NCBI GenBank assembly: GCA_963781585.1
Contig: CAWAGQ010000013.1
Location: 384,001-448,000 of the forward strand
DNA: 64,000 nt
DNA from: an uncultured Gemmatimonadaceae bacterium
GTDB taxonomy: Bacteria > Gemmatimonadota > Gemmatimonadetes > Gemmatimonadales > Gemmatimonadaceae
Reading direction: 5' to 3'
The notes beneath the pieces are model-generated. The model was not told where the DNA came from and did no database searches. It saw nothing but the letters and a program-made list of their open reading frames with translations. Positions 1 to 64,000 of the stretch are shown in pieces. The position numbers and the translations under genes were made by a program. The number at the start of each line of letters is the position of its first letter. Within the stretch, counting starts at the first letter, position 1.

Positions 1-238
1 CGTGCTCGTTGGCCGTTCCCAGCCCCTGCAGGAATCGTTCGAGACGCGCGCGCAGTCCGGAGAGTTCGGCGCGCACCTCCCGCGGCGTCGCCACGGGGGC
101 CGGTGCGAAATGGGGAAACAGCACGCCCAGCGCCACGCGGGTCAGCTCTTCAGCCTGCAATCCAGCCTGAGCAGGGAGCGGATATGTCGAGCGCGATGCC
201 GCAACCTGACTGACGAAATCTTCGATTGATCGATCCAT
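1..238 (-). CDS. 5' part of a gene running off the left edge; possibly serine O-acetyltransferase (CysE/EpsC-type N-terminus)
   Basis: My translation from ATG at 238: MDRSIEDFVSQVAASRSTYPLPAQAGLQAEELTRVALGVLFPHFAPAPVATPREVRAELSGLRARLERFLQGLGTANEH..., open to base 1. The 'LFPHF' helix resembles long-form serine acetyltransferase N-termini; the catalytic part is outside the window. Confidence 0.45.
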   Translation of the reverse strand, partial: MDRSIEDFVSQVAASRSTYPLPAQAGLQAEELTRVALGVLFPHFAPAPVATPREVRAELSGLRARLERFLQGLGTANEH

Positions 239-504
239 GGGAAGCGCGATCGAGCCATGCCAGCTAAATGACTGGAGCGTTCGGGAAGTTCCCGGTTCGG
301 CCTACTCAGCCTGCAGCGCCTGCCGGGATCAGCTCGTCCCCCACGCGGATCGGCGTCGACAGGGGATCGCGGCGTCTCGTATGGCGTGAGCGCCACGAAT
401 CGTGTTCATTGCCATTCTGCTCATCGTGCGCGCCGCCCGCTCCCGACGTTGACCCGGATGCGGCGGTCTGCTGGCGCGAAACGCCTGACCGAGGAACCGA
501 GATC

Positions 505-726
505 ATGTGTCGGAACATCAAGCAACTACGGCACGAGGACCATCCGCCCACCGACGAGGAGCTCAGCGGCGCCGCGCTTCAGTTCGTGCGCAAGATCAGC
601 GGATACCATAAACCGTCGCAGGCCAATCAGGCGGCATTCGACCAGGCCGTTCGCGATGTTGCCGAGGCGGGGCGCGTCCTGTTTCGATCCCTGCACGTTC
701 GCCACCACGCGGCAGCGGCCGGATAG
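505..726 (+). CDS. DUF2277-family small protein
   Basis: MCRNIKQL...PPTDEEL..AALQFVRKISG...PSQANQAAFDQAV matches the DUF2277 pattern; GAGGA upstream of ATG 505. Confidence 0.85.
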   Translation: MCRNIKQLRHEDHPPTDEELSGAALQFVRKISGYHKPSQANQAAFDQAVRDVAEAGRVLFRSLHVRHHAAAAG

Positions 727-793
727 GTCGGCACCGGCTCGCACGGGCCGTCCCTCCTGCAGCTCGCGCTTCACCGGGAAGAACGGAGATTCT

Positions 794-1582
794 GTGGACG
801 ATCGGTGGAAGTCCGGCGATGCCTACGAGGCGTTCATGGGTCGCTGGAGTCGGCGGCTCGCCGAAGTCTTCGTTGGGTGGCTCTCCCCCGGGCTGGGACT
901 GTCGTGGCTGGAGGTCGGTTGTGGAACCGGTGCGCTCACGTCTGCGATCTGCCGGCTGGCGGATCCTTCGGCGGTGGTGGCGTGCGACGCGTCGGCATCA
1001 TTCGTCGCGCACACGAAGGGTCACATTGCCGATCCGCGGGTGACGGTGGTAACCGCGGGGGCGGATGATCTTCCACGGACGGCGCCCGGATTCGACGCCG
1101 TCGCGTCCGGTCTGGTGCTCAACTTTCTGCCCGATCCACGCGAGGCGGTGGCCGGGATGCGAACGCGCACGCGGCCGGACGGCGTGGTCTCCGCGTACGT
1201 CTGGGACTATGCCGGCCGCATGCAGTTCCTACGGTACTTCTGGGACGCGGCGCTCGCCCTGGATCGTGGGGCGCGGAGTCTCGATGAAGGATTGCGATTT
1301 CCCATGTGTCGTCCGGACGCGCTTGAACAGATCTTTCGAGATGCGGGACTGCGGGACGTTCGGGCAGAGGCGGTCGAGATTCCCACGCGCTTCGAGTCGT
1401 TCGCGGACTACTGGCAGCCATTTCTTGGTGGCAGCGGACCGGCGCCGTCGTACGCGGCATCCCTGAGGGATGAGATGCGCGCTGCTTTGCGCGACCGCCT
1501 GGAGCGGAGCCTGCCACATGGCGCAACGGGCGAAATCGATCTGGTCGCACGGGCCTGGGCGGTTCGAGGCAGGGTAGTCTGA
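794..1582 (+). CDS. Class I SAM-dependent methyltransferase
   Basis: YEAFMGRWSR N-terminus, LEVGCGTGAL motif I, SGLVLNFLPD, YVWDY; GTG 794 after GGAG. Confidence 0.9.
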   Translation: MDDRWKSGDAYEAFMGRWSRRLAEVFVGWLSPGLGLSWLEVGCGTGALTSAICRLADPSAVVACDASASFVAHTKGHIADPRVTVVTAGADDLPRTAPGFDAVASGLVLNFLPDPREAVAGMRTRTRPDGVVSAYVWDYAGRMQFLRYFWDAALALDRGARSLDEGLRFPMCRPDALEQIFRDAGLRDVRAEAVEIPTRFESFADYWQPFLGGSGPAPSYAASLRDEMRAALRDRLERSLPHGATGEIDLVARAWAVRGRVV

Positions 1583-1653
1583 CCGCGGGCGAGATCGTTG
1601 GAGTGGCGTTCGGTTGCTGGCCCCGGGGGCGCAGGGGTCGGCGCGGGCGGAGT

Positions 1654-1682
1654 TTGCCAACGCGCGTGGGCACGGATAGCTT
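1654..1682 (+). promoter_or_regulatory. Candidate sigma-70 promoter for the NfeD/flotillin operon
   Basis: TTGCCA-17 nt-TAGCTT just upstream of the gene at 1719. Confidence 0.45.
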
Positions 1683-1718
1683 CGCCGTGCTGTTGATCCC
1701 GTCTTCCAGGCGTCCATT

Positions 1719-2333
1719 GTGGCGAGCGTCTTCCTCGGCTGTTTTGCGTTCGGCCTGCTGTTCACGGTTGCCAGCTTTCTCCTGGGCGCGTTCGGCGGCG
1801 GCCACCTGCACCTGCACGGCGCCGTTCACGACGGAGGCGCCGACCAGGCCGCGCACCACGCGAGCAGCGCCGGTGGCGCCCGGATCTCGCCCTTCAACGT
1901 CAGCGCGATCAGCGCATTTCTGACCTGGTTCGGCGGAGCCGGATACCTCCTCACGCGCTACTCGGGTCTGACGGCCATCGCGATCACGCTCGCGGCGACG
2001 GCGGTCGGCGTCGTGGGTGCCGGAACCGTGTTCGTCACCCTGTCGCGATTCATTCTGCCGCGCCTGACCGAGATGCGCTCCGAGGACTATCGGCGCGAGG
2101 GCGCGGTTGGGCGGGTCACCAGCCCCATTCGACTGGGTGGAACAGGCGAGATTGTCTACATGCTCGCCGGCACCCAGCAGATCGAAGGCGCGCGAAGTCT
2201 GACGGGTGAGGCGCTGGAGCGGGGCACCGAGGTGGTGATCCATCACGTAGAGGCCGGGATCGCGTACGTCGAGCGCTGGGACAAGTTCGCGGAGCAGAAT
2301 GCACTGCCCCCGGGCAACGGGGGCGATTCCTAG
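1719..2333 (+). CDS. NfeD/YqiJ-like membrane protein (flotillin partner)
   Basis: Three hydrophobic segments, His-rich loop, C-terminal OB-fold-like GEIVY...ARS...LERGTEVVI...GIAYV; directly upstream of flotillin. Confidence 0.8.
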   Translation: MASVFLGCFAFGLLFTVASFLLGAFGGGHLHLHGAVHDGGADQAAHHASSAGGARISPFNVSAISAFLTWFGGAGYLLTRYSGLTAIAITLAATAVGVVGAGTVFVTLSRFILPRLTEMRSEDYRREGAVGRVTSPIRLGGTGEIVYMLAGTQQIEGARSLTGEALERGTEVVIHHVEAGIAYVERWDKFAEQNALPPGNGGDS

Positions 2334-2348
2334 TTCGGAGAGTTTCAC

Positions 2349-3836
2349 ATGGACATCCTTTCCAGTCCGGTCGTCGTGGTCAGCGGACTCGCGGTCGCGG
2401 TCGTGCTCCTCATCCTCGCCTCGTTCGCGAGAATGTTGCGGAAGGTGGGGCCGAACCAGGCGCTGATCCGGTACGGCTTCGGCGGTACCCACATCGTCCA
2501 GGGCAGCGCCTCGATCGTGCTGCCGCTGCTGCACAGCGCGCAGGAACTGAGCCTCGAGCTAATGTCGTTCGATGTCGCGCCGGAGCAGGATCTCTACACG
2601 AATCAGGGCGTGGCGGTGAACGTCGAGGCTGTCGCGCAGCTCAAGATCAAGTCGTCGCCGGAGTCCATCCGCACCGCGGCAGAGCAGTTCCTTACCAAGA
2701 CGCCGCCCGCCCGCGACGCACTGATCCGCCTGGTCATGGAAGGCCATCTGCGCGGCATCATCGGCCAGCTCACGGTGGAGCAGATCGTCAAGCAGCCGGA
2801 GATGGTGGCCGATCGGATGCGCGCCAATGTGGCCGACGACGTGGCCAAGATGGGTCTGGAGGTCGTGTCGTTCACCATCAAGGAAGTGCGGGACAAGAAC
2901 CAGTACATCGACAACATGGGCCGCCCCGATATCGCGCGCATCAAGCGCGACGCCGACATCGCGGCGTCGGAGGCCGAGCGCGATACGGCGATGAAGCAGG
3001 CCGGGTACATGCGCGAGGCGGCCGTTGCCCGGGCCGAGGCCGACCAGGCCCGCGTGCAGGCCGAGACACTCTCGCTCGCGAATCAGGCCGAGGCGCAGAA
3101 GGATCTCGCCGTCAAGAAGGCGCAGTTCGAGGCCCTGGCCAAGACCCAGCAGGCGCAGGCCGACAAGGCCTACGAGATTCAGAGCAACATCATGCAGCAA
3201 CAGGTCGTGACCGAAGCGGTCAACGTGGAGCGCGTGCGCAAGGAAGGGGAGATCAAGGTCCAGGAGGCCGAGATCCAGCGACGCGCCCGCGAGCTGGAAG
3301 CAACGATCCAGAAGGATGCCGAGGCGCAGCGGCGGAAGATCGAGACCCTGGCCGAGGCCGAGCGTCAGCGACTCGCCCTCGAAGCGGCCGGGCGGGCGGA
3401 GGCGGTGAAGACGGAGGGCTCGGCCGCGGCAGATGTCATCCGGCTCAAAGGACAGGCGGAAGCGGAGATCATTCTGGTGAAAGGCAAGAGCGAGGCTTCG
3501 GCGATGCAGCTCAAGGCGAGCGCGTTCCTGGAGTACAACGAGGCGGCGGTGCTGGACAAGCTGTTCACCGGATTCCCCGAGGTGGTACGCGCGTTCGCCG
3601 AACCGCTCTCGAAGGTGGACAAGATCACGATCGTCTCGACGGGTGGCGACGGCAGCGCCGGCGTCCACAAGATCACGGGGGACATGGCGCAGATGGTCGC
3701 CCAGGTGCCGGCGCTTCTCGAGTCGCTGACTGGCAAGAAGATGTCGGAGCTCATGGAGCATGTGCGGAAGCTGAGCCCCTCCGAGACCGCCCCGAGCAAG
3801 GAGGTGCCGGCGCCGTCGGAGGCGAAGAAGAAATAG
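2349..3836 (+). CDS. Flotillin-family SPFH protein
   Basis: N-terminal TM, SPFH domain (VEAVAQLKI..IRTAAEQFL..MEGHLRGIIGQLTVEQI), AEA-rich coiled coil, EPLSKVDKITIVS tail. Confidence 0.95.
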   Translation: MDILSSPVVVVSGLAVAVVLLILASFARMLRKVGPNQALIRYGFGGTHIVQGSASIVLPLLHSAQELSLELMSFDVAPEQDLYTNQGVAVNVEAVAQLKIKSSPESIRTAAEQFLTKTPPARDALIRLVMEGHLRGIIGQLTVEQIVKQPEMVADRMRANVADDVAKMGLEVVSFTIKEVRDKNQYIDNMGRPDIARIKRDADIAASEAERDTAMKQAGYMREAAVARAEADQARVQAETLSLANQAEAQKDLAVKKAQFEALAKTQQAQADKAYEIQSNIMQQQVVTEAVNVERVRKEGEIKVQEAEIQRRARELEATIQKDAEAQRRKIETLAEAERQRLALEAAGRAEAVKTEGSAAADVIRLKGQAEAEIILVKGKSEASAMQLKASAFLEYNEAAVLDKLFTGFPEVVRAFAEPLSKVDKITIVSTGGDGSAGVHKITGDMAQMVAQVPALLESLTGKKMSELMEHVRKLSPSETAPSKEVPAPSEAKKK

Positions 3837-3851
3837 GCGGGGGATTCCGCC

Positions 3852-3880
3852 TTACAGGCCCCACGCGCTCGCGCTACAAT
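3852..3880 (+). promoter_or_regulatory. Candidate sigma-70 promoter for the 3907 hydrolase
   Basis: TTACAG-17 nt-TACAAT, then GAGGAGG RBS before ATG 3907; preceded by short hairpin GGCGG..CCGCC (3836-3851). Confidence 0.45.
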
Positions 3881-3906
3881 GTCCGCATCCTGAGGAGGAT
3901 GTCGCG

Positions 3907-6900
3907 ATGTTTCATCTGCACAGACCGCTTGCGGTTACCGCGTCCGCGCTGGTCGTGACCCTGGCCGGGGCGCGGAGCGTGGACTCCACTTCGTCGGTCG
4001 GCAGCAAGGTATCCGGGCCGGCGATCCGTCCGGCGTCGGCCCCGGTCTCCATCGACTCCGCCATCCTGCGCACCTACCAGTGGCGCAGCATCGGTCCGGA
4101 TCGCGGCGGCCGCTCGCTGGCGGTGAGCGGTGTGCGCGGGCGTCCCCTCGAGGGGTATTTCGGGGCCACCGGCGGAGGGCTGTGGAAGACGACCGACGGC
4201 GGGGAAAACTGGGAGCCGGTCACCGACGGACAGATCCACAGCGCGTCGGTGGGCGCGGTCGCGGTGTCCGAGTCCAATCCCGACATCGTCTACATCGGGA
4301 TGGGCGAAGCGTGCATCCGCGGCAACATCATGGCCGGCGATGGCGTGTACAAGTCGACCGACGCGGGAAAGACCTGGACCCACGTGGGGTTCGGAGCCGA
4401 CAGCAAGCAGACGATCGCCAAGATCCGCATCGATCCGCGCAACCCCGACGTGGTCTACGCGGCGGTGTTCGGCAACTACGGAGCGCCTAACGACGAGCGC
4501 GGCATCTACAAGACGAGCGACGGCGGGAAGACCTGGCGCCGGGTGCTGTTCCGGGACAACCGGACCGGGGGCGTGGACATCTCGATCGACCCGGGCAATC
4601 CCGGCGTGATCTACGCGGCGCTCTGGGAGGCGTACCGCAAGGAATACACGATGTCGAGCGGCGGTCCGGGGAGCGGGCTGTTCAAGTCGACCGACGCCGG
4701 CGAGCACTGGACCGAGATCACGCGCAATCCGGGCCTGCCGTCGGGCGTGGTCGGCAAGATCGGGGTGTCGGTGTCGGGCGCCGATTCCAACCGCGTCTAC
4801 GCGATCGTCGAGAACGACAATGGAGGCCTCTTCCGATCGGATGACGCCGGGAAGACATGGGCGCTGATCAACAGCGGCCGCAACATCCGGCAGCGTGCCT
4901 TCTATTACTCGCACGTGACCGCCGATCCGGTGCACCGGGACATCGTGTACGTGCAGAACGTCGGCACCTTCAAGTCGGTCGATGGCGGCAAGACGCTCGA
5001 AGAGCTTTGCCGGCGGCGACTCGCACGATCTGTGGATCGATCCCGACAACACGCAGCACATCATGCACGCCAGCGACGGCGGTGGGGCCGTGACCTACGA
5101 CGCCGACGCGCAGCAGCGCACCTGGAGCAGCCGCGCCTATCCCACCGGTCAGTTCTATCACGTCGTCACGACGAAGCACGTGCCCTACCACGTCTGCGGG
5201 GCCCAGCAGGACGCGAGCACGGTTTGTGTGCCGAGCGAGGCGGGATTCGGCGGGCGCGGTGGCGGCCGGGGCGGGCGCGGCGGTGGCGCGCCGCAGACCT
5301 ACAGTGCGGGCGGGAGCGAGCCCGGCTACATCGCGCCGGATCCCGGGGACATCGACGTCTTCTTTGCCGGCGCGAACAACGGCGGATTCCTCACGCGCGT
5401 CAACCGGCACACCGGCGAGTACCGCGAAGTAGGACCATACCCGCGGATGTTCTCCGGTGAGCCGTCGAGCGCCCTCAAGGAGCGGTGGCAGTGGACGTAC
5501 CCGATCGTCTTCTCGCCGGTCGATCCGACCGTGCTGTACACCTCGTCCCAGCACGTCTGGAAGACCACCAACGGCGGTCAGAGCTGGGTGCGGATCAGTG
5601 GGGACCTGACTCGCCACGACCCGTCGACGATGGGACCGTCGGGCGGGCCGATCACCCATGACATGAACGGGCCGGAGGTGTACGCGGTGGTGTACGCGCT
5701 GGCACCGGGCAAGCGGAGTGTGAACGTGCTGTGGGCCGGGTCGGACGATGGGCTGATTCAGGTGACCCGGAACGGAGGCGTGACCTGGACCAATGTGACG
5801 CCGAAGGAAATGCCCGACTTCGGCCGGGTGAGCATCATCGACGCGTCGGCATTCGACGACGGGTCGGCATACGTGGCGGTGAAGCGCCCGCTCCTGGACG
5901 ACGTGTCGCCGTACATCTTCCGCACCCACGACTACGGCCGGACCTGGACGAAGATCGTGAGCGGCATCGCGCCTAACGACTTCGTCCATGCGGTGCGCGA
6001 GGATCCCACGCGGCGCGGGCTGCTCTACGCCGGTACCCAGCACGGGGTCTACATCTCGTACGACGACGGCGACTCCTGGCAGTCGCTTTCGCTCAACCTC
6101 CCCGAGGTCCCGGTCTCCGACGTGGCGGTGGAGGATCACGATCTGGCTGTCTCCACGCACGGGCGCGGCTTCTACATTCTGGACGACATCGGTCCGCTGC
6201 GGCAATACACGCCCGAGGTCGCGGCCGCCACACCGTTCTTTCTGTTCAAGCCGTCTACTGCGATCCGGTCAGCCGGGGGCGCGAACATCAAGTATTGGCT
6301 GAAGCAGCCGGTGCGCAGCCTGACGATCGACATCCTCGACGGCAAGGGCGCATTGGTCCGGTCGTTCGAAGGTGCCCCGGGCGGTGAGCGGGGGGGACGC
6401 GGCGGAGCCGGTCGTGGTGGCAGGGGCGGTGGGGGCGGGGGTGGGGGAGGGTTCGGGCGCGGCGGCTTCGCCGCGGGTCCGTCGATGGCGCCCGGGCTCA
6501 ACACGCTCACCTGGGACCTCCAGTATCCTGGCGCGACGACGTTTCCCGGAATGATCCTCTGGGGAGCGAGCACGTCGGGGCCACTGGCGGTGCCGGGAAC
6601 GTATCAGGTGCGACTGGTTGCGGACGGGAAAACACAGACGCAGCCGCTGGTGGTGAAGAAGCATCCGCTCTACACGGATGTCACCCAGGCCGATCTCGAG
6701 GCGCAGTTCGCGCTCGCGATCCGGATTCGCGACAAGGTGAGCCAGGCCAACAACGCGGTGATCCAGATTCGCGACCTGAAGAGCCAGGTGGCCGATCGGC
6801 TTGGCAAGTCGCAGGACCCGCAGCTCAAGGCCGTCGCGGACTCGCTCACCGCGAACCTGAGCGCGGTGGAAGAGGAGATCTATCAGGTGCGAAATCAGAG

Positions 6901-7150
6901 CGGGCAGGATCCGCTCAACTTCCCCATCAAGCTCAACAACCGGTTGGCGTCGCTGTTAGGCGTGGTGGACCGGGGCGACGGGAAACCGATCGGCAACGCC
7001 GAACCGATCTTCACCGATCTCTCGGCCGAACTCAAGGTTCAGACCGACCGGCTGCAACACGTACTCGACACGGATCTTTCGAAACTCAACGAGGCGCTGA
7101 AGCGGCTCGGGCTGGACCCGGTCACCACGGGCGTGAAGGCGGTGTCATAG
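3907..7150 (+). pseudogene. Secreted BNR/Asp-box (Vps10/sortilin-like) beta-propeller putative glycosyl hydrolase, split by a +1 frameshift near 4999 (likely assembly indel)
   Basis: ORF 3907-5460 carries the signal peptide, WRSIGPDRGGR and repeated SxDxGxTW. Homologous sequence continues in ORF 4982-7150 (GGDSHDLWIDP, QFYHV, THGRGFYILDD). Removing one base in CTCGAAGAGC joins them. Confidence 0.88.
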
Positions 7151-7157
7151 CGCGGCG

Positions 7158-7703
7158 CTATCGGTCGCGCGCCGCGCGATCGATGGCGTTGGCGCGCCGG
7201 AATGCTTCGCTCCAGTCGATCTCGGGGGCGACCTCCTCATCGGCCAGCATGAGGCTCTCGCGTGCGCGCTGGACCACCGGCGCTCCCAGCTCAGGTGGCA
7301 GGGCGAGCCCGAATTCGAGCTCCGCACGCCGGCAGAGGCGCTCCTCGCGGGCGCGGTCGCGGCCGCTCCGGCGGACACCCATCCGGTCCACCCGGGCGTG
7401 CATCCCTTCGTGCACGATCGACGCGGCAACCGGTGCCGCCGAGATGTCGCGGCGCGCGAGAAAGGTCAGCTCGGTCATGCAGGTGCGTTGGTCCGGGAAG
7501 TACGCGCCGCGACAGGGATAGCGCACGACCGCGAACTGGGCGAGGTCGCGTTGCAGGTGGCGCAGGCGCCACGGCTGATAGCGCTCGATCAGGGCGAGCG
7601 ACTCGTCCAATCGGGCCAGCACGTCCCCGGTGGCGATGTCGGGACGCGTGTTGTCGACCACCACGGCAAAGCCGCGGATCTGATGGAATTCGGCGCCGGG
7701 CAT
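7158..7703 (-). CDS. Hypothetical protein with zincin-like HEXXH motif
   Basis: AASIVHEGMHARV followed by REERLCRRAELEF; coding-like codon usage. Confidence 0.7.
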   Translation of the reverse strand: MPGAEFHQIRGFAVVVDNTRPDIATGDVLARLDESLALIERYQPWRLRHLQRDLAQFAVVRYPCRGAYFPDQRTCMTELTFLARRDISAAPVAASIVHEGMHARVDRMGVRRSGRDRAREERLCRRAELEFGLALPPELGAPVVQRARESLMLADEEVAPEIDWSEAFRRANAIDRAARDR

Positions 7704-7767
7704 GGCGGGAGGGATGAGCCGGCGGTGGCGCGCCGGGTGCGCGCCGCCGCCCGCTGTCTCAAGATAC

Positions 7768-10356
7768 TCACTCGGTGCGCAGGAGATCGGCGGGGTTCCG
7801 GCAGAGCGCGCGGGCGGTGGGGACCAGGCTCGCCGTCAGCGACACGAGGAGCAGGAGCCCCGCCATCGAGACCATGACGCCGGGATCGCGCGGCGACGTC
7901 TGGAAGAGGAGGGGCCCGACCCATCGCCGGGCGGTGAGCGCCGCCGCCAGGCCCATGACAAGGCCGGCCGTGACCGTGATCAGAGCATCGCCCGCGACCA
8001 CCGCCAGGACATGCGCCGGCCGCGCGCCTAACGCGACACGGACCGAGACCTCGGTGGACCGTTGGGCGGCTGAGTAGGAGACTACGCCGTAGAGACCGAC
8101 GATCGCGATCACCAGTGCGATGGCGCCGAACAGCGAGAACATGCCCGCCGCCAGGCGCCAGGGGCGCATCTGGGGCTCGACGGCATCGCGGGCCGGTCGG
8201 ACCGTGATCGCCGGAAGGCCGCTGTGCACGCTCTGGACGGCGCGGCGCACCGCCGGCGCCGCAGCTGACGGATTGGTCCCGACGAGTACGTACATGAACC
8301 CCGGCCGCGATCCGGCCGAGGCACGCTGGTCGAGCGGGATGAATGCCTCGAGCGGCCCGCGATCGAGGATATCGCGCCCCATGAAGCCGCTCACCACGCC
8401 GACCACGCGCACGCAGCCGCCACGCTGGTCTCCCCACATGGTATAGGTCATGCACCGGCCGAGGGCATCCTCGTCCGGCCAGAGCAGTCGGGCCAGCGGC
8501 GCCGTGACAACGGTCACGCGCTCGGCGCCCGCCCGGTCCCGGTCGTCGAAGTCCCGCCCGCGGAGGGACCGGGTCGCGCCTAACGTCTGAAAGTAACCGC
8601 TGTCCACGGCCGTCAGGAATCCGGCCCGGGACGCGAGCGTCCACCAGTCGACGCCGCGCGTGGCGTCGGAACGGGGGGCGAAGGCGCCCAGACTGACGCG
8701 GCGCGCCGCCCGCTCCACGCCGGGCACCGCCGCCACGCGCGCCAGCATCTCCGCCGACGCGGTCTCGTAGTCCGCCCTCACCGGGAGCACGTCCCGGTTG
8801 AAGTCGAACCGCACTTCGAGCGTGCGGTCGAGATCGAGTCCCAGGTCGAGCGCCCGTACGCGCCGCAGACTGACCGCGAACAGACCGGCCCCCACCAGCA
8901 GCACGATGCACAGCGCCCCCTGCGTGGCGAGCAGCACCGTACGCGCGACCGACCCGCGCCGGCTGCCGGTCGTGGCCCCGGCCCGGAGCGCCAACGTCAG
9001 ATCCGGCGCCCTGGTCTGGAGCACCGGTGAGAGACTGATCAGCAGGCCCGTGCCTAACGCCGAGACGGCGGCGAAGCCGAACAGCCGCAGGCTGACGAAG
9101 CCGCCGCCGGCGAGGTCGGTCACGAACAGCCCTTGCAGCAGGTGGCCGCCGACACCGGTCACCGCCAGTGCCGCGACCCCACCCAGGCCGGCCAGAAGCA
9201 TCGCCTCGGTCATCAGCTGACGCGCCAGGCGCCCGCGACGCGCGCCAAGCGCGATCCGCACCGCGATCTCGCGCCGCCGCGAGATCACCCGCCCCAGCAG
9301 CAGATTCGCGACGTTGGCGCAGGCGATGAGCAGCACCAGCGCCGAGACACCGCCCAGCCAGAGCGCTACCTTCACTTCCCGTGGCGCATCGGGACCGCGG
9401 CCCCGAATCGCCGGCGCCGCGACGATGCGCGTCGCTGCCTCCTCGGCAGTCCTGGGCGGCATGTGGGAGCGAATCACCGCCGTGGCCGCATCCCCGGCCA
9501 GAGTCGCCGTCGCCCCGGGCCGCAGCCGCGCGACGATCGAGAGCCAGGTAGCATTCCGACCCGCCATCCAGAACATCGGGAACTCGATGCCCGCGACGGA
9601 CACCGGAAGCCAGACGTCGGGCATTTCCGCCTCGAGCCCCTGAAAGCGCGGAGGCGCCACGCCGACGATCGTGTACGTCTGGCTGCCGATGCGCGCCGAG
9701 CGACCTACCACACCGCTGTCGCCGGCGTACTGGCGTTGCCAGAAGTCGTGGCTGAGCACGGCCAGAGGCGGGCCGCCTGTCGTCTCGCCGGTCGGGTAGC
9801 CATCCGCTGGCGAGAACGTCCGGCCCAGCGCCGGCCGGATGCCCATCAGTGGAAAGAACGACGGCGCCACCAGGGTGGCGCGGATCCGGATCGCGTCGGG
9901 CCCCGAGCCGAACGAGAGAGGCAGGCTGGCGTAGCCGGTCGTGCCGCTGAAGGCGGAAACTTCGCGTGCCATGTCGAGCAGCGTTGGATAGTCCATCGCC
10001 GCACTTGCGAACGTCCCGCCGCCAGGGCGCGGGCCGACGTACAGGAGCCGCACTATGTTCTCAGGATCGGCCACCTGGGGCGGCGGCCGGAAGATGAGAC
10101 GGTCGATGGCCCCGGCCATGGTGACGTTCCCGCCGATGCCGATCGCGAGCGTGACGATGAGCAGGGCGGTGAGACCCGGCTCGCGCCGCAGCTGTCGGAG
10201 TGCATGGCGGACGTCGCGCGCTGCGTCGTCACGCCAGAGCAGGGCTGGCCGGTCCGGCCGGGGGAGGAAGAACCGCGTGTAGGAATCCGCCACCTGAGCT
10301 CCGGGCACGGAACGAGACGGGGCGAACTGGCCGGCCAGTGGGTGTCCGGCCCGCAC
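7768..10356 (-). CDS. Duplicated MacB/FtsX-type ABC permease (ADOP-like)
   Basis: DVRHALRQLRREPG, TLAIGIGGN, LVLLIACANVANLLL, RRREIAVRIALGA, second half GLYGVVSYSAAQRSTEVSVRVALGA, ends NPADLLRTE. Start uncertain. Confidence 0.92.
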   Translation of the reverse strand: MRAGHPLAGQFAPSRSVPGAQVADSYTRFFLPRPDRPALLWRDDAARDVRHALRQLRREPGLTALLIVTLAIGIGGNVTMAGAIDRLIFRPPPQVADPENIVRLLYVGPRPGGGTFASAAMDYPTLLDMAREVSAFSGTTGYASLPLSFGSGPDAIRIRATLVAPSFFPLMGIRPALGRTFSPADGYPTGETTGGPPLAVLSHDFWQRQYAGDSGVVGRSARIGSQTYTIVGVAPPRFQGLEAEMPDVWLPVSVAGIEFPMFWMAGRNATWLSIVARLRPGATATLAGDAATAVIRSHMPPRTAEEAATRIVAAPAIRGRGPDAPREVKVALWLGGVSALVLLIACANVANLLLGRVISRRREIAVRIALGARRGRLARQLMTEAMLLAGLGGVAALAVTGVGGHLLQGLFVTDLAGGGFVSLRLFGFAAVSALGTGLLISLSPVLQTRAPDLTLALRAGATTGSRRGSVARTVLLATQGALCIVLLVGAGLFAVSLRRVRALDLGLDLDRTLEVRFDFNRDVLPVRADYETASAEMLARVAAVPGVERAARRVSLGAFAPRSDATRGVDWWTLASRAGFLTAVDSGYFQTLGATRSLRGRDFDDRDRAGAERVTVVTAPLARLLWPDEDALGRCMTYTMWGDQRGGCVRVVGVVSGFMGRDILDRGPLEAFIPLDQRASAGSRPGFMYVLVGTNPSAAAPAVRRAVQSVHSGLPAITVRPARDAVEPQMRPWRLAAGMFSLFGAIALVIAIVGLYGVVSYSAAQRSTEVSVRVALGARPAHVLAVVAGDALITVTAGLVMGLAAALTARRWVGPLLFQTSPRDPGVMVSMAGLLLLVSLTASLVPTARALCRNPADLLRTE

Positions 10357-10489
10357 CAGTATGCGTCCCTCGGATTACGTGAGCGTGGGGCGAGGATTAC
10401 GAGTTGATGAAGATCGCGAGCGGCCGATCGCCGCGATTGCGCCGTTTCCGGCCTTCAGGATGTCTCGTCGGCGGCACGATCCGGCGTCT

Positions 10490-11428
10490 TCAGGCAGGCG
10501 CGGATGCACGGCCCGGCGCGGCGATACGCGGGGCCGGCCACAGCACCACGAGGCTCACGCCGAACAGCAGGGCTCCCGCGATCGGCAGCGCGGGTTGCCC
10601 GAGCGTCAGGACCTGGAACAGCGCCGCGGATGCCACGAAGGCAACCAGCGTCCGGATCCACCGGTCGCGAGTGAAGACGAGGATGGCGGCGAGAAAGGTC
10701 AGCAGCATCGCCACAGTCCACAGCGCGACCATGATATGGTTGCCCAGGCGGTCCCGGTCGCCGCCCTCGGCGAGCTGCCGGATGCCGGTCATCATCCGGC
10801 GCTCCATGGCGAAGTGCATCGGCTCGAAGACCGACCGATCGAAGGCGACGCCCAGCAGCGAGCGGCCAGGCGCCCCTCGTCCGCGGATGAGCAGGCGCGT
10901 GGTCGAGTCGGCACGAGGTTCCACCACGAACGTCCAGCTACCGTCTTCCGGCGCCGACGGCGACGTCTCCGGCGCATGGGTGCCGAATCCCAGGGCGCGG
11001 CCGGGAATGAATACCCGAAGGGTCGCGAAGCCAATGCCGTCGGCCTTGTCCCGCGGATACATCCACAGCGAGTCGCCGACCTGCCACGATTGCGCCTCGG
11101 GTCGCAGGTAGTCCTGGATGGGCATGTCGCAGCCCACCAGGTTCTCGAGCAGGTCATAGCTGTAGAAGCCGCCCCGCGTCTGGCCGATCTGCGCGACCCA
11201 CGGCCACACGCGGTCGGCGCCCGCCTGGATCGTGATGGCGCGCGTCTCCTGGCGGGCCGCGTCAGGCACGATCGAGTCGCCGGGGAGGGCGCGATGGGTC
11301 TCGTCGCTGGAGGCGCCCCACCGCAGGTACCAGGGCCGGACGTACACGCCAAAGGCGATCGCCAGCGCGGCCAGTGCACCGAGAAACGCCAGCAGGCGCG
11401 TCGGTGTTCCGCGAGAGGTCGTCGGCAT
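10490..11428 (-). CDS. SRPBCC-like domain membrane protein
   Basis: RPWYLRWGAS.DE..RALPGD..VP, TRAITI.A...VWPWVAQIGQ.RGGFYSYD.LENL, HFAMERRMM.GI; C-terminal TM helices. Confidence 0.75.
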   Translation of the reverse strand: MPTTSRGTPTRLLAFLGALAALAIAFGVYVRPWYLRWGASSDETHRALPGDSIVPDAARQETRAITIQAGADRVWPWVAQIGQTRGGFYSYDLLENLVGCDMPIQDYLRPEAQSWQVGDSLWMYPRDKADGIGFATLRVFIPGRALGFGTHAPETSPSAPEDGSWTFVVEPRADSTTRLLIRGRGAPGRSLLGVAFDRSVFEPMHFAMERRMMTGIRQLAEGGDRDRLGNHIMVALWTVAMLLTFLAAILVFTRDRWIRTLVAFVASAALFQVLTLGQPALPIAGALLFGVSLVVLWPAPRIAAPGRASAPA

Positions 11429-11494
11429 CGCTGTAGTCTATCCGGCGTCGCGGGGCGCCACCACGGCCGGCGACGTTGCGCCGTCCCACGATGC

Positions 11495-12349
11495 TCAGAA
11501 CACCAGCATGATCCCCACCTCGGGCGCCCAGCTCGGCGCCATCGACGTGAGCCCGACCGCGTTGTTGAGCTTCAGGAAAGCGCGCGACCCGAGCTGCACC
11601 TGGGCCTCGGTGACGAACGCCACCTCGTCCTGCTCACCTTCGATCCCCGCATAGACGCGCCAGGTGGGCGACAGCCGCTTCAGGTACTCCAGCGCGTACT
11701 CGCTGAACGCCACGTTGTGATCCTGCCCGTCGTATTCCAGCGACGTGCGCACGGTGAACGTCCCGATGCGGTATCCCTTGGTGGCCCCCACGCCGAGCAC
11801 GTGGTCCCAGCTCTGCGTTCCGATCAGGATCTTGCGATTGCGCTGAAACGGGAAATCGGTCTCCCAGTAGCTGAACCATTCCGGGCGCGACGCGGTCTCG
11901 GTGCTCCAGCGCCATCGGAGTTCGGCCTGCACGTCCCCCAGGCCGGATTCCCTGATGTTCGCCGGAAGCGCGCTCGGGTCCTTCGACGACTTGCGGAGGG
12001 ATCCGACCGTATACAGCGACGCCTCGAGCTCGAGGGCCAGACGCTCGGTGAGCCCGTAACCGACAAAGAGCTGGTACTCGCGCTCGCGGTACTTCCCCCG
12101 AAAGTCGTCGGCCACACCATAGCCCATTTCAGACGGCTTGTACTCGAGGTTCTGCGCCGTGTACTCGAAGAAGGGATACAGCAGCAGCTGACCCCGATCG
12201 ACGTAGGTCCCGAACATGGACGTCGAGATGCCCGTGCCGCGGTCGCGCAGGAATGGCTGCAGCTCCTGCGCGAACGCCGGCGACGACACCACCAGCGCGC
12301 AGGCAACGGAATGGAACGAGCTGGCCAACAGGCGTCGCTGTGAGGGCAT
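11495..12349 (-). CDS. Putative outer-membrane beta-barrel / transporter-family protein
   Basis: Signal peptide ending AFAQE, alternating beta-strands, ESGLGDV motif, terminal Phe; GGAGG RBS before ATG 12349. Confidence 0.7.
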   Translation of the reverse strand: MPSQRRLLASSFHSVACALVVSSPAFAQELQPFLRDRGTGISTSMFGTYVDRGQLLLYPFFEYTAQNLEYKPSEMGYGVADDFRGKYREREYQLFVGYGLTERLALELEASLYTVGSLRKSSKDPSALPANIRESGLGDVQAELRWRWSTETASRPEWFSYWETDFPFQRNRKILIGTQSWDHVLGVGATKGYRIGTFTVRTSLEYDGQDHNVAFSEYALEYLKRLSPTWRVYAGIEGEQDEVAFVTEAQVQLGSRAFLKLNNAVGLTSMAPSWAPEVGIMLVF

Positions 12350-12655
12350 GCGTCCTCCCGAACCGATGCAGGTTGAGTGACAAGTGGCGCCAATCCGAAG
12401 GGAACGCTCGAACCCATCCGATTCGCGATGAGGCCGCTTCGCACAATCCGCCCCATGCCCGCGTGGTGTTCCGAACGTCGCGCGCCGCGCGGCGGTTCGA
12501 TACCGCCGGAGCGCGACGCCCGGCGCGTCTGCGTCTCCCGGGCTCCTTCTCTGCTTGACAGTGTTCCGGGCGATGCTTACCTGAATATCGTCAGCGCCGC
12601 GCGGGCGCGGCGGAGGCACGCGGGCGACCCCGCGGTGCCCGGAACGAACGTCGAC

Positions 12656-15600
12656 ATGGAGCGGGAGACCACTGTGGCAGACCGAGAGGCTGGATCACGC
12701 CGGCGCGACGCCGCCGCGGACCGAGCGGCCCCGATCGGGGCGGACGAGTCGTGTTTCTCGCGCCGGGGCTTTCTGGTGCACGCCAGCCAACTGGGATGCG
12801 CGCTCTCGTTTGCCGGGCCGCTGTTCAGCGGCGTGCTGGAGGCCGAGCCGACGCGTTCGGCGCTGCGGCGCGCGGGCGAGCACGTCGGAGCACCGGTGGG
12901 ACGGGCGCCGCAGCCGGCGGCGCTGTTTTCCGGACTCCGCTGGCGGATGCTGGGTCCGTTCCGGGGCGGTCGGGTCGACGCGGTGAGCGGCGTACCCGGC
13001 AGGCCTAACGAGTTCTATTTCGGTTCGGTGAACGGGGGGGTCTGGAAGTCGATCGACGCCGGTCGGGTGTGGGAGCCGGTCTTCGACAGCCAGCCGGTGG
13101 CGTCGATCGGCGCCCTGGCAGTGGCGCCGTCGGCACCCGACACGATCTATGTGGGGAGCGGTGAATCGACCTTGCGCGATTCGGTGGGATATGGCAACGG
13201 CATGTACAAGTCCACCGATGCCGGAAAGACGTGGACCCACATCGGGCTGGAGGACACGCAGCACATCGGCAAGATCGCGGTCGATCCGAGGAATCCGAAC
13301 GTGGTCTTCGTGGCGGCCATCGGCCACTTCTACGCATCCAATCCCGATCGCGGCGTCTATCGCTCGAGAGACGGTGGCCGCACCTGGCAGAAGGTCCTGT
13401 ACAAGAACGAGAACGTGGGCGCGATCGAAGTGGTAATCGATCCGACGAATTCCCAGGTGGTCTACGCGGGCCTCTGGAATACCCGTCGTCCGCCGTGGTT
13501 CACGTACGCGCCGAGCAACGGGCCGGGCGGCGGGATCTACAAGTCCACCGATGGGGGCACCACCTGGAAGCAGCTCACCAGGGGACTGCCAGGTGCAGGC
13601 ATCGGCCGGACCGGGATCGCGGTGGCACCGACCAATCCGCGGCGCGTGTACGCCGCGGTGGACTGTCTGGTGCCGGAGCGGGGCGCCGCGCAGGCCCCGC
13701 CGCCTGACGCGCCCGCCGGTGGCGGGCGCGGCGGCGGGGGCCGCGGCGGCGCACCGCCTCCGGCCCTCCAGGGCGGGTTCTTCCGCTCCGATGACGGCGG
13801 CGAATCGTGGACGCGCCTCTCCTCCGACAACGCGCTCTGGGGACGTGGCTGGTACTTCGAGCATGTGGTGACCGACCCGCGCAATGCGGACATTGTGTAC
13901 GTGTCGAATGTGTCGGTCTCGCGGTCGAAGGATGGAGGACACACGTGGGTCCCGCTCCGCGGTTCGCCGGGCGGCGACGACTACCATCAGGCCTGGGTCT
14001 CGCCGGACGATCCCGACACCATGATCGTCGCCAGCGACCAGGGATGCATCATCACGCGCAACGCCCGCACCGACGATCCGCGTGACGTGACCTGGAGCTC
14101 GTGGCTCAATCAGCCCACCGCCCAGATCTATCACGTCTCCGTGGATTACCGCTTCCCGTACTGGGTGACGGGGGCGCAGCAGGATTCCGGGTCAGTCGCC
14201 GTCTGCTCGCGCGGGAAGTTCGGCGAGATCTCCGAGCGCGACTGGGAACCCATCGGCGCCGGCGGAGAGAGCGGATACACGGCCGGCGATCCGCTGCACC
14301 CGGGCATCATCTACGGCGGCACCGGCAGCCGGTTCGACCTGGCGCTCAATCGCAACGTGCCGGGCACCACGTCGCCACGTTCACCCGAAACCGCGCGGAC
14401 CGACTGGACACAGCCGCTGGTGATCTCGAGGGCCGATCCGCGAGCGATGTACTACGCGAATCAGTTCCTGTTCAAAACCACCGACGGCGCGCAGTCATGG
14501 ACGCAGATCAGCGGCGACCTGACGCGTCCCGATTCCGGCGTCCCGTCGAATCTCGACGAGGCGTCGGCGAACGATCACGACCGGGAGCCGCGCGGCGTCA
14601 TCTACACGGTTGCGCCCTCGCCGATTCTGGTTCCGATGGTGTGGGCGGGGACCGACGACGGTCTGATCCACATGACCACCGACGACGGGAAGACCTGGCA
14701 GCAGGTGACGCCGCCGGCGGTGACGGCGTGGGCCCGGGTGACCACGGTCGAAGCGTCGCATTTCGACTTCAACAGCGCCTACGCGAGCGTCGACCGGCAT
14801 CAACTGCAGGACTTCGACCCCTACATCTATCGCACCCGCGACATGGGGAAGACCTGGCAGAAGATCACCACCGGGCTCCCCTCCGGTGTGTACGTGCACG
14901 TGGTCAAGGAAGACCCCCTGCGCCGGGGACTGCTGGTGGCCGGAACCGAGCGTGGCGCCTTCCTTTCGTTCGACGACGGCGACAGCTGGCAGCCGCTGCA
15001 GCTCAACCTTCCGACGACGTCGGTGCGTGATTTCGAGTTCTACGGGAACGACCTGATCGTGGCGACGCATGGGCGGGGGTTCTGGGTCATCGACGACATC
15101 AGTCCGCTCCGTCAGATCACCGACGAGGTCGCGCGCGCGGACGTCTACCTGTTCCAGCCGGCCGACGCCATCGCCTACGTGCAGGGCGGGGACAACGGCA
15201 CGCCGGTGCAGAAGGACGAGCCGCAGGCCGGGAATCCGCCTAACGGGGCGTACATCGACTACTATCTGAGGGCGAACGCGGCCGGGACGGTCACGCTCGA
15301 GATTCTCGACGCGGGTGGTCAGGCGCTGGAGACGTTCTCGAACGAGGAGGCCACGCCGCCGGCGGGCGGTGGGCGCGGCGGCGGACGTGGTGGCGGAATT
15401 CCCAATACCACCGCGCTGTGGCGTCCAGCGCCCACGCCGTTCGAGGTGTCCGCCGGGATGCATCGCGCGGTCTGGAATCCGGGGGGCGGCGGCCGCGGCC
15501 GTGGAGGGTTTGGCGGTGGTGGAGGGCGCGGCGGTCGCGGAGGCGGTCGTGGCGCGCCGACACTTCCAGCGACCTTCACGGCAAAGCTCACGGTGGGCGG

Positions 15601-15658
15601 GAAAAGCTATACCCAGGAGTTCACGGTGCGTCCGGATCCGCGAATGTCGGAGCGGTAA
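12656..15658 (+). CDS. Tat-exported BNR/Asp-box (Vps10-like) putative glycosyl hydrolase
   Basis: SRRGFL Tat motif, WRMLGPFRGGR, SxDxGxTW repeats, PGGDDYH, QPTAQIYHV, THGRGFWVIDD. Start ATG 12656 or GTG 12674. Confidence 0.9.
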   Translation: MERETTVADREAGSRRRDAAADRAAPIGADESCFSRRGFLVHASQLGCALSFAGPLFSGVLEAEPTRSALRRAGEHVGAPVGRAPQPAALFSGLRWRMLGPFRGGRVDAVSGVPGRPNEFYFGSVNGGVWKSIDAGRVWEPVFDSQPVASIGALAVAPSAPDTIYVGSGESTLRDSVGYGNGMYKSTDAGKTWTHIGLEDTQHIGKIAVDPRNPNVVFVAAIGHFYASNPDRGVYRSRDGGRTWQKVLYKNENVGAIEVVIDPTNSQVVYAGLWNTRRPPWFTYAPSNGPGGGIYKSTDGGTTWKQLTRGLPGAGIGRTGIAVAPTNPRRVYAAVDCLVPERGAAQAPPPDAPAGGGRGGGGRGGAPPPALQGGFFRSDDGGESWTRLSSDNALWGRGWYFEHVVTDPRNADIVYVSNVSVSRSKDGGHTWVPLRGSPGGDDYHQAWVSPDDPDTMIVASDQGCIITRNARTDDPRDVTWSSWLNQPTAQIYHVSVDYRFPYWVTGAQQDSGSVAVCSRGKFGEISERDWEPIGAGGESGYTAGDPLHPGIIYGGTGSRFDLALNRNVPGTTSPRSPETARTDWTQPLVISRADPRAMYYANQFLFKTTDGAQSWTQISGDLTRPDSGVPSNLDEASANDHDREPRGVIYTVAPSPILVPMVWAGTDDGLIHMTTDDGKTWQQVTPPAVTAWARVTTVEASHFDFNSAYASVDRHQLQDFDPYIYRTRDMGKTWQKITTGLPSGVYVHVVKEDPLRRGLLVAGTERGAFLSFDDGDSWQPLQLNLPTTSVRDFEFYGNDLIVATHGRGFWVIDDISPLRQITDEVARADVYLFQPADAIAYVQGGDNGTPVQKDEPQAGNPPNGAYIDYYLRANAAGTVTLEILDAGGQALETFSNEEATPPAGGGRGGGRGGGIPNTTALWRPAPTPFEVSAGMHRAVWNPGGGGRGRGGFGGGGGRGGRGGGRGAPTLPATFTAKLTVGGKSYTQEFTVRPDPRMSER

Positions 15659-15666
15659 TTCGGTAG

Positions 15667-15697
15667 AGGGCCAACGGGGTCGAGCCCCATTGGCCCT
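15667..15697. terminator. Hairpin between convergent genes
   Basis: AGGGCCAA-CGGGG...CCCC-A-TTGGCCCT inverted repeat between the stops at 15658 and 15718. Confidence 0.5.
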
Positions 15698-15717
15698 TCG
15701 TCGGGCGCAGCGTTGCG

Positions 15718-16971
15718 TCAGCCCGGTTCGGCCTCGTCGCCGGGCCGGGCGCCACTGGCCACCATCGCCGCCGCCGCCAGATCGCCCGTCACGTTGAACA
15801 CCGTCGACAGCGTGTCGGGAATCGCGTCCACCGCGATCAGGATCCCGATCCCCTCGGCGGGGAGGCCGATCGTCACGAACAACGGTGCCAGCATGATGAA
15901 TGCGCCCCGGGGAACTCCCGGTCCCGCGAACGACAGGAAGATCGACGCGAAGGCGACGGTGGCCAGCTGCGCGGCGTGCAAAGGAACGCCGTAGAACCAG
16001 CCGATGAAGAGCGCGCCTGCGGTCCAGGCCACCGGGGCGGCGATGTGGAAACTGGAGACCGCGAGCGGCAGCACGAAGCCGGTGACGCGATCCGGCAGCC
16101 CGAGTCCACGCTCGGCGCTCTCGACGAGCGCGGGGAGGGTGGCGATCGATGACGAGGAACCGAAAGCGATGAGTTGGGCGGGGAGCACCGCCCGGCCGAA
16201 GCGGCGCATGGGAATGCGAGCGACGAGCGATACGGCCGGATAGAGCAGGGCTGTCATGATGAGGCTGCCCAGCGAATAGGCGGCGATGTAGAACCCGATG
16301 CCGCCGGCCAGTGCACCGCCGGCCCGCGCAGCCAGCGGCAGAACGAGCGCAAATACGCCGATCGGCGCGAGCAACACGATCCAGCGCACCAGCACGAGCA
16401 TGGCCTCGCCAAGCCCTCGAAAGAACACCACCAGTGGATCCCGCACCTGGGCAGGGCTCCGCGCCACGGCCAGGGCCAGCAGCAAGGTGAAGAGAATCAG
16501 GGCGACCAGGTCGCCGTTGGCGGCCGCGGCCACCGGATTCGAGGGGATGAGCGAGATGAGCCAGTTCGCCAGGGTCTGATGCTGCCCGGCCCCCGCGATC
16601 TGACTGGCGGCTTCCGCAGCGCCTGGCGGGGGCGGTGGAGGCACGGCAGGGCGGGGCAGCAGCGCGAAAACCGAGGGCAGGAGCGGCATGACCAGGACCG
16701 CGGTGCCCGCGAGCAGCACCCCGAACACCACCAGGGTTCGCGCACCGAGCCGGCCGACCGTCCCCACATCCGTTGCCGACGCCACCCCCGTGATCAGCAG
16801 CGACACGACCAGCGGAATCACGGTCATCCGGATTGCGTTCACCCAGAGCGTTCCGGCGGGAGCAATGAAATCGGCGACCCGCAGGAGCGGAGCGCTGCCT
16901 GACGCGGCGATCGCAATGCCGCCCGCCCCGGCCGCACCGAGGGCAACGAGGACGCGCGTGCTCTCTTTCAT
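15718..16971 (-). CDS. Dicarboxylate/amino acid:cation symporter (DAACS)
   Basis: AIRMTVIPLVVSLLI, LIPSNPV, AFGSSSSIATLP, FVLPL, PGVP, LIAVD..PD...TVFNVTGD. Confidence 0.92.
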   Translation of the reverse strand: MKESTRVLVALGAAGAGGIAIAASGSAPLLRVADFIAPAGTLWVNAIRMTVIPLVVSLLITGVASATDVGTVGRLGARTLVVFGVLLAGTAVLVMPLLPSVFALLPRPAVPPPPPPGAAEAASQIAGAGQHQTLANWLISLIPSNPVAAAANGDLVALILFTLLLALAVARSPAQVRDPLVVFFRGLGEAMLVLVRWIVLLAPIGVFALVLPLAARAGGALAGGIGFYIAAYSLGSLIMTALLYPAVSLVARIPMRRFGRAVLPAQLIAFGSSSSIATLPALVESAERGLGLPDRVTGFVLPLAVSSFHIAAPVAWTAGALFIGWFYGVPLHAAQLATVAFASIFLSFAGPGVPRGAFIMLAPLFVTIGLPAEGIGILIAVDAIPDTLSTVFNVTGDLAAAAMVASGARPGDEAEPG

Positions 16972-16984
16972 GGGGCGATCGCCA

Positions 16985-17734
16985 TTACATCATCAGGTCG
17001 CCGCCGTTGATGTCGAGCGACGTACCGGTGATGTAGCCGGCCGCTTCGGAGGCAATGAAGCAGATCAGGTCCGCGACCTCCCGGGCGGTGCCGAGCCGTG
17101 GTACGGGGTATCCCGCCGCCAGGCGTTCCAGCAGGTCGGGGGTGGCGTTTTCCCGCGTCAACTCGGTATCGATCATTCCGGGACAGATCGCGTTGACGGT
17201 GATGCCCGACTTTCCGAGCTCCTTGGCCGCCGCCCGTGTCAGCCCCAGCAGACCCGCCTTGGACGCCGTGTAGTGGGAGCCGCCGAGAGTGCTGACCGTC
17301 CGTCCGGCCGACGACGAGATGTTGACCACGCGGCCGTAGGCCTGCTGCTTCATCGTCGGCAGCACCGCCCGGATGAACAGGAACGGAGCGGTGAGGTTGA
17401 CGTCGAGCGTCGCCCGCCACTCCTCCGGGCTGATGTCGGCGAATCGGGTGGAGCGGGCCATCGCCGCGTTGTTCACCAGGATGTCGATCCGCCCGAATCG
17501 GTCGAGGGTGCGCCCGACGATGGCCTCGGGCACGCCGTCAGCGGACACGTCTCCCGGCACTGCCAGGGCCCGATCGCCTAACGAGTCGGCGATCGACTCG
17601 GCACGCGCGGCATCGCGCACGTTGACGGCGACGCTCGCGCCGCGCTCGTGCAGCCGTTCGGCCGCCGCGCGACCCAGACCACGGGCCGCGCCGGTGACGA
17701 TCGCGACCCGTCCCCTGAAATCCGTCTCCGCCAT
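16985..17734 (-). CDS. SDR family NAD(P)-dependent oxidoreductase (FabG-like)
   Basis: TGAARGLG, ILVNNA, NISS, YTASKAG, VNAICPGMIDT, DINGG. Confidence 0.95.
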   Translation of the reverse strand: MAETDFRGRVAIVTGAARGLGRAAAERLHERGASVAVNVRDAARAESIADSLGDRALAVPGDVSADGVPEAIVGRTLDRFGRIDILVNNAAMARSTRFADISPEEWRATLDVNLTAPFLFIRAVLPTMKQQAYGRVVNISSSAGRTVSTLGGSHYTASKAGLLGLTRAAAKELGKSGITVNAICPGMIDTELTRENATPDLLERLAAGYPVPRLGTAREVADLICFIASEAAGYITGTSLDINGGDLMM

Positions 17735-17752
17735 CCGCGGCGACGGGTGGTC

Positions 17753-20700
17753 CTATGGATTGCCGGACGGCGGCGGACCGCCCGACCCTCCGGCCCCTCC
17801 CGGGCCACCGCCCGATCCGGGCGTTCCGACGCCGCCACCGGGGCTGGTGACGGCCACCGGGCGGGCCGCATCGCCGGTGGGACGCTTCTTCTTCAGGAAC
17901 GGCACTCCGTTGGCGATCCAGTCCGCCGCCGGTTCTCCCTTCAGGTAGTGATCGTAGAACTGCTTCATCCGCGTCTCTACGTCGTACTGATTCTCATAGC
18001 GCGTGAAGCCGTGCGCCTCCCCCTCGTACGACAGGAAAATCACCGGTTTGCCGAGGAAGCGGAGCGCGTTGTAGAACTCGACTCCCTGGATCCAGTCCAC
18101 CGATCCGTCGTTGGTGCCCTGCAGCAGCAGCAGCGGCGTGTTCATGGTCTTCGCATGAAACACCGCCGACTGGTCCATGAACAGTTCGAGATTGTCGTAG
18201 GGGTTGGTGCCGAACCGGCCCTGCCCGTAGGTGTCGTAACGATGCTGGTTGGTGCCGTTCGTCTTCCAGAGCTGGTTGAAATCGGCGACCAGGTCCGTGG
18301 CCGCGGCCCCGGCCACGATTGCCGCGAACATCTTCGATTGCGTGGAAATGTACGCCGAGCCCTGACCGGAATAGCTGTGGCCGTGCAGTCCGACGCGCTT
18401 CGGATCGGCGTATCCGAGCTCGATCACCCGCTTCACCGCGGCCTCCACCGAATTCAGCATGTCGGTGTGCGACCGCCCGGTGTGGTAGTAGATGTCGGGC
18501 TGCATAACGAGATAGCCGTTGCTCACGTAGTCGGAGAACTGCGGCGCGGTGGCGTACCGCGGTGCCTGATAGCGGTGCAGGTTCTGCGAGTTCTTCTCGT
18601 AATAATCCACCAGCATCGGGAGCTTCTGTCCCGCCTGGTAGTCGTCGGGAATGGCCAGCGTGCCCTGCAGCTTGTGTCCGTCCTTGTCCTTGTAGTCGAA
18701 CAGAATGCGATGGCCCCACGCGTATTCGGCCTGCTGCGGGTTGGCGTTCGTCACGCGTTGCGGATTCGCGAAATGGCTGTCGCTCACCCAATAGTCCGGG
18801 AATTGCTCGAACGTCTCGCGCGTGAACAGCAGTCGATCGGCATCGCGGGCCTTGATCGGTCGTCCGATCGAGGCGTCCTCGTAGATGAGCGGCCTGAGCG
18901 TGTCGCCGTCCAGCTCGTAGTAGCCGTCCTTCTTCGTCAGGTCGCCGAATGCCGAGAGGGTCACCGGTTTGGAGAGATCGATCGTGCGATCCTGGCCGGC
19001 GCCGCCGCCGCGGCCGCCGCCGCCCGGCACACCGGGACCCGGAGGCGCCGTGGGATCGTCCGGTGGCTCGATCCGTTCGTAGCGGAATCGAATGCCTTCA
19101 CGCGTCCCCACGCCGTTGGTCAGATTGCGTGGCGGCGTCCTGCCGTCGAGCGAGACCAGCCACAGGTCGTACTGGTGGTCGAGGATCACCGACTTGCCGT
19201 CCTTGCTGAATCCGGAGATGCCGTAGGGCGGCTTCTCGCCCAGGTGATCCTCTTCGACATTCACGAAGCTGACCGGGGCCCCCTTCGTGATGCTGGTGTG
19301 CGTGTTCGCGGCAATGTCGTAGGCCCAGATCTGGCCGCCCTTCCAGTACAGCATCACGTGACCGTCCGGCGACAGCCCCAGCGTGCGCTCCTGGCCCTTG
19401 AGCACCGACGTGCGTTCTCCCGTCCCGGTGCTCACCCGATAGTAGTCGGCCAGCTGCGGCTTCCAGTCGTCGATGTAGCTGTGGTCGTCCTGGCCGATGC
19501 CCCAGCGGCCGTCCTTCGTGATCTGCACGGTCTGCATCAGCGTGTCGGCGAGCGGGACGACGCGCTTCTCGTCCAGGAGCACGCTCGCGACGTACGTCCG
19601 ATTGCGATCCCTGGCGGCGCGGGCCATCTGCACCGACTGGATATAGGGATCCTTCCAGTGCCACACGTCGACGTTGGCAACCGGCTCCTCGGCCACGGTC
19701 GAGTCACGCCTGACGGGCGGCCGCGCTTCCTGCGCCTTCAGGCCGACGAAGATGCGGGAGTGATCGGGGCTCCAGGAAATGTTTCCCTTCTCGCTCATCA
19801 CCATGCCCGTGGGAAGCCCGCTCACGTCGGACGGGCCGAGGGTCCATGACGCCGGCTCCGGTCCATCGAGCTCGGCAAAGGCGACAAGTGAATTCTCCCT
19901 CTCCGTGAAACCACGGCGGTCCACGCCGCGCAGCGCGGCCACCGCCGTTCCCGAATCGTCCCAGGTGAGCCGCGAGTAGTCGGCGCGTGCATTGTCCAGC
20001 GCGCGCCGCAGCCCGTGCTCCACCGACTCCACGAACAGGCCGTTCCCTTCGCGATCGGCCGCCGCGACGGTGTAGGCGAGGAAGGTCCCCGATCGATTGA
20101 ACTCGGCGTCCGAAACACTTCCAATGAGCTCGTCGTGGCCGTCGCGCAGGTTGTGGAGGATGAGATCCGTGCCCTCGGTCGCCGGCGGCGCGCCGGCGTT
20201 GCCGCCGCGGCCTCCACCGCCGCCGCCGCCACCACCCGCCCCCCGGCCCCCCGCTCCCGCGGTCGTCGCACCCGGCCGCGCCTTGCGCACGAACAGCGCG
20301 CCCGAGCCCTTGGCGAACGAGAACGACGCCACGTTGTCCCAGCTGACCGTCGCCGCGGTGGAAAGGTTTTGCAACTCGACCTTCTCCGGCACCGGGCTTC
20401 GATTGTTCTGCAGCCGCTCCTGTTCCTTGACCGGCAGCGAGAGGAAGTAGGCGACCCATCGCGAGTCGTCGGAGAACTGCGGGCGCGCCGCCCGCGCGAT
20501 CCGCTGCTCGGTCCCGCTCGCGAGATTGCGCACGAACAGGGTGTCGTCCGTCTTGCGCTGCTGATACCCGTAGGTCGCCCAGGTCCCATCATCGGAAATG
20601 GCGACATAGCGCACGGTGCGCCAGCGCGCGTAGTCGGCAATCGTGAGCGCCTGCTTCGCGCTGACCGGCGACGGGTGCGCCGCGGCGGACTGCACGGCAG

Positions 20701-20824
20701 CCGCGCGGCCCTCGTCGCCGTTGCGCTGCGCGGCGAGGGGCGCGGCCGCCGCGATCAGCACGACGGCCGGGAGGAGAAGCGAGAACGCGCGGCAGGCGCC
20801 GCGTGGGTGATCGAGAGTGCGCAT
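17753..20824 (-). CDS. Secreted S9 (prolyl oligopeptidase-family) serine peptidase
   Basis: Signal peptide, propeller region, VDVWHWKD, triad motifs GHSYSG / QGTNDGSV / GEAHG. Confidence 0.92.
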   Translation of the reverse strand: MRTLDHPRGACRAFSLLLPAVVLIAAAAPLAAQRNGDEGRAAAVQSAAAHPSPVSAKQALTIADYARWRTVRYVAISDDGTWATYGYQQRKTDDTLFVRNLASGTEQRIARAARPQFSDDSRWVAYFLSLPVKEQERLQNNRSPVPEKVELQNLSTAATVSWDNVASFSFAKGSGALFVRKARPGATTAGAGGRGAGGGGGGGGGRGGNAGAPPATEGTDLILHNLRDGHDELIGSVSDAEFNRSGTFLAYTVAAADREGNGLFVESVEHGLRRALDNARADYSRLTWDDSGTAVAALRGVDRRGFTERENSLVAFAELDGPEPASWTLGPSDVSGLPTGMVMSEKGNISWSPDHSRIFVGLKAQEARPPVRRDSTVAEEPVANVDVWHWKDPYIQSVQMARAARDRNRTYVASVLLDEKRVVPLADTLMQTVQITKDGRWGIGQDDHSYIDDWKPQLADYYRVSTGTGERTSVLKGQERTLGLSPDGHVMLYWKGGQIWAYDIAANTHTSITKGAPVSFVNVEEDHLGEKPPYGISGFSKDGKSVILDHQYDLWLVSLDGRTPPRNLTNGVGTREGIRFRYERIEPPDDPTAPPGPGVPGGGGRGGGAGQDRTIDLSKPVTLSAFGDLTKKDGYYELDGDTLRPLIYEDASIGRPIKARDADRLLFTRETFEQFPDYWVSDSHFANPQRVTNANPQQAEYAWGHRILFDYKDKDGHKLQGTLAIPDDYQAGQKLPMLVDYYEKNSQNLHRYQAPRYATAPQFSDYVSNGYLVMQPDIYYHTGRSHTDMLNSVEAAVKRVIELGYADPKRVGLHGHSYSGQGSAYISTQSKMFAAIVAGAAATDLVADFNQLWKTNGTNQHRYDTYGQGRFGTNPYDNLELFMDQSAVFHAKTMNTPLLLLQGTNDGSVDWIQGVEFYNALRFLGKPVIFLSYEGEAHGFTRYENQYDVETRMKQFYDHYLKGEPAADWIANGVPFLKKKRPTGDAARPVAVTSPGGGVGTPGSGGGPGGAGGSGGPPPSGNP

Positions 20825-20960
20825 GGCCGTCTCCAGCAAGAGCGCGATGTGGGGCGTGAAACGGGTGGCGAGTCGGGAGCGACGCCGACCCTAACGTACG
20901 GTCGGACCGGACGCCGCGACAGGAGCGGCGTCCGGAGGACCGGCGGTTGCGCGATGCGCG

Positions 20961-22235
20961 CTACTTCCTGATGGTCGCTCCGGTGAGCTGGGCGATGGCG
21001 CCGAGCGTGGTCTGCGCGGCGTTCAATCCCAACCGGAAGTCCTGGTCGTTGTAGGTTGCGTACACGTCGGTGGGCTGGTGCCACTGCGGATCCCAGCCGG
21101 CGCCGATCTGCGTGCCGCGCTCATTCTCGCGCAGGCTGATCGCGGGCACGATGTCCTTGAAGGCGTCGGAGTCGGTGTTGGTCATGTGCGGCCCCACCTG
21201 TGCCGGATAGTCGGTCGCGTACTTCTCGTTCGCCGTGTGGAAGAACCAGGCCAGCTTCTGCGCGCCGTCCGCCACCTTCGCGGTCGACTGGAATTCGATA
21301 TTCACGTCGGCTTCCGGGCGCTGCTCCCTGCTCACCGTGCCGTCCGCGCGCGGCATGCCGTGGTCGAACAGCATCATGTCGTGCTGAACCATCCCCAGCC
21401 ATTTCGGTTCGGGGTACTTTCGCGAGCCTGGCGGATCCTCCTTGCCCTGAAGCGCCTCGCGCTGCGCCACGTACGCGCGTGCGCCATTGAGGCCGGTCTC
21501 CTCGTTGTTCCAGAGCGCGAACCGGATGGAACGCTCGGTCTGCACGTCCGGGCTGCTGAAGACGCGCGCCAGTTCCATCACCAGGGCCGCGCCCGAACCA
21601 TCGTCGTTCGCTGCTTCGCCCCACCCGTGGCCGTCCATGTGTCCGCCGACGATGTACATCTCCTCGGGATGGGTGGTACCGACTTTGGTGCAATACACTT
21701 CCTGGCGTTCGCCGGCCGCGAAGGGCTGCATGTCGAGCGCGCGGAGCTTGAGGTCGGGTTGGGCGAGTGAGTCGGTATTGACGCCGGTTCGCGCCCGGTT
21801 GCCGCGAATGCGACCGCCACCGGAGGCCGTCGTGCCGCGGCCGCCGCGCCCACCCGCGCGGCCGGCACCCCCGCCGCGCTGGCCACCAGCTCTTCCAGCG
21901 GCCGTGGTGTCTCCACGCCCACCGCCACCGGCGCGACCGCGCGCCGGCGGGGGCGTGTAGTCGTAGGTGATTCGTTCGGTGTTCGTGCACCCGTAGCTCT
22001 TGAGCTGCGCCTCGATCCAGTTCACGGCAGCGCGGTTCCGGTCGGTACCCTGACGGCGATCCCCGAACTGCGTGAGTCCCTTGATCGTGGCCTTGTAATT
22101 CTCCAGATCGAGCCGGGACACCAGCTGGATAACGGGATCGCTGCTCGAGTCCGGGCCGCCGCCCTGGGCCAACAACGGCCCGGCGATAATCGCGAGAATT
22201 CCGCAGTGTGTGATGACGCAGGGGATGGCACGCAT
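20961..22235 (-). CDS. Secreted M28-family metallopeptidase
   Basis: IVGGHMD, ANDDGSG, WNNEETGLNGA, QHDMM, TDSDAF, QWHQPTD. Confidence 0.9.
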   Translation of the reverse strand: MRAIPCVITHCGILAIIAGPLLAQGGGPDSSSDPVIQLVSRLDLENYKATIKGLTQFGDRRQGTDRNRAAVNWIEAQLKSYGCTNTERITYDYTPPPARGRAGGGGRGDTTAAGRAGGQRGGGAGRAGGRGGRGTTASGGGRIRGNRARTGVNTDSLAQPDLKLRALDMQPFAAGERQEVYCTKVGTTHPEEMYIVGGHMDGHGWGEAANDDGSGAALVMELARVFSSPDVQTERSIRFALWNNEETGLNGARAYVAQREALQGKEDPPGSRKYPEPKWLGMVQHDMMLFDHGMPRADGTVSREQRPEADVNIEFQSTAKVADGAQKLAWFFHTANEKYATDYPAQVGPHMTNTDSDAFKDIVPAISLRENERGTQIGAGWDPQWHQPTDVYATYNDQDFRLGLNAAQTTLGAIAQLTGATIRK

Positions 22236-22421
22236 GACGAAGCTCCGCCAGGGGAAGGTCTGCGACGATTCTAACTCCCGGGGCGGAGGCTGGGCCAGCG
22301 CGCGCGGTGAATGACGGGAGTGGGAGGGCGCGCGACGTCTGGCCGCTCCAAAGTCCGGCTGCGGGCGCAGTGCATCGTCGTCTCCGAAGTCCGGCGCTCG
22401 CGGTCGCGCCCGTCGAGCCGC

Positions 22422-22470
22422 CCTTGACTTTCTAGGCCGGGCCGAGGCATTCTGCCCTAGACTTCCGAGG
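22422..22470 (+). promoter_or_regulatory. Paired imperfect palindromes (probable PadR operators) overlapping a sigma-70 promoter
   Basis: CCTTGACTTTCTAGG (22422-22436) and CCTAGACTTCCGAGG (22456-22470); TTGACT -35 lies inside the first, CATTCT 18 nt later. Confidence 0.65.
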
Positions 22471-22478
22471 ACAGAGCC

Positions 22479-22835
22479 ATGCCCGACCTGAACCAGCAGA
22501 TCCTCCGCGGCACTCTCGACCTGCTCGTGCTCAAGGCATTGAGCGGCGATCCCGCGCACGGCTACGAGATTGCCCGCTGGGTCGAGCGCGCCACCGCCAA
22601 CGCGCTTCGTATCGAGGACGGGTCGCTGTACCCCGCCCTGTACCGCCTCGAGGAGCGCGGCCTGATCGAAGCCGACTGGCGGCTCACCGACGACCGGCGG
22701 CGCGCCAAGTATTACTCGCTCACGGTCTCCGGGCGCCGGCGGCTGCGCGACGAGACGGCGAGCTGGACCCGCTATGCGCGCGCCATCTTCGCGGCGCTCG
22801 AGGTCCCGATGCGGACGCAGCCCGCGAGGGCCTGA
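22479..22835 (+). CDS. PadR-family transcriptional regulator
   Basis: LRGTLDLLVLKAL, HGYEIA, EDGSLYPALYRLEERGLI, RRAKYYSLT. Confidence 0.95.
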   Translation: MPDLNQQILRGTLDLLVLKALSGDPAHGYEIARWVERATANALRIEDGSLYPALYRLEERGLIEADWRLTDDRRRAKYYSLTVSGRRRLRDETASWTRYARAIFAALEVPMRTQPARA

Positions 22836-22837
22836 TC

Positions 22838-25516
22838 ATGCCCGCCCACGATCCGATCTGGCGCCGCTACCTCCGGTTCACGCGTCCCGATCCCCGCGCC
22901 GATGTCGGCGACGAGCTGCGATTCCACTGGGAGGAGCTGGTGCGCCGGTACCGTGCGGAGGGCATGGACCAGGGTGCGGCCGAACGCGCCGCCCGCGCGC
23001 AGTTCGGCGATCTCCAACGCGTGCAACAGGCGCTCGGCGAACGGTCCGTGCAGCAGCAACGGCGTGCCGAACGCGCCGGATGGTGGATGACCCTGCGCTA
23101 CGATGTCCGAGTTGGCGCACGGAAGTTGATCCACCAGCCCGCCTTCAGCATTGCGGCCATCGCCACGCTTGGCCTGGGGATCGGGGCCAACGTTGCCGTG
23201 TTCAGCGTGGTCAATTCGGCGCTCATCCGCCCGCTTCCGTATCCGCAGGCTGATCGCCTGGTTCGACTCTACGAGATGTACAAAGGGCGGCCCTTCACGG
23301 TTTCGCCACCCAATTTCAGCGACTGGCGTGCGCAGGCCCATTCGTTCACCGGCGTGGCGGCGTTCAACAACTTCGCGCGCACGCTCACCGGGTACGGTGA
23401 CCCGCAACCCGTACCGTCGGCATCGGTGACCGAGGACTTCTTCAAGGTGATGGGTGTGCAGCCGATTCGAGGGCGTCCGTTTTCCGCCGGCGAACTCACG
23501 TATGGCCAGACGAACGCCGTCATCCTCTCCGATGGATTGTGGCGCACCACCTTCGGCGCGCGGGAGGATCTCGTTGGCCGGACCCTGCAGCTCGACGGCC
23601 GCGCGTTCGACGTGGTGGGGATCATGCCGCCCGGCTTCGACTACCCCTCCGGGACGAAGCTCTGGACGCCCTGGGCCTTCAGCGCGGACGAACTGGCGAC
23701 GCAGCGTGGCGCGCACTGGCTGAGCGTCGTGGCGCGCCTGACACCTGGTGTGACGCTCGACGCCGCCACCCGGGACGTGGCTGCGATATCGGCGCGTCTC
23801 GCGGAAGCGTACCCGAACACGAACAAGGACGATGGGGCGACGAGTCGGACGCTTCGCGATGCCATGGTGGGGGCGACACCGCGTCGCGCGCTTCTCGTTC
23901 TGCTTGGCGCGGTTGCGCTGGTGGTGCTGATCGCCTGCAGCAACGTGGCCAACCTGCTGCTGGCGCGTGGTGCCGTGCGCCAGCGCGAGCTCGCGACGCG
24001 CGCTGCGCTCGGCGCGCGCCCGCGCGATCTGATCGGCATGGCGCTCACCGAGAGCGTATTGCTGGGGGTGATCGGAGGTGTGGTAGGGTTGGCGGTCGCG
24101 TGGTGGGCGACGAAAGGGCTCGACGCGTTGCGGCCCGACGCGCTCCGGCAGCTCGGGGCCGCGCGGGTGGATCTGACGGTGTTGTTCTTCACGCTTGGTC
24201 TCAGCGTGGCGACCGGGCTGCTGTTCGGGATGGCGCCTGCGCTGCAGGCGGCGCGCGTGGCGAACGTGCACGGCACGCTCCAGGCGGGGGGGCGTGGAGG
24301 GACCATCGGCCGGGCCGGGTGGCGCGTTCGGGGCGGACTCGTGGCCGTGGAGCTGGCACTGGCCGTGATGCTGCTCGTCGGCGCAGGGCTCCTCGTCAGG
24401 AGCTTCTCGCGGCTGCAGAGCGTGTCCCCGGGTTTCGACGGGAAGGGAGTCCTCACGTTCTACCTCTCGTTGCCCGGTCAACGCTACCCGAAGGCCGGGC
24501 AGTCGGAGCAGTTCTACGGGCAGATGCTGGAACGGATCCGCGCGCTTCCGGGGGTGGCGAAAGCGGCGTCGATCAGCGGACTTCCCCTCGACGACTACAA
24601 TTACAGCATCAGTACCCACTCGCTCGACGGTGTGAACATCGAGGCGTCGGAACAACCGTCGACCCAGATCCGGGTCGTGACCGCCGATCTGTTCCAGACG
24701 CTGCACATCCGGCTCCTGCGCGGACGGACGTTCGTCGATACCGACCGCGAGGGCGCGCCTAACGTCGTGGTGATGAACGGCGCGGCGGCGAAGCTGCTGT
24801 TCAATACGACGGATCCGATCGGCCATTCGCTCGAGATCGGGACCGGCTTCGATCTTGGCCGGGGACGCGCCGGTGGGCAGGTGGTGGGGATCGTGGACGA
24901 CGTGCACGACGATGCACTCAGCACGGACCCCCGTCCCACGCTCTATTTCGCGCATGCGCAGTTTCCGCTCACCGACATGGCGATCGTGATCCGGGCTGCG
25001 GCTGGTGTCGATCCGGGTGCGCTCGCGACGCCCGTCCGCGCGCAACTCCGGCTGCTGGATAACGGGCTCCCGATGCTGGGGGTGCGCACCATGGATCGGG
25101 TCGCGCAGCTCTCGGTCGCCCAGCCGCAGTTCGCGATGACGCTGCTCGCCGCGTTCGCGGCCGTTGCCCTGGCGCTGGCGGCGGTCGGGGTATTCGGCGT
25201 GATGAGCTACGTCGTCGGGCAGCGCACGCGGGAAATCGGCGTGCGGATGGCGCTCGGCGCCGATGGGCACCGCGTGGTGGGAGAAACGCTACGTCGGGCA
25301 CTGGCCCCGGTCGTCCTGGGTGTCGTGATCGGGAGCGCGGGTGCGCTGCTGCTGACGGGGACCATGGCCAGCCTGCTCTACGAGGTGACGCCCGGGGACC
25401 CGGTCACGGTGGTCGTGGTGGCCGTGGGCATGGCATTGATCGCAGTCGTGGCCGCCTGGCTACCCGCGCGGCGGGCAAGTCGGGTGGATCCGGTGCTGGC
25501 ACTCAGAAGCGAATGA
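22838..25516 (+). CDS. Duplicated MacB/FtsX-type ABC permease (ADOP-like)
   Basis: Prefix DVGDELRFH...ARAQFGD, TLGLGIGAN, LIACSNVANLLLAR, GVFGVMSYVVGQRTREIGVRMALGA, ends RVDPVLALRSE. Confidence 0.95.
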   Translation: MPAHDPIWRRYLRFTRPDPRADVGDELRFHWEELVRRYRAEGMDQGAAERAARAQFGDLQRVQQALGERSVQQQRRAERAGWWMTLRYDVRVGARKLIHQPAFSIAAIATLGLGIGANVAVFSVVNSALIRPLPYPQADRLVRLYEMYKGRPFTVSPPNFSDWRAQAHSFTGVAAFNNFARTLTGYGDPQPVPSASVTEDFFKVMGVQPIRGRPFSAGELTYGQTNAVILSDGLWRTTFGAREDLVGRTLQLDGRAFDVVGIMPPGFDYPSGTKLWTPWAFSADELATQRGAHWLSVVARLTPGVTLDAATRDVAAISARLAEAYPNTNKDDGATSRTLRDAMVGATPRRALLVLLGAVALVVLIACSNVANLLLARGAVRQRELATRAALGARPRDLIGMALTESVLLGVIGGVVGLAVAWWATKGLDALRPDALRQLGAARVDLTVLFFTLGLSVATGLLFGMAPALQAARVANVHGTLQAGGRGGTIGRAGWRVRGGLVAVELALAVMLLVGAGLLVRSFSRLQSVSPGFDGKGVLTFYLSLPGQRYPKAGQSEQFYGQMLERIRALPGVAKAASISGLPLDDYNYSISTHSLDGVNIEASEQPSTQIRVVTADLFQTLHIRLLRGRTFVDTDREGAPNVVVMNGAAAKLLFNTTDPIGHSLEIGTGFDLGRGRAGGQVVGIVDDVHDDALSTDPRPTLYFAHAQFPLTDMAIVIRAAAGVDPGALATPVRAQLRLLDNGLPMLGVRTMDRVAQLSVAQPQFAMTLLAAFAAVALALAAVGVFGVMSYVVGQRTREIGVRMALGADGHRVVGETLRRALAPVVLGVVIGSAGALLLTGTMASLLYEVTPGDPVTVVVVAVGMALIAVVAAWLPARRASRVDPVLALRSE

Positions 25517-25630
25517 GCCTCACGCCGGCAGCGACGCTGCCGGCGCCCTTCAAGAAAGCGCCGCGCTGCCACTAGCGCCGGCCGGGCTCCCGCACGCACA
25601 CTGTCATGGAACCCGCTTGATGGAGTGCGA

Positions 25631-27475
25631 ATGAGGAACGCCCGGATCACCTGTGCGATGGCCGTCCTGATGACCCTGTCGGTTGGCATGCCTGGGCAGT
25701 CGCAGGCGCCGTCCACACAACGACTCAACAAATACGGCAACCCGGCCAGGATGGCCCCGGCACCCACCTCGCCGTCGATCACGGCGAAGGACCTGCAGAT
25801 CCGCCTGTACCAGTTCGCGGATGACTCGATGCAGGGGCGCCAGGTGGGCCGCGTGGGGAACATGAAGGGAACGGCGTACATCGCTGCCGAGGTGAAACGT
25901 CTCGGCCTCCTTCCCGCTGGCGACAACGGCACCTACTTCCAGGTCCTTCCGTATCATCTGCACAGAATCACGGATCACTCGCGGCTCACCGTCGACGGGA
26001 ACCCGATTGCCTGGAATCGCGACTGGATCGCTGTGCCGGGCGCGCGTGCGCCGAGGCCGATCGCCGATGCCGAGGTGGTCTTCGGCGGGACCGCGGGGGA
26101 CACGACGAACGAGATCACGGCCGAGCAGGCCGCGGGCAAGTTTGTCGTTCTGCTGCCGGCACCGCCGCAAGCTGTTCCGGTCGGAGGCCGGGGCGGGCGA
26201 GGCGGGCGGGGAGGGTTCTTCGGATTCGGGGCGTCGCGATTCGGCGACGCAGTGGCGGTGGCGACGGTCGATCTCGACCGGCTCACTACCGCGCAACGAT
26301 CAGCCCTGGCGAGTCCGGAGGTCGCCTCGCAGAGTGGGGGGCGGGGCGGCGGCCGGGGAGGCCGGGGCGGACGAGGGGGTCGAGGCGGCGCACCGAACGA
26401 GCCGCCGGATTCCCTGGCGGTGCTGCACCAGCAGATCGACGCGCTGGCTCCTCAGGCAACCATCCGCCTGACGACGTCCGGGGCAACGCAGCTCTTCGGC
26501 GGGCGGTCGATCGCGTCGCTCACGCCCGGCACGACGGGCGGAACGGTCACCGCGTCGCTCGACTATCTCGAGTTGCCCAGCGAGTTCGGTCGCAACGTGG
26601 TGGCGATCATTCCCGGAAGCGATCCTGCGCTCCGCCACGAATACGTCGCAATCGGCGCGCACAACGATCACATCGGGATCAGCTCGCCCGTCGATCACGA
26701 TTCCCTCAAGGCGTTCAACGATGCGCGCAACCGGATGCTGATCGGGAACGACATGGCCGCACTCACGCCGGACCAGCTCGCGTCGATTCACGTGAATATG
26801 GACAGTATTCGGCGCATCTATCCGAAGGCCCGCCTGGACTCGATCAACAACGGCGCGGACGACGACGGCTCCGGTTCGATGGGGGTGCTCGAGATTGCGC
26901 AGGCGATCGCGGCGATGCCGGTCAAGCCCAGGCGCTCGGTGCTCTTTGTCTGGCACACCGGCGAAGAGGCCGGGCTCGTCGGCTCGAACTTCTTCACCCA
27001 CAATCCCACCGTCCCGATGGACTCGGTCGTCGCCCAGATCAACATCGATATGATCGGCCGTGGGCGCGCAGAGGATCTGCCGGGCGGCGGCCCCAATTAC
27101 CTCGGGGTGGTGGGGTCGTTCTTCGATTCGAAGGACCTGGGCGAGACTGTGGCGGCGGTGAACAGGAAGCAGTCTACGCCGCTTGATCTCGACTACAAGT
27201 ACGACACGACCCTCACCTGGGCGGGCTACAACAACATCTACGGCCGGAGTGATCACTACAACTACGCGCTGCAGGGTGTGCCGATTGCCTTCTTCTTTAC
27301 CGGATTGCACGGCGACTACCACCAACGCACCGACGAGCCGGAGTTCATCGACTATCCGCACTACGCGCGGGTCACCAACTACATCAAGGACATCGTGGTC
27401 GAGGTCGGAAACGGACCGCGTCCACGCATCAACGGCACGAGGCCGGCGAAGCCGCCCAAACCGGCGGTACCATAA
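25631..27475 (+). CDS. Secreted M28-family metallopeptidase with PA-like insert
   Basis: FADDSMQGR, IGAHNDH, NGADDDGSG, HTGEEAGLVGS, NIDMIGR, RSDHYNY, GLHGDYHQRTDE. Confidence 0.93.
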   Translation: MRNARITCAMAVLMTLSVGMPGQSQAPSTQRLNKYGNPARMAPAPTSPSITAKDLQIRLYQFADDSMQGRQVGRVGNMKGTAYIAAEVKRLGLLPAGDNGTYFQVLPYHLHRITDHSRLTVDGNPIAWNRDWIAVPGARAPRPIADAEVVFGGTAGDTTNEITAEQAAGKFVVLLPAPPQAVPVGGRGGRGGRGGFFGFGASRFGDAVAVATVDLDRLTTAQRSALASPEVASQSGGRGGGRGGRGGRGGRGGAPNEPPDSLAVLHQQIDALAPQATIRLTTSGATQLFGGRSIASLTPGTTGGTVTASLDYLELPSEFGRNVVAIIPGSDPALRHEYVAIGAHNDHIGISSPVDHDSLKAFNDARNRMLIGNDMAALTPDQLASIHVNMDSIRRIYPKARLDSINNGADDDGSGSMGVLEIAQAIAAMPVKPRRSVLFVWHTGEEAGLVGSNFFTHNPTVPMDSVVAQINIDMIGRGRAEDLPGGGPNYLGVVGSFFDSKDLGETVAAVNRKQSTPLDLDYKYDTTLTWAGYNNIYGRSDHYNYALQGVPIAFFFTGLHGDYHQRTDEPEFIDYPHYARVTNYIKDIVVEVGNGPRPRINGTRPAKPPKPAVP

Positions 27476-27476
27476 C

Positions 27477-27553
27477 GGCAGCCATGGGGCCAGCCTTCAG
27501 CCATCGGCCCTCGGCCACGGTGTCGAAGCCTGCGCCGACCGCTGACCGCTGAC
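27477..27553. repeat. Degenerate heptamer tandem repeats
   Basis: AGCCTTC AGCCATC GGCCCTC GGCCACG, then CCGACCG CTGACCG CTGAC (reverse complement of the GGTCAGC unit at 34987). Confidence 0.5.
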
Positions 27554-27592
27554 TTTCCCCGCGGGATGCCGGGGGTGCATAATACGCCCCCT

Positions 27593-29434
27593 ATGGGATT
27601 TCCGTCCCGGCGTCTCGCCGTCGCCCTGCTGGCCGCCTCCGTCGGTGGCGCGCGCATGGCGCACGCGCAGGAGTTCGTGCAGCAAACGCTGCTCGTCGCG
27701 CCGCTTTACTCGGAGGGCACGACCAAAGAGGCTCGGCAGGTTGGCGCCGCCCTCAGAACGCGCCTGGCGCATCTGGCGTCCAGACGGGAACTGGAGGTCG
27801 TCGGTACCGACACCCTGGAGGCGCTTCTCAGCAACTCGGGATATCGCCCCGACAGCGCGCTCAGCGAGTCCGATACGCGGGATCTTGCCCGGAAGATGCG
27901 CGCCGACGAGGTGGTCAGCGGGAGCGTGATCCACCAGGGCAGCGTCATCGAGGTGCGGCTGGCGCTGCGCGTTACCCGCGAGTGGCGGTGGCGCGAACCG
28001 ATCCGGGTCGTGCGCGCCACGTCGGTGGCCGCGGTGGCGGACACAGTGGCCGCCGAGATCCTGCGCGACCGCGCCCAGATGGCCGGGTTACGTCGCTGCG
28101 AGAACGCGGCCAGCATCGGCGATCTGACGGGCGCCGCGAAGCTGGCCGAGCAAGCGATCGCCCACGACCCGGTCAGCACGCTCGCCCGGACCTGCCTGGC
28201 GCTGGTGATCCGCTTCAATGGGGTCGGCGCCGACTCGCTGGTGCGCGTCACCGAAACCATTCTCGCGGTGGACTCGGCGAACATCGTCGCGGCGGTGATG
28301 CGTGCGCGGAACCTCGAGGCGGTGCGCTCGGCCGGTGCCTCCGCCGCGGCATGGCGGTCGGTGATCGGGCTCCGTCCCGACAGCCTCGAGCTGGCTTTGG
28401 AGGGGGTGGAGGAACTGATGCGCCTGCAGCGGCCTGCGTTGGCGCTGGACGCCGCGCGGCTTCTGCTTGGGATTCATGAGCGCGAGCCGCGCCTGCGCCG
28501 CCTCGCCTTTCGCGCGGAAGTGGCGTTAGGAGCGTGGGCCGACGCCGCGGCGCTCGGCGATTCGCTCGACGCCGAGGATCCGGAGTTCCGCGACGATTCG
28601 ACCTATGCGACGCGACACATCGAGGCGCTGCGGGTCACCGGCGACTCGCTGGGTGCGCTGGCGAAGAGCGCGCGCACCGTCAAGCAGCATCCAGGCGACC
28701 TGGTGGTGTACCTGCAATACCTGAAGCTCGTCGGGAGCGAGCAGCTCGCGGCGCTTCCCCGCGGGGTGGCGCGGTTCCCCGATGCCTCGGAGCTCCGGGT
28801 GATGGTGGCGCGCTCGGCGCTGTCCAGCGGGAAGAAGGGGGACGCCAGGGCTGCGCTCGACGTCGCCGTTCGGCTCGACACGTTGCTCACCCAGGGGTTC
28901 CTCCAGATCGCCGAGCTGTGGTTCGACGACAACCAGCCCGACAGCGCTCTCGCGACTGTCGCGCGGGCACCTCGCACCGGCGCGAATGCCGAGCTGCTGC
29001 GCACCTACGCCATCAGCCGCGGGCGGCTGGCGGTACAGAGTGCGACCGACAGCGCGCCGGATGGCTGGCGGATGGGCCTGTCGCTCTTCGCGCTGGCGGA
29101 CAGCGTGGAATCGCGCGAGGACTCACGGGGTCTGCTCGCGGTCACCACGCTCCAGTTCGCCCGAACCGCGCTGGTGGATGCGTCGAAGAGCCGGGATTGC
29201 CAGCAGGCGAGCCGGGCCAACGACCTGCTGGGGATGACCGCCGACGAATTGTCGCGTGGGGTGGGGGAAAGTGCGGGGATGACCGAGCTGCGTGGGGCGT
29301 ACGATGCCATGCGAGCCGCGACTGACAACGCGAAACGGATCTACTGCACGACTCCGAGAGCCCCGGAGCCCCACTGGTCGGTGCGCGACGGTCGCGTCCC
29401 GTGGCCGACTACGCGCCTGGCGAGGGCGGGATGA
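27593..29434 (+). CDS. Secreted all-helical / TPR-like hypothetical protein
   Basis: Signal peptide ending AHAQE, then Ala/Leu-rich helical repeats; stop overlaps the next ATG (ATGA). Confidence 0.7.
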   Translation: MGFPSRRLAVALLAASVGGARMAHAQEFVQQTLLVAPLYSEGTTKEARQVGAALRTRLAHLASRRELEVVGTDTLEALLSNSGYRPDSALSESDTRDLARKMRADEVVSGSVIHQGSVIEVRLALRVTREWRWREPIRVVRATSVAAVADTVAAEILRDRAQMAGLRRCENAASIGDLTGAAKLAEQAIAHDPVSTLARTCLALVIRFNGVGADSLVRVTETILAVDSANIVAAVMRARNLEAVRSAGASAAAWRSVIGLRPDSLELALEGVEELMRLQRPALALDAARLLLGIHEREPRLRRLAFRAEVALGAWADAAALGDSLDAEDPEFRDDSTYATRHIEALRVTGDSLGALAKSARTVKQHPGDLVVYLQYLKLVGSEQLAALPRGVARFPDASELRVMVARSALSSGKKGDARAALDVAVRLDTLLTQGFLQIAELWFDDNQPDSALATVARAPRTGANAELLRTYAISRGRLAVQSATDSAPDGWRMGLSLFALADSVESREDSRGLLAVTTLQFARTALVDASKSRDCQQASRANDLLGMTADELSRGVGESAGMTELRGAYDAMRAATDNAKRIYCTTPRAPEPHWSVRDGRVPWPTTRLARAG

Positions 29435-29949
29435 GATCGCGACCCGGATCGATCGCCGCTCTGGCGTTGACCGCCGCGTTAGGCGCGACCGGTTGTGGCC
29501 GCCGACCCGGCGCCGCCGCCGGCGACTCGGCGTATGCAGCCATGCAGGATCGCGGCCAGGCCGTGATGGGCGTGGACCAGTACGCCTCGCGGCACGTATT
29601 CGAGGATCTTCCCGACGGCGGGCGGATCGTGCTGGACGTGGACGATCCGGCTGACTCGACCGGCATCGCAAGGGTCCGGATTCACATGCGCGAGGTCGCC
29701 GCCGATTTCCAGGCGGGAGACTTCAGCAAGCCGATGATGGTGCACGCCCAGGTGGTGCCCGGCACCGACCGCATGCGCGCGCTGCGCGAGCACCTCCGCT
29801 ACGAAGTGGGGGACCGGCCCCGTGGCGCCGAAGTCCGCATCCGCAGCGACGATCCGGCAGCGGTCGCGGCCGTCCATGACTTCCTGGCGTTTCAGCGGAT
29901 GGACCACCGTGCCGGCGGGCACGAAGGGATGATGGGAGAGAAGAAGTAG
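29431..29949 (+). CDS. His/Met-rich putative lipoprotein
   Basis: Lipobox-like GATGC; HVFEDLPDGGRI, MMVHAQVVPGT, VHDFLAFQRMDH, HEGMM. Confidence 0.75.
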   Translation: MRSRPGSIAALALTAALGATGCGRRPGAAAGDSAYAAMQDRGQAVMGVDQYASRHVFEDLPDGGRIVLDVDDPADSTGIARVRIHMREVAADFQAGDFSKPMMVHAQVVPGTDRMRALREHLRYEVGDRPRGAEVRIRSDDPAAVAAVHDFLAFQRMDHRAGGHEGMMGEKK

Positions 29950-29952
29950 CGA

Positions 29953-30651
29953 GTGGCAGACGCTCTCGAAGTCGGACACCTCTCGGTTTCCTTCGGTGAA
30001 GCGCGGATTCTCGACGACCTCAGTTTCCGCGTCGAGGCCGGGAGTTCGCTCGCGATCATCGGTCCCAACGGCTCCGGCAAGACCGTACTCTTCAAGGCGT
30101 TGATCGGCGCCCTGCCGGCGACGGGCTCGATCCGGTGGGCGCCCAACACCCGGATCGGCTATGTCCCGCAGAAGCTCGACATCGAGCGCGACCTCCCGCT
30201 CACCGGATGGGAGTTCCTGCGGGCGAAGGCGCGCGTCCTGCATGTGCCGGCGCGCGAAGTGGAGCGGGTGCTGACGCTGGTTGATCTGTCTCACGACGCG
30301 GCCGCTCACACCCTCGGTACGCTGTCGGGCGGACAGTTTCAGCGGTTGCTGGTGGCATTCGCGCTGATGGGGCGGCCCACCGCGTTGCTGTTTGACGAAC
30401 CGACCGCGGGGGTCGATGAGCCGGGGGAGCAGGGCATTTACGACTTGCTGCAGCGTCTGCAGCGTGAGGAAGGCCTCACCCTCCTCATCATCTCCCACGA
30501 GTTGAGCCTGGTGTACCGGTACGCCGAGAAGGTGCTCTGTCTGTCGCGATGGCAGACGTGTTACGGCGCGCCGATGGAAATCCTGACGCCGGAGCGATTG
30601 CAGGAGGTGTACGGCACGCCGGTGAAGTTCCATCACCATGTTGACGCCTAA
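29953..30651 (+). CDS. znuC: Zn/Mn-type metal ABC transporter ATP-binding protein
   Basis: GPNGSGKT, IGYVPQK, LSGGQFQR, FDEPTAGVD, ISHEL, His-rich tail. Confidence 0.88.
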   Translation: MADALEVGHLSVSFGEARILDDLSFRVEAGSSLAIIGPNGSGKTVLFKALIGALPATGSIRWAPNTRIGYVPQKLDIERDLPLTGWEFLRAKARVLHVPAREVERVLTLVDLSHDAAAHTLGTLSGGQFQRLLVAFALMGRPTALLFDEPTAGVDEPGEQGIYDLLQRLQREEGLTLLIISHELSLVYRYAEKVLCLSRWQTCYGAPMEILTPERLQEVYGTPVKFHHHVDA

Positions 30652-31402
30652 CGATCTGGTGGTGCCGATCGGCATGGCGGTGGCGGCCGGACTGGTCGGC
30701 ACCTTCGCGGTGATGCGCCGCATGACGCTCGCGTCGGACGCCATCTCGCATGTCGCACTCCCCGGCATCGGGCTCGCCATCGCGCTCCGGGTCAACCCCG
30801 TGCTGGGCGGGCTCGCCGCGCTCTTTCTCGGGACGCTCATCGTCTGGGCGACTGAGAACAAGACCCGCCTGGCCACCGAGACGGTGATCGGCGTGGTTTT
30901 CTCGGCAGCACTCGCGATCGGGAGCATGCTCGCTTCGGGCGAGGATCTGATCGATGCGCTGTTTGGCGCCCCGGGACAGGTGGGCACCGTCGAGAGTATC
31001 CTGGGGGTGGTGGCCGCGGCGGTGGTAGTGGCCTTTCTGCTCGGCACCCGGAGCCGGCTGGTGATCGCGCTCGTTTCACCCGATCTCGCCCGAACGGCTG
31101 GAATCCCCGTGGAGCGGTCGAATCTCCTCTTCCTGCTCGCGTTCGCTCTGACCGTGGCGCTCGGCCTGCGCTACCTCGGCGTGTTGCTGATGGGGTCGTT
31201 GATCATCATTCCGGCGGCGACCGCCAAGCACCTCGCACGCAGCCTCCGTCAGATGCTGATGATCTCCGTGGCAATTGCGGTACTGACGACGGTGGCGGGG
31301 ATCGTGATTGCGCCGATGCTGGGGGTGGACAGCGGGCCGCTCATCATCACGATCGCGGCCGGGATCTTCTTTCTCAGTCTGTTCTCGCGCAGAAGCGTTT
31401 GA
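30638..31402 (+). CDS. znuB: Zn/Mn-type metal ABC transporter permease
   Basis: RRMTLASDAISHVALPG, IGVVFSAALAIG, LFG, GVLLMGSLIIIPAATA. Confidence 0.88.
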   Translation: MLTPNDLVVPIGMAVAAGLVGTFAVMRRMTLASDAISHVALPGIGLAIALRVNPVLGGLAALFLGTLIVWATENKTRLATETVIGVVFSAALAIGSMLASGEDLIDALFGAPGQVGTVESILGVVAAAVVVAFLLGTRSRLVIALVSPDLARTAGIPVERSNLLFLLAFALTVALGLRYLGVLLMGSLIIIPAATAKHLARSLRQMLMISVAIAVLTTVAGIVIAPMLGVDSGPLIITIAAGIFFLSLFSRRSV

Positions 31403-31433
31403 CCGGGTTCCGTGCCGCCGGGTGTCGGTTCCT

Positions 31434-32552
31434 TCACCGCCGCAACCAGATCAGCACGAATGAGCTTCCGGATACCTTGGCTCCGAGCGGGCGCAACGCC
31501 ATCCCCCTCATCGCGCGCTGGTCGAGAGGGACCGCACCAGGCATGAGCGGCGAGATCTCCATGTCGCTGCAGGGAGCAGCCCGCGGCCACAGGTCCTGCA
31601 GCTGCCGTCCCTGCCTGGTGCTCATGCCGTACACCTCGACCGCCTCCACGTCGCCAACCGAAAACGACCACAGCGGGAACCCTGGCACCGGACGCCCATC
31701 GACGAAGATGCAGGGACTGGACAGCAGAAACTGATCGTTCTTGATGAGCATCGAACGCGAACGGGCCATGTAGAGGGAGAGGTCTCCGCGCGGATTGGTC
31801 CCGAGCTCGGTGCGCGGCACGAGGTAGGTGTGCGCGCCCCCCTCGTGGACGCGCAGATCCATGTCCTTCCAGATGGCGGCGGCGTGCCTCGATGAACCCT
31901 CGCTCGAGGGAGACAAGAGAGCACTGAACTCGTATCCCTTGTTCCTGGCGACGCTGATCGACCAGGTCTTGTCGGCGAATCCCTCCCGCGACAGCCGGAC
32001 GAGGTAGCTTCCCGGCTTCACTCGGGGCATGTCGTACTTGCCCGCGGAGTCGGTGGTGGCCTGCGCGGCGCCGATCACCTGGACCCGCACTCCACTCACG
32101 GGCGTGAGGTCCTCGGCGTTGGCGATGATGCCGAAGACGCCGGTACGCTCGGCGCGCACCACGATCGAATCCAGCGGTTGCGGTCCCCGCGGCGTAAGCA
32201 CGATGTCCAGGTTCAGATCTGCGTCGCCCACGGTGAAGTCCCGCTCCACCACGCGGTAGCCGAGCGCCTCGACCTCGAGGTTGTGGACGCCCGGCGGAAC
32301 GCCGGAAAACTGGAACCTGCCGGCGGCGGTGGTACGGAAGACCCGGGCCGACTGCACCGAATCCATCAGCACCAGGGCGCCTTGAATGGGCAAGCCGGCG
32401 GACGAGCGCACCGTGCCGGTCACGATGACAGATTGTGCTTGCGCGATGCCGGGGAGGACGCCTAACGTGGCGGACACCGCCACGGACAGTGAGCCCGCAA
32501 TGACAGACAGCAGCAAACCACGAGCGCGCGACGGACAGCCAGAAAGGGTCAT
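31434..32552 (-). CDS. Secreted protein with two carboxypeptidase-regulatory-like (CarboxypepD_reg) domains and a plug-like C-terminus
   Basis: VTGTVRSSAGLPIQGALV..TTAAGRFQFSGVPPG..ALGY and a second copy (TTDSAGKYDM..PGSYLV..REGF); LDSIVVRA between them; CIFVDG..DVEAVEVY at the end. Start uncertain. Confidence 0.8.
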   Translation of the reverse strand: MTLSGCPSRARGLLLSVIAGSLSVAVSATLGVLPGIAQAQSVIVTGTVRSSAGLPIQGALVLMDSVQSARVFRTTAAGRFQFSGVPPGVHNLEVEALGYRVVERDFTVGDADLNLDIVLTPRGPQPLDSIVVRAERTGVFGIIANAEDLTPVSGVRVQVIGAAQATTDSAGKYDMPRVKPGSYLVRLSREGFADKTWSISVARNKGYEFSALLSPSSEGSSRHAAAIWKDMDLRVHEGGAHTYLVPRTELGTNPRGDLSLYMARSRSMLIKNDQFLLSSPCIFVDGRPVPGFPLWSFSVGDVEAVEVYGMSTRQGRQLQDLWPRAAPCSDMEISPLMPGAVPLDQRAMRGMALRPLGAKVSGSSFVLIWLRR

Positions 32553-32574
32553 GGCAGTCGGGAGGGGGTGCCCT

Positions 32575-34002
32575 GTGGAACCCGCACGCAGGGGCGACGT
32601 TCCCCTCGATCGCCGCTCCTTTCTCTCGGCTGCCGGCGCGGCCATCGCATTCGCTGCTTTCCCGCGCGCGGTCGCCGGTGCCAGAACCCGCTCCGCGGGT
32701 CCGACCTTGGGGCTCGGGCAATCCGCCACGCGTCCCGTGCCGTCGTCGTCGCAGCTCGCCTGGCAGCGCGACGAGCTGGCGCTCTTCCTCCATTTCGGCG
32801 TCAACACCTTCACCAACCGGGAGTGGGGGGATGGCACCGAGGACCCGGCGATCTTCGCGCCGGCCCAACTCGACGCCCGACAATGGACGCGGACCGCGAA
32901 GGACGCGGGATTCCGCACCCTGATCCTCACCGCCAAGCATCACGACGGATTCTGCCTCTGGCCCACCGCGACCACCGACCACTCGGTGGCGAAGAGTCCG
33001 TTCCGCGGCGGGACCGGCGACGTGGTTCGCGAGTTCACCGACGCCTGTCGTGCCGACGGACTCAAGGCGGGGCTCTACCTGTCGCCGTGGGATCGAAACG
33101 CCCCGGCGTACGGTGACTCGTCGCGCTACAACGACATGTACTGCGACCAGCTTACGGAGCTGCTCACGCGATACGGTGAGGTACAGGAGGTCTGGTTCGA
33201 CGGCGCCAACGGAGAGGGTCCGAACGGCAAGCGCCAGGAATACGACTGGCCGCGTTTCTGGGCGCTGGTCCGGAAGCTGCAGCCCGGGGCTGTCATCTTC
33301 TCCGATGCGGGTCCCGACATTCGCTGGATTGGAAACGAGCGCGGTGTCGCGGCCGAGACCAACTGGTCCACGGTGGATCCGGCGGCAGTTCCGTTTCCGG
33401 GAGCGAGCGGAGACGCGGTGATGGCCATGCTCCGCCACGGCGATCCGGACGGAAGCGCGTGGAGGCCCGGTGAGACCGACGTCTCCATCCGCCCGGGATG
33501 GTTCTATCATCCGGCGGACGACGACCGCGTGAAGACCGTGGACCAGCTCGTGGACCTGTTCTTCTCGTCGGTCGGCAGGAACTCGAAACTCCTGCTGAAC
33601 GTGCCGCCCACCACGAGCGGCCTGCTGCACGATACCGACGTTGCGCGCCTCAAGGGAATGCACCAGGACCTGACCGGGCTGTTCGCCCAGGACTTCGCGG
33701 CGCGAACGCAGCGCTGGCGCCTGACGAGCGAGCGGAGTGCGGTGTCCGAGGTGGACCTCGGCCGGATCGCGCTGGTGTCGGTGTCCGATTCCCGCGAAGA
33801 CGTCGCCCGCGGACAGGTCGTGGCGCGCTATTCCCTCGAAGGTTCCGACGGTGGGCCCTGGCGTCCGCTCGCGCACGGGTCGACCATCGGCTACCGCAAG
33901 CTCGATCGATTTGCAGCGACCGAAGTGCGCCGGGTGCGCCTCCTGATCGAGGACGCGGTCGACACGCCGCGGCCGGTGACGGTGAGTCTCTACGCCGGGT
34001 GA
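32575..34002 (+). CDS. Tat-exported alpha-L-fucosidase (GH29)
   Basis: RRSFL Tat motif, FLHFGVNTFT..EWGDG, TAKHHDGFCLWP, YLSPWDRN, VWFDGA, ETDVSIRPGWFYH, SVGRN..LLLNVPP. Confidence 0.95.
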   Translation: MEPARRGDVPLDRRSFLSAAGAAIAFAAFPRAVAGARTRSAGPTLGLGQSATRPVPSSSQLAWQRDELALFLHFGVNTFTNREWGDGTEDPAIFAPAQLDARQWTRTAKDAGFRTLILTAKHHDGFCLWPTATTDHSVAKSPFRGGTGDVVREFTDACRADGLKAGLYLSPWDRNAPAYGDSSRYNDMYCDQLTELLTRYGEVQEVWFDGANGEGPNGKRQEYDWPRFWALVRKLQPGAVIFSDAGPDIRWIGNERGVAAETNWSTVDPAAVPFPGASGDAVMAMLRHGDPDGSAWRPGETDVSIRPGWFYHPADDDRVKTVDQLVDLFFSSVGRNSKLLLNVPPTTSGLLHDTDVARLKGMHQDLTGLFAQDFAARTQRWRLTSERSAVSEVDLGRIALVSVSDSREDVARGQVVARYSLEGSDGGPWRPLAHGSTIGYRKLDRFAATEVRRVRLLIEDAVDTPRPVTVSLYAG

Positions 34003-34015
34003 ATCCCGCCTGGGG

Positions 34016-34091
34016 ACGACCCGCACGGGGTCACGACCCGCACGGGGTCACGACCCGCACGGGGTCACGACCCGCACGGGGTCACGACCCG
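34016..34091. repeat. 17-bp tandem repeat, 4 full copies plus a partial
   Basis: ACGACCCGCACGGGGTC at 34016, 34033, 34050, 34067 and partial at 34084; no spacers. Confidence 0.95.
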
Positions 34092-34212
34092 GTCGTCGCG
34101 CCGCGACCGCGCGCCGAAAGAAGCGCGAGCGACGGGTGCGCCCCGTGTCCTTCCCGCGCACACCCGCCGCCGCGTCCCTATGGCCGATGGCCCGTGACCA
34201 ATTCCCTCTGGT

Positions 34213-34782
34213 CTACCTCATGTGGTACGCCAGACCGAACGCAACACCCACGTCGTTCCGCGTACCGGCCCGGACTCCCGCCATGGGTGACCGATAGCAG
34301 AACAGATTGTCCCGTGCCTCCAGCCGGAGGGCGATGGGCGAGTACTGGAACTCGGTGCCCAGGGCGCCGTAGCCGGCCGCACAGGTCTTGTCGTTCAGTT
34401 GCTTCGATTGGAACTGGTACGTGCGCGCACCAGCGCCCAGTCCCACAAAGGGCTTCAGCTCCCAGCCGGCGCCGAGCGCGTGAACCATGTCGAACTCCAT
34501 TCCGGCGTCGTACTGGAAGATGTTCACGTTGTCCCTGGCGACGCTGTACTTGTTCTGACCGGGCACGTAGCTGAAGGATCCGAGCAGATGCATCGTGGGC
34601 TTCAGCTCGAGTGCGGCCTGCACGCCGTACATGGGGGCGTTCTTGAACAGATCACGTTGCTTGCCCGTGGGAATCGATGCCCCGACGAACGGACGGATCT
34701 CCGGCTTGGTCACGGTGTTCTGCGCCGGGAGCGCGATGGCCCCCAGACTCAGCGCACTGACAATCGCAGCAATCTTCCTCAT
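34213..34782 (-). CDS. Small outer-membrane beta-barrel protein
   Basis: Signal peptide MRKIAAIVSALSLGAIALPAQ, LKPFVGLGAGA, LRLEARD, terminal strand VAFGLAY; GGAGG RBS. Confidence 0.85.
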   Translation of the reverse strand: MRKIAAIVSALSLGAIALPAQNTVTKPEIRPFVGASIPTGKQRDLFKNAPMYGVQAALELKPTMHLLGSFSYVPGQNKYSVARDNVNIFQYDAGMEFDMVHALGAGWELKPFVGLGAGARTYQFQSKQLNDKTCAAGYGALGTEFQYSPIALRLEARDNLFCYRSPMAGVRAGTRNDVGVAFGLAYHMR

Positions 34783-34986
34783 TGGTCCCTCCCGGTTTTC
34801 GTGCCGCTCGACTCGCAGCGGCGGTTCCATGCACGAGGGCAACGTGGCGACTGGGGCACCGCGCGTATGCCGGAGAAGGAGCGCATCGGTGTAGGTGATC
34901 GACCGGCTGCCAGTGTCGGGGGTTTTTCCTGTGACGACCGGATGCGCCGGCGCGCGCACCGTTGCGCGGCGGAGTTCGCGTGTACA

Positions 34987-36498
<1,512 letters not shown>

Positions 36499-36499
<1 letters not shown>

Positions 36500-38160
36500 C
36501 AGACCGTTTGCAGATACTGGTGGATCATGCTCACGGTGGCTGATCCCTCCCCGACCGCCGCCGCCACGCGCTTGCCCGACCCGTGCCGGGCGTCGCCAGC
36601 CGCAAAAACACCCGGCACACTGGTCTCGAAAAGGAATGGATCGCGCTCCAGCGTCCACGACTTGGGCCACTTGCCGTCGATCATGAGATCGCGCCCGGTG
36701 AGGATGAACCCCTGCTTGTCGCGCTCGACCAGCGCGGACACCATCGCGGTGCGCGGCGCGGTGCCGATGAAGATGAACATCGCGTTGGCCGGCACGTCCC
36801 GCATCTCGCCGGTCTCGACGTTCTTCAGGGTGATTGATTCGAGCCGTCCGTTCCCCCGCACACCGCAGACGACCGTGGAGGTCACCACGTCCACGTTGGC
36901 GGTATCCTGGATCCGGTCCACCAGATACTGCGACATCCCGGCGCTCAGCTTCGGACCCCGCAACAGCATCGTCACCTTGCGTGCATAACGCGAAAAGAAC
37001 ATCGCCCCCTGCCCGGCGGAATTGGCACCGCCCACCACGAACACATCGCAGCCGCGATAGGTGGTCGCTTCGGTCAGCGCCGCGCCGTAGTACACGCCGG
37101 ACCCCACCAGATCGTCCACCCCCGCCGCGTCCAGGCGCCGCACTTCCATTCCCGACGCGATCAGCACCGCGTAGCAACTGAGCTCGGAGCCATCCGACAG
37201 CGTCACGGTGCGGTAGGGGTCATTCCGCCGGATCTCCGTCACGTCCTGCACGGTGAGGATCTCGGCGCCAAAGCGGCGCGCCTGGGTCGTGGCCCGTCGT
37301 GCCAGATCGGCCCCGCTCACTCCGCCCGGGAATCCCAGGTAGTTCTCGATCTGCGAGCTCGTTCCCGCCTGGCCGCCGGGCGCCGTCCGCTCCACCAGGA
37401 TCGTGCGCAGTCCCTCCGACGCGCCGTACACGGCGCCCGCCAGCCCCGCCGGCCCGCCTCCAACCACGACCAGATCATAGAACGGCCGCTGGGGACGCGT
37501 CTGCATGCCGAGCCGCTCGGCGAGCGCTCTGGTGGTGGGTTGCACCAGGGTCGTTCCATCGGCGAAGAACACCACCGGAAGACGCGCCATGCCCTCCTCG
37601 AGCGATGTGACCAGCTCGCGCGCCGACGCATCCGTGTCGAGGTCGACCCACTGGTACGGCACCTGGTTCGATGAAAGAAAGTCCTTTACCACGTAGCTCG
37701 ACGCGGAAAGCGGCGTACCAGCCACTCGGATGCCGTCAAACGGCGGGCGAACTTTCGCCACCCAGTCGGCAAGGAGGTCATCGAGCACCGGGTAGAGTCG
37801 TTCGCTCGGTGGCTCCCACGGTTTCAGCAGGTAGTGGTCCAGGCCGATGCGGTTGATGGCGGTGATGGCCGTTTCGGTATCGGCGTAGGCCGTCAGCAGC
37901 ACGCGTCGTGCGTCGGGGTAGAGCTTGAGTGCCTCCACCAGAAACTGCGTCCCGGTCATTTCGGGCATGCGCTCGTCGACCAGAAAGAGCGCGATCGGGG
38001 CACTGCGCTTCTTCAGCTGACGCACCGTCTCGAGCGCCTGCGGCCCGGAGCCGACCTTGACCACGCGGTAGTCCGCGCGGAAGTGCTGACGCAGGTCGCG
38101 CTCGACGGCATTCAGGACTTCGGGGTCGTCGTCCACGGCGAGAATGACGGGCTTGTTCAT
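36499..38160 (-). CDS. Response-regulator receiver / thioredoxin-reductase-like FAD oxidoreductase fusion
   Basis: ILAVDDD..DERMPEMTG..LLTAY..KPW receiver; GGGPAGL, GGQAGTSSQIENYLGFP, VGGANSAGQGA, FIFIG, FAAGD; YYGAA where TrxR has its CxxC. Confidence 0.93.
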
Positions 38161-38186
38161 ACGGCGATGATCCTGTGGTGGCGACG

Positions 38187-39896
38187 TCAGGGCGCGGCCG
38201 CGGGTGTGGGGTCGGTTGCGGCCCGCGCGACGTGAATCGGCAGCCGGACAATGAAGCGCGTGGAACCCGGCCGCGACTCGACGTCGATGCTGCCGCCGTG
38301 GCGCTTCACCACCACGTTCCGGCTGGTCGACAGTCCGAGCCCGGTTCCCTTGCCGGGTTCCTTGGTAGTGAAGAAGGGATCGAAGATGCACTGGCGCACG
38401 CTTTCGGGCATCCCCGGTCCGTCGTCCTCGACTTCGACGACGACGTGGTCGGAATCCCGGCGCGCCCGCACGATCAGGCGGCCCCGGCCGTTCATCGCGT
38501 CCACGGCGTTGTCGATGAGGTTCGTCCAGACCTGGTTCAACTCGCTTCCGTATGCTTCGATGTGCGGCAGGTCCGGGTCGACTTCGCGCTCCACCGTGAT
38601 GCCCGTTTTCAATTTGCTTCGCAGCATGACGAGCGTGCTGTCAATGCCCTCGACCACGTCCACGAGCCGGACCGGAGCCTGGCCGAGGAACGAGTACGTC
38701 TTGAGGGATTTGACGATCTCGGAGATGCGGCGGGTCGCCTCTTCGATCTCGCGGGCCAGGGCGAGCACGGGTTGAGCGCGGGCGATCCAGGCCACCACGA
38801 CCGCGGTCTCATCACCCCAGTATGCGGCGGCGCGCTCCAGCTCCGCGATATCGTATCCGAGGCTCACCAGGGCGGGGGCGAGCTCCCAGGCGTCGGCGAC
38901 ATTATGGACGTCGAGCCACTCCTCCACCTCGGTCTCGCGGTCGCTGCGGGTGAGGGGATCGATGTAGGACGCCTGGGCCGAGCGCTCGCGGTCATCGCGA
39001 ACGAGGGTGAGCAGCGCGGCCTGGCGCTCGGGCGAGAGGCGCACCTGGGTGAGCGGCACGAACGCATCCTGCAGCTTGGCGAACACCGCGCGCAACTGGT
39101 CGGCGGCCCGGGCCGCGGCCGCCGCCGGGTTGTTCAACTCGTGGGCTACGCCGGCCGCCAGGGTGCCTAACGTCGCCATCTTCTCCGACTGGCGCAGGGC
39201 CTCTTCGGCGGTGCGCAGCAGGGTCACGTCGGCGCCGTAGATGAACACCAGGTTGGCTTCCCTGGCCAGGCGGTGCGCGAACTGGAACGAGCGGCTTCCC
39301 ACTCTGGCCTCGACGCGCACCACGTCGGTCCCGGCCAGGATATGCTGCCAGACTGCATCGGTCAGGCCCGGGCAGAGGTCCTTCCAGCACCGTCCGATCA
39401 GGGTTTCGTCGCCGAACAGCTCGAGCGCCGCCGAGTTGGCGAGCACGATGGTGGCCCCGGCATCCGCGCGGAGCACCGGTCCCGGATTCATCTCCGGGAA
39501 TCGTGCCATCTCGGCGAGCTGCGCCGACTGACGGGCGAGCAGGCGCTCGGCGCGTTTCCGCTCGGTGACGTCGGTGCCGTAGATGAAGATCGAGTCGATC
39601 TCCGGCGGCCGCCGGTAGGTGAACGTGAACGTGCGGTCCCCCACGTCCACCTCCTGGGTGAGTCCGTCCGCTCCGCCCACGACGCGCTGCCAGACCTCCG
39701 GATCCAGGGCCGGGCAGAGCTCGGGCCAGCGCCCGTCGCGGAGGCGCTCGTCCCCGAAGACCGTTCGGGCGGCGGCGTTCACCAGCCGCACGTGCCCATC
39801 CAGGTCGGTGCGGACGACCGGTCCCGGGTTCATCTCCGGGAACGCGGGCATCTCGTTCATGATGCCCTGGTGGGCAGACGGTTCGTTAGGCGGCAT
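38187..39896 (-). CDS. Cytoplasmic sensor histidine kinase with two PAS-like repeats
   Basis: Two FPEMNPGPV...IYG(T/A)DVT repeats, VAHELNNP, LNQVWTNLIDNAVDA, DPFFTTK, GTGLGL. Confidence 0.92.
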   Translation of the reverse strand: MPPNEPSAHQGIMNEMPAFPEMNPGPVVRTDLDGHVRLVNAAARTVFGDERLRDGRWPELCPALDPEVWQRVVGGADGLTQEVDVGDRTFTFTYRRPPEIDSIFIYGTDVTERKRAERLLARQSAQLAEMARFPEMNPGPVLRADAGATIVLANSAALELFGDETLIGRCWKDLCPGLTDAVWQHILAGTDVVRVEARVGSRSFQFAHRLAREANLVFIYGADVTLLRTAEEALRQSEKMATLGTLAAGVAHELNNPAAAAARAADQLRAVFAKLQDAFVPLTQVRLSPERQAALLTLVRDDRERSAQASYIDPLTRSDRETEVEEWLDVHNVADAWELAPALVSLGYDIAELERAAAYWGDETAVVVAWIARAQPVLALAREIEEATRRISEIVKSLKTYSFLGQAPVRLVDVVEGIDSTLVMLRSKLKTGITVEREVDPDLPHIEAYGSELNQVWTNLIDNAVDAMNGRGRLIVRARRDSDHVVVEVEDDGPGMPESVRQCIFDPFFTTKEPGKGTGLGLSTSRNVVVKRHGGSIDVESRPGSTRFIVRLPIHVARAATDPTPAAAP

Positions 39897-39939
39897 GGGC
39901 GGGGAAGACCACTCATATAACGTGTTCCGGCCGGTCCGG

Positions 39940-41301
39940 CTAGTGTCGCGCCGGGGCGCCGGCGGTGGCGACGTCCGGCGCCAGCGGCGCCACGTCGCGC
40001 GTGCCGCTCACCGCGACTGTTTCCGGCAGCGCCAGTGGCGTGCACACGCTGTACCGGCCCGCCTTCCCCGAGATGCGATCGGGCCGGCCGCCCAGCCGAC
40101 GCATCGCGAACAGGAACGGAATCGCCAACCCGGTGGCGAGGCCGCCAAGCACGTAGCCCGTCCCCAGGGCGGTGCGTGACGCCACCCAGCCGAGACCCGC
40201 CTGGCCCGCCATGCTGCCTCCACTGGCGACCAGCGACGCGAGGGACAACACCGTCGCCCGTTGCTCGCGGGCGACCACCAGGTGCAGGTACGCCTGACGC
40301 ACCGGCTGGAAGACGCCGGTGCTCATCATGCCGACCAGGTACAGGGGAACCGCCAGCCAGAACGATTTCGCGAGCCCGACCCCGATCGCGGTCGCGGCGA
40401 ATATGGCGGCCGCGCCTAACAAGAGCGTGGTCCGACGGCCGCAGAACCGGGTGAGGCGCTCGGCAGCCCAGTTGCCGATCATCATCGACAGGGAAATCAG
40501 CGCCGCGATGACGCCGGTCACCCAGGCCGCCGACGCGCCCAGCAACCCGAGGAAATACGGCTGCCAGGCATGATATCCCCACTCCAGGAAGACCGCGGGC
40601 ATGGCGCCGGCCAGAATCGCCACCCGCGCGTTCGGCTGGTTCCAGCCGAACGCGATGCTCTCCCGCCCCACCCGCGCCATCTCGGCCGGGACGGCGCGCA
40701 GCGGCAGCGATCGCACGGTGAACCCGACCTCGTGCATCGTGGCCAGCGCCGTGCCGAAGGCGATCATCAGGAGGGCGGCGCGCGCGAGATAGGGCAGCCT
40801 GAGGTCGAGACTCCCCAGCAGACCACCGGCGATGGTCCCAACCAGCATGGCCGCGGAAGAGATCATCGACCCCCGCGCCATGACGCGATCCACCGGGTCC
40901 GCGTTCCCGACGGCGTTGAGCGCATCCACCACCCAGGCTTCGACCGCGCCGGAATAGAACGTGTACCCCAGGCCCAGGATCACCGAGACCACGCAGAACC
41001 AGCCGAATCCGCCGCCTAACGCGGGGACGGCGGCGTAGAGGAGCGTCCCGACGAACAGAATCGCCGTGCTCAGGAGAAACGAGAGCCGTCGTCCCCTCGT
41101 GTCGGCCACGATTCCGGTCGGCACCTCGAACACCGCCATGCTGCCGGTAAAGACGGCGTTCGCCAGAAAGACCTGCAGCAGCGTGAGTCCGCCCACCCGC
41201 AGCAGGAAGAGCGTGTTGATCCCCCAGATCAGCGACGCCGACAGCGTGTAGACGCCAGCGATCACATAATACCCCCTCGCGATCTGCTGCGATGTCGGCA
41301 T
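39940..41301 (-). CDS. MFS transporter
   Basis: About 12 TM segments, FEVPTGIVADTRGRR, YSGAVEAW, QRATVLS. Confidence 0.92.
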   Translation of the reverse strand: MPTSQQIARGYYVIAGVYTLSASLIWGINTLFLLRVGGLTLLQVFLANAVFTGSMAVFEVPTGIVADTRGRRLSFLLSTAILFVGTLLYAAVPALGGGFGWFCVVSVILGLGYTFYSGAVEAWVVDALNAVGNADPVDRVMARGSMISSAAMLVGTIAGGLLGSLDLRLPYLARAALLMIAFGTALATMHEVGFTVRSLPLRAVPAEMARVGRESIAFGWNQPNARVAILAGAMPAVFLEWGYHAWQPYFLGLLGASAAWVTGVIAALISLSMMIGNWAAERLTRFCGRRTTLLLGAAAIFAATAIGVGLAKSFWLAVPLYLVGMMSTGVFQPVRQAYLHLVVAREQRATVLSLASLVASGGSMAGQAGLGWVASRTALGTGYVLGGLATGLAIPFLFAMRRLGGRPDRISGKAGRYSVCTPLALPETVAVSGTRDVAPLAPDVATAGAPARH

Positions 41302-41486
41302 GCCCTGGCGCCAGGAGGCCATGGGAGAGCTCGCGGTTCATGACCACTGCAAACGGGATCGAAGCGCTCGGAAAGCTACTGTGCGGCCCGACGCGGCGAC
41401 CGTCATATTCAACGGTGAATCCGGCTCAGCGGTGAATCCGGATCGGCATCGCCGCGTTCCCGGACTGCGCGAGCGAGCAGGACACC

Positions 41487-42050
41487 ATGACCATCCAAAG
41501 CGTCGCAGCACTCGCGCTCACCGTGCTCGGTGCCACTGCGGCCGCGAGCCAGATTCCGAGGCCGTCGCGAGATGGATTTGCGCCGTCGCGGGATGGATTT
41601 ACACCGTCGCTCGCCGTCGACTCGCCGCAGCCATCCACCCCGCTCGTCATGGCGGATTCCCGAAGCCCGCAACTGGCTGGCGTGTTGAGCTTCGTCTTTC
41701 CGTTCGGAACCGGGAGCTTCTATGCCGGGCACGTGGGACACGGGGTGCGGCACCTTCTCATCACCACGGTGGCCAGCTCGGTGCTCCTGGTTTCGGCCGT
41801 CCATGACCTGACCTTGTGGGGTGCCGGCGACGGCCGGGTGAACGGATGGGAGCGGGCCGCGCTCCTCGCGCTGCTGGCGAACTGGATCTGGGGGACCGAG
41901 ACCGCCGTGAACGATGCGCTCGCCTACAACCGCAGGCACCGTCCGCCGGCCGGCCCTGACAGCACGCGCCTGCTCGCGGCCCGGTTGCGCTCGGCGACCG
42001 CATCCAGCCAGCCCGCGCTGTCGAGCGGTCCCGCCTTCGCGCCGCGGTAG
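41487..42050 (+). CDS. Hypothetical membrane protein (TM2-like motif)
   Basis: Signal peptide, RSPQLAGVLSFVFPFGTGSFYAG, two more hydrophobic segments; AGGA RBS. Confidence 0.65.
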   Translation: MTIQSVAALALTVLGATAAASQIPRPSRDGFAPSRDGFTPSLAVDSPQPSTPLVMADSRSPQLAGVLSFVFPFGTGSFYAGHVGHGVRHLLITTVASSVLLVSAVHDLTLWGAGDGRVNGWERAALLALLANWIWGTETAVNDALAYNRRHRPPAGPDSTRLLAARLRSATASSQPALSSGPAFAPR

Positions 42051-42065
42051 CGCGGCGCGACCGCG

Positions 42066-42386
42066 CTATGCCCGGCGCGTCGGCCGGCGATCGTCGGCCG
42101 GCAGGTGTGTCACCCGCAGTCCGTCGCGCTCGAGCCGGCGGTCCTTCCACGCCCACCAGTTGAGCAGCGCCGGGTCGGGTCGCGCGCTGCGGGCGGCGTA
42201 CACCGCGCAGCGGAACGTATAGAGCACGCAGGGATCCTGTCGCTGGCGCCGCAGATCGCACAGGGCGCGATACAGGCGTTCCGGATCGCGTCGCGCCAGG
42301 TCACGAATCGAACGCACGCCAAGCGTGCGGAGGTCGGCGGCGATGCTCGGACCGACGCCGGGCAGCCGTTGCAGTTCGTCACGCAT
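42066..42386 (-). CDS. Helix-hairpin-helix protein (Cdd1 / mitomycin-resistance-like)
   Basis: LQRLPGVGPSIAADLRTLGV..DPERLY..LC...QDPCVLYTFRCAVY...NWWAWKD. Confidence 0.88.
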   Translation of the reverse strand: MRDELQRLPGVGPSIAADLRTLGVRSIRDLARRDPERLYRALCDLRRQRQDPCVLYTFRCAVYAARSARPDPALLNWWAWKDRRLERDGLRVTHLPADDRRPTRRA

Positions 42387-42746
42387 GGTTCCCATCCCTG
42401 TGGAAGCGAACGCGCGTGGCCGCGTGGGACCCATCCCGCGGAACCCGTTTGACTGGTGCGGCGTCCCGATGGCGGCTCTCCCGTCCGGGTGCACGCCTGA
42501 CATCAGCTCCAGCCCGGATGGGACAGGTACCACAATACGGCCATTGGCCCGCTTCGACCAGATTATCATGCGCTCGTAACGAAGGGCTAATCCTGCCGTA
42601 ACCGAATCGCCGCGCCGCCGGGGTACTGCCCGGAATGCACCCGGCGCGCGCGTGGATGACGCAACCCAAATTCCGGTCCTGAATACAGGAGAGGAACCCT
42701 GGCCCTTCCGCCTGCCGCTTCGATACGTCGTCCAGGTCTCGCCACG

Positions 42747-44192
42747 ATGTGCCGTCCGTCACCTTCGGTGTCGTGGCTGGCGCTGCTGGCGCTGGCGTGC
42801 TCCGCAGCGCGGATGCGACCCGCGGCGGACTTGGCGACGCCCGCCTGCGAGACCCGGGCCGGGGCCGGCCGGTTGGTCGATTCGCTCGTGGTGGCGGTGA
42901 CCGGAGACATCGCGCCGACGCGAATGATGCGAATGCCTAACGCCGGCGAGCGATTCGTGTTCGCGCAGGCCTACGAAACGCCGGTGCGGCGGGATTGCAC
43001 GGGGCGCCTCGTCCCCGGCCTGGCGGCCTCGTGGCGGTACGACAGCGTCTCGACGGCGTGGACGATCGTCCTCCGCGACAGCGCGCGCTTCTGGAACGGC
43101 GACCCGGTAACGGCGCCCGCGGTCCTCGAGGCCTGGCAGAGCGATCCGTTCGGCGCCGGCGACCCGCTGGCGCCGCGCCTGCTCGACTCCGCTATGGCGA
43201 TCGACAGCCGGACGATCGTCGTCAGGCTGAATGCCGCGGGAGCATCCGTGCTGGCGGACCCCAGGCTGGCCGTGGCGCGCGCGCGTGCCGCCTCCCGATG
43301 GCCCGAAGGCACGGGCGCCTACGCGGTTCGCCCGTCGGCCGGCGCAACCGTGGAGCTCGCGCGCACCACGCCCGGCGCCACACCGCGCGTAGTCGTGCGC
43401 GCCGTATCGGAGGCACAGGCGCGCGACTTCGTCGATGCGGGGGTGGACCTCCTCCTCACCGACAACCGGCGCGTCGCCGCCTACGCTGCCACCCGGGACG
43501 ATCTGTCCTCGGTGACCCTGCCGGTCGACCGCACCTATGTGCTGGTGAGCCCGTACGCGGGCGTGAATGACGCCGGCGCGAGATCTGTTGTTGAGAGTGG
43601 CGCCGGTGTATCGCGCCTTGGCGAGGCGCTCGCGCGCGACGCTGTCGGATTCGAGGCGCGCCCGCCCGCGACCCCCACCTGGTGGACGCAGGCCGTCGGG
43701 TGCGGACTGCCCGCGCCGACCGTTCCTGCCAGATCCGTGGATCAACCGGTTCCGCGCGTGGTCTTTCGTCGCGGTGATGACTTTGCCCGCGGTCTCGCCA
43801 ATCGTCTGGCCGCCCTCGCCGCGATCGGCGGCGCCGCTGATTCGGCGTCGCTCGGCGCGGTTGCGCCCGGCCTCCTCACCGCCGGAAACGCGCTCCGCGC
43901 AACGGGCCTCGCGGCAGGCGATTTCGCCAGCGCGCTGGCGAGCGGAGACGCCCTCGGGTTCATCGTGGATCTTCCCCGACAACCCCTCGCGCCCTGCGTC
44001 GATCTGGCCGCTCTTGCCCGAACCATGCCGTGGCTGGCGTGGCGCGAAACCGGCGTGCCGGCAATCACGCCGCTGGTGGATGCGTACTGGCGCGCCTTCT
44101 TCAGGCGGGATGGCGCGGGATTTCTGCTCGACGGTGATGGCGGCATGCGGCTGACCAACGCGCCGACGCCGCGCGGCGGGATGGTGCCGTGA
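42747..44192 (+). CDS. Family-5-like solute-binding lipoprotein
   Basis: Lipobox LALAC, YETPVR..GRLVPGLAASW, LRDSARFWNGDPVTA; GTGA overlap with the kinase. Confidence 0.75.
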   Translation: MCRPSPSVSWLALLALACSAARMRPAADLATPACETRAGAGRLVDSLVVAVTGDIAPTRMMRMPNAGERFVFAQAYETPVRRDCTGRLVPGLAASWRYDSVSTAWTIVLRDSARFWNGDPVTAPAVLEAWQSDPFGAGDPLAPRLLDSAMAIDSRTIVVRLNAAGASVLADPRLAVARARAASRWPEGTGAYAVRPSAGATVELARTTPGATPRVVVRAVSEAQARDFVDAGVDLLLTDNRRVAAYAATRDDLSSVTLPVDRTYVLVSPYAGVNDAGARSVVESGAGVSRLGEALARDAVGFEARPPATPTWWTQAVGCGLPAPTVPARSVDQPVPRVVFRRGDDFARGLANRLAALAAIGGAADSASLGAVAPGLLTAGNALRATGLAAGDFASALASGDALGFIVDLPRQPLAPCVDLAALARTMPWLAWRETGVPAITPLVDAYWRAFFRRDGAGFLLDGDGGMRLTNAPTPRGGMVP

Positions 44193-45868
44193 CCTTCCGC
44201 GCACGGCTCCTCGCCGCATTTACAGCAGCTACCGCGATTCCACTCGTACTGCTGGGGGTCGGGGTGCGTCACCAGCTGCGCTCGCGCCTCGAACTGCAGT
44301 ACCGCCGCCGTGTCGACGCCCAGGTGGCGGTGGCGAGCGAGGATCTGGGACGCCAGTCGGCGGCCATTGCCGATCGTCTCGCCGCGCTCGCCCACGGGGT
44401 GCCCGACGACGACCGCTTCCGCCTGGCTGCGGTGCGTGGCGTGCAGGACGAGCGCCCGTACCTGCTCGACTATGCCGGTCGCGCCATGCGGCTCGCCGGC
44501 CTCTCCATGTTGCAGGTGGAAGACGAACGCGGCCGCATTCTCAGCTCCGGGCACTTTCGCAACGAATTCGACCGGCTGGAACCCGATCTCCCCGCGCTGA
44601 TGTCGCGCGCAAATGGCCAGCCCACACTGGTGCGGGCGCGGGCACCGGATGGACCGCTGCTGGTTCTCGCCCGGGTCGACTCCACGCGGGTAGCCGGGCG
44701 CCGATTCACGCTGGTGGGCGGCGTCGCCGTGGATAGCGTGTTTCTGCGCCGGCTGGCCCGCGACCCGGCGGTCGGCATCGCGCTCGTGGTATCGGGTGAC
44801 AGCGCCACGATATCCGCGCCGCACGCCGTCGTCGCGGAGATCCCACTCGCGTTCATCGATGCGGCGAGTCGGGACGCACCGACGCTCGGCGCGGCCCGCC
44901 TGACGATTACGCAGCCGCTGGGCGATCTCGACGCGCTGCTTGGCAGTGTGAATCGCTGGTTTCTCGCGGCGCTGGCGGGCGCCATCGGCCTGAGTGCGGC
45001 GCTGGCCGCCTGGTTCTCGGCGCGGCTGAGCCGTCCGCTCACGGTTCTCGCCGCTGCCACCGGGCGGATCGAGCTCGACGGCCCCGAGGTGGCCCTCGGG
45101 TTCGATCGCGACGATGAGATCGGGACGCTGGCCAGACGATTGAGCGCGATGGCGACCCGGTTGCGATCGAGCGCCGGACGACTGCGTGCCGCCGAGCGGC
45201 GCGCGACGATCGGCGAAATGGCGCGCCAGGTGAACCACGACATCAAGAACGGGCTGGTTCCGATTCGCAACGTGCTGCGGCATCTGGCGCAGGTGCAGGA
45301 GGAACGGCCCGTCGAGCTGCCGGCCCTGTTCGCCGAACGGCGCAGCACGCTGGAGTCGAGCGTGGCCTACCTTGACACGCTGGCGCGCAACTACGCGCGC
45401 CTGTCTCCCGTTGTGCAACGCACGTGGATGGACGTCAATGCTATCGTCGCCGAGGTGGGGCGCGCCGCCGCGGGCTCCGACGGTGCGCTCGTCGTGTCGG
45501 ATCCGGCTCCCGCTCTTCCCCGGATCTCTGGCGACCCGGTCCTGCTCCGGCGCATTCTCGAGAATCTCGTTCGCAACGGGATCGAGAGTCTGGAGGGCCG
45601 TGCCGGCACGGTCACGCTGCGGACCGCCGGCTCCCCGGACCGGGGCGTGCGGGTCACCGTTGCGGATACCGGTCACGGTATGACGCGCGAGGAGATCGAG
45701 CGCGCGTTCGACGACTTTCACACCACCAGGAAGGGGGGCACCGGACTCGGGCTGTCGGTGGTGCGACGACTCACGGCCGATCTGCAGGGCACGCTTCGAA
45801 TCGAGAGCGAGCCGGGGCGCGGAACGACCGTGGTCCTCGACTTCCCGGGGGCGAGTATGCCCGTGTGA
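44189..45868 (+). CDS. Membrane HAMP sensor histidine kinase (NtrY-like H-box)
   Basis: Two TM segments, RDDEIGTLA HAMP, MARQVNHDIKN, NLVRNGIES, DTGHGM, GTGLGL. Confidence 0.92.
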   Translation: MTFRARLLAAFTAATAIPLVLLGVGVRHQLRSRLELQYRRRVDAQVAVASEDLGRQSAAIADRLAALAHGVPDDDRFRLAAVRGVQDERPYLLDYAGRAMRLAGLSMLQVEDERGRILSSGHFRNEFDRLEPDLPALMSRANGQPTLVRARAPDGPLLVLARVDSTRVAGRRFTLVGGVAVDSVFLRRLARDPAVGIALVVSGDSATISAPHAVVAEIPLAFIDAASRDAPTLGAARLTITQPLGDLDALLGSVNRWFLAALAGAIGLSAALAAWFSARLSRPLTVLAAATGRIELDGPEVALGFDRDDEIGTLARRLSAMATRLRSSAGRLRAAERRATIGEMARQVNHDIKNGLVPIRNVLRHLAQVQEERPVELPALFAERRSTLESSVAYLDTLARNYARLSPVVQRTWMDVNAIVAEVGRAAAGSDGALVVSDPAPALPRISGDPVLLRRILENLVRNGIESLEGRAGTVTLRTAGSPDRGVRVTVADTGHGMTREEIERAFDDFHTTRKGGTGLGLSVVRRLTADLQGTLRIESEPGRGTTVVLDFPGASMPV

Positions 45869-45959
45869 TCTCGTCAGGCAGGCTACCGTGTTCACGGCTC
45901 GTTTGCGCCAGTCCCGCGTCCCCGCACGCCGGTTCGCCCGTCCCCATCTTCCCTTGACC

Positions 45960-47324
45960 ATGCTCTCGGTTCTGATTGTCGACGACGTCACCCCACTGGC
46001 CGAGCAGTACGCCTACGACCTGCGCCGACTCGGCGGATTCGAGACGGTCACCGCGTCGAGCGGCGAGGCGGCGCTCGAAGTGCTGGGTCGCGAAGCGGTG
46101 GATTGCGTGATCCTCGACCTCGAGATGCCCGGGCTGGACGGGTTCGGCGTGCTTCGCGCCATGCGCGAACGCAGGATGGATACCCCGGTGATCGTCTACA
46201 CCGGCACCGGGAACTTCGAGCGGTGTGTGCAGGCGATGCGGCTGGGGGCGTTCACGTTCATCGACAAGGCCGAGCCGCTGGAGCGCGTGGTGCGCGAGGT
46301 CGAAACCGCCGCCGAGCGACGACAGTTGCTGGCGGATGTGGCCTCCCTGCGCCGTTATGCGGCCGAGGATTCGGCTCTGCTGGGTGACAGCCCGGCGATG
46401 CGGCGTCTCAAGGCGACGATCGCCCGGGTGGCACCGATTCCGAGTCCGGTGCTCGTCATCGGAGAGAGCGGGTCCGGGAAGGAGCTTGTGGCGCGAGACA
46501 TTCACCGGCTGAGCGGCCGCGCGCGCGAGCCGTTCGTGGCGGTGAACTGTGCGGCGCTCCCCGAGAACCTGGTGGAGAGCGAGCTGTTCGGGCACGAACG
46601 CGGCGCGTTCACCGGCGCGGTGGCGACGCGCCGGGGCGCCTTCGAGGCAGCGGGGAAGGGGACGCTCTTTCTCGACGAGATCGGTGAGCTGCCCCTTCCG
46701 GCGCAGGCCAAGCTGCTCCGCGTGCTTGAGGAGCGTGCGGTCGTCCGGCTGGGAACGTCCAGGAACGTCACAGTGCCGGCGCGGGTGGTGGTGGCCACGC
46801 ATCGCAATCTGGACGAGGATGTTTCCTCGGGCCGCTTTCGCCAGGATCTTCTCTTCCGGCTCAACGCCCACATCCTGGTGGTGCCGCCGTTGCGCGACCG
46901 GCTCTCCGACCTGCCGGAGCTGGCCGCTCATCTGGTGGCCTCGATCTGCGAACGGTTCGGGATGCGACCGAAGCGGCTGGCACCGCCGGCGGTCGACGCG
47001 CTGTCCCGCCACGACTGGCGGCGCAACAACGTGCGCGAGCTCAGGAACGTGATCGAGCGGATGGTGATCGAATCCGACGGCGACGTGATCGGGGCCGAGC
47101 ACGTTCCCGGCGAGCTCCTGACGGCGGTGCCCGCGACATCGCCCACGCCGGGTGGCGCCGTTCGCACGTTCCTCGAGCTCAAGGCCGAGGCGGAACGGCA
47201 GATCATCGTGGCGGCGCTCGAGCGCAACGAGTGGCACATCACGCGTACGGCGCAGGAGCTGGGGTTGGCCGATCACGCCAGCCTGCTGAAGATCATGCGC
47301 CGACACGGCGTGGTGAAGCGTTAG
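45960..47324 (+). CDS. Sigma-54-dependent response regulator (NtrC family)
   Basis: Receiver (VDD, DLEMPGLDG), GESGSGKE, ESELFGHERGAFTGA, LFLDEIGE, NVRELRN, C-terminal HTH. Confidence 0.95.
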   Translation: MLSVLIVDDVTPLAEQYAYDLRRLGGFETVTASSGEAALEVLGREAVDCVILDLEMPGLDGFGVLRAMRERRMDTPVIVYTGTGNFERCVQAMRLGAFTFIDKAEPLERVVREVETAAERRQLLADVASLRRYAAEDSALLGDSPAMRRLKATIARVAPIPSPVLVIGESGSGKELVARDIHRLSGRAREPFVAVNCAALPENLVESELFGHERGAFTGAVATRRGAFEAAGKGTLFLDEIGELPLPAQAKLLRVLEERAVVRLGTSRNVTVPARVVVATHRNLDEDVSSGRFRQDLLFRLNAHILVVPPLRDRLSDLPELAAHLVASICERFGMRPKRLAPPAVDALSRHDWRRNNVRELRNVIERMVIESDGDVIGAEHVPGELLTAVPATSPTPGGAVRTFLELKAEAERQIIVAALERNEWHITRTAQELGLADHASLLKIMRRHGVVKR

Positions 47325-47413
47325 GCAGTCGGCCGGGAGAGAGCGACACTCCCGGCCACCCGCGGAATCACGCTGGCGCAGACACGGCGCCGCGGGGGGA
47401 ACCGCCGGGCGAC

Positions 47414-47563
47414 GTGTCCGCCGGGACACATCAGACCCGGTAGCGCCGTGTTCGCCCGGACACACGCGAGTCGCCGGGGCGACTCCTGTCCGGGCGCAAG
47501 GTCCGCTGTGCCATCCGGTTGCGGCACCGGCCGGTCGCCCGGCGCGGACGGGCCGCCGTTTGC
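47414..47563 (+). promoter_or_regulatory. Two palindromic enhancer-like sites plus a candidate sigma-54 promoter
   Basis: GTGTCC-N4-GGACAC (47414-47429), GTGTTC-N4-GGACAC (47448-47463); GG-N10-GC element CGGGCCGCCGTTTGC (47549-47563). Confidence 0.55.
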
Positions 47564-47625
47564 CTTCTCACGTGGGAGTCACCCACAACCCCGGCGCCTC
47601 AGGCGCCTGACGATAGGAGGAGAAG

Positions 47626-48610
47626 ATGATTCGCACATCCCGACTGGATTCCATCGACCGGTGGCGCATCGCCGCCGTCGCCCTCGCCTCGAGCGCACTC
47701 CTGGCGCTCGTGGCCTGCGGCGGGTCCGAGCAGAGCGGCGGCGAGGCGGCCGTTCCCCCGCCCGTTACCACCACCACTCCCAGCGACACGACCGCCTCGT
47801 CAGGCAGCGTCGGAGCCACGGTGAGTGGGTCCGCGGTCACGGCCTCGTTCGCCGATGGCGAGTCGGCGTACCGGGACAAGCGCTACCGCGACGCCGAGCA
47901 GATGTTCGAGGGATACACGGAGCGCAAGCCGGACAACGCCTGGGGGTTCTACATGCTTGGCCTCTCGGCGTGGAAGGCGGGTGATCTGGAGCCCGCGCGC
48001 ACGGCGCTCGAGCGGTCACGTGAGCTGGATCCGAAGAACGTCAAGACGCTGCTGAACCTGAGTCGGGTACTGCTCGATCAGGACAACGCGAAAGACGCCA
48101 GAATGCGCGTGACCGAGGCCCTGAAGCTCGATTCCACGTCCGGAGAGGTCTACCGCCTGCTGGGCCGCACGCGCGCGGTCCTCAAAGCAGAACGACGAGG
48201 CCATCGATGCCTATCGCACCGCACTGGTCCTCGATCCCACGGATGTCTGGTCGATGAACAACATGGCGCTGCTGATGATCCTGCAGGGGCGCTACGATGA
48301 CGCGCTGGGGCCGCTCGCCCGCGCGGTGCAGATCGACCCCACCGTGCCGGTATTCCAGAACAACCTCGGTATCGCGCTCGAGCGCACCGGACATAACGAG
48401 CTCGCAGCCGGAGCCTATCGGGCCGCCCTCTCGGCGGACAGTACCTATGAAAAGGCGAGCGTGAGCCTGACCCGGCTGGCGAATCGTCCGGACGACCCGG
48501 GCGTGCTGCCGGTGGACCTGGGCGTGCTGGCGGAGTCGTTCGACCGGGCGGTTCGTGAAACGCCGGTCGGCACCGTCACACGCAAGCCGGCGCCGCCGTT
48601 TGATCGCTGA
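47626..48610 (+). pseudogene. TPR-repeat lipoprotein split by a +1 frameshift near 48184 (likely assembly indel)
   Basis: Lipobox LVAC, TPR repeats. CTCAAAGCAG has one extra A; removing it gives LKQNDEAIDAYRTAL..MNNMAL..FQNNLGIALE, continuing the TPRs to 48610. Confidence 0.85.
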
Positions 48611-48618
48611 TGGCGGAG

Positions 48619-48706
48619 CGGAGGCACCCACGCACCGGATGTGGTGCCTCCGGCAGTCGCGACCCCGAACGCCTCCACCGATGTGTGTGGAGGCGTTCGG
48701 GGCGCG
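48619..48706. terminator. Two adjacent hairpins between convergent genes
   Basis: CGGAGGCACC...GGTGCCTCCG, and the 16-bp perfect stem CCCCGAACGCCTCCAC...GTGGAGGCGTTCGGGG. Confidence 0.7.
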
Positions 48707-48708
48707 GG

Positions 48709-49371
48709 TTACCGTCGCACGTTCGGCGCCAGCTCGCGCGCGTGCAGCGCGATTGGCTCGGCCGCGCCGGCCCCCAGCGCTCGCGCTCCGGATTCACCGG
48801 TGATCACGTTGGTCACGTAGCGCTGACTCTCGCCCACCCGCTCCACTTCGATCGCGATGGCATCCACCGCCTGCTCGATTCGCGTCAGGCGCTGACTGAG
48901 CTCGGCGGGCAGCGAGGTGATGACCGCCGCGCCGCGGCGCCACAGGCGCCTGGCGTAACCGATCGCCACGGGGAAGAGGACAAAGACCACCATCGCGACC
49001 GAGAGCGCCCAGAATCCATCCGGCGGTCCGCGGCGGACCGGCGGGGGCATGGGTGGCGGCGACGATCCGGGGACCGCCGCGGCCCGGGCGACCTCGGCGT
49101 TGGCGGAGGCAATCTGCCGGTCGAGCGCCGTGATCTGCTGGTCGATGTCCGTGATGCGCTGCTCGACCCCCTTCCGGTCCACGTCGGTCGCCCCCGACTG
49201 CTGCAGCTGGCGTTGCAGCGAGCGCCGCTTCCCTTCGAGGTTCGACAGCTGATCTCCCAGCTCGCGCCGTTGATTCCGGAACGCCCGCAGCACATCCGCC
49301 GGGTCGGCGTTCGGGTTGCCGACCACTACGGGGATGGCAGGCGGGGCTGGCGCGGGAGTCTGCTGGGGCAT
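48709..49371 (-). CDS. Coiled-coil single-TM hypothetical protein
   Basis: Heptad region, Pro-rich linker, TM segment, RLTRIEQAVDAIAIEVERVGESQRYVT; AGGAGG RBS. Confidence 0.8.
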   Translation of the reverse strand: MPQQTPAPAPPAIPVVVGNPNADPADVLRAFRNQRRELGDQLSNLEGKRRSLQRQLQQSGATDVDRKGVEQRITDIDQQITALDRQIASANAEVARAAAVPGSSPPPMPPPVRRGPPDGFWALSVAMVVFVLFPVAIGYARRLWRRGAAVITSLPAELSQRLTRIEQAVDAIAIEVERVGESQRYVTNVITGESGARALGAGAAEPIALHARELAPNVRR

Positions 49372-49515
49372 CGGCTTCTCCTCCTATGGAACGCGCGCGA
49401 GAGCGCACGCGCCCTCCAAATCTGGGGCAGCACCGGCCCTACGCCAATTGCCAGGAGCGCGTTTCATCCAATGCGAAATCGATGCCGGAAGCGGGCCTCC
49501 GATCGCGTTTTCGCC

Positions 49516-52500
49516 TTACGGAATCTCGCTCACGCCCGCGGCGCGAAGTCGCGCGTTCAGCGCGGGCAGGTCAGTGCCCCGGATCTGGCGCCAATCCGCC
49601 AGGCGCGCATTCGCACTCGTCAGGCGTTCGTTGGCTGCGGCAACCAACTGGGCGGTGGGTGGGCGATCCGCATCCTGCAGGACGCCGTAGATGCTGGTCA
49701 GGTCGCCACGCAGGGCAACCAGATTCGCGGTGTTCGCCGCCACTCCGCGTCCGGCCCGGCCACCGCCACCGGTGGCACCGCCGCGCCCCGCGCGCCCGCG
49801 ACCGCTGCCGCCCCCGTCGATCGCGTCGATCCTGGCCCGCACGCCGGCGGTGGCGTCGGCCAGCTGGGGTGCCTTTGCCTCGCGGTCGGCGAGCTGCGCC
49901 CGCAGCGCCCGGGCCGCGGCCAGCGCGTCGGCGCTCCCATTGATGGCGTCGTACACTCGCATCAGCAGTATTTGCGCGGTCTGCAGCGCGAGCGCCGGCG
50001 TCTTCACCCGCGGGTCCATGCGCACGGTCAGAGGCTGGGTATGGGAATGTCCGTCGACGGTGAGGCGCACGGTGTACCGCCCGGGCGCCACCAACGGGCC
50101 TAACGGTTCGGGCACGGTCCGTCCCGGAATGGCGCTGATCGGGAAGGAGAAGGTCTCCACCCGGGGCCGCGGGTATCGCAGATCCCACACGAACCGGTGC
50201 AGCCCCGGTTCGGTCCGGAGGTCGGGCCAGGGCCGGATCCACCAGTCCGGCCAGTTGCCTTCCGAGCGCGGGTCCGGGACCGGATTCACGCCCTTGTCGT
50301 ATCGGCGCACGAGGTTCCCGGATGGGTCCAGCAGCTCCAGGGTGAGCTGGGTGGCGGGATTCTTCAGGTAGTAGTCGATCGGGACCCCGTCGGGTGGATT
50401 CGGCGCGCGTGGCTCGTCAGGCGGAAGGGGCGTGTCGGTGTACATGCTGAACCGCACACGGGTGGCCAGTTCCGGGCGGAACAGGGCTGCGTCCCGCGCC
50501 GTCACCTCGGCCGAGAGCTGGCGGAGCGGGGTGGCGTCGTCGAGGATCCAGAAGCCGCGCCCGTGGGTGCCGACGACGATGTCGTCGTCCTTGATGACGA
50601 GATCGCGGATGGACGTGGCCGGCATGTTGGTGCGGAGCGACTGCCAATGGTCGCCGTCGTCGAACGACACCCAGACCTCGGTCTCGCTTCCGGCGTAGAG
50701 CAGGCCGCGCCGAGCGGGGTCCTCGCGTACCACGTTGATGGTCGCCCCGCTGTCGATGCCGGCCACGATCTCGGTCCAGGTCTTCCCGCCGTCGTGCGTG
50801 CGGTAGATGTGCGGCCGGAAATCGTCGAGCCGGATGGTATTTACCGCCGCATAGGCGCCCAGCGTGTCGAAGTGCGAAGCGTCCATGATCGAGACTTTCG
50901 CCCACGGGACGAGTTGCCGCGGGGTGACGTTCTTCCAGGTCGCTCCGCCGTTGAAGGTGACCTGGATCAGGCCGTCGTCGGTGCCGGCCCAGAGAATGCG
51001 TTCCTTCAGGTACGAGGGCGCGATCGTGTACACCACGCCCGGATGCCGCGCCATGGCCGACGCGGTGGTGGCGTACTTCCCCACGTTAGGCGGAACCACC
51101 GAGTCGGTCCGCGTGAGGTCGGGGCTGATCTGACGCCAGCTCTGTCCGCCGTTGACCGTCTCCCATACGCTGTTCATCCCGAGGTAGAGCTTGCGCGGGT
51201 TCACCGGCGAGAAGAGCAGCGGGGCGGTGCGGAGCGCGCGGTAGTTCGCATCCCGGAACGGTTTCGGTGACACGTCCTGGGTCTGCCCGGTGCGATAGTC
51301 GAAGCGCGTGACCTTGCCCCCGTAGACGATATCCGGGTCGAGGGGATCCGGGGCCACGTACCCGTACTCCTCCGTGCCCACCGGACGCCACTCCCGGAAG
51401 GTGAGCTGCCCGTCGTTCCCGCGGCTGGCGACGCACGCCGAACCCGATTCCTGCTGTCCGCTGCACACGCGGTACGGCCAGGAGTTGTCGGTGGCCACGT
51501 GGTACATCTGCGCGGTGGGCTGGTTGTACCACGAACTCCAGCTCTCGCCGCCATTGACCGAGATGATCGCCCCCTGGTCGCTCGCGATCAGCAGAATCTG
51601 CGGATTGTCGGGATTGATCCAGAGCCGATGGTAGTCGTCGCCACCGGGCGCGCCCCGCACCATCGACCAGGTGGCGCCACCGTCGGTGGACCGCCACACG
51701 ACGATGCTCAGGCACCAGACGATGTCGGGGTTGCGGGGGTCGACCTTGACCTCGGCGAAGTCGCTCTCACGCGTCGTCACGCGCGCGTCGGTCCCGACCT
51801 TGCGCCAGTTGGCACCCGCGTCGTCGGAGCGGTACACGCCGGTGCGCGCTCCGGCGTCCACGGTGAGGTAGAGCCGGTTGCGGTCGCTCGGCGAGACACC
51901 GATCCCGATGCGCCCGAGGCCATCGGCGGGAGTGGGCAGGCCGTTCATGACGGGTTTCCAGGTGCTGCCACCGTCGGTGGACTTGAACAACCCGGTCCCC
52001 TCGCCCTGCCAGACGCCGTTCTCCCACGGCGCCTGCCGTGATTCCCAGAGGGCGGCATAGAGCGTGTTGGGGTCGTCAGGCGCGAAGGCGACGTCGATCG
52101 CCCCGGTGTTCTCGTCCCGGTACAGCACCTTCTGGAACGACCGGCCGCCGTCGGTGGACCGGAACAGCCCGCGCTCCGCGTTAGGCCCGTAGGGATGTCC
52201 CAGCACCGCGACGAACAGGCGGTTGGGATCGCGCGGGTCGACGAGGATCTGGGGAATCTGCTGGCCGTCGCGGAGTCCGAGATGGGTCCATGTCCGTCCG
52301 GCATCGGTCGACTTGTAGATGCCGTCGCCGGTCGAGAGGTCGGGGCGTTGCAGTCCTTCGCCGCTGCCCACGTACATGATGTTGGGGTCGCTCGGCGCCA
52401 CCGCCAGCGCGCCCACCGAGCCCGTGGGTGCCTGATCGAAGATGGGACTCCACGTGCGGCCGTAGTCGGTGGTCTGCCACACCCCGCCGTCGGTGGCCGC

Positions 52501-52719
52501 GACGTAGAACACGTTAGGCTTCTGGCGCACGCCAGTCGCCGCCTTGGTGCGCCCGCCGCGATCGGGGCCGATGTTCCGCCACGGCAGCTCGCGGAACAGG
52601 GTCGAATCGAACTGCTGCGCGGTGGCCCGGATCGGCGGCCACCCCGCCAGCAGGGCTATCAGCATCAGGCAGCGGCGGAACGACGCTGCTGCACGCGGAT
52701 CAACGCCGGGGGTGTGCAT
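49516..52719 (-). CDS. Secreted BNR/Asp-box (Vps10-like) putative glycosyl hydrolase
   Basis: Signal peptide, WRNIGPDRGGR, SxDxGxTW repeats, APGGDDYH, QPTAQMYHV, THGRGFWILDD. Confidence 0.92.
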   Translation of the reverse strand: MHTPGVDPRAAASFRRCLMLIALLAGWPPIRATAQQFDSTLFRELPWRNIGPDRGGRTKAATGVRQKPNVFYVAATDGGVWQTTDYGRTWSPIFDQAPTGSVGALAVAPSDPNIMYVGSGEGLQRPDLSTGDGIYKSTDAGRTWTHLGLRDGQQIPQILVDPRDPNRLFVAVLGHPYGPNAERGLFRSTDGGRSFQKVLYRDENTGAIDVAFAPDDPNTLYAALWESRQAPWENGVWQGEGTGLFKSTDGGSTWKPVMNGLPTPADGLGRIGIGVSPSDRNRLYLTVDAGARTGVYRSDDAGANWRKVGTDARVTTRESDFAEVKVDPRNPDIVWCLSIVVWRSTDGGATWSMVRGAPGGDDYHRLWINPDNPQILLIASDQGAIISVNGGESWSSWYNQPTAQMYHVATDNSWPYRVCSGQQESGSACVASRGNDGQLTFREWRPVGTEEYGYVAPDPLDPDIVYGGKVTRFDYRTGQTQDVSPKPFRDANYRALRTAPLLFSPVNPRKLYLGMNSVWETVNGGQSWRQISPDLTRTDSVVPPNVGKYATTASAMARHPGVVYTIAPSYLKERILWAGTDDGLIQVTFNGGATWKNVTPRQLVPWAKVSIMDASHFDTLGAYAAVNTIRLDDFRPHIYRTHDGGKTWTEIVAGIDSGATINVVREDPARRGLLYAGSETEVWVSFDDGDHWQSLRTNMPATSIRDLVIKDDDIVVGTHGRGFWILDDATPLRQLSAEVTARDAALFRPELATRVRFSMYTDTPLPPDEPRAPNPPDGVPIDYYLKNPATQLTLELLDPSGNLVRRYDKGVNPVPDPRSEGNWPDWWIRPWPDLRTEPGLHRFVWDLRYPRPRVETFSFPISAIPGRTVPEPLGPLVAPGRYTVRLTVDGHSHTQPLTVRMDPRVKTPALALQTAQILLMRVYDAINGSADALAAARALRAQLADREAKAPQLADATAGVRARIDAIDGGGSGRGRAGRGGATGGGGRAGRGVAANTANLVALRGDLTSIYGVLQDADRPPTAQLVAAANERLTSANARLADWRQIRGTDLPALNARLRAAGVSEIP

Positions 52720-52981
52720 TGCGAGGCCGAGTACGCGAGAGAGAGGGACGAGCGCCGGGACGACGGAAACAAATCACTATTCGAGGAGAACGCGATAGGA
52801 CTCGGAGGAAACTGGCGCGCTCCCGCATCCACCGGTATTTCCGACCGCCATCGCCGTCTCCGTGAACTGGCTTGCCGATCTGAACCGCAGAAGTGCCACG
52901 TTAGGCTCGATCCTGCCGAGGCTCGATGCCGCGGTGAACCCGCGGCCCCCGATGCCGCGCCATGATGACCCGCAGGCCGGG

Positions 52982-53512
52982 CTACGGGGCGTCGATCTCC
53001 AACGGCACCACCATCGTCCCCCACTGGAGCACCAACTCGGCGTGGTGCCCATCCACCACCGGAAAGTAGAAGGCCAGCGTCTCCACGTACTCACCGGTGC
53101 GCGGCGTGGCGCGCACCCGCAGCACATCCTCGCCGTACGGGTAGCGCATATGGAACACCGGCTGCCGCTTGTTGAAGATGACGGTCCACGAGTCCGGCTT
53201 CGGCTCGGTCCAGATGCTGTACTTTCCCGCCGGAAGCGTCTCGCCGTTGATCTTCACATCCGTCGACACGCTGATCGTGGTCGCGGAGTCGGCCCCCGGA
53301 GTCCAGATGCGCCCCCACCGCACCACGCCGGGGAAGAGGTCTCGCCCACGCGCCACCGGTCGAAAGTACTCGACTTCGATGCGGGTCCCGGCCACCTGCT
53401 GCGTGACCGATCCACGCTGGCTCAGTCGCGGTTCGCCGCCCTGGGCGCAGGCAACGGTCGACGCGAACGCCGCGTGCGCGACCACCAGGGCCGACAGCGC
53501 GATGCGCGTCAC
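52982..53512 (-). CDS. DUF2911-family secreted protein
   Basis: SQRGSVTQQVAGTRIEVEYFRP.ARGRDLF..VV.WG.IWTPGADSAT, LPAGKYSIWTEP; GTG start overlaps the upstream stop. Confidence 0.85.
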   Translation of the reverse strand: MTRIALSALVVAHAAFASTVACAQGGEPRLSQRGSVTQQVAGTRIEVEYFRPVARGRDLFPGVVRWGRIWTPGADSATTISVSTDVKINGETLPAGKYSIWTEPKPDSWTVIFNKRQPVFHMRYPYGEDVLRVRATPRTGEYVETLAFYFPVVDGHHAELVLQWGTMVVPLEIDAP

Positions 53513-53964
53513 GGCGATCGCCCCTGACACGTCACCTGCCACGCGCGCGTCCGGGCGCGTGACGGCTTCCGGTATCCATCGGCCACCATCGCCACTGCCG
53601 TGCCGAGCCTCTCGCGGCCACCGGCAAGGGTGCTGTCGAAGGTGAGTTTCACGCCGGCCGGCCACCACGGGGGATAGAGCACCACCATCATCCCCTTCCT
53701 CGTGGACTCGATCGTCATCGCGTTGCTCCGCGCCCCAACGGGATCCCCGTCGAAGATCGAGTCCCGCATGCGCTGCACTCTCCGCGCGGCCGAGGTCGCG
53801 TCACCGGCGTGTCCGGCCCCGGACCAGTCGAGGGGCGGATCCCATTCCCCGAAGGAGAATCGCCAGCACGCACTCGGCGTAGCCGCGGAGTCCAGTCGCG
53901 GGCGCTGCGCCATCAGCAGTGCAGGGATGAGGAGGGGCAGGAGCCACGCCCGGACACGTTGCAT
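53509..53964 (-). CDS. Secreted hypothetical protein
   Basis: Signal-like N-terminus, CWRFSFGEWDPPLDW, LYPPWWPAGV; fills the gap in a co-oriented run. Confidence 0.65.
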   Translation of the reverse strand: MQRVRAWLLPLLIPALLMAQRPRLDSAATPSACWRFSFGEWDPPLDWSGAGHAGDATSAARRVQRMRDSIFDGDPVGARSNAMTIESTRKGMMVVLYPPWWPAGVKLTFDSTLAGGRERLGTAVAMVADGYRKPSRARTRAWQVTCQGRSP

Positions 53965-54023
53965 GCCATCACGTTGAGGGGCGCCTTCTGTCCGCGCAAC
54001 GCCCTGTCGGTTGAGTGTGCGCC

Positions 54024-54584
54024 TCAGGCGTCCTTGCGCCGCACCGAGCTCCCGAGGAGTTCGAGCGTTCCGCTGACCCCGGCGCAGACGGCGGCCGCGG
54101 CGACGAGCGTGAAGCCGACCTCTCCGAAGCGCAGCCGGGCACCGGCCAGCACCGCCAGGGCGCGAGGGGCATTGGTGGCCAGCAGCAGGATCGCCGCGGT
54201 GGCCAGAATGCCGACCACCCACGTGATCGCGGCTCGTGTCATCGGTGATCGTGGAAGTCGCAGGACCTGGAGGAACAGGGCGGTCACGGCGACCCACAGG
54301 GCCACCGTCAGGGCGGGGTAGGCCAGGCGGAGGCGGGTCGCCGCATCTTCTCCGCCCGCGGCAACCGTGCAGAGCGCCTCGTCTCCCCCCTTCGGCCACC
54401 ACCGGCACGACACGGTGGCGTTCACGGGATCCACCGCCGCGATGCGCTCCATGCCGATCGGCGAAAGGCGAAACATCGCTGCGTCGGGAGTCACCGCCGT
54501 CCCCCAGCCTAACGTAGCTCCCCGCTGCAGGAAGAACGCCGCGAGGGCGATCAGCAGGGCGGCGATTGGACGCGCGAGCTTCAT
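54024..54584 (-). CDS. Hypothetical membrane protein
   Basis: Four hydrophobic segments with a loop containing a Cys pair (CRWWP..LC). Confidence 0.7.
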   Translation of the reverse strand: MKLARPIAALLIALAAFFLQRGATLGWGTAVTPDAAMFRLSPIGMERIAAVDPVNATVSCRWWPKGGDEALCTVAAGGEDAATRLRLAYPALTVALWVAVTALFLQVLRLPRSPMTRAAITWVVGILATAAILLLATNAPRALAVLAGARLRFGEVGFTLVAAAAVCAGVSGTLELLGSSVRRKDA

Positions 54585-54690
54585 GGCGACGTGATGGTGT
54601 GGGGGGTTCGGTCAGGAGTCGGCGAAACCTCGCCGACGGCGCGCCTTCACGGCAAGGCGAGCGCGCCCCGCCGGCCGCTCGCGGCCACCG

Positions 54691-56781
54691 TCAGGTCCCG
54701 GAAGCGGGGGCGTCGTCGAGGACGGTCCGCACGACGCGCGCCAGATCCTCCAGGGACCATGGTTTCTGCAGGACGGGCGCCGATCGCCCCTCGACGGCGC
54801 GCAGGTCGCGCTCCGAGTATCCGCTGGTCAACACAAACGGGACCATCACGCCCCGCGACCGCAGGGTCTCGAGCAACTCCACACCGCCCATCTTCGGCAT
54901 CACCGCGTCGGAGAAGACGAGTGCGATGCGCGCCGCATGCTCCAGGAACACGCGCAGTCCGTCCTCGCCATCCACCGCCGTGAGCACGGTGTATCCGAGA
55001 CGCCGCAGCGATCGCTCGGCCACGCTCCGGAGGAACGGTTCGTCTTCCACCACCAGGACGGTTTCGGTCCCTCCTCGTGGGGCCTGGCGGGGCGTCTGGG
55101 CTGCATGCGTCACCGCCCGGATCGGAAAGAACAGGCGGACGGTGGTCCCGTGTCCCGGCTGACTCGACAGGCTCAGGAAGCCTCTATGCTGCTGCATCAG
55201 ACCGAACACCATTGACAGACCGAGCCCGGTCCCCTCCCCGGCGGGCTTGGTGGTGAAGAACGGCTCCATCGCTCGCGCCAGCGTCCCCTCGTCCATGCCG
55301 GTACCGGTATCGATCACCGAGAGCGTCACGTATTCGCCAGGTGCACCGAGCGACGACTCGGGGTCGCCGGGCGAGACCCGGACCTGGTCGACGACGATGG
55401 TCACGGTTCCCCCGTCCGGCATGGCATCGCGCGCGTTGGTTGCGAGGTTGAACAGCATCTGCTCCACCGCGTCCGCGTCGGCCATGATCTGCGGCGTCTC
55501 GCGTCTCGACTCGGTCCGGATCTCGATGCTGGCGGGAATGAGCCGGCGCAGCGTGTCGGCCGCCTCGCTCACGATCTTGTCGATCCGCTCCGGCTGCGGA
55601 TTCACCTTCTCGTGCCTCGTGAAGGCGAGCAGCCGGCGGATCATCGCGCTGCCCCGGCGCACCGCCATCTCCATCTCGGTCAGATAGGTGCGCGACTCGT
55701 CGTTCCGGGTGCCGAGTTCGCTCTCCAGCAGTGAGGCGTTCGTCAACACGACGGTCAGCACGTTGTTCAGCTCGTGTGCGATCCCGCCGGCCAGGGTTCC
55801 CACCGCCTCGAGTTTCTGGGCCTGCTGCATCGCGCTCTGGGCCGCCCGGCGGACCGTGATGTCGCCGATGGAACCGAACATCCGCACCGCTTGGCCCGAC
55901 TCGTCAGGCAGGAACACGCCCTGGTCCTCGACCGTGACGTAGCTGCCGTCCTTCCGGGAAAAGCGGTATTCGGCGGCGAAGCTTCCGCACCGACGACGCG
56001 CATCCTCGAGCAGGGCGAGCGTCGTGGAGCGGTCCTCTTCGTGCACCATGGCGGTCCAGCGTGCCATGTCGAACGCCTGGAATTCCCCGGCGGGAAACCC
56101 GGTCACCCGCTCGATGGCGCCGAACCACTCGATGCGCCCGTTGGACACATCGTAGTCGTAAATGACCTTGCCCGTCTGCTCACTGGTGACCCGATATCGC
56201 GCCTCGCTTTCCCGCAGCGCCGCCTCCATCCGCAGGCGTTCGCCCAGCTCGCGTTCCTTGTCCGAAAGCGTGGACTGCAGTGCGCGCGACAGCATCTGCA
56301 GTTCGCCGACCTTGTCCTCGAGCTCGCGCACCAGCCGCTGGTTGTACGCCTTGAGAAAGACGCGCTCGTCGGGAACTGCGGGAGCGTCCCGATGAGTCGG
56401 CGTCTGGCGGGCGAGGCGCCGGCGCCCCAATGTCGTGATCGTGCTGAGCAGGACCTCGGGATCCACCGGTTGCTCCAGAAACCGGTCGGCTCCGAGCGCG
56501 AGGGCGCGCTCCTCGTCCGCCGGATCGGTGTGCGTCCCCGTCAACACCACGAAGGGGATGCGCTGCCACCTGGGATGCGCCTTGACCGCGCGGCAGAGCT
56601 CGAAGCCGTCCATCTGCGGCATCAGGACGTCGGAAATGACGACGTCGACCCGTTCGCGAGCCAGCATGTCGAGCGCCTCGACGCCGTTTGTTGCCCACAC
56701 CACCTCGAGCCCGCGCTCGGTGAGGAGCGTCTGGAGGTGGCGCCGGTGTTCCTGGTGGTCGTCGACGTGGAGGATTCGCAT
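54691..56781 (-). CDS. Hybrid REC-PAS-histidine kinase-REC protein
   Basis: DVLMPQMDG receiver, PAS (VHEEDR..AEYRF.RKDGSY), IAHELNN, NLATNARDAM, EPFFTTK, C-terminal receiver (VVEDE, DAVMPKMGG, KPW). Confidence 0.93.
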   Translation of the reverse strand: MRILHVDDHQEHRRHLQTLLTERGLEVVWATNGVEALDMLARERVDVVISDVLMPQMDGFELCRAVKAHPRWQRIPFVVLTGTHTDPADEERALALGADRFLEQPVDPEVLLSTITTLGRRRLARQTPTHRDAPAVPDERVFLKAYNQRLVRELEDKVGELQMLSRALQSTLSDKERELGERLRMEAALRESEARYRVTSEQTGKVIYDYDVSNGRIEWFGAIERVTGFPAGEFQAFDMARWTAMVHEEDRSTTLALLEDARRRCGSFAAEYRFSRKDGSYVTVEDQGVFLPDESGQAVRMFGSIGDITVRRAAQSAMQQAQKLEAVGTLAGGIAHELNNVLTVVLTNASLLESELGTRNDESRTYLTEMEMAVRRGSAMIRRLLAFTRHEKVNPQPERIDKIVSEAADTLRRLIPASIEIRTESRRETPQIMADADAVEQMLFNLATNARDAMPDGGTVTIVVDQVRVSPGDPESSLGAPGEYVTLSVIDTGTGMDEGTLARAMEPFFTTKPAGEGTGLGLSMVFGLMQQHRGFLSLSSQPGHGTTVRLFFPIRAVTHAAQTPRQAPRGGTETVLVVEDEPFLRSVAERSLRRLGYTVLTAVDGEDGLRVFLEHAARIALVFSDAVMPKMGGVELLETLRSRGVMVPFVLTSGYSERDLRAVEGRSAPVLQKPWSLEDLARVVRTVLDDAPASGT

Positions 56782-56879
56782 GGGCGGCGGGGACCGTTCG
56801 CGAGAGCCCGGTGGGCGCAGTCCGCTCACCAGTTATCGGCACCCGCGCCCGACAACTTGAGCCTGCCCCGGGCTGAGCG

Positions 56880-57332
56880 CTACGCGACCGTGCGCACGTT
56901 CACGCGAACGTCTTCGGTCGCGACCGCGACCGTGCCGTAGAGGGGTCAACGCCTCTTGAATCCCTCGACCAGTGCGGCCGCCTGGTCGTCGTCTGTGCCC
57001 GCAATCTCGAAATCGAGGCGGACCGAGTTGAAGAGCGTCACGTCCGTACGTGACTGCCGGGCACGGTCCAGTACGCCCTCCACGCGAACACTCGCCCGCG
57101 CCAGGGGAACGTTCGTATCGCGCGCGATCACCTGGAGCAGTTCGACCCCGCATGACGCCACCGCGGAGAGAAACACCTCCGGCGGCGTAAGCTCCTCACC
57201 CGGGCAGCCATTCTGCACCGGACCATCGACGATGAAGTGATGATCCCGCGCGCTGCACAGGACGCGGCCGAGGGTGTCGGTGGAGCTCGCGTGGACCAGA
57301 TACTCGCGAATGGTGGTCGCTGGCGCGTTCAT
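56880..57332 (-). CDS. OsmC/Ohr-family protein, predicted selenoprotein (UGA at 56948-56946 read as Sec129)
   Basis: TPPEVFLSAVASC61 first catalytic motif. Reading through TGA gives FKRR-U-PLYGTVAVATEDVRVNVRTVA-TAG, restoring the C-P motif and last helix/strand; hairpin follows the UGA. Confidence 0.85.
56915..56932 (-). promoter_or_regulatory. Candidate bacterial SECIS hairpin
   Basis: mRNA sense: UGA-CCCCUCUACGGCA-CGGUCGC-GGUC-GCGACCG; 7-bp stem, loop starting GGU, 20 nt after the UGA. Confidence 0.7.
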
Positions 57333-57366
57333 GTGACGTGACTCCGGGTTGTGGGCAGACATTGCA

Positions 57367-57864
57367 TCAGTCGAACTCCCGTCGCGGCGCTGATTGCTCT
57401 GGTCCCACTCGCCCCACAGCGATCTCCGCGCGGAAGTAGTTCTCGCCGCGCACCGGCACACCGGCCAGGCGGCGCAGCAGCGTGATCTGTCCCACATGCG
57501 TGAGGGCATCGGCGATCGGGCCCTGGAAGAGTGCCCCCGCCGGACACGCGAGCGCCTCAGCGGAGGCGAGAAACGCGTCCAGCGCCGAGAGCCCGACGAA
57601 CAACCGATCGACGCCGTCGCTCCACGGAAGTGGGTCGGAATCCTTCCACACCTGTTGGCCGCGTCCGAGCCAGATGGCCCAGTCCAGCAAGTCGCCGATG
57701 TGGGCGAGAATCTGACCAGGTGTCCGGGTGGACGGGCCGACCTGAAACGTGGCGAACGAATCCGGTGCGCCGCGTACCGCCTTGGCACCACGATACGCCA
57801 GGGTGGCGACGGTGTGGCGGAGTAGCCGCCGTGCGGCGTCGTCGCGCGCGTGGGCGTCGCTCAT
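57367..57864 (-). CDS. DinB-like four-helix-bundle protein
   Basis: LRHTVATLAYRG, RTPGQILAHIGDL, QGPIADALTHVGQI..LRR, VRGENYF. Confidence 0.8.
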   Translation of the reverse strand: MSDAHARDDAARRLLRHTVATLAYRGAKAVRGAPDSFATFQVGPSTRTPGQILAHIGDLLDWAIWLGRGQQVWKDSDPLPWSDGVDRLFVGLSALDAFLASAEALACPAGALFQGPIADALTHVGQITLLRRLAGVPVRGENYFRAEIAVGRVGPEQSAPRREFD

Positions 57865-57922
57865 CGGTCCCGCCCATCACGAGAATGATGGTGAATCCTG
57901 AACATGTCCGCGTCGTTGTCTT

Positions 57923-58507
57923 TCAGGCGGTAAGCGCCGGCGGGTGACCGGGCGATCCGGCACCCCGGCTCTGCACCGCGATCGCCGATTGTCCCATCGA
58001 ATCGATCCTCGATACCGCGAACACCAGGTGCTCATAGCCGTGGAACATCGTGGACCGTTCGGGAGCCATCCCGATTTTACGCGCCACGCCCTGCGACGGA
58101 AGATTCTCCGGACGAATCATCGAGATCACCCGATGCTTGTCGAGCTGTGCGAAGGCGAAGCCGCGCACCGCCAGAGCAGCCTCCGCGGCGTACCCACGCC
58201 TCCAGCAGGGTCGGTGGATCAACCAGCCGATCTCGGGCTCGCGCACCCCATCCACCGTCTGCATGGCGAGGCCCACGGCCCCCACCGGCGCCTGGTCGCC
58301 GGCCAGCGCCACCAGCCAGAGCCCGTGGCCGTCCACGGCATAACGACGGAGCTGGCGGTCCAGCCACTCCTGCGACTCGGCTCTGTCGTATTTCTTCGGA
58401 TAGAAGCGCATGACCTCCTCGTCGCCGAGCAGTGTGGCGACGAAGTCGAGGTCCCGGATGGTGAATTCCCGCAATATCAGGCGCGGGGTGGCGATGATCG
58501 TCTTCAC
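57923..58507 (-). CDS. GNAT-family N-acetyltransferase (RimJ/RimL-like)
   Basis: TPRLILREF, EIGW, WRRGYAAEAA, IRPENLPSQGVARKIGM. Confidence 0.92.
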   Translation of the reverse strand: MKTIIATPRLILREFTIRDLDFVATLLGDEEVMRFYPKKYDRAESQEWLDRQLRRYAVDGHGLWLVALAGDQAPVGAVGLAMQTVDGVREPEIGWLIHRPCWRRGYAAEAALAVRGFAFAQLDKHRVISMIRPENLPSQGVARKIGMAPERSTMFHGYEHLVFAVSRIDSMGQSAIAVQSRGAGSPGHPPALTA

Positions 58508-58565
58508 CTGTGCTCTCCGCTCCCTCCGACCAGCGGCACGGCCAGCATGCCCGGCAATCCGGGCC

Positions 58566-58668
58566 CCGCCATTGTACTCGCCGCGGAGCCGTCGCGGGAG
58601 GCGGGGACCACAGGACGGGGTCGCCGCCAGTGTACTGGCCGCGGAGCCGTCGCGACAGACGGGGAACC
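58566..58668. repeat. Two imperfect ~44-bp direct repeats, period 58 bp
   Basis: CCGCCA(T/G)TGTACT(C/G)GCCGCGGAGCCGTCGCG..AG.CGGGGA at 58566 and 58624. Confidence 0.8.
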
Positions 58669-58818
58669 GAAGGGCGGGATCGCACCATCGTCATGACCGG
58701 GAGGCAGTCATTCCGCTGGCGCGGCGCGTCGTCCGTGGGGAGCACCGCGGCGTCGCCTTGAAAAGCCTGCTCCCCCCGGCGAAGATGCGAGTACCTCCTT
58801 TCCCGGCAAAACGCAGGC

Positions 58819-60621
58819 GTGCGCCCAACCGACGTCAGCAATCCGAAGTATTACCACAAGGTCGTCGACTGCCAGTGGGCATGTCCGGCGCACACCAACG
58901 TCCCCGAGTACATCCGGCTCATCGCCCAGGGACGTTACACCGACGCGTACATGCTCAACCGGGAATCGAACGTCTTTCCGGGAATACTCGGGCGCACCTG
59001 TGATCGCCCGTGCGAGCCGGCCTGTCGGCGCGGGCGGGTGGACGGCAAGCCGGTGGCCATCTGTCGGCTGAAGCGGGTCGCCGCCGATCTGCGCGATGAG
59101 TTCCGGCATCTGTTGCCGCCGATCCCGCCGGACAGGAACGGGAAGCGCGTGGCCCTGGTCGGCGCGGGACCGGCGTCGCTGACGGTCGCCAACGATCTCA
59201 TGCCGTTAGGCTACGAGTGCGTCATCTTCGAAAAGCTGTCGCGCCCCGGCGGATTGATGCGCATCAACATCCCGTCGTTCCGGCTGCCGGCCGCGGTGCT
59301 GGATGAGGAGGTGGACGTCATCCTGACGATGGGCGTCGATATCCGGTATGACGCGCCGATCGCGAGCATGAGGGCGCTGCTCGACCAGGAGTTCGACGCG
59401 GTCTTTGTCGGAAGCGGGGCGCCGAAGGGGAAGGAACTCGAGGTCCCTGGCCGGCACGACACCGACCGGGTCCACATTGGTATCGAGTGGCTGGCCAGTG
59501 TCCATTTCGGACACGTCGACGCCATCGGCCAGCGGGTCCTGATCATCGGCGTGGGGAACACCGCCATGGATTGTTGCCGGACGTCGAAGCGGCTGGGGGC
59601 CACCGACGTGAAAGTCATGGCGCGGCGGACGCGCCAGTACTTCAAGGCGTCGCCGTGGGAGCTCGAGGATGCCGAGGAAGAGCAGGTGCAGATCATCGAG
59701 AACCACGCCCCGAAGCGCTTTCTGGTCGAGCAGGGCCGTCTGGTCGGGATGGAGTTCGAGCAGCTGCGCTGGACGCGCGCGGCCGACGGACGGCAGAAGA
59801 GCGAAGCGGTGGGCACGGTGACCATTCCCTGCGACGACGTCATCCTTGCCATCGGGCAGGAGAACGCCTTTCCGTGGATCGAACGCGATATCGGCGTGGA
59901 ATTCGACGAGCACGACATGCCGGTGGTGGATCGCATCACCTTCCAGAGTACGCGACCCGGTGTGTTCTTCGGCGGCGATGCGGCCTGGGGACCCGAGAAC
60001 ATCATCTGGGCGGTGGAGCATGGGCACCAGGCGGCCATCTCCATCCACAACCATTGTATGGGGATGCCGGTGGACGACCGCCCCGGGCAGGGGATGACCC
60101 TCGCGAGCGTGAAGCTCGGAATGCACGCCTGGCAGTACAGCAACGACTACAACCCGGCGCCGCGCCAGAAGATGATCCACGCCGACCTCGAGAAGCGGTT
60201 TGCGCGCCTGTCGGTGGAGGTCGAGCTGGGATTCACGCCGGAACAGGTGACGCGGGAGGTGGAGCGCTGCCTCAATTGCGACATCGAGACCGATTTCACC
60301 GCCGGGTTGTGCATCGAGTGCGACGCCTGCATCGACGTCTGCCCGGTCAACTGCCTGACGATTGCGCCGGATGGGGAGGAGGCCGATCTGCGCGCGCGTC
60401 TGTCGGCCCCGGCCGGGAATGTCGACCAGGACCTCTACGTGTCGGCGGCGCTGCCGCAGACCCGGCGGGTGATGGTGAAGGACGAGGACATCTGCCTGCA
60501 TTGCGGCCTCTGCGCCGAGCGCTGTCCGACCGCCGCGTGGGACATGAAGCAGTTCCAGCTGGTGCTGCCCTACGCAGGAAACGCCGCCGGCGGTCAGCTG
60601 ACGGTGCTTGGTCAACCCTGA
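58819..60621 (+). CDS. GltD-like FAD/NAD(P) oxidoreductase with C-terminal 2x[4Fe-4S] ferredoxin domain
   Basis: CQWACP, GRTCDRPCEPAC, GAGPASL, GVGNTAMDC, CLNC, CIECDACIDVCP, CLHCGLCAERCP. Confidence 0.93.
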   Translation: MRPTDVSNPKYYHKVVDCQWACPAHTNVPEYIRLIAQGRYTDAYMLNRESNVFPGILGRTCDRPCEPACRRGRVDGKPVAICRLKRVAADLRDEFRHLLPPIPPDRNGKRVALVGAGPASLTVANDLMPLGYECVIFEKLSRPGGLMRINIPSFRLPAAVLDEEVDVILTMGVDIRYDAPIASMRALLDQEFDAVFVGSGAPKGKELEVPGRHDTDRVHIGIEWLASVHFGHVDAIGQRVLIIGVGNTAMDCCRTSKRLGATDVKVMARRTRQYFKASPWELEDAEEEQVQIIENHAPKRFLVEQGRLVGMEFEQLRWTRAADGRQKSEAVGTVTIPCDDVILAIGQENAFPWIERDIGVEFDEHDMPVVDRITFQSTRPGVFFGGDAAWGPENIIWAVEHGHQAAISIHNHCMGMPVDDRPGQGMTLASVKLGMHAWQYSNDYNPAPRQKMIHADLEKRFARLSVEVELGFTPEQVTREVERCLNCDIETDFTAGLCIECDACIDVCPVNCLTIAPDGEEADLRARLSAPAGNVDQDLYVSAALPQTRRVMVKDEDICLHCGLCAERCPTAAWDMKQFQLVLPYAGNAAGGQLTVLGQP

Positions 60622-62422
60622 CGTGATCAACGACTTCTGCTTCAAGATCGCGACCGTGAACGGCACCGGCTCCGCCAGTGCCAACGGACTCCTCATGCAG
60701 GCGATCTTCCGCATGGGAATCCCGGTGGTCGGGAAGAATGTCTTTCCGTCGAACATCCAGGGTCTGCCCACCTGGTACGAGATCCGGGTGAACAAGGACG
60801 GCTACACGGCCCGGACCGCCCCGTTCGATCTCATGGTGGCGATGAATCCGTCCACCTACGCGCGGGACGTGGCCGACATCCGTCCCAGCGGCTGGCTGCT
60901 CTACGACTCCTCGTGGCCGATGCCGAAGGAACTGCTGCGCGACGACGTCATCGTGCTGGGCGTCCCATTCGGCCAGATGTGCAACGAGACGTTCCAGGGC
61001 GATCGCGAGCGCACGCTGATGAAGAACATCGCCTGCGCGGGCGCGCTGGCGGCGCTGCTCGACATCGACATGGACGTGGTCCAGGAGATGCTGGAGGAGA
61101 AGTTCGCCCGCAAGAAGAGCCTGCTCGAGTCGAACCACAAGGCGATCCGGCTCGGCTACGACTACGCGACGGCGCACTTCGCCTGTCCACTGCCGATCCG
61201 TCTGGAGCGCATGGACGCCACCAGGGACAATATCCTGATCGACGGCAACACGGCCGCCGCGTTAGGCTGTGTCTACGCCGGCGCCACCGTCGGCGCCTGG
61301 TATCCGATCACCCCGGCCACCTCGCTGATGGAGAACTTCAAGGCCTTCTGCGAGCGTTTCCGTGTGGAACCGGAGACCGGCAAGCGCAGATTCTGTATCG
61401 TGCAGGCGGAAGACGAGCTGGCCGCGGCCGGAATCGTCATCGGCGCCGGCTGGATGGGTGCCCGTGCCTTCACGCCCACCGCCGGGCCGGGCATCTCGCT
61501 CATGAGCGAGTTCGTCGGCCTCGCGTATTACGCCGAGGTCCCGGCTGTGTTCTTCGATGTGCAGCGCACCGGCCCGTCCACCGGCATGCCGACGCGCACC
61601 CAGCAGGCCGACCTCCTCTCGATCGCGTTCCTCTCCCACGGCGACACGCGCCACATCGCCCTCTTCCCGTCGTCGCCCGAAGACTGCTTCTACATGGCGG
61701 GCCAGGCCTTCGACCTGGCCGAGCGATTCCAGACCCCGGTGTTCGTGGTCTCCGACCTGGATATCGGGATGAACGACTGGATGTGCCGGCGCCTCACCTG
61801 GGACGACAGCTATCGACCCGATCGCGGCAAGGTCCTGTCGGCCGAAGAGCTCGACCAGCTCCCGCGGTTCTACCGATACCTGTCGAACAACGGCGACGGT
61901 GTGGCGGCCCGCACACTTCCAGGCGTCCACCCCAAGGGAGCGTATTTCACGCGGGGGTCGGGGCACAACAAGTTCGGCGCGTACACCGAGGACGACGCCG
62001 AGTACCGGGAGGTCGTCGACCGGCTGGCCCGCAAGCTCGACGCGGCGGCGCGGGCCGTGCCTGAGCCGGAGATCATCCGGCAGGACGGCGCGGAAGTCGG
62101 CGTGATCACGATCGGGAGTTGCCGCGGCGCGGTGCTCGAGGGACTCGACCGGCTGCGCGAACGCGGTGTCGCACTCGACTTCATGCGCGTCCGGGCGTTC
62201 CCGTTCGGTCCGGCCGTGCTCTCGTTCGTGCACTCGCACGAGCGGTGCATCGTGATCGAGCAGAATCGTGACGGACAGCTCCGGTCACTCCTGCTGCTCG
62301 ACAGCGGGGTGGCGGGAGAACGGCTGCTCTCGGTGCGCGACTACGGTGGATTCCCGCTCGGCACCAATCGTGTCATTGAAGGCATCGTGGGCGAGCTCGA
62401 AGGAGTGGGAGTGCACGCATGA
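60608..62422 (+). CDS. korA: 2-oxoacid:acceptor oxidoreductase alpha subunit (gamma-alpha fusion)
   Basis: NGTGSAS, YPITP, QAEDELAA, TAGPGISLMSE, QRTGPSTGMPTRTQQAD, EQNRDGQ. Confidence 0.92.
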   Translation: MVNPDVINDFCFKIATVNGTGSASANGLLMQAIFRMGIPVVGKNVFPSNIQGLPTWYEIRVNKDGYTARTAPFDLMVAMNPSTYARDVADIRPSGWLLYDSSWPMPKELLRDDVIVLGVPFGQMCNETFQGDRERTLMKNIACAGALAALLDIDMDVVQEMLEEKFARKKSLLESNHKAIRLGYDYATAHFACPLPIRLERMDATRDNILIDGNTAAALGCVYAGATVGAWYPITPATSLMENFKAFCERFRVEPETGKRRFCIVQAEDELAAAGIVIGAGWMGARAFTPTAGPGISLMSEFVGLAYYAEVPAVFFDVQRTGPSTGMPTRTQQADLLSIAFLSHGDTRHIALFPSSPEDCFYMAGQAFDLAERFQTPVFVVSDLDIGMNDWMCRRLTWDDSYRPDRGKVLSAEELDQLPRFYRYLSNNGDGVAARTLPGVHPKGAYFTRGSGHNKFGAYTEDDAEYREVVDRLARKLDAAARAVPEPEIIRQDGAEVGVITIGSCRGAVLEGLDRLRERGVALDFMRVRAFPFGPAVLSFVHSHERCIVIEQNRDGQLRSLLLLDSGVAGERLLSVRDYGGFPLGTNRVIEGIVGELEGVGVHA

Positions 62423-63474
62423 CATCGATCACCAAGCCACGGGTCCACCATCCGTCCCTCAAGCAGAACGCGCTCGGGCTCACGCGGCGCGATTACGAGG
62501 GATCGATGTCGACCCTCTGCGCCGGGTGCGGACATGACTCGATCACCGCAGCCATCGTCCAGGCGTTCTGGGAGCTGGAGATCCCGCCGCACCGGGTGGC
62601 GAAGCTCAGCGGCATCGGCTGCTCGTCGAAGACCCCGGCGTATTTCGTCTCGCAGGCGCACGGGTTCAATTCGGTGCATGGGCGCATGCCGGCGGTGGCC
62701 ACCGGCGCCAACGCCGCCCATCGCGATCTCTACTACATCGGGATCTCGGGGGACGGCGATTCGCTGTCGATCGGGCTGGGCCAGATGTGCCATGCCATTC
62801 GGCGCAACGTGCGGCTGGTGTACGTGCTGGAGAACAACGGCGTCTACGGCCTCACCAAGGGACAGTTCTCCGCCTCCGCCGACGTCGGCTCGAAATCGAA
62901 GAAGGGTGAGCCCAACGTGCAGACGCCAATCGACCCGGTTCTGCTCGGCCTCACCCTCGGCGCCACGTTCGTCGCCCGCAGCTTCTCGGGCGACAAGGCC
63001 CAGCTGGTCCCGATCCTGAAGGCCGCATTGCGTCACGGCGGGTTCGCGCTGGTGGACGTCATCTCGCCGTGCGTCACCTTCAACGATCACGAAGCGTCCA
63101 CCAAGAGCTACCTCTACACGCGACAGCACTACCACGAGGTGGCAGCGGTGGACTTCGTGCCGCTCCGGCGGGAGATCACCGCCTCATATGGAGATGGCGA
63201 TACACGCGTCGTCACGATGCACGACGGCAGCGTCGTCAAGTTCCGCAAGCTCGCCCCTGACTACGATCCGACCGATCGCGAGGCCGCATACCATTTCGTC
63301 CGGCGGGCGCACGAGAACGGCGAGGTGGTGACCGGCCTGCTCTACATCGATGAGACGGGAGCGGACATGCACGCCGTCAACAAGTCGTCCGACACGCCGC
63401 TGGTCGAGCTACCGTATGAAGCGCTCTGTCCGGGGAGTGCCGCCCTCGCGACACTGATGGAGGAGTTCCGGTGA
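62419..63474 (+). CDS. korB: 2-oxoacid:ferredoxin oxidoreductase beta subunit
   Basis: LCAGCGH, SGIGCSS, VHGRMP, GDGD TPP-binding motif, NNGVYGLTKGQFS, SPCVTFN. Confidence 0.93.
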   Translation: MTSITKPRVHHPSLKQNALGLTRRDYEGSMSTLCAGCGHDSITAAIVQAFWELEIPPHRVAKLSGIGCSSKTPAYFVSQAHGFNSVHGRMPAVATGANAAHRDLYYIGISGDGDSLSIGLGQMCHAIRRNVRLVYVLENNGVYGLTKGQFSASADVGSKSKKGEPNVQTPIDPVLLGLTLGATFVARSFSGDKAQLVPILKAALRHGGFALVDVISPCVTFNDHEASTKSYLYTRQHYHEVAAVDFVPLRREITASYGDGDTRVVTMHDGSVVKFRKLAPDYDPTDREAAYHFVRRAHENGEVVTGLLYIDETGADMHAVNKSSDTPLVELPYEALCPGSAALATLMEEFR

Positions 63475-63478
63475 GCCC

Positions 63479-63874
63479 TCAGGGCGCGCCGAGCTGGTGC
63501 AACATCACCGGCACCGCCATATAGACCCGCCCGCGCCTGATCTTGTCGTTCTGGAGGTCGTAGACGACGCAGAGGGGAACCCGCACGCTCTTCCTGGTGG
63601 GGGGAATGCCTGCGAACTCGCCGATGTGCGTCCCCACAAAGTCTCCCTCGATCGTCGCCTGCTGGTCGGCGACGATGACGTTCCGGAACTCACCGCGCGC
63701 GTCGAAGGCCACGTGGTAGATGTAGTGCAGCATTTGTCGCACCGCCTCCACGCCCCGATGCTCCTGGCCGTCGCTCATGTTGGTGAAGACCACGTCTTCG
63801 GCCATCATGCTCAGGTCGGTGTGCTGGGAGTCGATGTACTTCCGGATGGCGGCGCGTGTGCTGTCGACGGACAT
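63479..63874 (-). CDS. SnoaL-like / ester cyclase family protein
   Basis: AEDVVF, HRGVEAV, FVGTHIGEFAGIPPTRKSVRVP..VVYDL..DKI; GAGGAG RBS. Confidence 0.88.
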   Translation of the reverse strand: MSVDSTRAAIRKYIDSQHTDLSMMAEDVVFTNMSDGQEHRGVEAVRQMLHYIYHVAFDARGEFRNVIVADQQATIEGDFVGTHIGEFAGIPPTRKSVRVPLCVVYDLQNDKIRRGRVYMAVPVMLHQLGAP

Positions 63875-64000
63875 CGGAGGCTCCTCTCGAATCGCGGGTG
63901 AGGTGACGATCTGGCCGAACCACCAGGCCGAACGCGGCATGCCAGTCGCGGGCGGGCATAGCCTATCGCTTCGCAGCCGCTCCGGGAAGGCGCCGGGCAA

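Follow-up and report, generated by a model that had tools for sequence, protein, structure and literature searches.

The window, that is, the whole stretch of 64 kb of DNA that was analyzed, carries on its minus strand an OsmC-like open reading frame that would ordinarily be taken to end at a TGA codon placed directly before a proline codon. The question raised by this locus is whether that TGA terminates the protein or is read as selenocysteine (Sec). An earlier note on this DNA had proposed the second possibility, a hidden selenoprotein of the OsmC/Ohr family with Sec in place of the resolving cysteine and a SECIS-like hairpin downstream of the TGA.

Organization of the OsmC-like gene

Analysis of the region revealed the following features, all of them on the minus strand:

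57342..57345, minus strand: GGAG, a possible ribosome-binding site by its sequence, 9 nt 5′ of the ATG
56880..57332, minus strand: full candidate selenoprotein coding sequence with an OsmC/Ohr-superfamily domain, 150 codons plus TAG, translated with TGA as U
57150..57152, minus strand: codon 61, TGC (Cys), the first conserved cysteine, at the peroxidatic position of Ohr
56946..56948, minus strand: in-frame TGA, codon 129, proposed Sec, directly after ...VEGFKRR
56883..56945, minus strand: 21-codon tail after the proposed Sec, PLYGTVAVATEDVRVNVRTVA, corresponding to the final helix and strand of the OsmC fold
56915..56932, minus strand: SECIS-like hairpin within the coding sequence, stem of 7 bp (56932-56926 with 56921-56915), loop GGUC (56925-56922)
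56880..56882, minus strand: true stop codon TAG, read from the minus strand

The ATG of the OsmC-like frame was located at 57332-57330, and the homologs start in the same way as the protein of the window (M..P..TIREY). Every coordinate of the reading frame proposed earlier, with the UGA at codon 129 directly before Pro and a read-through product of 150 aa, was confirmed, and so was the 7-bp hairpin CGGTCGC-GGTC-GCGACCG with its loop 20 nt past the UGA. The commonest ordinary stop in these 64 kb is TGA, with which 23 of the 43 open reading frames end. The prediction that gene callers would truncate such genes was borne out in the databases, where the lengths on file are 125-139 aa for an entry 94% identical to the protein of the window and for 43 further close relatives; these 44 short proteins end at ...F-K-[RK]-R.

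Exchange of TGA and cysteine codons at position 129

The best 120 protein matches were inspected at the position corresponding to codon 129, and 44 of them were found to stop exactly there, 75 to carry Cys (followed by Pro) and one to carry W. Among the full-length close matches, Cys was present at this position in 75 of 76. Since position 129 is otherwise strictly Cys, this distribution is the signature of a Sec/Cys exchange. The comparison of TGA with TGC/TGT at codon 129, suggested in the earlier note as a check, gave TGA in 73 of 80 species-representative loci and TGC in the remaining seven (L012, L029, L040, L048, L060, L062 and L069). The conservation of the tail, also suggested as a check, extended to all of these loci, with P-[LI]-[YF]-G-[TS] in frame in 80 of 80 and a tail length of 18-27 codons. 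In the codons that follow the TGA, the first and second positions were near-invariant and the third positions were variable (entropy of 0.58-1.84 bits); this concentration of the variation at third codon positions is the pattern expected of translated sequence.

The search was also carried to more distant proteins. In a library clustered at 50% identity, 31 of the best 150 representatives ended at the codon-129 point, down to 36% identity, those of 36-50% identity being seen as protein sequences only; another 45 of the same 150 carried the C-P motif, and the remaining 74 were fragments or other forms. The Sec and Cys forms interconvert at least two to four times on the family tree, without other changes at the active site. 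OsmC-like forms with the TGA are spread over at least five phyla and dozens of species, their hosts being mostly soil Gemmatimonadaceae and Acidobacteriota. Altogether, these data indicate that the gene almost certainly belongs to a widespread group of soil bacterial genes with Sec at the second active-site cysteine.

A conserved hairpin downstream of the TGA codon

The hairpin of the window is formed by the arms CGGTCGC (56932-56926) and GCGACCG (56921-56915), which enclose the loop GGTC (56925-56922). On its own it has a folding energy of −12.0 kcal/mol, and it is included in the minimum free energy (MFE) structure of the 51 nt located 3′ of the UGA. The local fold of 81 nt of the window sequence was not better than that of shuffled sequences (z = −0.16), a value that makes fold statistics from a single sequence uninformative; the MFE structure of these 81 nt engages a second copy of CGGTCGC (56889-56883) that is specific to the window and absent from the other loci. 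In this window of 68% G+C, 23 of 1339 TGA triplets (1.7%) precede a perfect 7-bp hairpin that obeys the spacing and loop rule. The hairpin by itself is therefore unexceptional, a single sequence can at most be suggestive, and the weight of the argument rests on conservation in other genomes.

Such conservation was evident among the TGA sequences. The hairpin was retained in 74 of 74, with a stem of 6-7 bp, a loop [G/A]-G-U-[C/U] and a start 13-14 nt past the UGA. In these sequences 96.3% of the stem cells were paired, a level that none of 500 shuffles matched and that compares with 17-58% in slid controls, and the six inner stem pairs were always paired. Compensatory changes were observed at three stem pairs, namely a replacement of G-C by A-U in 14 sequences and exchanges between C-G and G-C, and RNAalifold recovered the same helix. 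The loop was GGUC in 65 and AGUU in 9 of the 74 sequences, with G-U invariant at loop positions 2-3. In addition, synonymous sites appeared frozen within the hairpin, where third-codon entropy was 0-0.54 bits as compared with 0.58-1.84 bits outside it.

On the contrary, the hairpin was largely lost in the seven TGC loci, in which 30 of 49 stem cells were paired, GGTC was kept in a single locus, and hairpin energies ranged from −2.0 to −9.4 kcal/mol, in comparison with −8.4 to −12.1 kcal/mol for the TGA loci. The peptide A-V-A encoded by the hairpin was present in 74 of 74 Sec-type sequences and in 7 of 75 Cys-type proteins. It has to be noted that part of the stem comes free with the peptide, since the codons for T-V-A-V-A-T are partly self-complementary at high G+C, and the TGC loci still pair 61% of their stem cells.

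The element was compared with known bacterial SECIS elements. As in the SECIS of the fdhF type from E. coli, it consists of a short hairpin within the open reading frame, just 3′ of the UGA, with an invariant G-U in the loop. The loop of the fdhF SECIS is also GGUC. The stem starts 13-14 nt past the UGA here and 11 nt past it in the fdhF type, and the loop G-U falls at positions 25-26 instead of 23-24 (with the U of UGA taken as position 1). Unlike in fdhF-type elements, no bulged U is evident, U20 being invariant but paired. In PMC8659212, the determinants of the E. coli SECIS are given as the loop G-U. The published bSECIS model describes a loop of 3-9 nt, a stem of 4-16 bp, a G in the first two loop positions, a distance from UGA to loop of 16-37 nt and an MFE of at most −7.5 kcal/mol (PMC13188914). 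The hairpin of the window, for which a bacterial SECIS had been claimed, agrees with these rules, having a GGUC loop of 4 nt, a 7-bp stem, 20 nt between UGA and loop and an energy of −12.0 kcal/mol. The TGA shared among genomes, the in-frame conservation of the tail and the covarying hairpin all support the hidden-selenoprotein reading, and the locus very probably encodes a genuine selenoprotein, a member of the OsmC/Ohr superfamily recoded through the SECIS-like hairpin.

Fold and active-site residues

The Pfam OsmC domain (PF02566) was detected over residues 45-136 with 46.3 bits (cut-off of 27.5; E = 5.9e-12). An AlphaFold2 model was obtained with a mean pLDDT of 83.6, in which the tail adopts a helix (130-138) and a strand (141-149) with pLDDT values of 94-97. 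With Foldseek, 57 matches in the PDB had E ≤ 0.001; those listed were without exception structures of the OsmC, Ohr or YhfA type, with TM values of about 0.5-0.6 for what is the monomer of a swapped dimer.

The assignment of C61 as the peroxidatic position and of codon 129 as the resolving one, put forward in the earlier note, agreed with the alignment of the family profile to Ohr 9jxc/9jx6 (E = 6e-6), which places C61 on the first Ohr cysteine and position 129 on the cysteine of the "CPY" motif. Residues R23, E52, C61 and C/U129 were invariant in 120 of 120 close matches and in 44 of 44 distant relatives aligned. E52 lies in an aligned P-E motif, and the equivalence of R23 to the Ohr arginine is by position and invariance only, the alignment to Ohr beginning at residue 43. 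Two further cysteines of the close subfamily, C43 (invariant) and C26 (near-invariant), are situated within or close to a loop modeled with low confidence (pLDDT below 50 at residues 35-45), and they are left unexplained by a simple two-residue cycle.

Relationship to Ohr and to known OsmC-like selenoproteins

The fold is held in common with the Ohr proteins of Xylella fastidiosa (PDB 1ZB8/4XX2) and Acinetobacter (9jx6/9jxc). Ohr is described with a peroxidatic Cys61, a resolving Cys125, Arg19 and Glu51 (PMC5962072), and residue numbering in the protein of the window nearly coincides with these X. fastidiosa residues. The protein has an invariant Glu nine residues N-terminal of C61 and an invariant G-R near residue 23, and its flexible loop ahead of helix 1 corresponds to the Gly-rich loop of Ohr (residues 33-48). 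It differs from Ohr in having Sec, as proposed, instead of the resolving Cys, and also in an additional invariant C43 (Q-N-G-C-P-G-E-E) within the loop that is Gly-rich in Ohr, in the near-invariant C26 and in an H-H pair.

None of the curated subfamily models compared reached its cut-off with the protein of the window. The scores were 23.8 bits for the Ohr model TIGR03561 (cut-off of 88.85) and 12.1 bits for the OsmC model TIGR03562 (cut-off of 85.8). The best-scoring NCBIfam model for this protein and its relatives was NF041052, "OsmC-related (seleno)protein", with 35.6 bits for the protein of the window, below the cut-off of 95, and 39 diverse relatives likewise all fell short of 95, with 53.4 as their best score. 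A search seeded with P0201, the relative closest to NF041052, gave five proteins, none of them named as a selenoprotein.

An OsmC-like selenoprotein has been catalogued from the Sargasso Sea/GOS data, belonging to the COG1765 YhfA type and having the motif UxxT (PMC1088965; PMC2398784; PMC13188914). It shares with the protein of the window the PF02566 domain, a Sec/Cys pair and a bacterial SECIS within the open reading frame. As stated in the earlier note, its Sec occupies the place of the attacking Cys, at U40 of 137 in the sequence U-L-L-T, with the second Cys kept (PMC1088965 supplement). The arrangement is the reverse here, with Cys at the first site (C-G-V-E) and Sec at the second (U-P-L-Y-G-T). 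The 2026 catalogue of 119 prokaryotic selenoprotein families in PMC13188914 treats differing Sec positions as separate subfamilies and contains, for OsmC-like proteins, the UxxT form only. The suggestion of a distinct subfamily is upheld by this placement of Sec at the second cysteine as opposed to the first, and the group is, on sequence grounds, a new Sec-position subfamily of a known fold.

Sec machinery, gene neighbors and other TGA codons

No selA, selB or selD was found among the 43 open reading frames of the window in an NCBIfam scan. ARAGORN detected no tRNA-Sec in the 64-kb window, a tRNA scan of the 80 loci, which took in as much as 10 kb to either side, gave none either, and Rfam at gathering thresholds gave no matches over the whole window. 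Regular expressions for the G1 box of a SelB-like GTPase and for an N-terminal SelD motif, a weak test based on two short motifs, had no match in the window or the 80 loci. Conserved gene neighbors were likewise absent, the largest real cluster occurring in 19 of 81 loci and at varying positions, so that no operon partner hints at the reductant. An upstream open reading frame of 165 aa (57367-57864) had no Pfam or NCBIfam match and recurs in six loci.

The window was also scanned for other in-frame TGA codons in coding sequence of high GC3, and a hairpin was present at 2 of the 25 candidates. The TGA at 25514-25516 was rejected as a Sec candidate, because it is an ordinary stop and the stem behind it resembles a terminator. 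The TGA at 44598-44600 was the second hairpin-bearing candidate of that scan. The GC3 filter misses the OsmC-like gene itself, the upstream extension of which lowers GC3, and is therefore a poor detector.

Proposed decoding and catalytic mechanism

By analogy with the established bacterial mechanism, SelB with Sec-tRNA(Sec) would bind the hairpin within the open reading frame and deliver Sec to the UGA, and the ribosome would then continue to the TAG at 56882-56880, giving a 150-residue protein. Homology to Ohr suggests that this protein would act as a two-residue hydroperoxide reductase. The thiolate of C61, activated by the invariant E52 and probably also by the invariant R23, would attack the peroxide with formation of a sulfenic acid, which the selenolate of Sec129 would resolve into a Cys61-S-Se-Sec129 selenenylsulfide. 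This bond may then be reduced by a thiol or dithiol donor, a function carried out in Ohr by a lipoylated protein. The presence of Sec at the resolving position would speed both resolution, with C61 guarded from over-oxidation, and re-reduction. On the basis of this likeness to Ohr, we lean slightly toward Sec129 being the resolving rather than the attacking residue. A mechanistically distinct class of Ohr-like peroxidases, cycling through a Cys-S-Se-Sec selenenylsulfide by virtue of a Sec at the resolving position, is proposed more tentatively, and we regard it as possible but doubtful.

Alternative explanations

An error of sequencing or assembly, or a nonsense mutation private to one genome, is refuted by the presence of the same TGA in 73 of 80 independently assembled genomes, which rules out the private mutation that the earlier note had named as fatal to its proposal. 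Public annotation follows another course and treats 44 of the 120 matches as proteins of about 128 aa, as if the TGA, a normal stop in the window, were here a true one that leaves a truncated OsmC-like protein of 128 residues, or a pseudogene, with untranslated sequence downstream. We consider this extremely improbable: all 73 TGA loci keep the tail in frame, with the third-position variation typical of coding sequence, the tail forms the last helix and strand of the fold (pLDDT of 94-97), and a true stop would mean that dozens of species, belonging to at least five phyla, have lost the second active-site residue although purifying selection acts on the remainder of the protein. It is also very improbable that near-cognate or suppressor decoding inserts one of the standard amino acids (Trp, Cys or Gly) at the UGA, the hairpin being then a stimulator of read-through only. 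The residues W in P0004 and Y in P0257 at position 129, both with a Sec-type tail, would fit such decoding, as would the failure to find Sec machinery either in the 64-kb window or around the 80 loci. However, the W of P0004 is most simply explained by a gene caller using a table with TGA as Trp, the position is Cys in 75 of 76 full-length close matches and Trp or Gly could not substitute for a redox residue, the hairpin fits the SelB-type model including the invariant G-U of the loop, and TGA is the commonest ordinary stop of the window.

With Sec accepted at position 129, the roles of the two residues might be reversed, so that a low-pKa Sec129 selenolate attacks the peroxide or another substrate and the selenenic acid is then resolved by C61. 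In most redox selenoproteins, it is Sec that serves as the primary nucleophile. Sec generally lies in a redox-active motif and usually originates from the replacement of a catalytic Cys, and the pKa of the selenol is 5.2 as compared with 8.3 for the thiol (PMC13188914); moreover, the two residues of Ohr share one pocket, as follows from the direct bond between both described in PMC5962072. We nevertheless judge the reversal to be unlikely, since the Sec and Cys forms alike keep invariant equivalents of the Ohr residues that activate the first cysteine (E52, and by position R23), no replacement of C61 occurs, and the interconversions of Sec and Cys, at least two to four and without any other change at the active site, are easier to understand if position 129 keeps one role.

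Significance of a probable Sec at the second active-site position

In public databases, the genes with TGA currently appear as OsmC-like proteins of about 128 residues, without the second active-site residue and the last two elements of secondary structure. The extent of this misannotation is given by 44 of the 120 closest matches, 73 of the 80 species loci and 31 of the best 150 representatives at 50% identity, and no curated NCBIfam model reaches its cut-off for the group with Sec at the second cysteine. The conserved 18-nt hairpin with its G-U loop constitutes a clean example of a SECIS and could help to find further selenoprotein genes in Gemmatimonadota and Acidobacteriota.

Gemmatimonadota and Acidobacteriota are generally regarded as aerobic. 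According to the current view, aerobes rarely keep selenoproteins (PMC13188914), and Sec is thought to be mainly a trait of anaerobes. The use of Sec in Gemmatimonadota was not documented in the literature searched, including PMC8318568 and PMC4807772, and soil Gemmatimonadaceae and Acidobacteriota were not described there as Sec users; a literature search on OsmC-related, NF041052 or OsmC-family selenoproteins found nothing relevant.

Nearly all catalogued redox selenoproteins have Sec as the attacking residue, and the natural Sec/Cys pairs at the resolving position make the question of why Sec is used testable at a different catalytic step. Should the Ohr-like proteins with a resolving Sec prove to be a distinct class, they would allow the benefit of Sec at a redox position that does not attack to be studied in a natural setting. 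In that case, given that these soil lineages are regarded as aerobic and that aerobes rarely keep selenoproteins, this gene could be a main reason for the retention of the Sec trait in Gemmatimonadota and Acidobacteriota.

Reading frame of the OsmC gene

The minus-strand sequence was read with TGA translated as Sec (U), and all the coordinates reported for the gene in an earlier note on this DNA, which had proposed an OsmC/Ohr selenoprotein with Sec at the resolving Cys, were confirmed. The features of the gene are as follows:

57332, minus strand: start codon ATG (sequence read)
About 57255-57257, 57237-57242 and 57204-57206, minus strand: codons of C26, H31-H32 and C43, respectively
57152-57150, minus strand: Cys61 codon, TGC (sequence read, TGA=U translation)
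56948-56946, minus strand: in-frame TGA, codon 129, after ...VEGFKRR and immediately before Pro
3' of the TGA, minus strand: 21 sense codons, PLYGTVAVATEDVRVNVRTVA (TGA=U translation)
56932-56926, 56925-56922 and 56921-56915, minus strand: hairpin arm CGGTCGC, loop GGTC and arm GCGACCG
56882-56880, minus strand: stop codon TAG, total 150 residues

Pfam detects an OsmC-family domain in the read-through protein (PF02566; 46.3 bits, cut-off 27.5). As TGA serves as the ordinary stop of 23 of the 43 ORFs in the window, the genome has not reassigned this codon.

The hairpin loop begins 20 nt 3' of the TGA, and the hairpin, which folds by itself at -12.0 kcal/mol, also appears in the MFE fold computed for the 51 nt 3' of the UGA. 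The G+C content of the window is 68%, and a perfect 7-bp hairpin with the same spacing and loop rule follows 23 of its 1339 TGA triplets (1.7%); the 81-nt fold was no better than that of shuffled sequence (z = -0.16). In this single sequence, the combination of TGA and hairpin is only suggestive. A second CGGTCGC copy (56883-56889, minus strand), located immediately 5' of the TAG, is able to pair with the 3' arm of the hairpin and is employed in the 81-nt MFE structure. This copy is missing from the other loci and is therefore probably fortuitous; competition between it and the SECIS is conceivable in this genome.

Sec and Cys forms among protein relatives

Among the best 120 matches in a collection of 5.8 billion proteins, 44 were 125-139 residues long and stopped at ...F-K-[RK]-R, precisely one residue short of the TGA of the window gene, including an entry 94% identical to the window protein; 75 continued with C-P-[LI]-[YF]-G, and one had W at position 129. 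The 44 endings together with the 75 Cys residues at position 129 have, at the level of sequence, the classical signature of a Sec/Cys pair, and the filing of those 44 matches as 125-139-residue proteins bears out the claim that standard gene callers shorten the gene. At the Sec position, P0004 has W and P0257 has Y, both proteins keeping the Sec-type TVAVAT tail; the W in P0004 is probably the product of a gene caller using a TGA=Trp table.

A 50%-identity representative library yielded 462 relatives at E <= 1e-3 and 214 at E <= 1e-10. In the best 150 of these 462, 31 ended at the TGA point at the protein level (lowest identity to the query, 36%), 45 had the C-P motif and 74 were fragments or other forms. 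The same best 150 included 16 proteins in which OsmC-like domains are repeated in tandem, two to four per chain of 205-714 residues (P0124, P0141, P0147, P0149-P0153, P0163, P0165, P0170, P0172, P0184, P0225, P0237 and P0259), each domain with its own C-P-[IVLM]-[YFH] motif (four in P0124). These proteins are a multi-domain branch of the family.

Conservation of the TGA and of the tail in other genomes

A scan of species-representative genomes gave 217 relatives. The analysis covered the best 80, a set enriched for the Sec type because this type supplied most sequences of the query alignment. In line with the earlier note, codon 129 was TGA in 73 of these 80 loci and TGC in seven (L012, L029, L040, L048, L060, L062 and L069), and the tail was conserved in frame; 14 of the 80 loci, all of them TGA, were recovered by a relaxed motif search only. 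Every one of the 73 TGA codons was followed by an in-frame P-[LI]-[YF]-G-[TS]-[VI]-A-V-A-x and by a true stop 18-27 codons downstream. First and second codon positions after the TGA were almost invariant, whereas third positions outside the hairpin varied (0.58-1.84 bits of entropy), which indicates that the post-TGA sequence is selected as protein. A private mutation or a base-call error is excluded by the sharing of the TGA among 73 of the best 80 of 217 loci.

According to their record titles, the TGA loci belong to Gemmatimonadota (55), Acidobacteriota (10), Chloroflexota (2), Pseudomonadota (2) and Actinomycetota (1), with one labelled Thermoplasmatota and two unplaced. Locus L078 (DASPXQ010000224.1, 2480 bp) comes from a MAG labelled as a Thermoplasmata archaeon and has a bacterial-type SECIS within the ORF; this short contig is most likely mis-binned.

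A conserved and covarying SECIS-type hairpin

We aligned the 51 nt from the TGA in 74 TGA sequences (73 distinct). Helix pairing was retained in 96.3% of cells, a value reached by none of 500 shuffles, and fell to 17-58% when the 3' arm was slid by 1-3 columns; the six inner stem pairs were unbroken in 74/74 sequences, and RNAalifold independently predicted the same 6-bp helix. Two-sided changes were found at three stem pairs: one pair changed from G-C to A-U in 14 sequences, another was A-U or C-G, and the outer pair showed a G-C swap. The loop was GGUC in 65 sequences and AGUU in nine, its first and fourth positions covarying (G..C to A..U) around an invariant G and U at positions 2-3. GGUC is also the loop of the E. 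coli fdhF SECIS.

Entropy at third codon positions was 0-0.54 bits within the hairpin vs 0.58-1.84 outside, so the RNA holds the synonymous sites fixed. Part of the pairing could come from the T-V-A-V-A-T codons, which are in part self-complementary, and the seven TGC loci served as a control for this. In these loci, 30 of 49 stem cells were paired, the GGTC loop was kept in one, and hairpin energies ranged from -2.0 to -9.4 kcal/mol, vs -8.4 to -12.1 for the Sec type. In addition, the A-V-A peptide was present in all 74 Sec-type sequences vs 7 of 75 Cys-type proteins. The weaker hairpin of the TGC loci and the near confinement of A-V-A to the Sec type indicate that the RNA constrains the peptide and not the reverse.

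The SECIS-like character of the hairpin was upheld, as it agrees on all four points with the bacterial model in the literature (loop of 3-9 nt with G in its first two positions, stem of 4-16 bp, spacing of 16-37 nt and MFE <= -7.5 kcal/mol; PMC13188914), besides being conserved and covarying in the 74 TGA sequences. In the E. coli SECIS, as described in the available text of PMC8659212, the upper stem starts 11 nt after the UGA and the loop carries G23 and U24. A loop G-U defines both elements, whereas that of the window family lies at positions 25-26 and a bulged U is not evident.

Predicted position of Sec in the active site

The family profile matched the solved Ohr structures 9jxc/9jx6 (E = 6e-6) as well as OsmC-like structures, with C61 on the first Cys and position 129 on the Cys of C-P-Y; single-sequence alignments were weaker. 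This alignment agrees with the earlier assignment of C61 as the peroxidatic Cys and of codon 129 to the resolving position. All the listed structure matches of the AlphaFold2 model (mean pLDDT 83.6; residues 35-45 below 50) were of OsmC/Ohr/YhfA type. The peroxidatic residue of Ohr, Cys61, makes up the catalytic triad with Arg19 and Glu51; its sulfenic acid is resolved by Cys125 into a disulfide within the molecule, and reduction is carried out by lipoylated proteins (PMC5962072). R23, E52, C61 and C/U129 were invariant in 120/120 close matches and in the 44/44 more distant relatives aligned, E52 being aligned to the Ohr Glu and R23 equivalent to the Ohr Arg by position only.

The close subfamily has in addition an invariant C43 (Q-N-G-C-P-G-E-E), C26 in 114/120 and H31-H32. 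The loop bearing C43, modelled at pLDDT below 50, corresponds to a Gly-rich, mobile loop in Ohr. The wider family lacks all these residues, which places them outside the core mechanism; a third site, for redox chemistry or metal binding, could be built from them.

As in other bacterial selenoprotein genes, the hairpin would be bound by SelB carrying Sec-tRNA(Sec), which would decode the UGA. By homology, C61 would attack the hydroperoxide, Sec129 would resolve C61-SOH into a selenenylsulfide, and a thiol or dithiol donor would reduce the C61-Sec129 bond. Selenols have a low pKa and high nucleophilicity (PMC13188914, available text), a chemistry that would speed resolution and re-reduction and make C61 less prone to over-oxidation. 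The chief alternative is a reversal of roles, in which Sec129 attacks and C61 resolves. However, the Sec and Cys forms share an invariant apparatus for activating the first Cys, and Sec and Cys have replaced each other at least 2-4 times across the family tree with no accompanying changes; the tree, a quick one with many unresolved forks (121 rows x 128 columns), gave four Sec/Cys changes vs a shuffled mean of 37. For these reasons, the resolving role is favoured for Sec129.

Comparison with known OsmC selenoproteins

A 2026 catalogue that recognizes 119 families and subfamilies of selenoproteins in prokaryotes, and treats differing Sec positions as separate subfamilies, has in the text consulted a single OsmC entry, "OsmC-like protein, PF02566, UxxT" (PMC13188914), which is also present in PMC9312934, PMC2398784, PMC1976440 and PMC1088965. 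The Sargasso Sea OsmC-like protein has Sec at residue 40 of 137 (U-L-L-T, after a helix-1 context) and keeps the second Cys (PMC1088965 supplement), which places its Sec at the first Cys, as the earlier note had stated for known OsmC-like selenoproteins. In contrast to the UxxT form, the first site of the window protein is a Cys (C-G-V-E), and Sec is predicted at its second site (U-P-L-Y-G-T). The nearest NCBIfam model, NF041052 "OsmC-related (seleno)protein", scored 35.6 against a cut-off of 95, which none of 39 diverse relatives reached, and the window protein was far below the cut-offs of the subfamily models for Ohr and for OsmC. Full-text searches on OsmC and selenoproteins did not reveal any account of an OsmC form with Sec at the second Cys, and no documentation of Sec use in Gemmatimonadota was found in the literature searched. 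The groundwater MAG survey of Deng et al. 2026, cited in PMC13188914, is reported to give new, unvalidated candidates.

Gene neighbourhood and other genes of the window

Searches of the 64-kb window and of the sequence flanking the 80 loci found no selA, selB, selD or tRNA-Sec gene, and no conserved neighbour of the OsmC gene pointed to a reductant. The surrounding and other genes are listed below:

57367-57864, minus strand: 165-aa ORF ending 35 nt upstream of the OsmC start codon
54691-56829, minus strand: hybrid histidine kinase, 712 aa, with two receiver domains, PAS, HisKA and HATPase
54024-54584, minus strand: 186-aa ORF, no Pfam or NCBIfam match
36502-38391, minus strand: fusion of a response-regulator receiver, a weak glutaredoxin-like stretch and a thioredoxin-reductase-like flavoprotein
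7768-10356, minus strand, and 22479-25516, plus strand: two ADOP-family duplicated permeases
58819-63474, plus strand: NAD(P)-binding Fe-S flavoprotein (glutamate-synthase small-subunit-like), then 2-oxoacid:acceptor oxidoreductase alpha and beta

The 165-aa ORF, which has no Pfam or NCBIfam match and recurs as a neighbour in only six other loci, is probably co-transcribed with the OsmC gene. The 186-aa ORF, separated from the OsmC gene by the hybrid kinase in the window, immediately follows it in six other loci. The fusion protein has an unusual domain combination (TIGR01292, 232.6 bits, under the cut-off of 343) and adjoins a histidine kinase (38190-39896), and one of the two permeases is preceded by a PadR regulator of acidobacterial type. 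The permeases are consistent with an origin of the window in Gemmatimonadota or Acidobacteriota.

Conclusions

The gene has a UGA at a conserved Cys position, a translated tail and a conserved SECIS-type hairpin. The observation made in the earlier note was confirmed, and its selenoprotein interpretation is supported by the conserved TGA/Cys exchange, the tail and the hairpin. On comparative genomic evidence, the window OsmC gene is a real, unannotated selenoprotein gene, and it belongs to a sizeable, taxonomically broad OsmC/Ohr subfamily with Sec predicted at the resolving-Cys position, which is of relevance for selenoprotein biology and for genome annotation.
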